The notes under the pieces are model-generated. The model did no database searches, was not told the origin of the DNA, and saw only the letters and a list, made by a program, of their open reading frames with translations. The position numbers were made by a program, and so were the translations under genes. Shown one piece after another: positions 1 to 20,026 of a DNA stretch of 20,026 nucleotides; within the stretch, counting starts at the first letter, position 1, and each line of letters opens with the position of its first letter. The stretch is taken from the IMG/VR virus record IMGVR_UViG_2695420733_000001. The stretch is one strand, 5' to 3'. Source of the stretch: a virus. Lineage: Duplodnaviria; Heunggongvirae; Uroviricota; Caudoviricetes.

Positions 1-1
1 T

Positions 2-478
2 CATGGCTTTGATGATATCCCGTTTCAGGAAATCAACATGTCGGTTTTCCAGTTCCGGAAAACGCCGCTGCACCGACAGGGGGATCCCGTCGAGAATACT
101 GGCAATTTCACCTGCGATCCGCGACAGCACGAAAGTACAGAATGCGGTTTCCACCACTTCAGCGGAGTCTCTGGCATTCTTCAGTTCCTGTGCGTCGGCC
201 TGCGCACGCGTAAGTCGATGGCGTTCGTACTCAATAGTCCCTGGCTGGAGATCTGCCTCGCTGGCCTGGCGCAGTTCTTCAACCTCCCGGCGCAGCTTTT
301 CGTTCTCAATTTCAGCATCCCTTTCGGCATACCATTTTATAACGGCAGCAGAGTCATAAAGCACCTCATTACCCTTGCCACCGCCTCGCAGAACGGGCAT
401 TCCCTGTTCCTGCCAGTTCTGAATGGTACGGATACTCGCACCGAAAATGTCAGCCAGCTGCTTTTTGTTGACTTCCAT
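2..478 (-). CDS. nohA: Terminase small subunit (Nu1 homolog, DNA-packaging protein), N-terminal ~159 codons; 3' end runs off the window start
   Basis: Minus-strand ATG at 478; translation MEVNKKQLADIFGASIRTIQNWQEQGMPVLRGGGKGNEVLYDSAAVIKWYAERDAEIENEKLRREVEELRQASEADLQPG...RDIIKAM recognised as lambda Nu1/NohA. No stop before position 1. Absent from the ORF track. Confidence 0.85.
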   Translation of the reverse strand, partial: MEVNKKQLADIFGASIRTIQNWQEQGMPVLRGGGKGNEVLYDSAAVIKWYAERDAEIENEKLRREVEELRQASEADLQPGTIEYERHRLTRAQADAQELKNARDSAEVVETAFCTFVLSRIAGEIASILDGIPLSVQRRFPELENRHVDFLKRDIIKAM

Positions 479-653
479 TGTTCATTCCACGGCCAAAAAC
501 AGAGAAAGGAAACGACAAAGGCCCAAAAGTTCGTTTTCAGCACCTGTCGTTTCCTTTCTTTTCAGGGGGTATTTTAAATAAAAACATTAAGTTACGACGA
601 AGAAGAACGGAAACGCCTTAAACCGGAAAATTTTCATAAATAGCGAAAACCCG

Positions 654-665
654 CGAGGTCGCCGC
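654..665. other. cosN cohesive-end site (AGGTCGCCGCCC = reverse complement of lambda GGGCGGCGACCT); cosB expected between here and the Nu1 start
   Basis: Exact 12-nt lambda cohesive-end sequence on the minus strand, about 175 bp upstream of the Nu1 start, matching lambda geometry. Confidence 0.75.
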
Positions 666-866
666 CCCGTAACCTGTCGGATCACCGGAAAGGACCCGTA
701 AAGTGATAATGATTATCATCTACATATCACAACGTGCGTGGAGGTCATCAAACCACGTCAAATAATCAATTATGACGCAGGTATCGTATTAATTGATCTG
801 CATCAACTTAACGTAAAAACAACTTCAGACAATACAAATCAGCGACACTGAATACGGGGCAACCTC

Positions 867-1100
867 ATGTCAACGAAGAACAGAACCCGCAGAACAACAA
901 CCCGCAACATCCGCTTTCCTAACCAAATGATTGAACAAATTAACATCGCTCTTGAGCAAAAAGGGTCCGGGAATTTCTCAGCCTGGGTCATTGAAGCCTG
1001 CCGCCGGAGACTGTGCTCAGAAAAAAGAGTTTCTTCTGAAGCAAACAAAGAAAAGAGTGACATTACTGAATTGCTCAGAAAACAGGTCAGACCAGATTGA
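867..1100 (+). CDS. ynfO: Small prophage protein, 77 aa, N-terminus looks like a ribbon-helix-helix DNA-binding fold
   Basis: ATG at 867; position just inside cos and upstream of ydfO matches K-12 Qin ynfO. RHH call is from the pattern RNIRFPNQMIEQINIALEQKGSGNFSAWVIEACRRRL only. Confidence 0.6.
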   Translation: MSTKNRTRRTTTRNIRFPNQMIEQINIALEQKGSGNFSAWVIEACRRRLCSEKRVSSEANKEKSDITELLRKQVRPD

Positions 1101-1142
1101 AGCAATTTAGATAATCGTGCAGACTACGCCCCCTCATATCAC

Positions 1143-1568
1143 ATGGACGGTTTATCTATGGATCAGGTAGTCATTTTTAAACAAATATTTGATAAAGTTC
1201 GAAACGATTTAAACTATCAATGGTTTTATTCTGAGCTAAAACGTCACAATGTCTCACATTACATTTACTATTTAGCCACAGAGAATGTTCATATTGTATT
1301 AAAAAATGATAATACAGTGTTATTAAAGGGCCTAAAAAACATTGTGTCTGTCAAATTTTCAAAGGATAGGCATCTTATAGAAACGACCTCTAATAAGCTG
1401 AAATCCAGAGAGATCACATTTCAGGAATACAGAAGAAACCTTGCTAAAGCAGGAGTTTTTCGGTGGGTTACAAATATCCACGAACAAAAAAGATATTACT
1501 ATACCTTTGATAATTCATTACTATTTACTGAAAGCATCCAGAAAACTACACAGATCTTACCACGCTAA
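1143..1568 (+). CDS. ydfO: Qin prophage protein YdfO-like, 141 aa
   Basis: ATG-initiated 141-aa ORF; length and position between ynfO and gnsB match K-12 ydfO. Confidence 0.7.
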
Positions 1569-1719
1569 ACCATAACGTCCGGCTTCTCTCACTCCTGAGC
1601 CGGTCTGCATTGGTTTAATAAAAACCATCAACAATTGTGATTTAGATATTCGGAACCATTCAAATATAACAAAACCCCGTAAAAACGAGGTTTATGGATA
1701 AATTTTATTATTGAATACA

Positions 1720-1896
1720 TCAGATTAAATTAATCTTGACATCATAGCTTTCAAGACCCGTCATTTTTTCCCGTGCGGTAAACTGAATACTGGTAACTTC
1801 TTTCCCGGTCTTTTTCTTAAGTTCAATAATTTTTTTTGTTATATATTCAGAAATATCTGCTTCTGCTTTTGTTTTTAAGTTTTCAATATTCATCAT
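1720..1896 (-). CDS. gnsB: GnsB-like small protein, 58 aa
   Basis: Hand translation MMNIENLKTKAEADISEYITKKIIELKKKTGKEVTSIQFTAREKMTGLESYDVKINLI, close to GnsA/GnsB as recalled. Below the track length cutoff. A single n at 1912 lies just upstream. Confidence 0.75.
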   Translation of the reverse strand: MMNIENLKTKAEADISEYITKKIIELKKKTGKEVTSIQFTAREKMTGLESYDVKINLI

Positions 1897-2064
1897 TTCC
1901 TCTTTTAGTCTNTTATGACTTTCCAGTTACACAGTAAGTCGATTATATGGTGCAAACGTGTAAAAGATAAGATGAAACATCGCAATAATCAACATACGAT
2001 AGTCTAAATTTTACACAAACAGACAAAGAGAATTTTCCTGAATTATCAATGCAATAGCATCAAA

Positions 2065-2220
2065 TCAACTCAAGAGCCTTATTGCTGCTTCCAGAATTTC
2101 TTCTGAAGTAACATGTCGATCCGCGGCTACATAAATGACTTTATGATCTCCGGTCAGAGATGGAAACCCTGCGGCCATTACAGTAAGGTGTGTTTTTTCG
2201 CCATTTGGATATTCACGCAT
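2065..2220 (-). CDS. ynfN: Small Qin prophage protein, 51 aa (open frame extends upstream to 2295, 76 aa, or 2337 with TTG)
   Basis: The Met at 2220 gives exactly 51 aa (MREYPNGEKTHLTVMAAGFPSLTGDHKVIYVAADRHVTSEEILEAAIRLLS), the length I recall for K-12 YnfN. True start uncertain. Confidence 0.5.
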   Translation of the reverse strand: MREYPNGEKTHLTVMAAGFPSLTGDHKVIYVAADRHVTSEEILEAAIRLLS

Positions 2221-2339
2221 GATGGTGTTAACTCCAGTCATCGCTGGCACTACCACTGCTGGTTCAGAGTTAAAAAAAACTATGATTTTTTTCATGATGT
2301 TACCGTAGTATGTGAGTATCCATCGAATAGACACCAAGC

Positions 2340-2368
2340 AAAAAAGCTCCCGAAGGAGCCTTCATTTT
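2340..2368. terminator. Bidirectional rho-independent terminator (stem GCTCC / GGAGC, loop CGAA)
   Basis: Perfect 5-bp GC-rich hairpin with a T-run on the plus strand and a 6-nt A-run before it (T-run on minus strand). Sits between cspI and ynfN. Confidence 0.6.
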
Positions 2369-2566
2369 CACTTTTTTAAATCCAACGACAGACGGCTGGC
2401 ATTTAAGTATTGTGAAATATTATCAAATGTAATCATCATTGATTTACAAAAGATACATTTTGCCCCGAAAGGATTCATGTCAGAAACATCAAAAGATGAT
2501 GTTCTATACTGGGAACCATGACAACACGGGCATCTAAAGTGAATATGGTTTGTAATATTGTCTACC

Positions 2567-2779
2567 TCAAAGCGCCACTACATGAACAGCGGCAGGACCT
2601 TTAGGTCCGTTCTCAATACCAAATTCAACTTCCTGATTCTCAGTTAATGTTTTGAAATCGTTGCTCTGAATTGCTGAGAAATGGACAAACACATCTTTGC
2701 TGCCATCTTTCGGCGTGATGAAACCAAAACCTTTTTCAGGGTTAAACCATTTCACTAAACCAGTCATTTTGTTAGACAT
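2567..2779 (-). CDS. cspI: Cold-shock protein CspI, 70 aa
   Basis: Translation [70 protein letters not shown]; canonical CspA-family RNP motifs KGFGFI and VFVHF. Confidence 0.9.
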
Positions 2780-3141
2780 AATTATTACCTTTTGAAGAAA
2801 TTAGCCCTTGGGCAGAATGGTCCGAAAAAAAATATCAGAGAGAAAAACCAACAAGGAAATCTCAAGAGGTACAAATAATAAAATTATAACAATGACTGCT
2901 TCAGATAAATTTGTAACAAACCAGAACACCATTAACGCATGATTAACCACCCATAGCAAGGATTACTTTTGTAAAGAAAAACACAGCAATGAAAGAATAG
3001 CTTTATTTATTAATAAAACGTGTCATTCTGATTAAGACCTTTTATCTTACCCTTAAGATTTCAGGAATTTTGGCTCATGGAAGAGTCCTTTTTATTTAAA
3101 TTTTACATTCCGCGATGTAAATGTTCCGATTTAATATTACC

Positions 3142-4165
<1,024 letters not shown>

Positions 4166-4169
<4 letters not shown>

Positions 4170-4477
4170 AGATATTTATGATGAGGACGCTCGTGCTTAT
4201 TGGCAGGATTTTCAATCTTAAAGGAGTACTGATGCTGCAGATAAGACTCAACTTTTTCTGACAATTTTTCTGCTACTTCCAGGAAGACTTGCCGGACGCT
4301 CCTTCTGGCTGCTGCCTCATAAAACTCCAGCGCAGCTCCTTCAACACGGTCCATGGCGACATCCAGGTCAAAAATTTCACCGTCAAAGCGTTCTTTGTCC
4401 TGTAAGGCTACAGTTACCGTAACTTTATTCTCAAAATTACGGACTCCTTTCACAACCAGTTCATAGTCTTGAGTCAT
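4166..4477 (-). CDS. ydfR: Prophage protein YdfR-like, 103 aa, inserted between holin and endolysin
   Basis: ATG at 4477 with SD GAGGAGAG; ATGA overlap with the endolysin start; length and position match K-12 ydfR. Confidence 0.75.
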
Positions 4478-4481
4478 TGGA

Positions 4482-4697
4482 TTACTCTCCTCTCGCAGCC
4501 TTACGCCTGTCTTCTTTAATCTTGAAATAAAGATTTGTCAGATACGTCAGCAGGCCAAAAACCAGGCTACCCAGCACACCGATTGCAGCCCACTGTGACG
4601 GAGTTACTTTATCGAGTAACTGCAATGCCCAGAAACCAGCATTACCCGCCGATGTGCCATAGGCAACACCTGTTGTTAACTTATCCATTGATTTCAT
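4482..4697 (-). CDS. essQ: Class II holin/pinholin with dual-start motif MKSM, 71 aa
   Basis: Met at 4697 with a GAGG SD; a second Met three codons later (M-K-S-M) is the classic holin/antiholin dual start. Two TM segments. The track's 96-aa version is an upstream open-frame extension. Confidence 0.8.
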
Positions 4698-4828
4698 ATC
4701 CTCACCCCGATGTACACGGATGGTGCAATATGTTTGAAAAGATCGGAGTCTACGGGGTAGTTTTGACAGCACACGTTGTTCTCAACGGCGCTAAAAAAAC
4801 ATACACATTAAAAATGTGGGTAATTATT

Positions 4829-4857
4829 TTGAAAGAAAGTCATATATAAAATAATAA
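4829..4857 (+). promoter_or_regulatory. Candidate sigma-70 promoter for ynfU (TTGAAA, 17-nt spacer, TAATAA)
   Basis: Hexamers read directly with 17-bp spacing about 60 nt upstream of the ynfU start. Confidence 0.35.
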
Positions 4858-4916
4858 TACGAGAAATGTTTTCATATTTAGTGTACTGTATACGGCCATT
4901 TATACAGGAAAAGCCT

Positions 4917-5087
4917 ATGTCAGAACGTAAAAACTCAAAATCACGCCGTAATTATCTCGTTAAATGTTCCTGCCCAAACTGCACCCAAGAGTCAGAACAC
5001 AGTTTTTCAAGAGTACAAAAAGGTACCCTTTTGATCTGCCCTCATTGCAACAAAGTATTCCAGACAAATCTTAAAGCTGTAGCCTGA
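4917..5087 (+). CDS. ynfU: Small zinc-ribbon protein with CxxC...CxxC, 56 aa
   Basis: MSERKNSKSRRNYLVKCSCPNCTQESEHSFSRVQKGTLLICPHCNKVFQTNLKAVA; two Cys pairs; length matches K-12 YnfU as recalled. The track's 73-aa ORF is an upstream extension. Confidence 0.65.
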   Translation: MSERKNSKSRRNYLVKCSCPNCTQESEHSFSRVQKGTLLICPHCNKVFQTNLKAVA

Positions 5088-5142
5088 TTGATTTTATTAG
5101 TAACAAGTATTTTTTATATTTTAATAATATATTTAAAGCAGA

Positions 5143-5168
5143 TAATAAAAAACCCGCCTGAGCGGGTT
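5143..5168 (-). terminator. Rho-independent terminator at the end of the cspB transcript (stem AACCCGC / GCGGGTT)
   Basis: 7-bp perfect stem, 4-nt loop, T-run on the minus strand immediately after. Confidence 0.7.
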
Positions 5169-5449
5169 GAGATTGTGGTGCTTTTTGTGGGAGTCATCCA
5201 CTTACGCACTTTGTTTTGCCATGCCAGCAGTTAGCTTCTGCTGTAAAACTATTCATGCAGCAAACCTGCACTTCACCACAATGGTTAGCATACTTTTCCT
5301 GATTAAGATTTTGCCAAATATGCTAGCCATTGTTTCATGTATTGGACCTCCTTACTTTTTATTAAAGAGATCCAATATTCACTACTCTGTCCGTATCTCT
5401 ACTCAGGCATCAGCCTTCTTCGTTATCGTATACAGACGAGCGATGAATT

Positions 5450-5665
5450 TTAATCAGTAATGATGACATTTGCTGCTGCAGGACCTTTAGCACCACTCTC
5501 TATAGAGAAGGTAACCTTTTGACCTTCAAATAAGGTTCGATAATTATCATTCTGAATCGCAGAAAAATGCACAAACACATCTTTACTACCATCAACAGGA
5601 GAAATAAAGCCGAAACCTTTATCAGCGTTAAACCATTTTACTAAACCAGTCATTTTATTTGACAT
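5450..5665 (-). CDS. cspB: Cold-shock protein CspB, 71 aa
   Basis: [71 protein letters not shown]. Confidence 0.9.
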
Positions 5666-5965
5666 TCTACATTCCTTAACTTGAGCCTTTCGGCATAAAT
5701 GGTTTGCATAACAGAAACGACTTCGTACTTAATTGGAGAGACTCAAAGAAGGAATAAGTGAATAACACCTGAAATGAGAACTGCTTTAGTAAACTACTTC
5801 GTATATCGTCTGTTCTTCAAACCGACGCAATCATTAACGCATAGTTGAACATATGAAGCAATGTTTATTTTAGACATCCAGCCATCTTCAACCCCATCAA
5901 AAAACTATAGCTTTCTTCAGGAACGTGTGTATAGTGCGCCAAGTTATCAGTATTAAGGAATTTTT

Positions 5966-6178
5966 TTGTCCCGTAAAATGACAGGAATTGTCAAAACCTT
6001 TGACGGCAAAAGCGGCAAGGGTCTTATCACCCCATCCGATGGTCGTATCGATGTCCAGCTTCATGTTTCAGCGCTCAATCTCCGCGATGCAGAAGAAATT
6101 ACCACCGGATTACGCGTGGAATTTTGCCGGATAAATGGTCTGCGTGGCCCTTCAGCTGCCAATGTTTACCTTTCATGA
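5966..6178 (+). CDS. cspF: Cold-shock protein family member CspF, 70 aa, apparent TTG start
   Basis: [70 protein letters not shown]; divergent from cspB. Confidence 0.85.
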
Positions 6179-6232
6179 GCTATATTAAAGCTTTAATTTC
6201 AGGCCCCATCGGATCACACATGGAGAGTTTTT

Positions 6233-6322
6233 ATGAATAACCCCGTCTGTCTTGATGACTGGTTGATTGGCTTTAAAAGCTTATGCTGTACTTTGGCCGT
6301 AATAGCTCTGCTAATAATATAA
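6233..6322 (+). CDS. Candidate 29-aa hydrophobic small protein ([29 protein letters not shown])
   Basis: ATG 7 nt after GGAGA; one predicted TM helix; between cspF and the late terminator. Speculative. Confidence 0.25.
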
Positions 6323-6467
6323 TAAGCAGACTCATTGTGTTTAGGGACATTGTACTGGAAGAAAACATTTTAAACATCAGGCAAATAACCAAGTCACCAG
6401 CTAAATAATAAGTTAACAGACATGAGTCCCGGGATGAGATTCAACATTACCATTGCCCCATTTAAAG

Positions 6468-6495
6468 CACAAAACCCGCTCATCAGCGGGTTTTC
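6468..6495. terminator. Bidirectional hairpin terminator: tR'-like terminator of the short late transcript (minus strand) and cspF terminator (plus strand)
   Basis: Stem CCCGCT / AGCGGG with loop CATC, flanked by an A-run upstream and a T-run downstream on the plus strand. Confidence 0.7.
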
Positions 6496-6539
6496 TACTT
6501 TTTCTTAACGTCGGGTATACAAAGTCCATCGTTGAAAAA

Positions 6540-6568
6540 ATTTTATCCATATTTTTTGAAAAATGCAA
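6540..6568 (-). promoter_or_regulatory. Late promoter pR' analogue (-35 TTGCAT, 17 bp, -10 TAAAAT) immediately downstream of Q; qut site expected here
   Basis: Near-consensus hexamers on the minus strand at 17-bp spacing, about 35 bp past the Q stop and about 50 nt before the terminator. Confidence 0.65.
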
Positions 6569-6599
6569 ACATCATGTCGCCATCTTCAGCAAAAATCAT

Positions 6600-7352
6600 T
6601 TATCTCGTCACCTTCCTCAATTGCGCTTCCGCGTATGCTTCTTCCTGCCAGCACTTTGTTACCAGTTTACCAATGACGTCCGCATACCCCTTATACCACT
6701 GATAATCGGTCAGGTCTGGTACCAGCTTCTGGACATGACGTCGTGCCAGCGTGGTCGGTAAACGACTAAACCGGTTTCCATTACAACGCCCACAAATCTT
6801 ATATACCGGTACGCCATGAAACCGGGTTCTTTTTTCATCCAGAACAATCCCTTTACCCTTACACCCTCTGCACGCTGTGCTGGCTTCGCCCTTACCATGG
6901 CAATGCTGACATAGTTCCTTCACCCATTCTTCCTTGATTACAGATTCCCCGCGTCTGTAGTGTTTCACCACTTCGCGCAATACATTATAAAATCCCGTAC
7001 CTGAACAATGCTCACAGCGAGCCTTACTTGCCGCAGACCTGGAGTAATCAGCAAAGGCAAAACTCACGAGGTAAGGAATAATCTGTAACCGGATTTCTTC
7101 ACTCAATTTGTTCAATGTCGGGTTATCCAGTGCCATCGCGTAATTTAGCAGGCCTTCAATCGCAAACTGAGGGTCCTGAACACCAACTTTTGCCAGAAAT
7201 AAGGCCAACCCAAGTGGTGCTTTCGACTGCACCATCCCCTGCGCTGCCATTACATCCGTAATTGTTAAACAACCGGTGCCTGTCGCTGGAGCGTCATCGC
7301 TCAATTTTGGAGATTTTGGGGAGTAATATTTTGGTAAGGCTTCAAGGTTCAT
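6600..7352 (-). CDS. quuQ: Late-gene antitermination protein Q, 250 aa from MNLEALPKY
   Basis: Four CxxC pairs (CEHCSGTG, CQHCHGKG, CRGCKGKG, CGRCNGNR); sits just upstream of the late promoter. The track's 260-aa ORF is a 10-codon upstream extension. Confidence 0.8.
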   Translation of the reverse strand: MNLEALPKYYSPKSPKLSDDAPATGTGCLTITDVMAAQGMVQSKAPLGLALFLAKVGVQDPQFAIEGLLNYAMALDNPTLNKLSEEIRLQIIPYLVSFAFADYSRSAASKARCEHCSGTGFYNVLREVVKHYRRGESVIKEEWVKELCQHCHGKGEASTACRGCKGKGIVLDEKRTRFHGVPVYKICGRCNGNRFSRLPTTLARRHVQKLVPDLTDYQWYKGYADVIGKLVTKCWQEEAYAEAQLRKVTR

Positions 7353-7365
7353 GCTCGTTCTCCAC

Positions 7366-8415
7366 TTACGCCAGTACGCCAATTGCCAGCGCGCGATCGA
7401 TAAAACGAAATATCAGCTCCAGTTGGGAGCCATACTTATCTTCAAATGCCACTGTATCCGTATGCAGCTCGTTGTGATGCTTTCTGCACAAAGGCAACAC
7501 AAAGAGATCATGTGCTTTTGTTCCCATTCCGCCCTGCCCGTGACCAATCAGATGATGCGGATCGTCGGCTGGCATACCGCAGCAAGCACACGGCTGTGTC
7601 TTAACCCAACGTGTGTATTTCTCCTTAACCCAGCGGCGACGTTTAGGCAGCTTCATGAAAGATTCCGGAGACTCTGGATCAACGGTGATGCTTACCACCG
7701 TCTTTTCCTGTGGTGATTTTTGTTGCTGGTGGGCGTAAGGCAACGGTGCAAGATTTTTTGTGCGTTGTTTCAATATGCTGGTGGCGGTCTGCTCTCCCGG
7801 TACGATGTCGCTTTCGCGGTACACCGAGCAGATTTTTTCCGCTGGTAATCCCAGCGAACGACGCGATACAGCCTCAGGTAGTGCATCCACCACCTGATTG
7901 CAGACCGCCCACCAGGATAATTCAGCCAAAGATAATTCCCGCTCCTGCGTACCGCTTATTGCGTGACGGATGACGTCAATCACCCATGCTGTCAGATTTT
8001 GTTGAGCAAGCAGCTCCAGTGATTCCGATGTCTGGTCACGCAGTTGGTTGTCGCAGTGCCAGCACAGCACCATTGCGCCGGTACCATAACGGTGAATGAC
8101 TGTTTCAGTGTGATGGTAATCGCCATTAGGCCACTGGCAGGATGTAACATGACGTAATAGCCAGTCGGACAATGCGCCAACGCCGCCAGCAGCACGAATC
8201 ACCCGTTCGTTACTAAAAAACGGCAGCAATGTTTTGTCTTCCGCCAGCGGCTGGCGAACGGCAGGAACGACTCCGGATGGCAGATTACGCATGCTTTTTG
8301 GTTCCGGTTCCACCAGCACTCGAGGATTATGAAATATCTGTATGGATTCACGGCCCGGCTTAAGGACCACCAGCCCAAGCTCAGGCACCAGAACAGGTCT
8401 AAGTAATACCCGCAC
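7366..8415 (-). CDS. ydfU: YdfU-like protein with a C-terminal Cys/His-rich HNH-like motif, 349 aa from the GTG at 8415 (the frame is open to 8454)
   Basis: C-terminus PCACCGMPADDPHHLIGHGQGGMGTKAHDLFVLPLCRKHHNELH; the GTG at 8415 gives 349 aa (K-12 YdfU length as recalled) and abuts the stop of the upstream ORF. Confidence 0.7.
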   Translation of the reverse strand: MRVLLRPVLVPELGLVVLKPGRESIQIFHNPRVLVEPEPKSMRNLPSGVVPAVRQPLAEDKTLLPFFSNERVIRAAGGVGALSDWLLRHVTSCQWPNGDYHHTETVIHRYGTGAMVLCWHCDNQLRDQTSESLELLAQQNLTAWVIDVIRHAISGTQERELSLAELSWWAVCNQVVDALPEAVSRRSLGLPAEKICSVYRESDIVPGEQTATSILKQRTKNLAPLPYAHQQQKSPQEKTVVSITVDPESPESFMKLPKRRRWVKEKYTRWVKTQPCACCGMPADDPHHLIGHGQGGMGTKAHDLFVLPLCRKHHNELHTDTVAFEDKYGSQLELIFRFIDRALAIGVLA

Positions 8416-8416
8416 G

Positions 8417-8695
8417 TTACCTCCAGATCCGTTGCTGGAAAGTGCGGGACGCACGTGGTGGGCGTTCGGAATAAGGCAGCCTGACAGAGATTATCCAGTG
8501 CCGATAGTCGAGACTGAGAGCTTTCTTAACCTCGAACCCGCGCCTGCGGTAAGAATGAATCAGCCATTCGGCCTGTTCTGCAGTGCATGGAGGGTGCTGG
8601 AACCATTCAGACTTGAATGCGTGAGAATACCGCCCGTGCGTGCAGGCAAGAACGGGCGAATTATCAGAATTGTAATATTTTGCGTTGCGTGCCAT
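8417..8695 (-). CDS. Hypothetical 92-aa Cys/His-containing protein, apparently translationally coupled to ydfU
   Basis: ATG at 8695 with GGAG 8 nt upstream; MARNAKYYNSDNSPVLACTHGRYSHAFKSEWFQHPPCTAEQAEWLIHSYRRRGFEVKK.... Not matched to a K-12 Qin gene from memory. Confidence 0.55.
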   Translation of the reverse strand: MARNAKYYNSDNSPVLACTHGRYSHAFKSEWFQHPPCTAEQAEWLIHSYRRRGFEVKKALSLDYRHWIISVRLPYSERPPRASRTFQQRIWR

Positions 8696-8761
8696 CGGTT
8701 TTCTCCGGTGGCACGGTGTTACTCAGCGGGAGTTCAGCCCCGCGCAAGATTGTAGATGAGT

Positions 8762-9013
8762 TTATTCTCCTGAAAAAGCAGAAAAGCCAGCTTTTATTCC
8801 GATCTCTTTCAATGCCTGTAATGAAGTGACAAACTCACCTTCGCGCAAGATAAATCCGTCCGTGACCCGAGCATCCACAAAATTAATTAACGCAGCCCCA
8901 TTCTTTCGCAAACACATAATGCGGTAATGACTAACAAGATTTCCATTTTCAACGCACACAGCATAGAGGCCATCTTCACAAAAAATTTTACGCAGTTCTT
9001 CGATGTTCATCAT
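8762..9013 (-). CDS. rem: Small prophage protein, 83 aa; assigned as rem by position (next to hokD) and length only
   Basis: ATG at 9013 with GGAAGG upstream; MMNIEELRKIFCEDGLYAVCVENGNLVSHYRIMCLRKNGAALINFVDARVTDGFILREGEFVTSLQALKEIGIKAGFSAFSGE. Confidence 0.5.
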   Translation of the reverse strand: MMNIEELRKIFCEDGLYAVCVENGNLVSHYRIMCLRKNGAALINFVDARVTDGFILREGEFVTSLQALKEIGIKAGFSAFSGE

Positions 9014-9129
9014 CAGAATCCTTCCGGATAATTAGCTCTCCCCTTTAAGGGACCATCCCTCTTATCCCTGCGCGCTACTTAAGTATTTTTGATTCTATTC
9101 CGGCACCGTCCAGAACTTCAAACGCGTTG

Positions 9130-9160
9130 AAAATAAAAACAAAAACCCGCCGAAGCGGGT
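9130..9160 (-). terminator. Rho-independent terminator of the relB-relE-hokD operon
   Basis: Stem ACCCGC / GCGGGT with loop CGAA; T-run follows on the minus strand. About 70 nt past the hokD stop. Confidence 0.65.
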
Positions 9161-9229
9161 TAAGTGCGGGTGCGTTGAGGATGCCTGCCACATCAGAGGT
9201 GGCGAGGGATTTCTCCCCCGCCGGGTCTC

Positions 9230-9385
9230 TTACTCCTCAGGTTCGTAAGCTGTGAAGACAGCGACCTCCGTCTGGCCGGTTCGGATTCGTACCTCGCAGA
9301 GGTCTTTCCTCGTTACCAGTGCCGTCACTATGACGGTTAAACAGATGACGATCAGGGCGATTAACATCGCCTTTTGCTGCTTCAT
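9230..9385 (-). CDS. hokD: Hok-family type I toxin HokD (RelF), 51 aa
   Basis: Hand translation MKQQKAMLIALIVICLTVIVTALVTRKDLCEVRIRTGQTEVAVFTAYEPEE; below the track cutoff. Confidence 0.85.
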   Translation of the reverse strand: MKQQKAMLIALIVICLTVIVTALVTRKDLCEVRIRTGQTEVAVFTAYEPEE

Positions 9386-9456
9386 AGCCTGCTTCTCCTG
9401 TCAACGCAAAGCAGAAGTGTCACCTTCGGTGCGAAACAGAGATGTCATGCTTTGGT

Positions 9457-9744
9457 TCAGAGAATGCGTTTGACCGCCTCGCTATATACTTCCGAGCGTT
9501 CTCTTTTCCCAACAGAAATCACGAAAACGACAACTTTCTCGTCTATAACCTGGTATACAAGGCGATAGCCTGAAGACCGGAGCTTAATCTTGTAACAATC
9601 AGGCATACCACGGAGCTTGTTTGCTTCAATCCGGGGTGACTCAAGTACTTCAACCAGCTTCTTTTTCAACTGTTCACGTACCGTCGAGCCCAGCTTTCGC
9701 CATTCCTTTAGTGCCCGCTCGTCAAAATCCAGAAAATACGCCAT
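9457..9744 (-). CDS. relE: Type II toxin RelE (ribosome-dependent mRNA interferase), 95 aa
   Basis: MAYFLDFDERALKEWRKLGSTVREQLKKKLVEVLESPRIEANKLRGMPDCYKIKLRSSGYRLVYQVIDEKVVVFVISVGKRERSEVYSEAVKRIL; start overlaps the relB stop. Confidence 0.9.
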   Translation of the reverse strand: MAYFLDFDERALKEWRKLGSTVREQLKKKLVEVLESPRIEANKLRGMPDCYKIKLRSSGYRLVYQVIDEKVVVFVISVGKRERSEVYSEAVKRIL

Positions 9745-9983
9745 CAGAGTTCATCCAGCGTCACACGTACTGGCTTAGGATTACGAAGCCGTTCTTTCAC
9801 TATCTCCACAAGTTCAGCATCTTCATCACTCAGGAGTGTCTGTTTGAACGGCAAGCGTTCATTGTCAGCGATATACTCGAGCATGAGACGAAGCGCTTCA
9901 GAAGGAGTTACACCCATTTTTTCAAGCGCGGCGTAAGAACGCGCTTTAAGTTCATCGTCAATACGCAGGTTAATGCTACCCAT
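9744..9983 (-). CDS. relB: Type II antitoxin RelB, 79 aa
   Basis: MGSINLRIDDELKARSYAALEKMGVTPSEALRLMLEYIADNERLPFKQTLLSDEDAELVEIVKERLRNPKPVRVTLDEL. Confidence 0.9.
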   Translation of the reverse strand: MGSINLRIDDELKARSYAALEKMGVTPSEALRLMLEYIADNERLPFKQTLLSDEDAELVEIVKERLRNPKPVRVTLDEL

Positions 9984-9993
9984 GTCTTACACC

Positions 9994-10022
9994 TCTTGTA
10001 ATTACAAATGTCATTACAAGTA
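9994..10022. promoter_or_regulatory. relO operator / relBE promoter region with TTGTAAT/ATTACAA repeats
   Basis: TTGTAATTACAA (perfect 12-bp palindrome) and TGTCATTACAAG read directly upstream of relB. Confidence 0.7.
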
Positions 10023-10313
10023 TCGCACTACAACATGCTTAGGGCAAGTCACGAAGGAAGTCAGAAAGTAGTCGTAAGAACGGTGATCACTGTCCGCTTT
10101 GTGCCAGGAGCAGCCATTGCTAAGTCCATCCTGTATTGTGCAGGTCAGCTCGTTTTTAAAGAGTCCGGCCATCATCTTACTGGTACAGACACCATATACT
10201 TTGTGACGGTCAGGCTACATATGCACAACTCAACTTATTCATCTATTTTTTGCTTTAGCATGTCAGTGTTGCTTTCTCGTCGGCGGGTGAGCGGTGACCT
10301 GACCTGTCGATAA
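10008..10313 (+). CDS. ydfV: Possible YdfV-like ORF, 101 aa; coding status doubtful
   Basis: ATG-initiated ORF whose length matches K-12 ydfV (101 aa) as recalled; overlaps the relBE operator and has odd composition. Confidence 0.3.
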   Translation: MSLQVSHYNMLRASHEGSQKVVVRTVITVRFVPGAAIAKSILYCAGQLVFKESGHHLTGTDTIYFVTVRLHMHNSTYSSIFCFSMSVLLSRRRVSGDLTCR

Positions 10314-10465
10314 AGGAACGTAACACGTTTTATGCAACACCCGCATGCGGCAGAAAATTATTGCCGAACGTTTACCCCTGTCAACAAGCTTTACTTTCTG
10401 AGGCGCGCCAGCCCGCGAGGAAAACAATCTGAACATCAAACAATTAATGACACAAGAAATACGAT

Positions 10466-10492
10466 TAAAGATTTTTTTGTGCATGCCGATAG
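10466..10492 (+). promoter_or_regulatory. Sigma-28 (FliA) class 3 flagellar promoter for flxA
   Basis: TAAA, 15-nt spacer, GCCGATAG; matches the sigma-28 consensus TAAA-N15-GCCGATAA. Confidence 0.75.
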
Positions 10493-10515
10493 TGCTTTTT
10501 TAAAAGGAGAAATCT

Positions 10516-10848
10516 ATGTCTGTCACAATTCAGGGAAATACCTCAACCGTTATTTCAAACAACTCCGCCCCGGAAGGAACATCAGAAATAGCCAAAATCA
10601 CAAGACAAATTCAGGTGCTGACTGAAAAGCTTGGGAAAATCTCATCGGAAGAGGGGATGACGACACAGCAGAAAAAAGAAATGGCTGCATTGGTACAGAA
10701 GCAAATTGAAAGCCTCTGGGCTCAACTGGAGCAGTTGTTAAGGCAGCAGGCAGAGAAAAAGAATGAAGACGCGACAGTTCAACCTGATAAAAAAGAAGAG
10801 AAAAAAGACGATACAAATACCGCTGGCACCATTGATATTTACGTCTAA
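10516..10848 (+). CDS. flxA: FliA-regulated protein FlxA, 110 aa
   Basis: Strong SD AAGGAG; MSVTIQGNTSTVISNNSAPEGTSEIAKITRQIQVLTEKLGK...; the sigma-28 promoter lies upstream. Confidence 0.85.
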   Translation: MSVTIQGNTSTVISNNSAPEGTSEIAKITRQIQVLTEKLGKISSEEGMTTQQKKEMAALVQKQIESLWAQLEQLLRQQAEKKNEDATVQPDKKEEKKDDTNTAGTIDIYV

Positions 10849-10862
10849 GTGACAGCCGTATT

Positions 10863-10886
10863 GTGGCCCTCATCGGGCCACTTTTC
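10863..10886 (+). terminator. Rho-independent terminator after flxA
   Basis: Stem GTGGCCC / GGGCCAC, loop TCATC, then TTTT. Confidence 0.7.
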
Positions 10887-10926
10887 GCCATCAGCCTTTT
10901 CTTTAAAGACATATTATCTTTGTATC

Positions 10927-10976
10927 ATTTCTGATAGTTAACATTACAAGAATTTCTGATAGTTAACATTACAAGA
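10927..10976. repeat. Perfect 25-bp tandem direct repeat (ATTTCTGATAGTTAACATTACAAGA x2)
   Basis: Two identical adjacent copies; each holds AGTTAACATTAC, whose reverse complement GTAATGTTAACT recurs at 12788-12799. Confidence 0.8.
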
Positions 10977-11309
10977 TATAAGTAATGGACGCACTCCCAA
11001 TTAGTCTATTTAAATCGCCACGAGTTTAACTGACAACCCATGATCAATTATGAATTGCAACTATTTCTGTAGTCACTTTTGTGGGGACAGTCCACAAAAC
11101 TGCCAACTTCCGCTTCTTGCTCTTAGCGGACATTAGCATAGGCTATTTACCATAACGCCTCATTACGCGCACCGCCCAGACTGACTCAGCGCGTTTCTGG
11201 CATATCCCCGGTAAAACAAGTAACAAACCACCCGAAAATGAACACCAGAAACGCGACTTAAGAATCTACCCTATGAATGGATATGCACTCAACCGAATCG
11301 ATCTTGGTT

Positions 11310-12623
11310 TCAATCTTTTTTATCGGGATCAGGCTTCTTTTTAGGTAACTTCGGGGGCTTAACTTGCTGATGACTTTGCGTTCGGCGCGTAAGCCAGGGA
11401 TGGTCAGCTTTAGGTTTAACATAGTATTTTGAGCGTAAATCAATACGGGCATTATCCACTCGTTCATGGACACTCTTTTCATCATCCAGTGGTATAGGCT
11501 CCGGGCCATCAACATACTTTTCCCAGCCCAGCGCTTTCCCGTCATACAGAACGTTAATTTCACCGTCAAAGTTCTCGCATACAGTAACAACCGAATGCCT
11601 AAGTCGATATCCCCGGCCCTCACTGCGTACCTGAAACGCACTGCTTTTGTACTGGAAAGTGAGATTTTTAGACAGAACGCGCTTCGCCTGTAGGCTGAAG
11701 ATATAACCCAGTTCCTCTTCAGAATGGTGCACATCAAGATGAGCATTATCAGTAGTACGAGGCGACGTAGCGAACCGGTTGTTATAGGCTTCAATAAAGG
11801 TCGGCAACCATGCATTTGCTGTTTCAATATCACTGATATTCTGAAGCCGCATTTCTTTGACCAGCCTGTCCTGTAGTGTCTGATTGGCGCGCTCTACCCG
11901 CCCTTTTGCCTGCGGGCTGTTGGCATGGATTGGCTCGATGCCCAGTGTCTTTATCGCACGAGTGAACTGGGTCAGCTCACCTTCCCGCTCTGGGTTATTT
12001 ACCCTGAATATACTGTGTCTATCAGAGTAGAGAGCGAGCGGTACGCCATGATCATTAAGGTAACCCCGGAGGGTTTCCATGTAAGCCCGGGTTGTTTCAG
12101 CAGGCACAAAACGCAACGCCATCAACGCACTGGTGGCATCATCAATGAAAACGATCAGTGTACATCTGGGGCCTCGATTTTCAAACCAGTCATGAGGTGA
12201 GCCATCAATCTGGATCAGTTCACCGTAAGATGGTCGTCGCATGCGGCGTTGATATATACGGGCAATTTTACGACGGCGTTCACGCCATAACCCCTCTTCT
12301 ATCATCCACTTTCTGAGAGTTTCAACGGATAAAGATAAACCGTGTATCTCGCGCAATTTTTCGCACGCAAACGTAGGTCCAAAATCAGCGTAACGGCCTT
12401 TGAGGAGTGAAATTACTGTTGCTCTGAATTCAGTAGAAAAGGAATTATTAGGACGCTTTCCACGTCGGTGGGAAACCAGACCAGAAGGCCCTTCATTTCT
12501 ATACCGTTGCACCAGACGTTTAACCTGCCGAATAGAAATGCCAATGCGTGCCGCAGCTTGTTCCTGAATAATCTGAAGTCGGTGGAGTTCCTTATGACTC
12601 ATCGTAACAGTCTCTTTGATCAT
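11310..12623 (-). CDS. DDE transposase with N-terminal HTH and integrase-core (rve-like) domain, 437 aa; IS481-like or ISNCY/IS1202-like
   Basis: N-terminal HTH-like MSHKELHRLQIIQEQAAARIGISIRQVKRLVQRY; DDE signature candidates LIQIDGS, VFIDDATS, KGRVERANQTLQDR. Family is judged from architecture, not a search. Confidence 0.75.
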   Translation of the reverse strand: MIKETVTMSHKELHRLQIIQEQAAARIGISIRQVKRLVQRYRNEGPSGLVSHRRGKRPNNSFSTEFRATVISLLKGRYADFGPTFACEKLREIHGLSLSVETLRKWMIEEGLWRERRRKIARIYQRRMRRPSYGELIQIDGSPHDWFENRGPRCTLIVFIDDATSALMALRFVPAETTRAYMETLRGYLNDHGVPLALYSDRHSIFRVNNPEREGELTQFTRAIKTLGIEPIHANSPQAKGRVERANQTLQDRLVKEMRLQNISDIETANAWLPTFIEAYNNRFATSPRTTDNAHLDVHHSEEELGYIFSLQAKRVLSKNLTFQYKSSAFQVRSEGRGYRLRHSVVTVCENFDGEINVLYDGKALGWEKYVDGPEPIPLDDEKSVHERVDNARIDLRSKYYVKPKADHPWLTRRTQSHQQVKPPKLPKKKPDPDKKD

Positions 12624-12957
12624 GAAAAATCCCCCAGAGAATTGTCTGGGGACATTTTAGAATGGTTCAAAGGGGACATTACAGCTTGGTGTTAACAATA
12701 GCCTGCTTCTCCGTGCCTTTCGGCACGTAAGAGGCTAACCTACATGTGTCTAGCATGAAATTGGCCTCAGATTAATGTTAAGCGTCTTGCAGGACGCGTA
12801 ATGTTAACTGGGGCTTTTCTCTATCTGCCGTTGGTGTCCATGCCCGAGGCAGATAGCCTCAAGCACCCGCAGTCATTCTACTTAACTAAGATTTCCCCGC
12901 AAACCGTTTTTGTCCAGCACAGTAAATATCCAACTAAACCAATGGAGTTCGCTGTAT

Positions 12958-13137
12958 TTACCGCCAGTATTCAATGCACATGACCGCCATGAACACCCCT
13001 AAAAAAAGGGCATTTATATATCCAAATATTAATATCAAAACATCAACTTTTTCCATATACCTTGCTGTGAAGATGATGGGCATACATGATGCGAACAACC
13101 AGAACGCAACAAACAAAAACTGCAATGCGTTTTTCAT
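12958..13137 (-). CDS. Small two-helix membrane protein, 59 aa (MKNALQFLFVAFWLFASCMPIIFTARYMEKVDVLILIFGYINALFLGVFMAVMCIEYWR)
   Basis: Consensus SD AGGAGG 5 nt before the ATG; two hydrophobic helices. The track's 72-aa ORF is an upstream extension. Confidence 0.5.
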   Translation of the reverse strand: MKNALQFLFVAFWLFASCMPIIFTARYMEKVDVLILIFGYINALFLGVFMAVMCIEYWR

Positions 13138-13379
13138 TATTCCTCCTACAATCAATGTGCAATTACATTTAAACACACCTCAATTTGGCCGGACATATAA
13201 ATATCTAAACCAGAAAAAATCACTTACATAGCGTTACAAACTCTTTAGTCTAAAGGTTCATCGTAAAACATTCCCCATACTTATCAGTCCGTTCCGCGCC
13301 AGGTAGCTCATTGCCTTATCTGGCAACCTGTAATCAGGTTTCCGCTTTTTCAGTTGGCTGGTCGTTTAACCGACATAGT

Positions 13380-14030
13380 TAATCCATTAATCTAGTTGCC
13401 GGATGTTGGTGGATTTTCGCGTTTTAGTTGTTCATAAAAGTGCACAGCTTTAACCAGTTCTTCTGATGTAACTGGGACTGGTGAGGCAGTGAATAAGGCC
13501 TGAATTTGATAGTTCGGCCTGTCGTTACAATCCTCTTTTTTCGGTACATATTTCCAGTCACCAGACCACTACTTCCCCTGAAAGTCCGTAACGCCTTTTT
13601 TCACGTAGCGATATCGCCATGCCACTGGTTTTGCTTGCCCCGCCGTTTCATGCCCTTCCTGATAATTAATCTCGCTCATTCATCGCCCCACTCATCACAA
13701 TATGCTTCGACCGGAGTTTTTCCCGCTTCATAGTCATCACGCTAGGATTCGACATCAGCAGCACTTCCACCGCGTAACTCACCATAGTCCATTAATAGTT
13801 CATCCCGCTCTTCAAAACTGATGTTATATTTGGCTGAACAAAAATCAGCCACTTTGTTCTTCCTCATCGTCTTTTATTTCGTGGTATGAGTAATTGCAGT
13901 AGTTAAAGAAAATTTCTTATGCTCCGTCATGAATTTCCTCAGGTGTTGCGTCATCGTCCACTTCGAATACATCCTCAAAATCTCCACCAGCTATTCCCGT
14001 TTCAATAATAATTTTGAACTTTCGCATTTC
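13380..14030 (-). pseudogene. Decayed coding region: a run of 23-41 codon minus-strand frames that look like frame-shifted pieces of former phage genes
   Basis: Adjacent short frames ending ...KHIVMSGAMNERD, MSEINYQEGHETAGQAKPVAWRYRYVKKGVTDFQGK, ...WSGDWKYVPKKEDCNDRPNYQIQALFTASPVPVTSEELVKAVHFYEQLKRENPPTSGN; no ORF of 60 aa or more on either strand. Confidence 0.35.
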
Positions 14031-14289
14031 ACTACCGCCCTTTCGGGCGGCCTCCTGATGTTCTGAGGGTGCAGAAATCCATCCGGTTAAGGATTAAATT
14101 TTATTTACAGAACTGAATTTAATTATTCAGATATACGTATCTGTAGCCTTACGAATCTACTCACTGGATGCCTCTTTCATAAAAATAATCCAGTGGGTTT
14201 TATCGTTTTTTCCCTGTTCGTTGACAGATAACAGGTTTTCTGTCTGTCAGTGCCAGAATCTGGCTTACCGGTATTTGCGTTTCATTCCA

Positions 14290-14646
14290 TTAAAAAATCA
14301 GAACGCCGTGCGGCCTCAACACCCGAAAGGCTTCTTTAAATCTCTGTCGCGAATCATCACGCCAGGCATCTTTATTCAGCCGTCCATATTTCTTTCCCAT
14401 CCAGGCGTTATCACCAACACTCTCAAGATGCGGAGGGTCTAATACAACCATCGAAAAAGATGCGTCTGCAAATGATAATGCACGAAAATCTGCGATAATG
14501 TCAGGGCTGATAATCAAGCGTCTCCCATTGCGTAATGTGTATCCTTCTTTTCTGATATCGCTGAATATCGCCCGTTCGTCAGACTTATCGAACCAGAACA
14601 TGCGGCTGCCACAGCACATATCAAGAATGGTTGCCGGTGCACTCAC
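14290..14646 (-). CDS. Short SAM-dependent methyltransferase-like ORF, 118 aa (DPPH motif), probably truncated by an in-frame stop
   Basis: Motif-I-like LDMCCGSR and motif-IV-like VVLDPPH; far shorter than normal DNA methyltransferases; frame continues 29 codons after the TAA. GTG start overlaps the upstream stop. Confidence 0.55.
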   Translation of the reverse strand: MSAPATILDMCCGSRMFWFDKSDERAIFSDIRKEGYTLRNGRRLIISPDIIADFRALSFADASFSMVVLDPPHLESVGDNAWMGKKYGRLNKDAWRDDSRQRFKEAFRVLRPHGVLIF

Positions 14647-15065
14647 TGCGCCACGTCCTGAAAATTACCCTGATAGAAAGCCAGTATGCGCTGCATAACT
14701 TCGCTCTTCCGGCACTCGCGACAGATTATGTTTAGGCGACTGTCGTAGCGACGTATTTCTCCGTCAGGTGATGACCAGATAAGGTCCGGATCAACCACAG
14801 CAGGTTTCTTCACCTTTGCCCTCGAGAGTTTTTTGCGGGCGTTTTGCCAGTCCTTACGCGCCTGTTCAGAGGGGAATAACCCGTAGCCGGAGTTGTATAC
14901 ATCGCCACTGGCTACCAGCTCTCTGGCAAGAACGCTCATCAGATATCTAGTCGCACCTGTTTTAGCTTCCAGTTGCCGTAACGTCTCACGGCCGCTCTGG
15001 CGCACGAGTTCCACCACCTGCCATTTAATTTTTTCCCGCTCTTCTTGTGTAAAAACTTTTGCCAC
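14643..15065 (-). CDS. Hypothetical protein of the replication module, 140 aa
   Basis: GTG start 5 nt after AGGGGG; between the replication initiator and the methyltransferase-like ORF in one operon. Confidence 0.6.
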   Translation of the reverse strand: MAKVFTQEEREKIKWQVVELVRQSGRETLRQLEAKTGATRYLMSVLARELVASGDVYNSGYGLFPSEQARKDWQNARKKLSRAKVKKPAVVDPDLIWSSPDGEIRRYDSRLNIICRECRKSEVMQRILAFYQGNFQDVAQ

Positions 15066-15105
15066 AAGTCCCCCTTAAAATTACCTCATGACCTGAAATC
15101 AACAC

Positions 15106-16071
15106 TTATCCTCTGAAACCAGGCGGAATTTCTGTATCCGGTTCAGAAATATGATTAACACAACGCTGTACAGGTGAACGTCCCAGGCGGATGACCAGTT
15201 CGTCCCATTTTTCGCGGAGCTTTGACGGGCTCATGATGTTTTTTACCCAGAATGGATCTCGCTGAACCCGACCAAACATTTCGCAAATTTGTCTGTGGCT
15301 TCTGCCATCCAGCATCCGCATTGTGCGCACGTCATTGGCCCAGGCAGTCCAGTTAGGCTCTTTTGGTCGCATGATCTCGCCATCATCACTGGCTGCCTGT
15401 TCGTAGAGACCCACGATCCGCCCCCAGATCCACTGCGCACACGCCAAATCCTCCCTGCTACCCCACTGGCGTTTTTTCGCACTAAACACAACCGCGTCGG
15501 AGTTCCGGGTTAAAAAATCCTGTTCAGTCGTCTGCGGGTCCGGTTGCGAAGCTTCCGGACGAAAAGTGTTTTTATTCTCTGTAGTAATCTCTGTTGTATT
15601 CTCTGTAAGATCATCAGGCCATTTTGACCCGATGACATTGGGTCGTTTTGAACCAATGGAGCGTTTCATTTTGACCTCTTCCATCGTGTCATTTTGACCT
15701 GATGGAGCGGCGCATTTTGAACCGATGGATTCGCTCAATTTGCCACCATCTAAAAGCTCGCTCCCATAGTTGATCGTGTAGAAATTGGTCATATCGCGCT
15801 TTGATTTATTGAGCTTTTCACAACGCAAAAGCCCCAGCGTTTTCAGACTTGCAAACGCGCGCTTTAACGTTGACTCTGACCAGAATGGGAACTGTTCCAG
15901 CCATTGTTCCGTTGTGTTATAAATCCAGCGAACACCATCACATTCCATGCCGGAGTTGGTATCTCTCAACCAGTAGTGCAGTTGTTGCAAAACAATGGCT
16001 TCGTTTAAGCCAATTTTCATTGCCAGCTGCGTGTTTATAACCAGTGGGCGTTCAGCAAAAAGAAGGCTCAT
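15106..16071 (-). CDS. Phage replication initiator (lambda O-like organiser) with the origin iterons inside its coding sequence; frame is open to 16125 (TTG)
   Basis: N-terminal winged-helix-like region (LNEAIVLQQLHYWLRD); central repeated peptides SIGSK/VIGSK encoded by DNA iterons; sits where lambda O sits. Start (16071, 16020 or 16125) uncertain. Confidence 0.7.
   Translation of the reverse strand: MSLLFAERPLVINTQLAMKIGLNEAIVLQQLHYWLRDTNSGMECDGVRWIYNTTEQWLEQFPFWSESTLKRAFASLKTLGLLRCEKLNKSKRDMTNFYTINYGSELLDGGKLSESIGSKCAAPSGQNDTMEEVKMKRSIGSKRPNVIGSKWPDDLTENTTEITTENKNTFRPEASQPDPQTTEQDFLTRNSDAVVFSAKKRQWGSREDLACAQWIWGRIVGLYEQAASDDGEIMRPKEPNWTAWANDVRTMRMLDGRSHRQICEMFGRVQRDPFWVKNIMSPSKLREKWDELVIRLGRSPVQRCVNHISEPDTEIPPGFRG
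15620..15750. repeat. Iteron array (about six 18-20 bp direct repeats, consensus CATTTTGAMCYGATGGAG) = putative prophage origin of replication
   Basis: Copies start near 15620, 15644, 15666, 15689, 15712 and 15736, spaced about 22-23 bp, all inside the initiator gene as in lambda ori. Confidence 0.65.
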
Positions 16072-16573
16072 AATTCCATCCAGCTTTTTGTTGGTATTGC
16101 TGTCGATACGCAAGTTTGAAAGCAATTGCTTTTTCTATAAGTTCGTCAGTTTCACGATCCACTACGGCAGGATCAGCAAAAAGCAGTCCGGACTCCACCA
16201 CATCGCCATATTCTTTGTTTAACCCGGCGATCATGCACGTGATGCTTTTTCCGTCAGTAATTTCACGATACAACCTGAAATCATTAATCCGGATAGCCTC
16301 CATAATTGCAGGCACTAGCGCCGTGAACTTTTCACGCTTATCCCTGGTGTCGATAGCCTTCCAGCGTTCAAATATCTTCACTCGATTAACGCCAAGCGCT
16401 CGCTGATCAATCGCGCCACCTTCATATGTGACACGCTGAACATCGATGTTCGGGCGCTCTTTCAAAGCCCAGAATGCTTCAGTGATTAATATCGTCGCCT
16501 GCTCCTGTGTCATTCCTGGTCGACATATCCAGGCATCCAGAGCCTCACGAGCCTGTTCAGGAGTGATTTTCAT
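16052..16573 (-). CDS. CII-position protein, 173 aa, possibly YdaT-family; K-12 ydfX may be a remnant of it
   Basis: ATG at 16573 overlapping the dicC 3' end; between the cro-like gene and the replication initiator. Family assignment is a guess from position. Confidence 0.55.
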   Translation of the reverse strand: MKITPEQAREALDAWICRPGMTQEQATILITEAFWALKERPNIDVQRVTYEGGAIDQRALGVNRVKIFERWKAIDTRDKREKFTALVPAIMEAIRINDFRLYREITDGKSITCMIAGLNKEYGDVVESGLLFADPAVVDRETDELIEKAIAFKLAYRQQYQQKAGWNYEPSFC

Positions 16574-16787
16574 TGTTCAACCGCCCCGCCCGCTTCGTCT
16601 TACGATATTCATCATAAACTTTGGGATCATACTGAAGCTCCCCGCCAGATGCCTCCTGTAGACGCATCGCGCGACCTTCGGGAACTAAATCCCCTTTCCA
16701 GCTATAAAGCGAAGCCAAACGAATACCTGCTGCTTGTGCAAGTTTTGTTTTTGAACCGAAATACAAAAGAGCGTCAGTTTTAAGCAT
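16557..16787 (-). CDS. dicC: Cro-like regulator DicC, 76 aa
   Basis: MLKTDALLYFGSKTKLAQAAGIRLASLYSWKGDLVPEGRAMRLQEASGGELQYDPKVYDEYRKTKRAGRLNNENHS; divergent from dicA. Confidence 0.85.
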   Translation of the reverse strand: MLKTDALLYFGSKTKLAQAAGIRLASLYSWKGDLVPEGRAMRLQEASGGELQYDPKVYDEYRKTKRAGRLNNENHS

Positions 16788-16801
16788 TTAAAACACCTTT
16801 A

Positions 16802-16821
16802 TTGTTAGTCATAACTAACAA
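16802..16821. promoter_or_regulatory. Operator palindrome in the dicA/dicC divergent control region
   Basis: TTGTTAGT-CATA-ACTAACAA, a 20-bp palindrome with perfect 8-bp arms, in the 83-bp gap between the divergent starts. Confidence 0.6.
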
Positions 16822-16870
16822 GATAGATGTTAACAAAAACATAGTCAATACGATTTAGCATTAGCTAACT

Positions 16871-17278
16871 ATGGAAACAAAAAATTTAACTATCGGCGAA
16901 CGCATCAGGTATCGTCGGAAAAACCTCAAACACACCCAAAGGTCTCTTGCTAAAGCCCTGAAAATCTCCCATGTGTCTGTATCACAATGGGAACGGGGTG
17001 ATAGTGAACCTACAGGGAAGAACCTTTTTGCCCTCAGCAAAGTATTGCAATGCTCACCAACATGGATTCTATTTGGCGATGAAGACAAGCAACCAACACC
17101 ACCTGTTGAGAAGCCAGTTGCCTTATCCCCCAAAGAACTAGAGCTCCTTGAGCTGTTTAATGCACTGCCAGAATCAGAACAGGATACCCAGCTCGCCGAA
17201 ATGCGAGCTCGAGTAAAAAACTTCAATAAACTCTTTGAAGAATTACTAAAAGCCCGTCAGCGGACAAATAAAAGATAA
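16871..17278 (+). CDS. dicA: HTH (XRE-family) repressor DicA, 135 aa
   Basis: METKNLTIGERIRYRRKNLKHTQRSLAKALKISHVSVSQWERGDSEPTGKNLFALSKVLQCSPTWILFGDEDKQ...; length matches DicA. Confidence 0.9.
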   Translation: METKNLTIGERIRYRRKNLKHTQRSLAKALKISHVSVSQWERGDSEPTGKNLFALSKVLQCSPTWILFGDEDKQPTPPVEKPVALSPKELELLELFNALPESEQDTQLAEMRARVKNFNKLFEELLKARQRTNKR

Positions 17279-17317
17279 CATCATCAATGAGTTATCTTTT
17301 ACCACATCAATTATGTT

Positions 17318-17364
17318 AGCTATAGCATACAAAATCACTTGACCGATATGTTAGTCATGGCTAA
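17318..17364. promoter_or_regulatory. Operator-like sites upstream of ydfA (candidate dicB-operon promoter/operator)
   Basis: TGTTAGCTATAGCATAC and TTAGTCATGGCTAA share the GTTAG half-site with the dicA/dicC palindrome. Confidence 0.4.
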
Positions 17365-17444
17365 TCTTGTTTGCATCAACACACCGCACGGTGTTCTCAG
17401 CAAACAGTTCCGCTACCCCAGCGTTAAGGGGAAATGAGGTCAGC

Positions 17445-17600
17445 ATGGATACTATCGATCTTGGCAACAACGAATCTCTGGTGTACGGCGTGTTTCCAAA
17501 CCAGGACGGCACGTTCACCGCAATGACGTATACCAAAAGCAAAACGTTTAAAACCGAAAATGGTGCCCGTCGCTGGCTGGAAAGAAACTCAGGTGAGTGA
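17445..17600 (+). CDS. ydfA: YdfA, 51 aa
   Basis: MDTIDLGNNESLVYGVFPNQDGTFTAMTYTKSKTFKTENGARRWLERNSGE; ATG with a GAGG SD. The track's 77-aa ORF is an upstream extension. Confidence 0.8.
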   Translation: MDTIDLGNNESLVYGVFPNQDGTFTAMTYTKSKTFKTENGARRWLERNSGE

Positions 17601-17601
17601 T

Positions 17602-17730
17602 ATGGATTTCGACACAATCATGGAAAAGGCTTACGAAGAATACTTCGAAGGCCTTGCCGAAGGCGAAGAAGCTCTCAGCTTCAGTGAGTTTAAACAGGCG
17701 CTTTCCAGTTCGGCAAAATCTAACGGCTGA
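17602..17730 (+). CDS. ydfB: YdfB, 42 aa
   Basis: Hand translation MDFDTIMEKAYEEYFEGLAEGEEALSFSEFKQALSSSAKSNG; start 2 nt after the ydfA stop. Confidence 0.75.
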   Translation: MDFDTIMEKAYEEYFEGLAEGEEALSFSEFKQALSSSAKSNG

Positions 17731-17759
17731 TAAGCGAAACAGCACCGCGAGGAATCAGT

Positions 17760-17978
17760 ATGCAGAAACGAGAACCCGTCATCATCGCGCCAGACTATAC
17801 CGATGATGAACTTTATGAGTGGATGCGCCAGAAAATTAATGCAGCGCAGGATCTGAAATGGGCTAATGAAGCCAGGGCTAAGCAGGCTGAAAATCTGTCC
17901 GCTCTGGAGCAGGATATCACCAATCTGGAAAAAGCAGCGGCATTAAGCATTGCCAGAATGATTACATACCCGCGTTAG
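17760..17978 (+). CDS. ydfC: YdfC, 72 aa
   Basis: MQKREPVIIAPDYTDDELYEWMRQKINAAQDLKWANEARAKQAENLSALEQDITNLEKAAALSIARMITYPR; GAGG SD. Confidence 0.8.
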   Translation: MQKREPVIIAPDYTDDELYEWMRQKINAAQDLKWANEARAKQAENLSALEQDITNLEKAAALSIARMITYPR

Positions 17979-18318
17979 TAGCTAATCAACAAAGCTAAGG
18001 TTAGTAATTAAGGAGTTCTCCACGGGTGAGGTGGAGTGCGTGCGCCGGACACGGGTGCGCATCCGGAACTGACAGTTTACTGAAAGGATATTTCCCTGAA
18101 AAGTCAGACCATAACGCGAAAGCGCACGGCGAGGTAGCTGGTTCATAGATAGCCTGTCGTTAAATTTTCGTCGACCGTGCGCTTCCGGTTGTGGCAACCC
18201 GCGAAATGGCGCGGCGGTAAGTATGGCGGGGTTATTCCTTCCCCGTTGAGGACACCGGGTTGTCAGGTTGACCATACGCTTAAGTGACAACCCCGCTGCA
18301 ACGCCCTCTGTTATCAAT

Positions 18319-18376
18319 TTTCTGGTGACGTTTGGCGGTATCAGTTTTACTCCGTGACTGCTCTGCCGCCCTTTTT
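18319..18376 (+). ncRNA. dicF: DicF small RNA (Hfq-dependent, represses ftsZ and other mRNAs)
   Basis: TTTCTGGTGACGTTTGGCGGTATCAGTTTTACTCCGTGACTGCTCTGCCGCCCTTTTT matches DicF as recalled, including its terminator hairpin and U-tail. Confidence 0.9.
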
Positions 18377-18545
18377 AAAGTGAATTTTGTGATGTGGTGA
18401 ATGCGGCTGAGCGCACGCGGAACAGTTAAAACCAAAAACAGTGTTATGGGTGGATTCTCTGTATCCGGCGTTAATTGTTAACTGGTTAACGTCACCTGGA
18501 GGCACCAGGCACTGCATCACAAAATTCATTGTTGAGGACGCGATA

Positions 18546-18734
18546 ATGAAAACGTTATTACCAAACGTTAATACGTCTGAAGGTTGTTTTGAAATTGGTG
18601 TCACTATCAGTAACCCAGTATTTACTGAAGATGCCATTAACAAGAGAAAACAAGAACGGGAGCTATTAAATAAAATATGCATTGTTTCAATGCTGGCTCG
18701 TTTACGTCTGATGCCAAAAGGATGTGCACAATGA
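18546..18734 (+). CDS. dicB: Cell-division inhibitor DicB, 62 aa
   Basis: MKTLLPNVNTSEGCFEIGVTISNPVFTEDAINKRKQERELLNKICIVSMLARLRLMPKGCAQ. The track's 97-aa ORF is an upstream extension. Confidence 0.9.
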   Translation: MKTLLPNVNTSEGCFEIGVTISNPVFTEDAINKRKQERELLNKICIVSMLARLRLMPKGCAQ

Positions 18735-18922
18735 ATTCAGCATTTGTGCTTGTTCTGACAGTTTTTCTTGTTTCCGGAGAGCCAGTTGATATTGCAGTCA
18801 GTGTTCACAGGACAATGCAGGAGTGTATGACTGCAGCAACCGAACAGAAAATTCCCGGTAACTGTTACCCGGTCGATAAAGTTATTCACCAGGATAATAT
18901 CGAAATCCCGGCAGGTCTTTAA
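18731..18922 (+). CDS. ydfD: YdfD (reported lysis protein), 63 aa, with N-terminal TM segment
   Basis: MNSAFVLVLTVFLVSGEPVDIAVSVHRTMQECMTAATEQKIPGNCYPVDKVIHQDNIEIPAGL; ATGA overlap with the dicB stop. Confidence 0.8.
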   Translation: MNSAFVLVLTVFLVSGEPVDIAVSVHRTMQECMTAATEQKIPGNCYPVDKVIHQDNIEIPAGL

Positions 18923-19014
18923 AACAGTTCCGTAATAAATATCCGGTTTCATTCTTATATGCCAGCAATGGCAGGGATTTGTTCATCCTTAAATCTGTCA
19001 TGAGGTTAAAACAA

Positions 19015-19602
19015 ATGAGTAAAGTCTTTATTTGCGCCGCTATTCCTGACGAACTGGCAACAAGGGAAGAAGGCGCTGTGGCTGTAGCCACAGCCATTGA
19101 AGCTGGCGACGAACGCCGTGCTCGAGCAAAATTTCACTGGCAATTCCTGGAACATTATCCGGCTGCTCAGGACTGCGCTTATAAATTTATTGTCTGCGAG
19201 GATAAACCTGGCATACCCCGCCCTGCCCTCGATTCATGGGATGCTGAATATATGCAGGAAAACCGCTGGGATGAGGAGTCTGCTTCTTTTGTCCCGGTTG
19301 AGACTGAATCCGATCCGATGAACGTCACTTTTGACAAGCTGGCCCCTGAAGTACAGAACGCTGTCATGGTTAAGTTCGACACATGTGAAAACATCACCGT
19401 TGATATGGTTATTAGCGCACAGGAATTGTTGCAGGAAGACATGGCAACATTCGACGGACATATCGTTGAAGCGTTGATGAAAATGCCAGAAGTTAACGCC
19501 ATGTATCCGGAGCTTAAGTTGCACGCCATTGGGTGGGTTAAGCATAAATGTATTCCTGGTGCTAAATGGNNNGNANNCTGGTTTACTCGACCTGTACCTT
19601 AA
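19015..19602 (+). CDS. ydfE: YdfE-like protein; 3' end uncertain because an 8-nt N-run (19570-19577) interrupts the frame
   Basis: ATG at 19015 with a GAGG SD ([20 protein letters not shown]...); the open frame begins at TTG 18979. Assigned by position after ydfD. Confidence 0.6.
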
Positions 19603-19715
19603 ACCAGGAAGAAAACGAAGCCGTTTGCCTGTGGCTGAAAGAGACTTACCCCGACGCAGTAGAGTTTTTACCACTTGGCGATCTCTTCCCTGGTGCAAAC
19701 AAAGCGCTGACCGAA
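19578..19715 (+). pseudogene. 46-codon fragment of a Sun-family RNA m5C methyltransferase (RsmF-like)
   Basis: [46 protein letters not shown] carries the VYSTC...EENE motif-VI signature and matches RsmF as recalled; flanking sequence is unrelated. Confidence 0.5.
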
Positions 19716-19792
19716 CCATCATGTAACCCTCTGTTTTCGTGCATTGAAACGGCGGTGATACAACTTTCGTGTATCACTTAGGACGCTAATCA

Positions 19793-20026
19793 ATGTCGCA
19801 TCTTATGCTTTCCCGTCACGGGATCTGGTACTACCGTAGGGTCTACCTGACACCTCGGAAACGCCGTGAAATTCGTATTTCTCTTCGCACACGTTCCAAA
19901 CGTGAAGCCTTGCTCCGTGTGGAGAAATATCTCACCTCACAACCTTTCCACTGCGTTCCGCAGTCCATCCCGGCACACACTGCAACTCCGTCTGGTCAGA
20001 AAACGGTAACAGCTTCTCCTGCTGGC
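19793..20026 (+). CDS. 5' part of a possible prophage integrase; runs off the window end
   Basis: ATG at 19793; 78 codons open to the window end (MSHLMLSRHGIWYYRRVYLTPRKRREIRISLRTRSKREALLRVEKYL...); sits at the int-proximal end of the lambdoid gene order. No catalytic domain visible. Confidence 0.35.
   Translation, partial: MSHLMLSRHGIWYYRRVYLTPRKRREIRISLRTRSKREALLRVEKYLTSQPFHCVPQSIPAHTATPSGQKTVTASPAG

Follow-up and report, generated by a model that had tools for sequence, protein, structure and literature searches.

YnfO of a Qin-type lambdoid prophage as a probable Arc-like solitary regulator beside cos, with ydfO as a separate cargo gene

The small gene ynfO, which lies next to the cos end of a lambdoid prophage, probably encodes an Arc-like regulator that usually occurs alone, and the gene that follows it, ydfO, is best regarded as a separate cargo gene. 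We assign this combined reading a probability of roughly 0.6. In the proposed explanation, YnfO would be a small and probably dimeric DNA-binding protein of the Arc/Mnt-like ribbon-helix-helix (RHH) type, with its active part in residues 1–49. Its relatives, which share the DUF3950 domain, would be solitary regulators transcribed against the direction of the operon around them. Lambdoid phages would have the DUF3950 gene where the lysis/moron region meets the packaging region, and in phage satellites it would stand divergent from an icd-primase operon. ydfO would be moron cargo with the fold of PDB entry 2HH8 rather than a toxin partner of YnfO. The DNA analysed here is a 20,026-nucleotide stretch of a tailed-phage genome (hereafter the window), in which positions count from the first letter.

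Locus layout and comparison with other lambdoid phages

Many E. coli chromosomes match region 480–1700 of the window at 99.7% identity; in them RefSeq names the genes of this region ynfO and ydfO and gives the order nohA, ynfO, ydfO, gnsB, ynfN, cspI, rzpQ. Judged from the DNA sequence, the locus is a Qin-type lambdoid prophage of E. coli. Two features delimit its cos end:

Positions 1–478, minus strand: 5' part of nohA, which encodes a lambda Nu1-type small terminase (Pfam Phage_Nu1, E 2.3e-98; E. coli annotation)
Positions 656–667, minus strand: cosN, the 12-nt lambda cohesive end aggtcgccgccc (reverse complement of GGGCGGCGACCT), an exact match and the sole one in the window

nohA is divergent from ynfO and is cut by the left end of the window. 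The cos region is 98% identical to that of lambda, and cosN lies upstream of ynfO, 200 bp from its ATG. A preliminary description, made from the sequence alone, had placed the gene pair just inside cos, and this placement is correct. Its two plus-strand open reading frames, at 867–1100 (77 aa) and 1143–1568 (141 aa), are also present and are the RefSeq genes ynfO and ydfO. An Rfam search found no RNA family in positions 1–2500; the only Rfam match is a cspA thermoregulator at 2540–2925.

Comparison with lambda reveals how the two genes came to be adjacent in this prophage type. Lambda is 98% identical to window positions 1–1029, that is, from the terminase gene to ynfO codon 54. Homology is lost at 1029 and returns at 1084, which leaves 75 bp before the start of the DUF1398 gene (ydfO in the window). 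In lambda and DLP12, 614 bp with the opposite-strand gene ybcW (lambda p79) separate ylcI from the DUF1398 gene; the window has 54 unrelated bp in the corresponding place. The lambda/DLP12 order is ylcI, ybcW, ybcV and bor (p79, p78 and bor in lambda), with the same cos-proximal region as in the window. The DUF1398 protein of lambda/DLP12 is 79% identical to YdfO, and the 75 bp upstream of its gene are also conserved. Unlike in lambda/DLP12, the junction in the window gives YnfO a new tail of 28 residues and brings the two genes together in the same frame. The adjacency in Qin-type prophages probably arose by deletion or replacement relative to lambda: the ybcW segment would have been lost or exchanged, with the 54 bp now in its place, which would have left ydfO 57 bp downstream of ynfO.

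Other phages differ more strongly from the window. Homology with the window ynfO breaks at codon 45 in these phages. In an Stx-like phage (L088), opposite-strand genes come after ynfO, and both of its neighbours lie on the other strand. In a phage with an HNH and Terminase_2 packaging module (L164), homology to the window is confined to 867–1001, and both ynfO neighbours are again on the other strand.

The conserved domain and variable tail of YnfO

YnfO scores above the curated cut-offs of both Pfam DUF3950 (PF13132; 75.6 bits versus 25) and NCBIfam YlcI_YnfO_N (NF041551; 36.6 bits versus 30), and ynfO is a member of the DUF3950/YlcI-YnfO family. The gene has two parts:

Positions 867–1013, plus strand: ynfO codons 1–49, the DUF3950 domain (Pfam and NCBIfam matches, invariant columns, purifying selection)
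Positions 1014–1100, plus strand: ynfO C-terminal tail, residues 50–77, with the TGA stop (tails differ between subtypes; mosaic breakpoints)

The conserved part has the sequence MSTKNRTRRTTTRNIRFPNQMIEQINIALEQKGSGNFSAWVIEACRRRL, and the columns that are invariant across YnfO subtypes stop at L49. Between diverged alleles, the first 49 codons (147 nt) contain 22–25 synonymous and only 3–5 non-synonymous differences, which indicates strong purifying selection on the protein. Both ynfO and ydfO are real genes rather than chance open reading frames. Beyond L49 the tails of the subtypes are unrelated to each other, and the confidence of an AlphaFold2 (AF2) model is low over residues 50–77. The tail appears from these comparisons to be lineage-specific and made by the mosaic junction, and the best explanation of the overall pattern is that residues 1–49 are the functional unit. 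We found no functional studies of ynfO, ylcI or DUF3950 in the literature. A 233-aa "YnfO-YdfO fusion" (P0122, 761 members) was considered as read-through or a true fusion and rejected: TGA stands at the junction in the DNA, and the W read there is therefore an artefact, produced when genes on short contigs were called with an alternative genetic code.

Fold of the conserved domain

Several weak but concordant comparisons suggest that YnfO is an RHH protein, which we regard as quite probable. The proposed elements are:

YnfO residues ~12–17: strand
YnfO residues 19–32: helix A
YnfO residues ~37–49: helix B

The preliminary description had noted an RHH-like N-terminus. This guess at the fold is probably right, given the register with Arc, Mnt and CopG described below, although no single RHH comparison is statistically convincing. 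It had also pointed to structure prediction as a check. An AF2 monomer of YnfO has an extended N-terminus followed by two helices, with a helix at 19–32, a second helix from residue 34 and pLDDT values of 82–84 over residues 21–50. The model was built as a single chain from a shallow alignment, has a mean pLDDT of 68 and cannot represent an intertwined dimer. It nevertheless describes a strand-helix-loop-helix of about 45 residues with polar/basic alternation in the strand, which is the RHH layout. Foldseek searches with this model returned only E-values above 1, and a BFVD search likewise returned no significant match. The closest structural resemblances are to the CopG-family protein 7etr_B and to ParD2, both RHH antitoxins.

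Profile comparisons point in the same direction. In hhalign, the strand and helix A of the YnfO profile fall in register with Arc (E 0.003), Mnt (0.076) and CopG (0.12), with probabilities of only 6–11%, and a control with Cro aligned nothing to YnfO. Comparison of the profile with the sequence of P22 Arc places NIRFPNQMIEQIN on NLRWPREVLDLVR, again in register. By inspection, this register reaches helix B, where FSAWVIEAC of YnfO lies over NSEIYQRVM of Arc and a nearly invariant Ser starts the helix. YnfO N14 and R16 coincide in the alignment with Arc N11 and R13, whose roles in Arc are established. Eleven of 23 diverged DUF3950 members match the HicB-like phrog_497 (best E 8.3e-5), and the Arc-like repressor PHROGs 228, 582 and 6506 are matched over the same YnfO residues 4–60, with E-values down to 6.8e-4. 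Searches of PDB sequences with the single YnfO sequence and two family profiles found no RHH protein, a Pfam scan of diverged DUF3950 members gave one marginal RHH_6 match only, and the best 120 matches of a profile search for bridging homologues were all DUF3950 proteins.

The closest known systems are Arc and Mnt of P22, in a superfamily that also includes CopG, ParD and the C-terminal domain of HicB. YnfO shares with Arc and Mnt a domain of about 45–50 residues, a polar/basic alternating N-terminal strand followed by Pro (NIRFP in YnfO, NLRWP in Arc), two helices of matching lengths and the conserved Ser at the start of helix B. Like them, it would be a small stand-alone regulator of a temperate phage, and its satellite homologues have several short palindromic sites over promoters. 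A long basic N-terminal arm (MSTKNRTRRTTTR) and a variable tail that is probably unstructured set YnfO apart from Arc and Mnt, as does the position of its gene, which adjoins cos rather than an immunity region. YnfO also has no significant sequence or profile match to them.

It is also conceivable that YnfO is not an RHH protein but a small basic helical protein, for example one that binds RNA or serves as an adaptor, and that its resemblance to Arc is convergent. We consider this unlikely. The strand through helix A is in register with three different RHH proteins, independent matches to several RHH-annotated PHROGs fall on the same residues, and operator-like palindrome triplets lie upstream of the satellite homologues; each of these observations argues against a non-RHH fold.

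DUF3950 genes in phage satellites

The most informative relatives of YnfO come from phage satellites. Distant DUF3950 proteins (38–50% identity) from Proteus, Morganella, Serratia, Klebsiella and Pasteurella are all encoded in PICI/P4-like satellites. Here the DUF3950 gene stands alone, on the strand opposite to all of its surroundings, between int-alpA-(antA/bro) and an icd/DUF4222-primase operon from which it is divergent. Three GTG-N6-CAC palindromes occur within 100 bp upstream of the gene. In the Proteus locus (8.2 kb), for which about one GTG-N6-CAC site would be expected in total, all three sites lie in this interval. The Proteus and Serratia loci share the same spacing, 23 and 46 bp, and in Klebsiella the middle site is one base off the pattern. 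A divergent promoter (TTGACG-N16/18-TATAAG/TATGGT type) overlaps with the palindromes, as does the -10 element of the gene's own promoter. This layout resembles that of a small repressor with candidate operators and offers the strongest indirect support for DNA binding by the family.

Predicted regulation of ynfO and ydfO

If YnfO binds DNA, its operator would be expected in its own upstream region. The intergenic regions of the window hold three sites of interest:

Positions 705–723, minus strand: Fur box, 16/19 versus the consensus GATAATGATAATCATTATC (sole match in the window; 0 of 100 shuffles match)
Positions 762–806, no strand assigned: ATCAA/TTGAT palindrome cluster, candidate YnfO operator
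Positions 1081–1097, plus strand: weak PdhR-like box (AACAGGTCAGACCAGAT) at the ynfO 3' end, upstream of ydfO (literature site)

The palindrome cluster consists of ATAATCAATTAT at 762–773, an inverted repeat at 765–777/785–797 and TTGATCTGCATCAA at 793–806. Binding of YnfO to this candidate would bring about autoregulation of ynfO together with control of a divergent or through-running transcript. Positions 762–806 are almost invariant among lambda-type phages, and conservation in this interval does not discriminate an operator. The candidate is unlike the satellite palindromes, and the upstream region of lambda-type ynfO contains no GTG-N6-CAC sites. The lambda-type strand has N where the satellite proteins have G, so that a different DNA target is to be expected.

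The Fur box lies between cos and ynfO, 144–162 bp upstream of the start codon of ynfO, and is the counterpart of the "nohA" Fur site known from K-12. In vivo selection yielded that K-12 site, a prediction scored it at 22.3 bits, and Fur shifted it in gels; its distance from nohA, to which the binding was attributed, is 233 bp (PMC2189734). Because the site is only ~150 bp upstream of ynfO, a gene that was still missing from the annotation then, compared with 233 bp from nohA, ynfO seems the likelier target. Fur would then more likely act on ynfO, and also on ydfO if the two genes are co-transcribed, than on nohA, and ynfO expression would probably respond to iron through the Fur protein of the host. 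Two papers on the Fur regulon do not mention ynfO or ydfO and contain no expression data for them.

The PdhR-like box was reported in K-12 as a SELEX-chip PdhR site between ynfO and ydfO with 10/14 matches, and in a pdhR mutant the expression of the paralogous ybcV/ybcW pair fell 9- to 10-fold (PMC7660256). A PdhR consensus scan of the window that allowed up to 3 mismatches did not recover this weak site. Promoter scans found no sigma-70-like promoter upstream of ynfO and no consensus promoter for ydfO, and a terminator scan of the plus strand found no terminator-like site between the two genes. The ydfO upstream region 1084–1157 is conserved with lambda. Since the segment that is conserved with lambda begins at 1084, ydfO probably keeps its own promoter region; it may be co-transcribed with ynfO and, in addition, be driven from this conserved region.

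A possible link to packaging

The position of DUF3950 genes invites another explanation, in which the proteins are DNA-binding factors associated with packaging sites or terminases that, for example, modulate or block cos/pac recognition and take part in competition between prophages and satellites. The gene stays beside the packaging start even among phages whose terminases are unrelated: it is 200 bp from the lambda cosN and Nu1 gene here, and 41 bp from the HNH-TerS(Terminase_2) cluster in L164. Two diverged satellite proteins (P0310 and P0328) moreover fuse DUF3950 to just the N-terminal helix-turn-helix (HTH) of a small terminase, with the same end boundary. Against this stand the satellites themselves, most of which, among those examined, have the gene in a regulatory region next to alpA and the primase operon, with operator-like palindromes over a promoter, as would suit a repressor. 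We found no lambda cos or cos-region homology near the satellite DUF3950 genes. An E. coli version of the DUF3950-terminase HTH fusion is treated by PGAP as pseudogene fragments. This part of lambda has no known essential gene; p78 and p79 are listed as non-essential, in a list that covers those two genes and not the ylcI-like open reading frame. On balance, we judge this explanation improbable, and a little more so than a non-RHH fold.

Because of the HTH fusions and the constant place beside packaging genes, a packaging-related role of some kind keeps a small chance. In its most specific version, DUF3950 would be a dedicated RHH class that lambdoid prophages and PICI/P4-like satellites employ at the edge of the packaging module, whose solo proteins bind DNA beside cos or terminase genes and whose RHH-TerS-HTH fusions serve as terminase-site decoys. 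The chance that this version is right is slim. If it were true, DUF3950 would belong to packaging control or to phage-satellite or phage-phage interference rather than to ordinary gene regulation, and the host Fur site would tie this packaging or interference activity to iron status.

ydfO as separate cargo

The protein encoded downstream of ynfO has a known structure and family. YdfO scores 157.5 bits against Pfam DUF1398 (PF07166; cut-off 22) and matches PDB 2HH8 ("hypothetical protein ydfO") over 141/141 residues with E 4.7e-90 and two differing positions. ydfO is a member of the DUF1398/YdfO-like family, together with YbcV and YcgX, from which the window protein does not differ in family. 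A profile search of the PDB with YdfO found 2HH8 only, and an AF2 model from a 20-sequence alignment had a pLDDT of 47, which is too low for fold comparison. The gene is placed as follows:

Positions 1158–1568, plus strand: ydfO, DUF1398, 136 aa (Pfam E 1.7e-46; 2HH8 E 4.7e-90; RefSeq start)

The 141-aa partner protein of the preliminary description corresponds to an open reading frame that exists (1143–1568), and the 141-aa form from the upstream ATG at 1143 was used for PDB 2HH8, but the conserved start is the ATG at 1158, which gives 136 aa. The latter is the RefSeq choice, homologues align from there, M6 is nearly invariant and a Shine-Dalgarno-like GGA(C)GG lies 8–13 nt upstream; no Shine-Dalgarno-like sequence was found before 1143.

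Literature on ydfO is confined to notes on expression and overexpression. One paper states that the K-12 ydfO transcript is strongly inducible and, citing other literature, that YdfO overexpression raises resistance to oxidative stress (PMC4077768). Knock-down of lambda p78, the DUF1398 gene, left plating unaffected (PMC10695390). DUF1398 proteins carry the unverified labels "putative envelope protein" and "head protein" in phage records, and YdfO has been made in quantity for its NMR structure. The description of this genome end as a moron slot is fair for ydfO, which sits between functional modules, that is, between the lysis genes on one side and cos and the packaging module on the other, and is present in only some phages: of 153 phage records with the DUF3950 domain, 43 have a DUF1398 gene.

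The suggestion that ynfO and ydfO form a type II toxin-antitoxin (TA) or other two-gene module does not survive these comparisons. On this view the operon would be repressed by YnfO, an RHH antitoxin whose C-terminal tail would also neutralise YdfO. The suggestion has an understandable origin, as a small RHH-like gene lies directly upstream of a larger one on the same strand, no terminator separates them, and what YnfO most resembles, by structure and among PHROGs, are RHH antitoxins (CopG-family 7etr_B, ParD2 and HicB-like proteins). YnfO also resembles such antitoxins (ParD, CopG-family SO_1444, CcdA, RelB) in having an N-terminal RHH-like domain followed by a flexible tail. Unlike them, it has neither a conserved partner gene nor a conserved tail, and the downstream protein has no known toxin fold.

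RHH antitoxins bind their toxins through the C-terminal tail, whereas conservation in YnfO ends at L49 and the tail is wholly different between lineages whose YdfO proteins are 79–100% identical. The genes of type II TA operons are usually tightly coupled; the ynfO-ydfO spacer is 57 nt, and in lambda and DLP12 the genes are ~0.6 kb apart with the opposite-strand ybcW between them. Pfam and PADLOC searches of YdfO returned no toxin or defence family. The protein was produced for structure determination, and its overexpression is reported to be protective against oxidative stress (PMC4077768).

Nor do the two genes form a conserved unit. A DUF1398 gene is missing from 110 of the 153 phage records with DUF3950. 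For one ynfO subtype in viral contigs, a ydfO-like gene occurs within 2.5 kb in 0 of 67 loci; in a scan with a second subtype, a ydfO-like gene is absent within this distance from 54 of 68 loci, and the 14 loci that have one rank lowest in identity in that scan. The 5,426 complete E. coli genomes contain 8,362 copies of the domain segment and 3,876 ydfO-like genes, yet only 2,301 copies of this ynfO-ydfO junction, so that about 27% of the detected ynfO-domain copies carry the window-type junction and most do not. The two-gene module is a wrong interpretation of the pair, and a TA system in particular is very improbable. YnfO and YdfO may still interact physically in the Qin-type arrangement.

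Implications

ynfO and ydfO are known and ordinary E. coli prophage y-genes, and nothing in the window is unexpected. What is new lies at the level of the family and is modest. DUF3950 becomes assignable as a probable DNA-binding regulator of the Arc-like kind that moves without a partner gene, and it marks a conserved position in lambdoid phages and satellites with candidate operators that can be tested. Removal of a tempting but wrong TA annotation of ydfO is a further outcome. The domain is present in thousands of copies in E. coli prophages and also in lambda, where its open reading frame is not annotated in the classical record. These observations provide a testable handle on uncharacterised lambda biology next to cos, on a protein that may repress the replication operon of Gram-negative satellites and on the meaning of the long-known "nohA" Fur site.

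Regulatory and coding features around ynfO and ydfO

The cos-proximal end of the prophage carries a Fur box close to the consensus, upstream of ynfO and about 40 bp inward from cosN (the lambda cohesive-end sequence); in lambda coordinates, cosQ presumably adjoins this box. The Fur site has been attributed to nohA (PMC2189734), despite which ynfO is the gene downstream of it. Further along, ydfO and gnsB are convergent, and the cold-shock gene cspI (2567-2779) is preceded by a cspA-type thermoregulator. Positions in the window are:

705-723, near-consensus Fur box
1693-1672, terminator-like hairpin near the convergent ydfO and gnsB
1720-1896, minus strand, gnsB (Pfam GnsAB_toxin, E 3.3e-35)
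2540-2925, minus strand, cspA-type thermoregulator 5' UTR (Rfam RF01766, 112.8 bits)

One ambiguous base (n) occurs at 1912, in the gnsB-ynfN intergenic region. ynfO shares a reading frame with ydfO as read from the ATG at 1143 (867-1568), and the sole stop between them in that frame is the TGA at 1098-1100. Databases hold a protein cluster (P0122, 761 members) that represents a 233-aa YnfO-YdfO "fusion", which we reject as a gene-calling artefact in which TGA was taken as Trp on short contigs.

DUF3950 genes in satellites and other contexts

In Proteus, Serratia, Klebsiella, and Morganella, PICI/P4-like satellites (loci L243-L248 and L253-L254) carry a lone DUF3950 gene on the opposite strand, at around 3840-4000. 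In the loci examined from Proteus, Serratia, and Klebsiella (L243-L248), three GTG-N6-CAC palindromes lie over the predicted divergent icd-primase promoter, and the lone DUF3950 protein may act as repressor of the satellite. Rouxiella (L252) departs from this mobile-element context: a DUF3950 gene there (4001-4180, 59% identical) is situated directly downstream of cytochrome bd oxidase genes, and neither phage nor satellite genes occur within 4 kb of it.

At NZ_CP027459.1 3713000-3728000 (L259), a lambdoid prophage has a satellite inserted in its terminase region and also carries its own YnfO-like gene, adjoining HNH and TerS. This arrangement agrees with the published "helper-embedded PICI" configuration (PMC10111431). 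The satellite genes are:

int
HTH regulator
YlcI/YnfO
Icd-like
primase
TerS
capsid

In two satellite proteins (P0328 and P0310), a DUF3950 domain is joined to the N-terminal HTH, and no more, of a Terminase_2 small terminase; the two fusions have a common end boundary. The fusion in E. coli 90-3040 is represented by two pseudogene fragments according to PGAP. The DUF3950-TerS-HTH fusion loci are:

L256, 4001-4363
L258, 4001-4390

Probable annotation errors and family size

Pasteurella phage Pmp7 (L255) has a clear unannotated DUF3950 gene (4853-5032, plus strand). Antisense to it is Pmp7_0008 (4435-5109, minus strand), a low-complexity ORF annotated as a 224-aa "transcriptional repressor" and probably called on the wrong strand. 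A similar antisense call of 278 aa in L243 is missing from near-identical loci. Many listed "homologues" in the protein match lists are frameshifted lambda sequences, found in ENA contigs of ~3.5 kb and in records for Staphylococcus, Bacillus, Campylobacter-phage, and spider. Lambda control DNA is their most likely origin; the nanopore control strand is a 3.6-kb amplicon from the right end of lambda. Family counts are inflated by these sequences.

Follow-up and report, generated by a model that had tools for sequence, protein, structure and literature searches.

YdfU, a predicted HNH nuclease of the Qin prophage nin region, and the small upstream gene that also precedes other phage nucleases

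The position just upstream of the late antiterminator gene Q in lambdoid prophages is a slot for DNA-processing nucleases. Lambda Rap/NinG (Pfam PF05766) is a His-Me finger nuclease encoded in the nin region just before Q, as YdfU of the Qin prophage is predicted to be, and in Gifsy-2-type phages its gene lies directly downstream of the small gene considered here. The branch-specific endonuclease activity of Rap/NinG is documented (cited in PMC5714182 and PMC4118853), which makes it the best functional analogy for YdfU. It differs, however, in belonging to His-Me finger group 24, and hhalign comparisons of NinG with the YdfU C-terminus or with YbcO gave no relationship (probability 2% for YdfU). 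YbcO from DLP12 (Pfam PF07102/DUF1364, PDB 3g27) is, like YdfU, a member of His-Me finger group 7, in which DUF968 and DUF1364 were placed with Qin YdfU and YbcO named, and its fold was reported in the same paper (Jablonska et al. 2017, PMC5714182). The two proteins have a common motif order (Cys pair, (A/H)H, G.K..D, C..(C/H)H), YbcO shares the YdfU slot before rusA and Q, and the same small phrog_1212 gene precedes YbcO in several phages. By contrast, YbcO is a 96-aa single domain whereas YdfU has 349 aa, its N-terminal part being longer by ~270 residues and harbouring a second Cys/His cluster, and the alignment between them is weak (hhalign, 69 columns, E = 3.9e-4, probability 36%). We take lambda itself to have ninF upstream of NinG and no phrog_1212 member, and lambda-type NinG and DLP12 YbcO to represent gene orders without the small gene.

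P1 Ref, a RecA-dependent HNH nuclease (PF16786, PDB 3plw), is likewise a phage-encoded, recombination-linked nuclease, and it matches the YdfU HNH core weakly (E = 0.003-0.004, residues ~268-316), below the curated cut-off (18 bits vs 26.9). DUF968 proteins of Gram-positive phages, to which a zinc-finger HNH motif has been ascribed (Curtis et al. 2014, PMC4118853), belong to the same family as YdfU and share this C-terminal motif; their N-terminal domain resembles lambda Orf/NinB, whereas residues 1-160 of YdfU match no Pfam family, NinB included. Relatives of the small upstream protein are on record as Gifsy-2 STM1021.1n, PY54 ORF47, N15 Orf QD1 and mEp237 gp51, all annotated as hypothetical. 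These phrog_1212 members are found at the corresponding nin-region position and are 38-48% identical to the 92-aa ORF over a 66-residue core; they differ in that they lack its 26-residue extension and are followed by NinG, YbcO or others, not by YdfU. No paper found mentioned the accession of the 92-aa protein or its MG1655 coordinates, and the papers searched contained no biochemical work on either YdfU or YbcO.

The window analysed here is a 20,026-nucleotide stretch of viral DNA (IMG/VR record IMGVR_UViG_2695420733_000001). The DNA is 99.9% identical to K-12 Qin, and comparison of annotations gave the gene order relB-relE-hokD-rem-small gene-ydfU-quuQ. The late antiterminator gene quuQ/ydfT comes directly after ydfU, starting 13 nt past its stop, and thereby identifies the locus, which is on the minus strand, as the distal part of the nin region in a Qin-type prophage of E. 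coli. Its features are as follows.

8762..9013, minus strand: rem, which in the Qin-type lineage lies 66 nt upstream of the small gene (annotation)
8417..8695, minus strand: 92-codon small gene of the phrog_1212 family (ORF, sequence, profile match, dN/dS)
8618..8695, minus strand: codons 1-26 of the small gene, encoding its N-terminal extension (absent from 66-aa homologues; dN/dS 0.93; pLDDT <50)
8420..8617, minus strand: conserved 66-residue core of the small protein (AlphaFold2, dN/dS, pI, conserved columns)
8413..8424, minus strand: coupling junction (sequence; design recurs in other phages)
7366..8415, minus strand: ydfU, 349 aa (RefSeq annotation; DUF968; phrog_96)
8053..8139, minus strand: second conserved Cys/His cluster, in the YdfU N-domain, a putative zinc knuckle (invariant in 34 relatives)
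7462..7590, minus strand: His-Me finger (HNH) core of YdfU, residues 276-318 (profile matches, invariant residues, hhalign, PMC5714182)
6600..7352, minus strand: quuQ/ydfT, late antiterminator Q (Pfam Antiterm 4.2e-54; annotation)

The stretch is an ordinary nin-region module of an E. coli Qin prophage. A scan of positions 7300-10100 for promoters and terminators found nothing above chance, except that a good hairpin follows hokD (9161-9144, minus strand). Among the loci of the 92-aa subfamily, 82 have rem upstream of the small gene.

The ydfU gene runs from GTG 8415 to TAA 7368-7366 and encodes 349 aa, in agreement with RefSeq ydfU in length and start. A program-listed 362-aa ORF from GTG 8454 was dropped as ydfU because the evidence favours GTG 8415, namely an N-terminus, MR(V/A)LL, kept in three lineages, the GGAGG Shine-Dalgarno (SD) sequence and the RefSeq annotation. 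The protein consists of an N-terminal domain of no assigned family followed by a DUF968 region that ends in a His-Me finger (HNH) motif. DUF968 (Pfam PF06147) matched far above its cut-off of 27.8 bits, at 256.6 bits (E = 1.5e-76), its model being covered in full (1-171) by YdfU residues 160-346, and phrog_96, 'HNH endonuclease' in PHROGs, matched at 2.8e-171. HNHc_6 fell just short of its curated cut-off of 26.6 bits with the full-length protein (26.2 bits) and exceeded it when only the C-terminal half was scanned (27.7 bits), while RecA_dep_nuc (the P1 Ref family) matched weakly at 17.6-18.3 bits against a cut-off of 26.9; these two matches span residues 271-328 and 268-316, respectively.

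The C-terminal Cys/His residues of YdfU (C276, C278, C279, H287, H288, H292, H302, C310, H313, H314 and H318) amount to 11 per 50 residues (P ~8e-7 vs a background of 3.4%) and form the core pattern CxCC...DPHH...G.GGMGTK..D...C..HH.ELH. Ten positions within it (C276, C279, H287, H288, H292, K300, D303, C310, E316 and H318) are invariant in 34 relatives, H314 is nearly so, and the motif residues are still present at 52% identity. The residue pattern expected of a His-Me finger, with flanking Cys pairs for zinc, a His ending strand 1 and a His or Asn in the helix for the catalytic metal, is conserved here. The cluster is present as the original prediction described it, and the suggestion that this C-terminus is HNH-like agrees both with the DUF968 and phrog_96 matches and with earlier publication (PMC5714182). 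A further cluster, C93-x7-H101-x16-C118-W-H120-C121, lies in the N-terminal domain, where 7 Cys/His fall within 29 residues (P = 4e-5); it is invariant in the same 34 relatives, is retained in lineages at 52-59% identity and may form a CHCC zinc knuckle.

Structural comparisons of YdfU were limited by the AlphaFold2 model, which had a mean pLDDT of 55 and came from a shallow alignment, the homologue search having listed only relatives at identities of at least 77%. This low-pLDDT model places strands near residues 287-288 and 306-307 ahead of a helix spanning 311-319, which is the order expected. The best Foldseek matches were HNH domains (IscB, Gme HNH, Cas5-HNH), none of them significant (E of at least 1), and a PDB sequence search with YdfU returned nothing credible (the best, PNGase at E = 0.32, being spurious). 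YdfU is a predicted HNH-type DNA-cutting enzyme, and has been so classified in the literature. Its C-terminal part is probably a DUF968 His-Me finger (HNH, beta-beta-alpha-metal) domain that is closest to YbcO. From this we infer a metal-dependent DNA endonuclease that would act on recombination or replication intermediates, and YdfU may be functionally equivalent to Rap/NinG, YbcO and RusA, whose genes fill its slot in related phages.

The small ORF extends from ATG 8695 to TAA 8419-8417 (92 aa) and is preceded by a GGAG of its own at 8706-8703. Its product is the PGAP hypothetical protein WP_012304870.1, and the gene is absent from the curated MG1655 annotation (NC_000913.3). The phrog_1212 profile matched the protein at 1.7e-35, with profile positions 1-66 of 66 aligned to residues 27-92, and searches turned up reciprocal relatives both in phages and in genomes. 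Pfam (E <= 0.1), NCBIfam and PADLOC gave no match, and models of Nin families (NinE, NinF, NinH and YlcG) matched none of 34 members of the small family at E <= 10. Homologues with 35-50% identity occur in phages of Salmonella, Klebsiella, Citrobacter, Yersinia, Edwardsiella and Erwinia; the family is a narrow, Enterobacterales one, with 103 clusters at 50% identity among 1.84 billion proteins.

Across 38 distinct alleles of the small gene, overall dN/dS was 0.22; codons 27-80 gave 0.10 and codons 81-92 gave 0.13, as compared with ratios of 1.3 and 1.6 in the other two frames. Codons 1-26 evolve neutrally (dN/dS 0.93); the corresponding extension is predicted to be disordered (pLDDT <50) and is limited to the Escherichia/Shigella 92-aa subfamily, being missing in the 66-aa homologues. 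The small ORF is a real gene, under purifying selection on its core only. AlphaFold2 modelled residues 30-70 with a pLDDT of about 88-90, giving a beta-alpha-beta-beta core that is followed by the basic tail PRxSRTFQQRIWR. The pI of the core is 10.6, and the phrog_1212 members tested had values of 9.4-10.6. Beyond the extension, the small gene encodes an alpha/beta protein of 66 residues that is basic (pI about 10) and belongs to phrog_1212, a small family of the enterobacteria. Two candidate relationships were rejected. Glyoxalase (PF00903) matched 13/34 members weakly (best E = 0.016), which we attribute to a resemblance of the beta-alpha-beta-beta(-beta) module repeated among near-identical sequences, and a PDB search with the family profile matched KtrA over 36 residues (E = 0.002), which is not credible.

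The description of this 92-aa protein as Cys/His-rich did not hold up. It contains 2 Cys and 5 His (P = 0.04; P = 0.19 for the core alone), and three of these seven residues (C18, H20 and H25) fall within the neutral, disordered extension. H34 and C37 are the only Cys/His conserved in the small family, and both are missing from members of the PY54 type and the Pseudocitrobacter/Limoniibacter type, while some phrog_1212 members have 0 Cys and 0 His. Metal binding would call for at least three or four conserved Cys/His ligands, and the small protein is, on its conserved columns, predicted not to be metal-binding. Any role in DNA processing would be a generic one, for example binding DNA, a guess made from its charge and position.

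At the junction of the two genes, both ORFs have the limits originally proposed, on the minus strand, which the prediction had left unspecified, and the small-gene TAA (8419-8417) is separated from the ydfU GTG (8415-8413) by the single base C 8416, giving GGAGG-TAA-C-GTG. The GGAGG (8424-8420) lies inside the final two codons of the small ORF, Trp91-Arg92 (TGG AGG). With the SD in these codons and the stop one base before the GTG, translation of ydfU is probably coupled to that of the small gene, and the geometry is thus consistent with the coupling that the original prediction proposed. The same design, tgg-(a/g)gg-stop-1..6 nt-start, also precedes NinG, YbcO, RusA and the DEDD exonuclease among 225 related loci, such that the embedded SD is conserved regardless of the downstream partner. 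Demonstrated links between the small gene and ydfU are limited to this arrangement for their expression.

The gene following the small gene could be assigned at 225 loci, which were gathered from four seed sequences and are so redundant that they may represent perhaps only about ten independent junctions. It was NinG in 99 cases, YdfU in 88 (plus 2 fragments), the DEDD exonuclease in 19, YbcO in 14, RusA in 1 and another gene in 2. A nuclease gene therefore follows directly in all but two of the 225 loci, and these nucleases come from five or six families that are unrelated or distantly related. Other locus searches yielded less: a divergent 66-aa alignment had no usable conserved stretch, a search with P0376 confirmed no loci, and a metagenome scan produced one weak, partial match. 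The same 66-aa core precedes both NinG and YbcO, and small-protein cores that are 92% identical precede RusA and YbcO. The order of genes in the slot varies similarly. In Gifsy-2 it is small gene-NinG-Q; in other relatives it is small gene-YdfU-RusA-Q, small gene-YbcO-RusA-(YlcG)-Q, or the small gene followed by a 93-aa YbcO/DUF968-like protein, RusA and Q.

Viewed from the side of ydfU, the association depends on the lineage. The small gene was upstream of ydfU in 79/79 Qin-type phage contigs. By contrast, it was found within 2.5 kb in 0/78 contigs (34 distinct proteins) of a second, 331-aa YdfU lineage, and in a third lineage rusA lies between the two genes (small gene-RusA-YdfU-Q). The co-occurrence by which the original prediction was to be judged is thus mixed, being strict in the Qin-type contigs, absent from the second lineage and interrupted by rusA in the third. 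Moreover, alleles of the small gene and ydfU are shuffled, with identities of 99% and 91% in one contig and 91% and 99% in another. In-frame fusions were seen once each for small gene plus YdfU (P0175) and small gene plus YbcO (L211). Two-way co-occurrence of a nuclease with a dedicated partner is not what these loci display, and the notion that the coupled genes form such a pair gives way to a series in which NinG, YbcO, RusA, the DEDD exonuclease and others also follow the small gene. As a portable, partner-independent module, the small gene does not encode a YdfU-specific subunit.

Taken together, we think it likely that YdfU is a predicted HNH nuclease in the Qin nin slot and that the small gene is portable, partner-independent and linked to it by expression only. 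The 92-codon ORF might instead be no functional protein gene at all, but a leader, spacer or Rho-loading region that feeds ribosomes to ydfU or silences it. This would fit its omission from the curated MG1655 annotation, its unconstrained N-terminal third and the very strong Rho-dependent terminator reported upstream of ydfU in K-12 (PMC9160355). However, purifying selection is frame-specific (dN/dS of 0.10 in the core vs 1.3-1.6 in other frames), homologues at 35-50% identity are spread across enterobacterial phages, and the ORF has its own SD and a confidently predicted fold; as a sole explanation, a leader or spacer is refuted by the dN/dS data, and we regard it as very improbable. We think it just as improbable that the two genes form a dedicated two-component system in which the 92-aa protein is a metal-binding subunit, inhibitor (immunity protein) or specificity factor of YdfU, and which might serve defence or counter-defence. 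Strict adjacency in the Qin-type lineage (79/79 contigs), the confinement of the 26-residue extension to the subfamily that precedes YdfU and the single fusion to YdfU (P0175) would be expected of such a pair, yet it is largely refuted by the neighbourhood data, with 0/78 contigs of one YdfU lineage carrying the small gene, rusA interposed in another and alleles shuffled between contigs. The extension is, in addition, disordered and neutrally evolving, and the Cys/His of the small protein are not conserved. An anti-host defence role, as suggested originally, found no significant defence-system match in PADLOC-DB 2.0, in which the small protein matched no model and YdfU had only a chance-level match to PglZ (E = 0.078, 9 bits).

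The regularity with which a nuclease follows the small gene could be a real functional tie that a positional reading undervalues. The phrog_1212 protein would in that case be a general accessory factor of nin-region nucleases, for example a basic DNA- or branch-binding recruiter or regulator of the nuclease encoded next, and coupling would hold the two at a fixed ratio. Consistent with this, essentially all loci have a nuclease next (NinG, YbcO, the YbcO-like 93-aa protein, YdfU, RusA or the RNase_T-type exonuclease), the junction with its SD in the last two codons is conserved, the protein is strongly basic with a tightly constrained core and tail, and rare in-frame fusions join it to YdfU and YbcO. 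On the other hand, the partners belong to three unrelated folds (His-Me finger, RusA and DEDD), a spread that speaks against any single protein-protein interface shared by all, and lambda-type NinG, DLP12 YbcO and the 331-aa YdfU lineage manage without the small gene. A nuclease beside Q is also nearly universal in lambdoid phages, so that the adjacency may be mere conserved gene order. We give a general accessory factor a modest chance and think it unlikely on balance. A universal helper, that is, a small basic DNA- or branch-binding factor that targets or tunes unrelated nin nucleases (Rap/NinG, YbcO, YdfU, RusA and the DEDD exonuclease) on recombination intermediates and whose gene is always coupled to the next nuclease, seems to us distinctly doubtful.

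Given that the HNH likeness of YdfU was already published and that databases (RefSeq/PGAP, Pfam DUF968, PHROGs) already list both genes, the reading of a portable gene tied to ydfU by expression adds little. It corrects the view of the small protein, which is neither a zinc or Cys/His protein nor a YdfU-specific partner, and it identifies an annotation gap, in that the curated record of E. coli K-12 MG1655 does not include this conserved, selected 92-codon gene. It also provides a modest lead, namely a 66-residue basic family that nearly always abuts a downstream nuclease gene and carries the ribosome-binding site of that gene. If the small protein is a cofactor shared by these nucleases, it would be a new player in phage recombination, a process studied for decades in lambda; if it is not, the arrangement would simply be conserved operon architecture.

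Over the 1.5 kb around the 92-codon small ORF and ydfU, identity to the Qin cryptic prophage, as found in derivatives of E. coli K-12 and in many further strains, is 99.9%. The gene order is relB, relE, hokD, rem, 92-codon ORF, ydfU and quuQ/ydfT, all on the minus strand. The product of quuQ/ydfT matches the Pfam Antiterm family (4.2e-54) and the locus belongs to the distal nin region of a lambdoid prophage, immediately 5' of the late antiterminator gene Q. The anatomy originally predicted for the two ORFs held up, with the addition of the strand, which had not been stated:

8417-8695, minus strand: small ORF, ATG at 8695 to TAA at 8419-8417, 92 aa
7366-8415, minus strand: ydfU, GTG at 8415 to TAA at 7368-7366, 349 aa, start and length as in RefSeq

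A ribosome site (GGAG) lies 9-12 nt 5' of the ATG at 8695, and a single base separates the small-ORF stop from the ydfU GTG; the Shine-Dalgarno sequence of ydfU (GGAGG, 8424-8420) consists of the last two codons of the small ORF, TGG AGG. A 362-aa version of ydfU starting at GTG 8454, taken from a mechanical ORF list, was rejected; the Shine-Dalgarno sequence and the N-terminus MR(V/A)LL, kept in three YdfU lineages, favour GTG 8415. Rem, the small gene, ydfU and quuQ are all closely spaced in this operon, with gaps of 66 nt between rem and the small gene and 13 nt (7353-7365) between ydfU and quuQ. Whichever gene lies downstream, the junction is built alike: TGG and then GGN or AGG close the small gene and serve as the Shine-Dalgarno sequence of the next gene, whose start codon overlaps the stop or falls 1-6 nt past it. 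This anatomy suggests that translation of ydfU and its counterparts is probably coupled to that of the small gene.

The HNH-like C-terminus proposed for YdfU was supported. Eleven Cys/His residues fall within 50 positions (C276, C278, C279, H287, H288, H292, H302, C310, H313, H314 and H318; P ~8e-7), Pfam DUF968 covers residues 160-346 (1.5e-76), and the entire protein matches phrog_96, 'HNH endonuclease' (2.8e-171). HNHc_6 scored 26.2 bits on full-length YdfU, narrowly below the cut-off of 26.6, but reached 27.7 bits on the C-terminal half by itself; RecA_dep_nuc, the P1 Ref family, matched weakly. The HNH motif residues are invariant (H314 almost so) across 34 relatives and are kept in a lineage at only 52% identity. 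A 69-column profile-profile alignment with the collected YbcO sequences brought the motifs into register (E = 3.9e-4, probability 36%). The AlphaFold2 model of YdfU is poor (pLDDT 55; relatives among the matches listed are all at least 77% identical), and HNH-domain matches in a Foldseek search with it were not significant. The HNH reading is right, but had been published before: DUF968 and DUF1364 jointly constitute His-Me finger group 7 of Jablonska et al. 2017 (PMC5714182), who name Qin YdfU and DLP12 YbcO (PDB 3g27), mention RusA and Q as neighbours and propose a recombination role. A zinc-finger HNH motif in DUF968 was described by Curtis et al. 2014 (PMC4118853), and a nuclease function of DUF1364 was predicted by Kaur and Subramanian 2016 (PMC4999995). 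No enzymology of YdfU or YbcO was found in the papers searched.

Residues 1-160 of YdfU matched no Pfam family. Within them lies a further invariant Cys/His cluster, absent from the original prediction, which persists in three YdfU lineages at identities as low as 52% and may be a zinc knuckle (C93-x7-H101-x16-C118-W-H120-C121):

8053-8139, minus strand: YdfU N-terminal Cys/His cluster, residues 93-121

Qin has no rusA, whereas intact relatives, namely mEp460, PPompW phages and vB_EcoS-689R5 (loci L006, L007 and L008), carry it after ydfU. Set against these, the 13-nt ydfU-Q gap indicates that the Qin-type module lost, or never had, this resolvase. A very strong Rho-dependent terminator has been reported 5' of ydfU in K-12 (PMC9160355), consistent with silent genes in a cryptic prophage. 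Separately, a strong hairpin resembling an intrinsic terminator (AACCCGC-TTCG-GCGGGTT plus a T-run; 9144-9161, minus strand) lies just 3' of hokD, before rem. Past flxA, positions 10900-16600 are unlike MG1655 Qin and include DUF977 and YdaT-like ORFs; the window therefore derives from a Qin-like prophage of a non-MG1655 strain. Other features are:

11310-12623, minus strand: 437-aa ORF with HTH and integrase-core (rve_3) matches, beyond flxA
12697-12868, minus strand: sok antitoxin RNA, beyond flxA
2540-2925 and 5434-5826, both minus strand: two cspA-type thermoregulator RNA elements (Rfam RF01766), leaders of prophage cold-shock genes
18320-18371, plus strand: DicF sRNA

The small protein matched nothing in Pfam, NCBIfam or PADLOC, and belongs to phrog_1212, whose 66-position profile covers residues 27-92 (1.7e-35). 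Homologues 66-69 aa long are encoded by temperate phages and prophages of Salmonella (Gifsy-2), Klebsiella, Citrobacter, Cronobacter, Yersinia (PY54), Edwardsiella, Hafnia and Erwinia. This is a narrow family: it comprises 529 clusters at 90% identity, and 1.84 billion proteins yielded only 103 representatives at 50% identity, almost all of which are stand-alone and ~66 aa long. The 26-residue N-terminal extension is restricted to the Escherichia/Shigella subfamily, is predicted to be disordered and has a dN/dS of 0.93. The core is confidently modelled by AlphaFold2 as beta-alpha-beta-beta (pLDDT ~90), with a basic tail after it, and the protein is strongly basic across subfamilies (pI 9.4-10.6). 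Its description as Cys/His-rich did not survive comparison: only H34 and C37 of seven such residues are conserved, both are substituted in PY54-type and Pseudocitrobacter-type members, and one such member lacks Cys and His altogether, so the small protein cannot be zinc-binding.

Starting from four seed sequences, we collected 229 loci that carry a family member and classified the downstream gene in the 225 that had one, with classes confirmed by Pfam. NinG followed in 99 loci (64 distinct proteins), YdfU in 88 plus two frameshifted (64 distinct), an RNase_T-type DEDD exonuclease in 19, YbcO in 14 plus one in-frame fusion, and RusA and PY54 ORF48 in one each. Another gene immediately 3' of the small gene, in Citrobacter and Enterobacter prophages (L399, L400 and L401, each at 2704-2985), encodes a 93-aa protein with no precomputed Pfam domain and sub-threshold matches to YbcO (7e-5) and DUF968 (1e-3); it has the same kind of motif, here CxxC...AH...G.G.K.DD...C..CH, and looks like an intermediate between these families. 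An additional lineage has the order small gene, RusA, YdfU, Q. The gene 5' of the small gene encodes DUF1367 (107), Rem (82), a zinc-ribbon protein (19) or a NinB-like protein (8). One identical 66-aa core is found 5' of both NinG and YbcO, in different contigs, and RusA and YbcO are preceded by cores 92% identical. In-frame fusions of the small protein to YbcO (L211, 194 aa) and to YdfU (P0175, 438 aa), one each, could be real or sequencing or assembly errors.

That the small ORF is not a gene is very improbable, because across 38 distinct alleles dN/dS is 0.10 in codons 27-80 and 0.13 in the tail, whereas the remaining two frames give 1.3-1.6. A dedicated pair with YdfU, or a role in defence, fares as poorly. 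Co-occurrence is complete for Qin-type YdfU (79/79 contigs with sufficient upstream sequence), but not so in another common YdfU lineage (331 aa, 59% identical), whose 78 contigs with 34 distinct proteins lack any phrog_1212 gene within 2.5 kb; the order there is RusA, KilA-N domain protein, YdfU and Phage_antitermQ-type Q (L311-L390, e.g. L312 1120-3891). Alleles are also shuffled within E. coli, one contig having the small protein at 99% and YdfU at 91% identity and another the reverse; among 5,426 complete E. coli genomes, 4,529 carry the small gene and 4,944 ydfU, often in several copies. Partner swapping, the YdfU lineage without the small gene and allele shuffling indicate a lineage-specific neighbourhood rather than an obligate two-component unit.

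It is somewhat less unlikely, though still doubtful, that the small protein is a general cofactor of nin-region nucleases: its adjacency to nuclease genes is near-universal over three unrelated nuclease folds, beyond the expected regularity, but nucleases clearly occur without it and the sample holds few independent junctions. We favour instead a portable nin-region module, independent of partner, for which a generic DNA-directed role would be a guess from charge and position. YdfU itself would be a phage-encoded His-Me finger endonuclease, occupying the nuclease slot that precedes Q; its family and position make branched recombination or replication intermediates the most likely substrates, as with Rap/NinG and RusA.

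Taken together, the small gene and ydfU are an ordinary, already catalogued nin-region module. Two minor by-products are the regular placement of phrog_1212 genes 5' of nuclease genes and an annotation gap at a conserved gene under purifying selection, which lies between ydfU and rem at NC_000913.3 1644306-1644584 (minus strand) and is unannotated in the curated MG1655 RefSeq, while PGAP-annotated genomes do carry it (WP_012304870.1).

Follow-up and report, generated by a model that had tools for sequence, protein, structure and literature searches.

A short gene upstream of hok in Qin-type prophages of Escherichia coli very probably encodes a two-helix membrane microprotein of a new family

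Introduction

Does a reading frame of 59 codons, found on the minus strand of a prophage and matching no recognized family, belong to a real gene, and if it does, what might its product do? We addressed this question for one such frame, hereafter called ORF59, in a DNA sequence of 20,026 nucleotides (IMG/VR record IMGVR_UViG_2695420733_000001). We refer to this whole sequence as the window, and all coordinates are positions in it. A preliminary description of the window, made from its letters alone, had placed a 59-aa frame at 12958-13137 on the minus strand and had noted that small proteins of this sort are often type I toxins, holin-like proteins or superinfection-exclusion factors. The position and the frame are borne out by the sequence. 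The general part of that interpretation also stands, because the signs of purifying selection presented below point to a real gene for a two-helix membrane protein in a prophage accessory region, whereas none of the three functional classes is established by our results.

ORF59 has a strong start signal and a product predicted to span the membrane twice

ORF59 consists of 59 codons and a TAA stop codon (12958-13137, minus strand). The ATG is located at 13137-13135, the TAA at 12960-12958, and the product reads MKNALQFLFVAFWLFASCMPIIFTARYMEKVDVLILIFGYINALFLGVFMAVMCIEYWR. On the same strand, a Shine-Dalgarno sequence AGGAGG is present at 13142-13147. The motif is a perfect match to the consensus, as had been described, although the spacer to the ATG is AATA and therefore 4 nt rather than the 5 nt given previously. 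AGGAGG is found four times in the window when both strands are counted together, and ORF59 is the sole case in which the motif is followed after 3 to 10 nt by an ATG opening a frame of at least 59 aa (AGGAGG-N3-10-ATG). In random sequences matched to either the composition of the window or the local composition, the chance expectation for this arrangement is 0.03-0.04 per 20 kb.

The predicted product is very hydrophobic, with a GRAVY of 1.27. The Kyte-Doolittle profile, averaged over 19 residues, has one peak of 2.14 starting at residue 7 and a second of 2.39 starting at residues 33/34. An AlphaFold2 model with a mean pLDDT of 73.6 contains helices at residues 2-25 and 31-58 with a short loop between them. 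Both results agree with the two transmembrane helices of the preliminary description. The predicted hairpin consists of a first transmembrane helix at about residues 4-25, the loop RYMEKVD, and a second transmembrane helix at about residues 33-55. The protein is probably oriented N-in/C-in with a short periplasmic loop, as predicted from a basic N-terminus (K2 in ORF59, R2 and K3 in the paralogue introduced below), the terminal R59, and the acidic loop of the paralogue.

A second subfamily points to selection on the encoded protein

The close relatives of ORF59 are at least 95% identical to it in nucleotide sequence and are too alike to decide whether the frame is coding. An exhaustive phmmer search over 1.84 billion cluster representatives returned a second E. 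coli subfamily, P0039/P0044, which is also 59 aa long and shares 41% identity with ORF59 (E=1e-8), with the P0039 match spanning residues 1-59. P0044, the common form of P0039, is present on at least 1,000 contigs, and its locus lies between ttcA and uspF/ompN and adjoins an integrase fragment. We take the interval between ttcA and uspF/ompN to be the Rac attachment region, and the locus looks like a prophage remnant. We refer to the gene at this locus as the paralogue.

ORF59 and the paralogue protein align without a gap, and 21 residues are invariant: M1, L5, L8, W13, S17, C18, P20, I21, I22, T24, L36, F38, G39, N42, A43, L44, F49, I55, E56, W58 and R59. The C-terminus is EYWR or ECWR in the two subfamilies, such that the IExWR end is fixed. 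At the nucleotide level, the window and the paralogue copy at locus L089 agree at 107 of 180 positions (59%), and the matches are distributed over codon positions 1, 2 and 3 as 35/60, 43/60 and 29/60. Of the six frames, that of ORF59 alone is open throughout in both sequences, and it reaches a BLOSUM62 sum of 154 with the stop column and 153 without it, whereas the other five range from -2 to 62. The Nei-Gojobori estimates are 0.34 for pN and 0.72 for pS, and since dS between the subfamilies is saturated, the resulting dN/dS of about 0.19 is only indicative. None of 20,000 trials in which the 73 substitutions were repositioned randomly, with their base spectrum kept, attained a BLOSUM62 score of 153 (mean 62, sd 18), and the frame remained free of stops in 1.9% of the trials.

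Homology between the two loci continues for about 135 nt upstream of the frame and about 38 nt downstream. The upstream part corresponds to a non-coding block at 13138-13273 (minus strand), which contains the palindrome CTTTAGACTAAAG at 13243-13255, and the downstream part to 12920-12957 (minus strand), immediately past the stop codon. Several indels separate the subfamilies in these flanks, and there are none in the ORF. The comparison represents one deep split, between two subfamilies that are both confined to E. coli and Shigella. Within it, the codon periodicity, the sole open frame, a pN lower than pS, the randomization and the indel-free ORF lead us to conclude with high confidence that ORF59 is a real protein-coding gene, and its sequence carries what reads as a signature of long-term purifying selection at the protein level.

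These results bear on whether ORF59 could have arisen by chance in AT-rich intergenic DNA, or be decaying there as a relic, owing its hydrophobicity to a T-rich composition and making no functional product. AT-rich intergenic DNA tends to yield hydrophobic ORFs by composition alone (bioRxiv 10.1101/2024.02.17.580829), and such frames are common. The upstream neighbors of ORF59 in this prophage are pseudogenes, and a relic would also fit with the disrupted copies, the uniformly nonsynonymous recent polymorphisms and the missing annotation in the RefSeq records listed, all of which are described below. We nevertheless consider a chance or relic frame very unlikely, given that the two subfamilies have equal length, start and stop, and retain a gapless 41% protein identity despite a nucleotide identity of 59%. 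The periodicity and the randomization argue in the same direction, as do the stops in all other frames of the paralogue and the restriction of indels to the flanks.

The frame is intact in nearly all flank-anchored loci and varies by conservative changes

Loci that are picked by ORF similarity give a biased comparison of polymorphism, and for this reason we anchored the sample on the flank, fetching IMG/VR loci by an invariant 30-mer whose first base lies 113 nt before the ORF59 ATG. The frame is intact in 114 of the 116 evaluable loci. Conservation across E. coli prophages had been put forward in the preliminary description as a means of checking the frame, and both this count and the second 59-aa subfamily at 41% identity support it. 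The Shine-Dalgarno sequence is dimorphic in the flank-anchored sample, with AGGGGG in 61 copies and AGGAGG in 56, about half each, and the same position in the paralogue reads CAGGGAC.

Common SNPs occur at 5 of 180 positions in the ORF, compared with 9 of 83 just upstream and 24 of 200 downstream, where there are 16 indel positions in addition. All of the polymorphic sites are nonsynonymous, 10/10 in the Qin-type ORF and 3/3 in the paralogue. The common Qin-type variants, A16V, V31I, I37M, Y40H and M53T, are conservative hydrophobic swaps. With about 80% of sites being nonsynonymous, 13 of 13 has a p-value of roughly 0.05 under neutrality. Recent evolution of ORF59 looks relaxed or diversifying rather than purifying, with numbers that are too small to decide.

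Disrupted copies of ORF59 in the databases are frameshifted, truncated or interrupted by an IS. Many are altered at a T7 homopolymer in codons 44-46 (13001-13007, minus strand), which is the site of change in most of the frameshifted variants, and others are cut by IS1. One genome (L007) carries a heavily decayed copy that could be taken for a homologue of 53% identity. We rejected this candidate because its DNA is that of ORF59 altered by several frameshifts, not a diverged gene.

Start codon, strand and promoter

ORF59 is represented in GenBank and UniProt as a "hypothetical protein" or "membrane protein", mostly in a 72-aa form that begins at an upstream GTG. We rejected the 72-aa form since the upstream start is not conserved in the paralogue. 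The paralogue has an in-frame stop 5 codons before its ATG and lacks an alternative start. Because of this stop, the two subfamilies can share no start other than the ATG, which makes the product 59 aa long rather than 72.

Some gene callers replace ORF59 with an 85-aa ORF on the opposite strand (12974-13231, plus strand). In a form of 83-85 aa, this antisense ORF is the CDS drawn in three phage records and one PGAP record (ON470612, ON470619, PV340562 and NZ_CP148542), under the name "hornerin" in two of them or as a "hypothetical protein". Its presence in these records is what would favor it as the true gene. The frame contains 2 stops in the paralogue and has a BLOSUM62 sum of 62, its ATG is preceded by no Shine-Dalgarno sequence, and its product is K/N-rich and resembles low-complexity sequence. 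We judge the antisense ORF to be spurious, and with its frame stopped in the paralogue, the proposal that it is the true gene is effectively refuted and almost certainly wrong.

A consensus scan and a PWM scan of the 220 nt upstream found no convincing promoter for ORF59 in either subfamily, and the promoter and terminator consensus scans with the PWM showed no promoter common to both subfamilies in the sense or the antisense direction; scans of this type could miss weak or non-sigma70 promoters. The same PWM scan recovers the promoter of the neighboring hok gene. No significant structure was indicated by folding of the upstream leader, for which the z-scores were +0.74 and -0.75.

ORF59 is widespread in E. 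coli and missed in the RefSeq records listed

We detected ORF59 DNA at 95% identity or more in 1,567 of 5,426 complete E. coli genomes, and paralogue DNA in 1,045 of the same 5,426. Deposited phage genomes with ORF59 are PhiR42_1, vB_EcoS-640R1 and vB_EcoS-813R8. A tblastn search of phage and plasmid collections recovered the second subfamily and otherwise nothing except near-identical copies from E. coli prophages. No third subfamily was found in GTDB species-representative genomes, IMG/VR or metagenomes, and no homologue outside of E. coli/Shigella-type DNA was found in GTDB genomes, IMG/VR or metagenomes. A 9.5-kb record labeled "Klebsiella" proved to be the same Qin-type segment.

The preliminary description had called the frame unannotated. 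This is correct for RefSeq, in which no annotation lies under ORF59 among the 60 matches listed or under the paralogue among the 40 matches listed, but it is not correct for the GenBank and UniProt entries mentioned above. It had also matched the frame to no gene of the K-12 Qin prophage, and we found the reason. ORF59 is missing from Qin in K-12 MG1655 because of a deletion that joins ydfW, a transposase gene tail, to ydfX/dicC. Since the deletion removed ORF59 from K-12, small-protein surveys in K-12 could not see it. A literature search for peptide strings of ORF59 and the paralogue returned no papers, and the ORF59 strings were not found in the accessible portion of the supplements to a study of the Enterobacteriaceae microproteome (bioRxiv 10.1101/2024.02.17.580829). 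If ORF59 is translated, it would be a membrane microprotein that a large share of E. coli genomes carry and that RefSeq systematically misses, with a spurious gene on the opposite strand taking its place in some phage and plasmid records.

ORF59 lies upstream of hok in a Qin-type prophage

The window is a Qin-type lambdoid prophage. In minus-strand order, the upstream part contains dicC, a YdaT-family gene, a replication-type gene, a DUF977 gene, a SAM methyltransferase gene, two pseudogenes and ORF59. These are followed by the hok leader, an IS-family transposase gene, flxA, ydfV, relBE, hokD, rem and ydfU, and the order ends with a Q-type antiterminator and cold-shock genes. ORF59 is encoded on the strand of dicC, ydaT, the replication genes, DUF977 and the methyltransferase. 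Qin/Rac-like lambdoid prophages of E. coli and Shigella carry it as an accessory gene in their nin-type region. In the window, a pseudogene adjoins ORF59 on the upstream side and the hok leader on the downstream side.

The hok mRNA leader, which includes the mok start and the sok region, occupies 12697-12868 on the minus strand and matches the full Rfam model RF01794 with 104 bits. A likely hok promoter, TTGCGG-16 nt-TAGAAT, is located at 12875-12902 (12897-12902 and 12875-12880, minus strand), as judged from its position relative to the leader. The hokD CDS is found at 9230-9385 (minus strand) and represents the other half of the hok locus that once followed ORF59. In vB_EcoS-640R1 and in most related loci the arrangement is undivided: the ORF59 stop is followed by the hok promoter, the leader with the mok start and sok, and the hok CDS. 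Of 103 evaluable loci, 79 have hok directly after ORF59 and in the same orientation. At the paralogue locus, a 3' fragment of the hok CDS is recognizable about 65 nt past the stop codon. From this remnant, and from hok following the Qin-type ORF59, we conclude that the common ancestor had ORF59 directly upstream of hok.

The adjacency raises the possibility that ORF59 works together with Hok, as an immunity or modulator protein or as a second membrane-attack component that aids phage release. Such a role would account for the placement of ORF59, which in each subfamily directly precedes hok and is encoded on its strand, and hokW-sokW of prophage Sp5 has been reported to aid phage release (PMC8621323). 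Common descent of the entire segment explains the adjacency, given that the flanks share homology as well, and such synteny by descent is not independent evidence of a functional link. In addition, 4,314 E. coli genomes partly match a 701-nt query spanning the hok leader, compared with about 1,555-1,567 that have ORF59, suggesting that hok-type leaders occur without it. Further, ORF59 persists where hok has been split by an IS, as in the window, or deleted, as at the paralogue locus. We consider a partnership with Hok decidedly unlikely. A broader version, in which a conserved phage membrane cassette would comprise two genes, ORF59 and hok/sok, with ORF59 as a new kind of two-helix partner that acts either as a Hok modulator or immunity protein or as an independent exclusion or abortive-infection effector, also seems quite improbable to us on the sequence evidence. 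If the cassette reading were true, such a partner would be present in 1,567 and 1,045 of the 5,426 E. coli genomes for the two subfamilies, respectively, unseen by standard annotation. The fixed hok/sok adjacency raises the question of whether prophage hok acts alone or with a membrane partner in induction, exclusion or lysis.

ORF59 matches no known toxin, holin or exclusion family

ORF59 has no match at E<=10 to any Pfam, NCBIfam, PHROG or PADLOC model. The comparison of the frame with HMMs of small toxins and holins that the preliminary description had suggested, extended to exclusion proteins, came back empty at the same threshold. The paralogue has two matches below threshold, one to DUF4212 (PF13937) with 13.9 bits and E=0.07, compared with a gathering threshold of 30 bits, and one to phrog_6298 with E=0.12, which is the best PHROG match and is unassigned in function in PHROGs. 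We rejected membership in DUF4212, a family of small two-helix subunit-like proteins, because the paralogue falls below the gathering threshold and ORF59 itself has no match. The PDB contained no match by sequence profile and none by Foldseek of the AlphaFold2 model.

One explanation for a protein of this type is that ORF59 is a membrane-damaging toxin of type I or of the GhoT kind, kept silent by an unrecognized antisense RNA or by the prophage repressor, and that its expression would arrest or kill the cell. ORF59 is small and very hydrophobic, has a strong Shine-Dalgarno sequence, and is encoded beside the membrane toxin locus hok/sok in a region rich in toxin-antitoxin genes (relBE, hokD). 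With Hok/Gef proteins (PF01848), it shares small size, hydrophobicity, predicted targeting to the inner membrane and a prophage location that adjoins hok itself. It differs from them in having no sequence similarity, two helices instead of one, and no periplasmic Cys-containing tail, and neither an overlapping frame resembling mok, nor fold-back elements in the mRNA, nor a sok-like RNA was detected for it. We rejected membership in the Hok family on the basis of the lack of a PF01848 match, the two helices and the missing Cys-bearing tail. GhoT is a type V toxin of 57 aa with two transmembrane helices, and ORF59 resembles it in size class and in the predicted two-helix hairpin, whereas it has no match to the GhoT Pfam family at E<=10 and no adjacent gene for a GhoS-like RNase antitoxin.

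Several other observations argue against a toxin. No Hok, Ldr, TisB, Ibs, GhoT or other Pfam, NCBIfam or PADLOC match was found at E<=10, and type I toxins typically have a single helix compared with the two of ORF59. No Rfam family lies over 12958-13137, the nearby sok match at 12697-12868 belonging to hok, and the scans showed no promoter-like site on either strand, nor an antisense one common to both subfamilies. A type I toxin-antitoxin arrangement is therefore not supported. The paralogue also remains intact in a decayed prophage remnant from which hok has been deleted and in which no partner gene is visible. Taken together, we regard a toxin function as unlikely.

ORF59 could also be a class II holin, an antiholin or a helper in lysis timing. 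Two predicted transmembrane helices, a probable N-in/C-in orientation and a prophage origin are features that ORF59 would have in common with class II holins and the P21 pinholin (PF04971). It matches no holin family, and its C-terminus is just EYWR and has no charged tail. No dual-start motif is kept in both subfamilies. Moreover, the prophage already encodes a lysis cassette at 3142-4772, which is 8 kb away from ORF59 and past the Q antiterminator, and which contains a P21-type holin (PF04971, 115 bits), a DUF1327 gene, a lysozyme (PF00959) and an Rz-like gene (PF10721). With a separate holin and ORF59 lying outside of this cassette, a role as holin or lysis helper is highly improbable.

Phage exclusion proteins such as T4 Imm and HK97 gp15 are short, have one or two helices in the inner membrane, and work by making specific contacts with membrane proteins, and the same may apply to ORF59 according to its conserved residues. 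ORF59 has no sequence match to exclusion proteins (Imm, SieB, gp15-like), none of the known exclusion families was hit in Pfam, PHROG or PADLOC, and no promoter of its own for expression in the lysogen was detected. In general character, ORF59 resembles the conserved intergenic Entero67K microproteins of Enterobacteriaceae (bioRxiv 10.1101/2024.02.17.580829), which like ORF59 are hydrophobic, no longer than 70 codons, missed by annotation and without a Pfam domain, and show signs of purifying selection. We conclude that ORF59 is a new microprotein family of a familiar kind, being hydrophobic, prophage-borne and missed by annotation.

A possible role as an early inner-membrane modulator

For the function of ORF59, we favor a model in which the accessory gene upstream of hok/mok/sok would specify a helical hairpin of 59 residues in the inner membrane. 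Because no convincing promoter of its own was found, expression by read-through is most likely. In this model, ORF59 would be transcribed by read-through of the rightward early operon from the dicC side when the prophage is derepressed, and would then be translated from its own Shine-Dalgarno site.

The halves of the two helices that would lie nearer to the periplasm contain an invariant cluster of polar or small residues (W13, S17, C18, P20, T24, F38, G39, N42, A43 and L44). In the predicted hairpin, S17, C18, P20 and T24 of helix 1 would face F38, G39, N42, A43 and L44 of helix 2. From the invariant cluster and the fixed IExWR end, we infer that the helices pack specifically instead of disrupting the bilayer in a non-specific manner. 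ORF59 would then work through specific helix-helix contacts, either by self-association or by binding an inner-membrane protein of the host or the phage, and it would behave as a small phage membrane modulator or exclusion protein rather than as a non-specific pore former.

We propose only tentatively that ORF59 is a small inner-membrane modulator made early after induction, and its principal competitors are the readings as a membrane toxin and as a partner of Hok. To the explanation as a whole, the real gene and its mechanism jointly, we assign an even chance, which is a compromise between our high confidence in the gene and our more hesitant view of the mechanism.

An IS1202-family element has split the hok locus

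The preliminary description had placed ORF59 next to an IS. An IS1202/ISNCY-family element does end at 12697, but that end is 260 nt away from the ORF59 stop codon, and the hok leader and sok region lie between the two. The element is 3,299 bp long (9399-12697) and carries the transposase gene, flxA, ydfV and relBE. Its transposase gene (11310-12623, minus strand) encodes a full-length 437-aa protein of the ISNCY/IS1202 family (NF033594, 456 bits). The following features refer to the element. Its terminal inverted repeats agree with each other at 24 of 34 positions, and the element is bounded by perfect 15-bp direct repeats, ATAGCCTGCTTCTCC, at 9384-9398 and 12698-12712. Within the IS1202 family, some members typically produce long target duplications (PMC10132070). 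The corresponding empty site is present in phage vB_EcoS-640R1 (L004).

The element inserted at the start codon of hok, leaving the leader, the mok start and sok beside ORF59. Splitting of hok by the element would explain why hokD has no regulatory region of its own in K-12-type Qin prophages. The hokD CDS is now located behind relBE, with a duplicated Shine-Dalgarno sequence.

Insertion of a relBE-carrying transposable unit into hok

We identified a 3,299-bp unit of the IS1202/ISNCY family in the window (9399-12697), bordered by terminal inverted repeats and direct repeats. The inverted repeats are imperfect (24/34 matches), and the 15-bp direct repeats, ATAGCCTGCTTCTCC, are perfect and extend the span to 9384-12712. 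The unit encodes an IS1202/ISNCY-family transposase as well as flxA, ydfV and relBE, and its empty insertion site is visible in phage vB_EcoS-640R1 (locus L004, 6420-6445). This arrangement suggests that relBE was brought into Qin as the cargo of a transposable element. The transposase ORF (11310-12623, minus strand) is full length in the window at 437 aa, whereas it is truncated in ATCC 8739 and in K-12, where the gene named ydfW corresponds to the last 49 codons of this ORF.

The insertion point is the hok start codon, and the hokD coding sequence has thereby been parted from its leader, the mok start and sok. Such an insertion would account for the relBE-hokD arrangement. The orphan hok leader/sok region (12697-12868, minus strand), which ends at the IS junction, matches the full-length model of Rfam RF01794 with 104 bits. 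On the same strand, TTGCGG-16 nt-TAGAAT at 12875-12902 is likely the hok promoter.

Integrity of ORF59 and its paralogue

ORF59 is a 59-codon minus-strand ORF (12958-13137) predicted to encode a two-helix membrane protein. According to the annotation of identical RefSeq records, the two genes directly upstream of it are pseudogenes (13258-13679 and about 13850-14030, minus strand): one, for a hypothetical protein, carries a frameshift, and the other, a DUF7167 gene, is interrupted by an internal stop. Therefore, ORF59 has been kept intact amid a decaying stretch. Codons 44-46 contain a T7 homopolymer (13001-13007, minus strand), and several database variants (P0019, P0022, P0024 and P0025) are frameshifted exactly at this run, which could reflect sequencing errors or slippage. 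When IMG/VR loci were picked by an upstream 30-mer rather than by similarity to ORF59, two disrupted copies were found among 116, of which just one was truncated at the T7 run. In E. coli ECMA0423 (CP178302.1; locus L007, 3990-4180), the copy of the ORF59 region carries single-base indels at several positions and its Shine-Dalgarno sequence is mutated, whereas the hok/mok downstream of it appears intact. Either the allele has decayed or the assembly is of low accuracy.

The paralogous 59-aa ORF P0044, which is 41% identical to ORF59, is located between ttcA and uspF in E. coli CP042246.1 (locus L089, 7001-7180), in a prophage remnant where a hok 3' fragment comes next. The paralogue is present in 1,045/5,426 complete E. 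coli genomes, among them ST131, NC101, ABU 83972 and ATCC 11775, and there was no annotation under it among the 40 RefSeq matches listed. Among ORF59 alleles from IMG/VR loci L177-L295 and copies of the paralogue from loci L088-L096 and L169-L176, all 13 polymorphic sites within the two subfamilies were nonsynonymous and none synonymous, in contrast to the clear purifying signal between the subfamilies. The pattern within subfamilies may result from relaxed or diversifying selection, with numbers too small to decide.

Antisense annotation and upstream features

In place of ORF59, gene callers have annotated an antisense 85-aa ORF (12974-13231, plus strand). Its product is named "hornerin" in two records (ON470612 and ON470619) and "hypothetical protein" in PV340562; in NZ_CP148542.1 it is WP_341485279.1. 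In the paralogue this frame is broken by two stops, so the ORF is probably a spurious call.

Upstream of ORF59 is a 13-nt palindrome, CTTTAGACTAAAG (13243-13255, minus strand), with the counterpart CTTCAGTCTGAAG in the paralogue locus (L089, about 6876-6888). The palindrome is preserved between the two loci even though both arms differ, and it could form a small hairpin or serve as a protein-binding site. Folding of the whole leader was not significant (z = +0.74 and -0.75).

Rfam also identified two cspA-type thermoregulator leaders (2540-2925 and 5434-5826, minus strand) and DicF RNA (18320-18371, plus strand), which are ordinary Qin features.

What the first reader, a model, noticed from the sequence alone, without database searches (positions are those of the whole stretch)
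15106..16125. Intact-looking replication module with intragenic iterons
About six 18-20 bp direct repeats lie inside the initiator gene and are read as repeated SIGSK-type peptides, the lambda ori-in-O arrangement. From memory K-12 Qin keeps only remnants here, so this prophage may retain a working origin.
Basis: partly seen in the sequence, partly recalled or inferred. Interest (0 to 1): 0.4.

Follow-up and report, generated by a model that had tools for sequence, protein, structure and literature searches.

The report
Lambda-style replication origin inside initiator gene
This Qin-type E. coli prophage keeps an intact phage replication-initiator gene with the origin's repeated binding sites inside it, as in phage lambda; that is an ordinary arrangement, but this version has no helicase-loader gene and ends in a copy of the host DnaT protein's tail.

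Summary
On the minus strand, 15106-16071 encodes an intact 321-aa protein. It matches PHROG 391 "replication initiation O-like" over its full length (E 1e-91), and its C-domain is 34% identical to lambda O. The central linker coding region (15612-15750) holds five clear and one degenerate 23-bp direct repeats, followed by a 71% AT tract. This matches the lambda order of parts.

- **DNA-level selection:** across 31 alleles, synonymous-site diversity collapses only over the repeats and AT tract.
- **Co-variation:** the repeat sequence tracks the N-domain type (35/35 versus 0/43).
- **K-12:** MG1655 Qin lacks all of this through a 4.8-kb deletion.
- **Live phages:** near-identical modules sit in phage genome records (HannyBb, mEp460_ev081, PhiR42_1).

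A working origin is therefore likely, though untested.

DicA has no recognisable cleavage domain, so SOS induction may not fire the origin.

The unusual feature is the last 20 residues, which copy the extreme C-terminus of host DnaT (14/20 identical). In relatives this tail goes with a DnaC-like neighbour or no loader, never with P.

Verdict: a new member of a known kind, of modest interest.

The parts
15106..16071 (-). Replication initiator gene (321 aa; lambda O-like C-domain; RefSeq WP_000054512.1 'hypothetical protein')
   Evidence: Intact ORF. PHROG 391 'replication initiation O-like' E 1e-91 over residues 17-321. BLASTP to lambda O E 1e-26. An identical protein is annotated 'DNA replication protein O' in PhiR42_1.
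15757..16071 (-). Coding region of the N-terminal domain (aa 1-105), the predicted winged-helix iteron binder
   Evidence: AF2 gives helices plus a beta hairpin at residues 14-101. Foldseek hits are weak: staphylococcal RepA N-domain / Rep-DNA complex (4pql, 5kbj, 4pt7). PHROG 6493/428/11233 match residues 2-170. The N-domain type co-varies with the iteron type.
15612..15750 (.). Iteron array of six 23-bp direct repeats. Plus-strand starts are 15612, 15636, 15659, 15682, 15705 and 15728 (degenerate). Coding-strand core is CCATYGGKTCAAAATG. Units 15612, 15636 and 15682 have dyad arms CATYGG...CCRATG.
   Evidence: Conserved in HannyBb and mEp460 with the same spacing. Codon position-3 diversity is 0.036 here versus 0.156-0.191 in the flanking domains.
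15560..15611 (.). AT-rich tract next to the iterons on the promoter-distal side, with a 12-nt repeat (TCTCTGTAGTAA x2.7 at 15576-15607). This is the presumed unwinding region.
   Evidence: GC 0.35. TRF. 71% AT over 48 nt versus 73% for the lambda tract in the same relative position. It has the lowest synonymous diversity in the gene, 0.012, and is conserved in mEp460.
15184..15525 (-). Coding region of the C-terminal helical domain (aa 183-296), homologous to the lambda O C-domain
   Evidence: PHROG 2357 E 1.8e-46. AF2 helices with pLDDT 58-84.
15109..15171 (-). Coding region of the extreme C-terminal tail VQRCVNHISEPDTEIPPGFRG, a copy of the host DnaT C-terminus
   Evidence: 14/20 identical to DnaT residues 160-179, end-to-end at both C-termini. 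IPxGFRG is kept in diverged relatives. Under protein-level purifying selection (pos3/pos1-2 ratio 5.3).
16820..16848 (-). pR-like sigma-70 promoter candidate upstream of dicC (cro-like). It would drive dicC, the cII-like gene, the initiator and DUF977, and would read through the origin.
   Evidence: Consensus scan, 9/12 match; the number of sites in the region is no more than chance. Its position lies between divergent dicA and dicC. This part is inference only.
16052..16573 (-). YdaT-family / cII-like gene immediately upstream, overlapping the initiator start by 20 nt
   Evidence: Pfam PF06254 and PHROG 163. Truncated to ydfX in K-12.
14643..15065 (-). DUF977 / Ren-like gene immediately downstream, in the place where lambda has P followed by ren
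   Evidence: PF06163 E 5e-29 and PHROG 142. Sits 40 bp after the initiator stop codon. No DnaC, DnaB or P similarity anywhere in the window.
11495..16293 (.). Segment absent from K-12 MG1655 Qin (4.8 kb): ISNCY remnant, sok-like RNA, pseudogenes, truncated methyltransferase, DUF977, the initiator with its origin, and the 3' part of the ydaT-like gene
   Evidence: blastn of the window against NC_000913.3 1630000-1654000, with annotations.

Best explanation
This is the replication initiator gene of a Qin-type lambdoid prophage, with the phage origin embedded in its coding sequence, built like ori-lambda inside gene O.

**Shown:**
- An intact 321-aa gene whose C-domain is homologous to lambda O.
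- Five good and one degenerate 23-bp direct repeats, followed by an AT-rich tract. All lie in the stretch that codes for a predicted disordered inter-domain linker.
- DNA-level (not protein-level) constraint on exactly that stretch.
- Strict co-variation of repeat sequence with N-domain type.
- Presence of the same module in complete phage genomes.

**Inferred mechanism:**
1. When DicA repression is lifted, the pR-like promoter transcribes dicC, the cII-like gene and the initiator across the origin.
2. The winged-helix N-domain binds the iterons (dimers on the dyad-symmetric units) and forms a nucleoprotein complex.
3. That complex destabilises the adjacent AT-rich tract.
4. The C-domain and its C-terminal tail then bring in the host DnaB helicase.

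No P, DnaC or DnaB homologue is encoded here. I infer that loading uses host DnaB-DnaC, and that the DnaT-like tail (...SEPDTEIPPGFRG) is the recruiting peptide.

The origin is probably competent. Whether the whole prophage still produces phage is a separate question.
For: - **Repeats:** (leave-one-out scores 14-26 bits against a background maximum of about 16).
- **Family:** PHROG 391, E 1e-91. Lambda O C-domain, 34% identity, E 1e-26.
- **Same order of parts as lambda:** four lambda iterons spaced 20/24/23 followed by an AT tract.
- **Disordered linker:** AF2 pLDDT below 30 for residues 109-177, which is the repeat and AT coding stretch.
- **Diversity in 31 alleles (pos3 / mean of pos1-2):** N-domain 8.1, C-domain 5.1, tail 5.3, iterons 0.79, AT tract 0.70.
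- **Co-variation:** 35/35 genes with this N-domain carry 5 iteron PWM hits. 43/43 genes with another N-domain but a C-domain at least 90% identical carry none. SfII has a different N-domain and different 15-bp repeats at the same place.
- **Phage genomes:** HannyBb (99.4% identical protein) is a 45-kb genome with a full set of structural genes and no DnaC, DnaB or P homologue. Also mEp460_ev081 (98%), mEp460 (68%) and PhiR42_1 (99.7% DNA identity over 19.5 kb).
- **Frequency:** 416 of 5426 complete E. coli genomes carry at least 80% of 14600-17300.
- **Tail:**
- **Precedent:** the sister cryptic prophage Rac has an active but repressed origin, oriJ (PMC3945230).
Against: - No experiment on this sequence was found or could be run. 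Binding, unwinding and replication are all inferred.
- The N-domain has no Pfam hit, and the fold matches are weak (E 0.03 or worse, on a model with mean pLDDT 55.6).
- No helicase loader is encoded, so firing depends on an untested host interaction.
- Genes just downstream are decayed: a truncated methyltransferase, two pseudogenes and an ISNCY remnant. The element may therefore be partly defective.
- Low synonymous diversity over the iterons could in principle come from a local recombination sweep rather than from selection.
- I could not find the paper behind PhiR42_1, so its status as a viable phage rests only on the record's 'host' field.
Confidence: 0.8

Rival explanations
1. The module is a relic. 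The gene and repeats are intact in sequence, but the origin cannot fire in this prophage because the helicase loader (a DnaC-like or P gene that relatives carry between the initiator and DUF977) has been lost.
For: 35 of 80 IMG/VR loci with a C-domain at least 90% identical carry a DnaC-like gene of 246-248 aa directly downstream. One relative with the same N-domain carries a lambda P-like gene there. The genes downstream of the window's module are decayed.
Against: The complete HannyBb genome has the same loader-less arrangement and no DnaC, DnaB or P homologue anywhere. Neither mEp460 nor SfII has a DnaC-, DnaB- or P-like gene annotated within 3.5 kb downstream of the initiator, and 75/75 SfII-type loci are loader-less. 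43 of 80 close relatives are loader-less. Purifying selection on both domains and on the tail persists in the type-A allele set, which mixes loader-less and DnaC-adjacent loci.
Confidence: 0.1
2. The repeats matter as a repeated peptide in the protein (SIGSK-type motifs) and not as DNA sites.
For: The repeats are translated, and SIGSK/IGSK recurs three times.
Against: Successive 23-nt units are read in different frames, so only some give the same peptide. Diversity at codon position 3 is as low as at positions 1-2 across the repeats, unlike the rest of the gene. The stretch is predicted to be disordered. Relatives with a different N-domain carry different repeats at the same place.
Confidence: 0.04
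3. The repeats are operator or control sites rather than an origin, for example for autoregulation of the operon, copy-number handcuffing, or binding of the neighbouring cII-like or DUF977 proteins.
For: Iterons in plasmids also serve control functions. The flanking genes encode small DNA-binding-type proteins.
Against: The adjacent conserved AT-rich tract and the lambda-like order of parts fit an origin. The repeats co-vary with the initiator N-domain, and the downstream DUF977 or DnaC partner does not track the N-domain type.
Confidence: 0.05

Closest known systems
Phage lambda ori-lambda within gene O (O/P replication module)
   Same: - Direct repeats of about 20-23 bp with partial dyad symmetry lie inside the initiator ORF.
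- An AT-rich tract of about 45 bp follows on the promoter-distal side.
- Both elements lie in the linker between the N- and C-domains.
- The C-domain is homologous (34% identity, E 1e-26).
- The gene order matches: repressor / cro-like / cII-like / initiator / (P) / ren-like.
   Different: - The N-domain is unrelated by sequence, with no PF04492 hit.
- There are six units at a strict 23-bp period, against four in lambda.
- There is no P gene.
- The C-terminal tail is DnaT-like (IPPGFRG) and not lambda-like (DWIYGVDL).
Lambdoid phages mEp460, SfII/SfIV and HannyBb (single-initiator replication regions; PHROG 391)
   Same: Same protein family and the same C-domain and tail type. No loader gene is annotated downstream of the initiator, and HannyBb has none anywhere in its genome. 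HannyBb and mEp460 have the same iterons and AT tract at the same positions.
   Different: SfII has another N-domain and 15-bp repeats. mEp460 and SfII have a longer tail (...VDYSQIPAGFRG) and a different small gene downstream, a PHROG 1324 'transcriptional activator'.
E. coli K-12 Rac prophage ydaU-ydaV region (Rac carries the active origin oriJ)
   Same: A cryptic lambdoid prophage with a repressed origin. The operon has the same layout: cro-like, YdaT-family, initiator. YdaU ends in ...VNTVSLPDSAIPPGFRG, the same DnaT-type tail, and has its own central repeats (AAGCAGATGTTCAA x4).
   Different: YdaU is annotated as a DUF1376 protein and is not O-like. It is followed by a DnaC-like ATPase, YdaV. 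I did not verify that oriJ coincides with the YdaU repeats.
E. coli primosomal protein DnaT
   Same: The last 20 residues are 70% identical and sit at the extreme C-terminus of both proteins. dnaT lies directly upstream of dnaC, as many of these initiators lie directly upstream of a DnaC-like gene.
   Different: There is no similarity outside the tail: hhalign of the C-domain against DnaT gives probability 0.3%. The 'Primosomal protein I' label on the mEp460 records is therefore a misnomer based on the tail.
Staphylococcal RepA_N plasmid initiators (pSK41 / pTZ2162 RepA)
   Same: By established knowledge, these have a winged-helix N-domain that binds iterons located in the middle of the rep gene. 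They are the top, though weak, structural matches to the N-domain model (4pql, 5kbj, 4pt7).
   Different: Foldseek E-values are 0.03-0.2 on a low-confidence model, there is no sequence-level match, and the C-domain is different.

Membership tests
Lambda-type origin embedded in the initiator gene (ori-lambda/O arrangement) | Several direct repeats (iterons) inside the initiator ORF, more than chance gives | tested here: met
Lambda-type origin embedded in the initiator gene (ori-lambda/O arrangement) | AT-rich tract directly next to the iterons on the promoter-distal side | tested here: met
   GC 0.35 at 15560-15619. 71% AT against 73% in lambda.
Lambda-type origin embedded in the initiator gene (ori-lambda/O arrangement) | Iterons with internal dyad symmetry (dimer binding sites) | tested here: inconclusive
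   Three of six units are self-complementary at 16/23 positions. The others score 10-12/23.
Lambda-type origin embedded in the initiator gene (ori-lambda/O arrangement) | Origin elements constrained as DNA and not as protein | tested here: met
   Codon-position diversity across 31 alleles.
Lambda-type origin embedded in the initiator gene (ori-lambda/O arrangement) | Initiator binds the iterons and the fragment replicates autonomously | not testable with these tools
   Only indirect support: N-domain and iteron co-variation and presence in complete phage genomes.
Lambda O protein family | C-terminal domain homologous to lambda O | tested here: met
   BLASTP E 1e-26. PHROG 2357/277/391.
Lambda O protein family | N-terminal domain homologous to lambda O (Pfam Phage_rep_O) | tested here: not met
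   No Pfam hit at E<=0.1 and no N-terminal BLASTP alignment.
Lambda O/P two-gene module | P-type helicase recruiter encoded directly downstream | tested here: not met
   The downstream gene is DUF977. tblastn with lambda P and a second P-like protein finds nothing in the window.
PHROG 391 'replication initiation O-like' | Full-length profile match | tested here: met
   E 1.1e-91; residues 17-321 against profile positions 11-298 of 298.
DnaT (primosomal protein i) | DnaT C-terminal three-helix domain and N-terminal domain | tested here: not met
   hhalign probability 0.3%. NCBIfam DnaT scores 16 bits against a cut-off of 201, tail only.
DnaT (primosomal protein i) | Extreme C-terminal motif ...SEPDxxIPPGFRG | tested here: met
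   14/20 identical at the C-terminus.
RepA_N / DnaD-like winged-helix initiators | Winged-helix N-domain of that fold | tested here: inconclusive
   The top Foldseek hits are 4pql, 5kbj and 4pt7, but with E 0.03-0.2 and a model of mean pLDDT 55.6. PHROG 6493 'DnaD-like helicase loader' E 1e-36 over residues 2-168.

The most novel reading that the evidence does not exclude
The C-terminal peptide ...D-x-x-(I/V)-P-x-G-F-R-G is a portable docking motif for the DnaC (or DnaB-DnaC) helicase-loading complex.

It is shared by host DnaT and by at least two sequence-unrelated groups of phage and prophage initiators: the O-like proteins here and Rac YdaU. PHROG 2509- and 6451-type initiators also match DnaT through to its C-terminus, although their tail sequence was not inspected. 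The motif would let an initiator such as this one run a one-gene replication module by taking host DnaB-DnaC directly, with no P protein.

Support comes from the neighbouring genes.
- Initiators with this tail are followed by a DnaC-like gene (35/80 loci; Rac ydaU-ydaV; host dnaT-dnaC) or by no loader (43/80, 75/75, HannyBb).
- They are never followed by a P-like gene.
- The three relatives with a lambda-type tail (lambda, L090, L171) are all followed by P.

If correct, this would also identify the part of DnaT that recruits DnaB-DnaC during replication restart. The 2026 preprimosome structure paper states that this step is still unknown (PMC13377028).
Probability: 0.3. Interest if true: 0.6.

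Novelty: new member of a known kind. Interest (0 to 1): 0.3.

Why it matters
For genome annotation, a gene that RefSeq calls "hypothetical protein" in hundreds of E. coli genomes is a phage replication initiator carrying an origin. Qin-type prophages outside K-12 should therefore not be assumed replication-dead, which affects how read-depth peaks and prophage mobility are interpreted.

For replication biology, this family offers a natural set of swaps. The same C-domain occurs with or without an adjacent DnaC-like gene. The same N-domain occurs with either a DnaT-type or a lambda-type tail, and only the latter comes with P. These combinations make the question of how an initiator hands DnaB to an origin directly testable, and possibly also the question of which part of DnaT contacts DnaB-DnaC.

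The origin-in-gene arrangement itself is textbook.

Tried and rejected
- **Pfam and NCBIfam on the initiator:** no usable family. The only NCBIfam hit was a sub-threshold DnaT match to the tail.
- **PDB sequence search:** only the DnaT tail.
- **C-domain against DnaT:** profile-profile comparison found no relation, so I rejected "DnaT homologue".
- **AlphaFold2 with an 11-sequence alignment:** low confidence (mean pLDDT 55.6). The Foldseek PDB search gave no hit at E<=1e-3, so fold assignment of the N-domain stays tentative.
- **First idea, that the DnaT-like tail replaces a loader gene:** rejected in that simple form. 35/80 close relatives with the identical tail have a DnaC-like gene next door. 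I reformulated it as "the tail pairs with DnaC, phage or host".
- **Literature searches:** PhiR42 and "initiator-solo" found nothing. mEp460 papers were uninformative. The DnaT structure papers I read assign no specific binding partner to residues 154-179.
- **Promoter and terminator scan:** no more sites than chance in the region. The pR-like site is only a positional guess.
- **tRNA scan:** none found.
Full report
**What is there.**
The window is a Qin-type lambdoid prophage of non-K-12 E. coli. Bases 14600-17300 are 100% identical to ATCC 8739, W, IAI1 and many other strains. 416 of 5426 complete genomes carry at least 80% of that stretch. The ATCC 8739 annotation gives the local gene order on the minus strand as dicC (cro-like), a YdaT-family gene, a "hypothetical protein", a DUF977 gene and a short methyltransferase, with dicA diverging on the plus strand.

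RefSeq and phage records start the gene at the ATG at 16071, giving 321 aa.

**Checking the observation.**
The repeat finder and Tandem Repeats Finder both report a 23-nt array at 15612-15750. I placed six units at 15612, 15636, 15659, 15682, 15705 and 15728.

In leave-one-out PWM scoring the first five score 14.2-26.2 bits. The best of 39,522 background positions on both strands of the window scores 14.5-16.0. Four units have no equal in the background, one has a single equal, and the sixth is degenerate at 11.2 bits.

Units 15612, 15636 and 15682 have dyad arms (CATYGG...CCRATG) and are self-complementary at 16 of 23 positions.

On the coding strand the array reads ESIGSKC-APSGQND-TMEEVKMK-RSIGSKR-PNVIGSKW. 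Because 23 is not divisible by 3, the peptide recurs only when the frames coincide.

Directly after the last unit, in the direction of transcription, lies a tract of GC 0.35 containing a 12-nt repeat. It is 71% AT over 48 nt. The tract in the same relative position in lambda is 73% AT.

**What the gene is.**
Pfam and NCBIfam give nothing usable. PHROG 391 "replication initiation O-like" matches residues 17-321 at E 1e-91.

Residues 147-294 align to lambda O at 34% identity, E 1e-26. The alignment starts in the linker that in lambda is encoded by the origin's AT-rich region. Lambda's four iterons (spacing 20/24/23) sit at the equivalent place in O.

The N-domain is unrelated to lambda O by sequence. 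It matches phage families labelled DnaD-like or replication initiation protein.

An AlphaFold2 model from 11 sequences is of low overall confidence (mean pLDDT 55.6) but shows a clear architecture:
- residues 14-101 form helices and a beta hairpin;
- residues 109-177 have pLDDT below 30;
- residues 183-295 form a helical domain;
- residues 298-321 form a disordered tail.

The disordered 109-177 segment is the stretch encoded by the iterons and the AT tract.

Foldseek against the PDB gave no hit at E<=1e-3. The best weak hits are staphylococcal plasmid RepA N-domains and a Rep-iteron DNA complex, along with other winged-helix proteins. I treat the winged-helix assignment as probable and not established.

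**Evidence that the repeats act as DNA.**
From IMG/VR loci and two phages I collected 31 distinct alleles of the gene with this N-domain, at 70-100% protein identity.

| Region | Diversity at codon position 3 | Ratio to mean of positions 1-2 |
|---|---|---|
| N-domain | 0.156 | 8.1 |
| C-domain | 0.191 | 5.1 |
| Tail | 0.246 | 5.3 |
| Iterons | 0.036 | 0.79 |
| AT tract | 0.012 | 0.70 |

So synonymous sites are constrained only over the presumed origin.

Among 80 loci whose C-domain is at least 90% identical to the window's, all 35 with this N-domain have five iteron PWM hits. All 43 with a different N-domain (MSSKLHG...) have none and carry other repeats. SfII likewise combines a different N-domain with 15-bp repeats at the same position.

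This is the classic modular pattern of lambdoid initiators, and it points to the N-domain as the iteron binder.

**Is the module likely to work?**
- An identical protein is annotated "DNA replication protein O" in Escherichia phage PhiR42_1, which matches the window at 99.7% over 19.5 kb.
- HannyBb has a 99.4% identical protein, the same iterons and the same gene neighbours. It is a 45-kb genome isolated from bird faeces, with a full set of structural genes.
- mEp460_ev081 (98%) and mEp460 (68%) carry the same arrangement.
- I could not find the publication behind PhiR42_1.

K-12 MG1655 Qin equals the window minus 11495-16293, so it has lost the gene and origin entirely. By analogy, the sister cryptic prophage Rac is reported to keep an active but repressed origin, oriJ (PMC3945230).

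**What is missing, and the DnaT-like tail.**
The gene after the initiator is DUF977 (PHROG "Ren-like"), 40 bp downstream. tblastn with E. coli DnaC, E. coli DnaB, lambda P and a second P-like protein finds nothing in the window, and nothing in the whole HannyBb genome.

The last 20 residues (QRCVNHISEPDTEIPPGFRG) are 70% identical to the last 20 of E. coli DnaT. Nothing else in the protein resembles DnaT. The motif IPxGFRG persists in relatives whose preceding tail has diverged.

The neighbouring genes show a pattern:
- In 80 loci with the same tail, the next gene is DnaC-like in 35 and DUF977 in 43, in all combinations with N-domain type.
- 75 of 75 SfII-type loci have no DnaC-, DnaB- or P-like gene within 2.5 kb downstream.
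- Relatives with a lambda-type tail are followed by a P-like gene. These are P0036 (...DWNSADGWEDVL), L171 (...EWNTAQGWEDVL) and lambda itself.
- K-12 Rac YdaU, annotated as a DUF1376 protein and not O-like, also ends in ...SLPDSAIPPGFRG and precedes the DnaC-like YdaV.
- Host dnaT directly precedes dnaC.
- DnaT's C-terminal domain matches the C-termini of several phage "replication initiation protein" PHROGs.
- Published work has already noted a DnaT C-terminal motif in domesticated O-like proteins (PMC5509034).

These counts are not phylogenetically independent, and only three lambda-type examples were seen.

I infer that the tail is the element that couples the initiator to a DnaC-type loader, phage-encoded or host. 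This is a hypothesis only. The DnaT papers I read assign no specific binding partner to residues 154-179, and the 2026 preprimosome paper states that how DnaB-DnaC is recruited remains unknown.

**Comparison and verdict.**
In how it works, this is an ori-lambda-type origin in an O-like initiator gene. In membership, it belongs to PHROG 391 and shares the lambda O C-domain. It fails the lambda O N-domain and the P-partner criteria, and it is not a DnaT homologue.

I classify it as a new member of a known kind.
- the gene is on the minus strand;
- the repeat unit is 23 bp, with five good copies;
- there is a single replication gene;
- SOS is unlikely to be the trigger, because DicA shows only an HTH domain.

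Interest is modest at 0.3. The tail hypothesis is the part that could matter more.

Noticed in passing
window 11495-16293: This 4.8-kb segment is exactly what K-12 MG1655 Qin lacks. The deletion endpoints fall near ydfW and inside the ydaT-like gene, leaving the K-12 stub ydfX. The flanks are 99.6-99.9% identical.
   Followed up: yes
window 12697-12868 (-): An Rfam sok antitoxin RNA match (104 bits) lies inside the K-12-missing segment next to the ISNCY transposase remnant. This is a second hok/sok-type locus in addition to hokD. HannyBb annotates a 'MokW-like host killing protein' in the equivalent region.
   Followed up: no
proteins P0016-P0021 (290 aa), aligned to window aa 116-146: E. coli variants of the initiator lack exactly 31 aa (93 nt). 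That is the distance between iteron starts 15705 and 15612. The deletion is in frame, lies between iterons, and removes four units.
   Followed up: partly
proteins P0001, P0002, P0004 (448 aa): In some genomes (56 contigs for P0001) the YdaT-family gene and the initiator are called as one fused 448-aa protein, presumably through a change in the 20-nt overlap at 16052-16071.
   Followed up: no
L248:2620-3477 (K-12 Rac ydaU) and L248:2972-3063: Rac YdaU ends in ...VNTVSLPDSAIPPGFRG, the same DnaT-type tail, and is followed by the DnaC-like YdaV. It has four copies of a 14-mer (AAGCAGATGTTCAA) in its central region that may be the Rac iterons. I did not check whether they coincide with oriJ.
   Followed up: partly
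E. coli DnaT (L008:2979-3518) against PHROGs: The DnaT C-terminal domain (aa 73-179) matches the C-termini of phage 'replication initiation protein' families PHROG 1408, 2509, 1032, 3992 and 6451 (E down to 1e-27). This fits a phage origin for the dnaT-dnaC pair.
   Followed up: partly
window 14290-14646 (-) and 13259-14028: The methyltransferase after DUF977 is truncated: 118 aa matching positions 52-165 of a 229-position PHROG profile. It is followed by two RefSeq pseudogenes and an ISNCY transposase remnant, so the region just downstream of the replication gene is decayed.
   Followed up: partly
window 1912 and 19570-19577: N characters (masked or ambiguous bases) occur in the window. The K-12 and phage alignments stop at 19569.
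   Followed up: no
hit H6 (NZ_CP026085.1 'DH5alpha', 4.83 Mb): A record labelled DH5alpha carries this module at 100% identity although K-12 MG1655 lacks it. Its size resembles the E. coli W / LY180 records in the same hit list, so the strain label may be wrong.
   Followed up: no
L172-L177, L188, L190 (IMG/VR): Initiators ending in ...DYEIPDGFRG or ...DYATPEGFRGY are followed by a gene with a ParB-like 'KVIDGHHR' motif and not by a loader. This was judged by eye from the sequence, with no profile search.
   Followed up: no
window 18320-18371 (+), 2540-2925 (-), 5434-5826 (-): Rfam finds DicF sRNA and two cspA-type thermoregulator leaders (upstream of cspI and cspB), as expected for Qin.
   Followed up: no

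Follow-up and report, generated by a model that had tools for sequence, protein, structure and literature searches.

Does a piece of a host methyltransferase gene beside an integrase gene mark the place where a prophage recombined with its host, or the place where an assembly program joined sequences that never lay together? This question is raised by the last few hundred nucleotides of a 20,026-nt stretch of Qin-like prophage DNA (henceforth the window, meaning the whole stretch analyzed here), in which a fragment resembling a Sun-family rRNA methyltransferase gene lies between ydfE and a putative integrase gene, next to a short run of ambiguous bases. An earlier note made from the letters of the window had interpreted the fragment as either a recombination or integration scar or an assembly join, and had proposed that in both cases it shows where ydfE really ends on its 3' side and how the prophage is built at its integrase end. 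An exact-protein look-up with the truncated exonuclease ORF (X residues retained) showed that the window is a complete contig, CCBZ01000344.1 of assembly GCA_000942815.1 (20026 nt), and additionally returned contig CDRR01000563.1 of assembly GCA_000940455.1 (9362 nt), which has the same structure. Taken on its sequence, the methyltransferase gene fragment very probably belongs to a chimeric tail that arose as an artefact at the end of a draft contig.

The E. coli gene rsmF (yebU) encodes the 16S rRNA m5C1407 methyltransferase, a member of the NOL1/NOP2/Sun family. Window positions 19578-19715 (138 nt, plus strand) represent an internal portion of this gene (nt 724-861, codons 242-287) at 100% identity to the copies of more than 2300 complete E. 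coli genomes, a match far above chance (E = 5e-65). The 138-nt segment is matched in 5425 of 5426 complete E. coli genomes, at an identity of at least 99% in 2358 of them; in strain E2865, it corresponds to nt 724-861 within a 1440-nt rsmF. A PDB sequence search likewise placed the translation, which ends in KALTE, at residues 242-287 of YebU/RsmF (PDB 2frx). The piece contains the Thr-Cys (TC cysteine) sequence that defines motif VI of RNA m5C methyltransferases (PMC2836557). The fragment of a Sun-family gene with motif VI that the earlier note had recognized is therefore borne out by the complete identity and the structural database match, as is its account of some 140 bp that start at the N-run and then diverge: the piece begins immediately after the ambiguous run and sequence similarity is lost sharply at 19715/19716. 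The interval assigned to it, 19566-19790, proved too wide, since 19716-19790 have no rsmF origin; when the alignment to rsmF and Qin-like prophages suggested in that note was run, rsmF matched over 19578-19715 only.

Identity to rsmF is confined to nt 724-861, possibly from nt 716, and the DNA on either side is unrelated. A full NOL1/NOP2/Sun m5C RNA methyltransferase gene is defined by a complete catalytic domain with the SAM-binding motif, the PC cysteine of motif IV and the TC cysteine of motif VI. Here, residues 242-287 alone are encoded, with the TC sequence present and the motifs upstream of residue 242 absent, and a Pfam scan of the 46-residue peptide reached no model because the peptide is too short. 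Compared with E. coli rsmF, the window thus shares codons 242-287 without a single difference, motif VI cysteine included, whereas it holds only 46 of the 479 codons, has no start and no motifs I-IV, and does not share the frame of the ORF upstream. The rsmF piece is therefore neither a gene nor a pseudogene at the rsmF locus.

Table 1. Coordinates of features in the 20,026-nt window.
Position	Strand	Feature	Remarks
2540-2925	-	cspA-type thermoregulator leader	Rfam
5434-5826	-	cspA-type thermoregulator leader	Rfam
12697-12868	-	sok antitoxin RNA, hokD locus	Rfam
18320-18371	+	DicF sRNA	Rfam
19015-19569	+	Qin-type exonuclease gene, full-length homologue of K-12 ydfE, first 555 nt (185 codons)	100% to ATCC 8739 WP_000048362.1 (2478 nt)
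19570-19577		conflict zone 'nnngnann', join of prophage contig and appended block	strict consensus of two natural continuations
19578-19715	+	internal rsmF fragment	100% to E. coli rsmF
19716-19994	+	integrase-island fragment, 279 nt: 77 nt of leader and first 67 integrase codons	99.3% to NZ_CP151161, 97.1% to NZ_CP180604
19995-20026	-	fragment of IncF-plasmid leading-region 'class I SAM-dependent methyltransferase' gene, antisense	100% to about 3786 plasmids

Upstream of the ambiguous run, window positions 1-19569 align as a single piece to the Qin-like prophage of ATCC 8739 at 99.8% identity. The contig body differs from this reference at 36 mismatched positions (35 substitutions and an N at 1912) and one indel, and the homopolymer-indel error signature expected of 454 or Ion data was sought in the contig body and is absent. 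Of these 37 differences, 20 fall at the nohA end in window 179-745, a cluster more suggestive of a small recombined patch than of divergence distributed evenly. The lone N at 1912, an intergenic position near gnsB that is G in ATCC 8739, is the only non-ACGT character in the window besides the run at 19570-19577. The regulatory RNAs detected with Rfam (DicF, sok and the cspA-type leaders, Table 1) are expected content of a Qin prophage; the 20,026-nt window contains no tRNA genes.

In ATCC 8739, the 2478-nt exonuclease gene is followed by xis, a 1281-nt integrase gene and rspB. The window copy starts with an ATG and breaks off after codon 185 of 825, i.e., in the middle of the exonuclease gene and ~3.5 kb before the end of the prophage, and the contig lacks the remaining 1.9 kb of this gene as well as xis and the Qin-type integrase. 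The exonuclease segment is the final part of the genuine prophage contig. With the rsmF piece being out of frame with the exonuclease, the exonuclease ORF consequently meets a stop at 19600-19602. Both this truncated ORF ending at 19602 and the short ORF at 19566-19781 are artefacts that imply no biological function. The truncation also differs from that of the Qin ydfE pseudogene in K-12, with which the window shares the N-terminal exonuclease sequence and the upstream order dicA, ydfABC, DicF, dicB, ydfD. K-12 strains match the exonuclease to query position 719 (about nt 773), where IS2 takes over, whereas the window is cut at nt 555 and contains no IS, and a K-12-type pseudogene was rejected on these grounds.

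Local BLAST against fetched references tiled the tail completely: 19500-19569 fell to the exonuclease gene, 19578-19715 to rsmF, 19716-19994 to an integrase island and 19995-20026 to a plasmid, with identities to the respective sources of 99.3-100%. The island tile corresponds to positions 4001-4279 of the fetched NZ_CP151161 locus (strain 20220828076), in which the island (positions 3983-8279) has its insertion point ~13 nt downstream of ffs, the gene for 4.5S RNA. It is carried by two of the 5426 complete E. coli genomes, NZ_CP151161 and NZ_CP180604, and lies beside ffs in both. The integrase ORF of the window starts at 19793 and is cut off by the plasmid tile. What had been taken for a putative integrase is a 67-codon fragment of the integrase from this unrelated, ffs-linked island and not the Qin integrase; the full-length island protein (362 aa in strain 20220828076) shares 22% identity with the Qin-type enzyme. 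Its N-terminus clusters with integrases of Salmonella, Klebsiella, Cronobacter and Enterobacter and gives a weak DUF6538 match under the Pfam cut-off. With an exonuclease that stops at codon 185 of 825, a missing Qin integrase and an unrelated integrase in its place, nothing supports the proposal that the rsmF fragment fixes the true 3' end of ydfE and the structure of the prophage at its integrase end.

The plasmid tile, which had not featured in the earlier reader's account, was revealed as a fourth component by searching plasmid records with the tail; among phage records, a search with the whole tail matched the exonuclease part alone. The tile reaches the end of the window contig and extends for 100 nt more in CDRR01000563.1, where it occupies 9231-9362 as a whole. 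These terminal 100 nt carry two differences that are absent from all 4018 plasmid copies (best match 98.5%), which, set against the 100% identity of the first 32 nt, suggests that the tail is poorly supported.

The adjacency of a host-gene fragment to the start of an integrase gene is reminiscent of the attL and attR sites of prophages residing in host genes, and would be accounted for if a Qin-like prophage or an integrase island had inserted in rsmF and left a piece of the gene on its int-proximal side. At such a site, the host gene would continue outward into the chromosome, whereas both ends of the rsmF piece lie within the gene (nt 724-861 of 1440) and neither runs on. The Qin side is not an element terminus either: it breaks off at nt 555 of the exonuclease gene (2478 nt), and neither xis nor int follows. 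As to the island, similarity to island-free genomes is lost at position 3982 of the NZ_CP151161 locus and the window tile begins at 4001; the tile thus starts 18 nt inside the island, and 19715/19716 is therefore not at its recombination boundary and was rejected as an island att site. The island piece moreover stops after 67 integrase codons, and the native site of the island is beside ffs. In the complete genomes, rsmF is uninterrupted at nt 861/862 in all 5425 that have the gene, and the adjacency is found in 0 of 5426. Neither an outward host continuation, nor an element terminus, nor a recurrence in other lysogens was thus found for an att junction in rsmF, and we consider an integration or attachment scar extremely improbable. 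Of the two possibilities raised in the earlier note, the scar is contradicted by an rsmF piece that is internal at both ends, by the lack of an element terminus and by the two further unrelated pieces that follow, while the assembly join is upheld by the ambiguous run.

The contig reads ...cctggtgctaaatgg followed by nnngnann and then ctggtttactcgacctgtacc... across this point. The natural continuation of the exonuclease gene after ...aaatgg is cccgaaat, and the sequence naturally preceding ctggttt... in rsmF is gtggtacg. These two octamers agree at position 4 (g) and position 6 (a) only, which are precisely the two called bases of the run. The sister contig CDRR01000563.1 has cnngnang instead, in which the first letter is that of the exonuclease gene and the eighth that of rsmF, again in keeping with an overlay. 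When octamers from the two reference loci were paired at random, the pattern arose at a frequency of 5.5e-4. Judged by its letters, the N-run is a consensus of two overlaid sequences, rather than unknown intervening sequence or a true junction. Two different sequences laid together at 19570-19577 therefore indicate a join made by the assembler, and ambiguous bases derived from two conflicting sequences, as in nnngnann and cnngnang, are what a mis-join leaves behind. An IS1 end within the run was rejected as an alternative source, as the IS1 termini ggtgatgc and ggtaatga misfit the called bases, which the exonuclease continuation fits. IS1 does occur at this spot elsewhere: in E. coli T16R (fetched locus 5230-6010), it adjoins an exonuclease remnant whose start corresponds to window 19570-19572, within 2 nt of the point where the window exonuclease stops. 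The position may be an IS1 hot spot or hold an IS-related cause of the contig break, and the genuine contig may have ended here because the strain has a repeat or an IS at this point.

At the remaining junctions, 19715/19716 and 19994/19995, the partners meet bluntly, with no shared bases and no microhomology, and in local BLAST of the tail every junction lacked IS sequence, target duplication and microhomology. IS insertion was accordingly rejected as an origin of the tile boundaries, also given that rsmF nt 861 is never interrupted in complete genomes. The four native breakpoints contain no restriction-site or common motifs, which argues for random shearing. No two tiles are adjacent in any of the 5426 complete E. 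coli genomes. A 30-mer spanning 19715/19716 is absent from viral, genome and metagenome contigs, a 30-mer spanning 19994/19995 is absent from genome and metagenome contigs, and an 81-aa ORF that crosses the island-plasmid junction is present in one contig only in a collection of ~15 billion proteins. The flanks of the joins thus map to unlinked loci of finished genomes, while the junctions themselves are confined to the assemblies of one strain, as is characteristic of a mis-join.

The mosaic forms the terminal 457 nt of CCBZ01000344.1, and the appended block is also terminal in the sister assembly, where it measures 557 nt (8+138+279+132). Excepting N calls, CDRR01000563.1 equals window 10765-20026 at 100% over 9262 nt, and all five differences from ATCC 8739 in the shared stretch are common to both contigs. 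Since the contigs share every one of these differences, they derive from one strain and do not confirm each other independently. Position 1 of the sister contig, window 10765, lies in unique sequence in the flxA region, and the contig bears the number 563; its assembly is highly fragmented and probably of low coverage.

The occurrence of the junctions in two deposited assemblies is in favor of a real rearrangement. In that case, the Qin exonuclease gene would have suffered a break, and its repair through illegitimate end-joining or IS-mediated events would have captured short stretches of rsmF, of the ffs island and of an IncF plasmid. Such an event would also be in line with the absence of ambiguous bases at 19715/19716 and 19994/19995 and with the IS1 of T16R, which marks a genuine breakpoint at the equivalent position in another genome. 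The N-run would then reflect only a consensus confused by reads of the normal rsmF copy and of exonuclease paralogues. A true junction would, however, be a single clean sequence, whereas the 8-nt zone holds the natural continuations of both flanks. Both assemblies moreover represent the same strain, the junctions are found in no other genome or collection searched, IS sequence, target duplication and microhomology are missing from all junctions, and the block is terminal on its contig and as long as a single library insert. E. coli is known to lack canonical NHEJ, and the capture of several fragments would therefore be exceptional. Together, these observations render a real rearrangement improbable. 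One form of it, in which the mosaic is real chromosomal DNA that arose when a double-strand break in the exonuclease gene was sealed by end-joining with three fragments captured in tandem, from rsmF, the ffs island and the IncF plasmid, is more improbable still; we know of hardly any documentation of such 'filler DNA' capture in enterobacteria.

We therefore favor an assembly artefact. A genuine Qin-like prophage contig of 19.57 kb would end inside the exonuclease gene, and a block of about 557 nt would have been attached to that end, composed of three bluntly joined pieces from unlinked replicons: chromosomal rsmF, the ffs-linked island and the IncF plasmid. At the attachment point, the two sequences were overlaid over 8 positions, with the consensus caller writing N where they disagreed and a base where they agreed. 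The sequence comparisons show the tiles and where each comes from, the character of the N-run, the terminal position on the contig and the lack of these junctions elsewhere; the block itself most likely stems from a chimeric library molecule, or from one or a few low-coverage reads, in which three sheared fragments had been ligated to about one insert length. Two points speak against an artefact. The clean, N-free state of 19715/19716 and 19994/19995 implies that some reads must span these junctions, and the same junctions are present in two deposits; should these be based on independent read sets, a random chimeric molecule could not account for them.

Alternatively, the block might have been built when a scaffolder butted tiny low-coverage contigs together. 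Three such contigs (about 146, 279 and at least 132 nt), e.g., from low-level cross-sample contamination, would have been set end to end with zero-length gaps by the scaffolder or by concatenation. The tiles are of the size of a read or read pair, the ffs island is rare (2/5426) and may be foreign to the strain, and the sister assembly is highly fragmented, as seen from its contig number and its break in unique sequence. This variant of the artefact would, on the other hand, be expected to leave N spacers at 19715/19716 and 19994/19995, where there are none, and rsmF reads of a contaminant, if they matched the host allele exactly, should have been absorbed into the rsmF contig of the host. It also sits poorly with the identical order and orientation of the pieces in both assemblies, and we regard it as unlikely, if less so than a rearrangement in the chromosome. 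The artefact as a whole resembles mis-joined ends of draft contigs in its blunt joins of unlinked loci, its position at a contig terminus, its N calls at a sequence conflict and its restriction to the assemblies of one strain.

The mosaic tail is almost certainly not a real genomic feature and is uninformative about the prophage. The last 457 nt of the window thus offer no basis for annotating ydfE, the integrase end of the prophage, rsmF as an integration site or any of the small ORFs located there, and both deposited contigs, CCBZ01000344.1 and CDRR01000563.1, bear the chimeric tail. Asking whether an N-run is the consensus of both natural flanking continuations, which quickly brought this tail to light, provides a simple check that can be reused for other windows. 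If, in spite of its low probability, the mosaic were real chromosomal DNA, it would represent a rare case in E. coli of multi-fragment DNA capture at a break.
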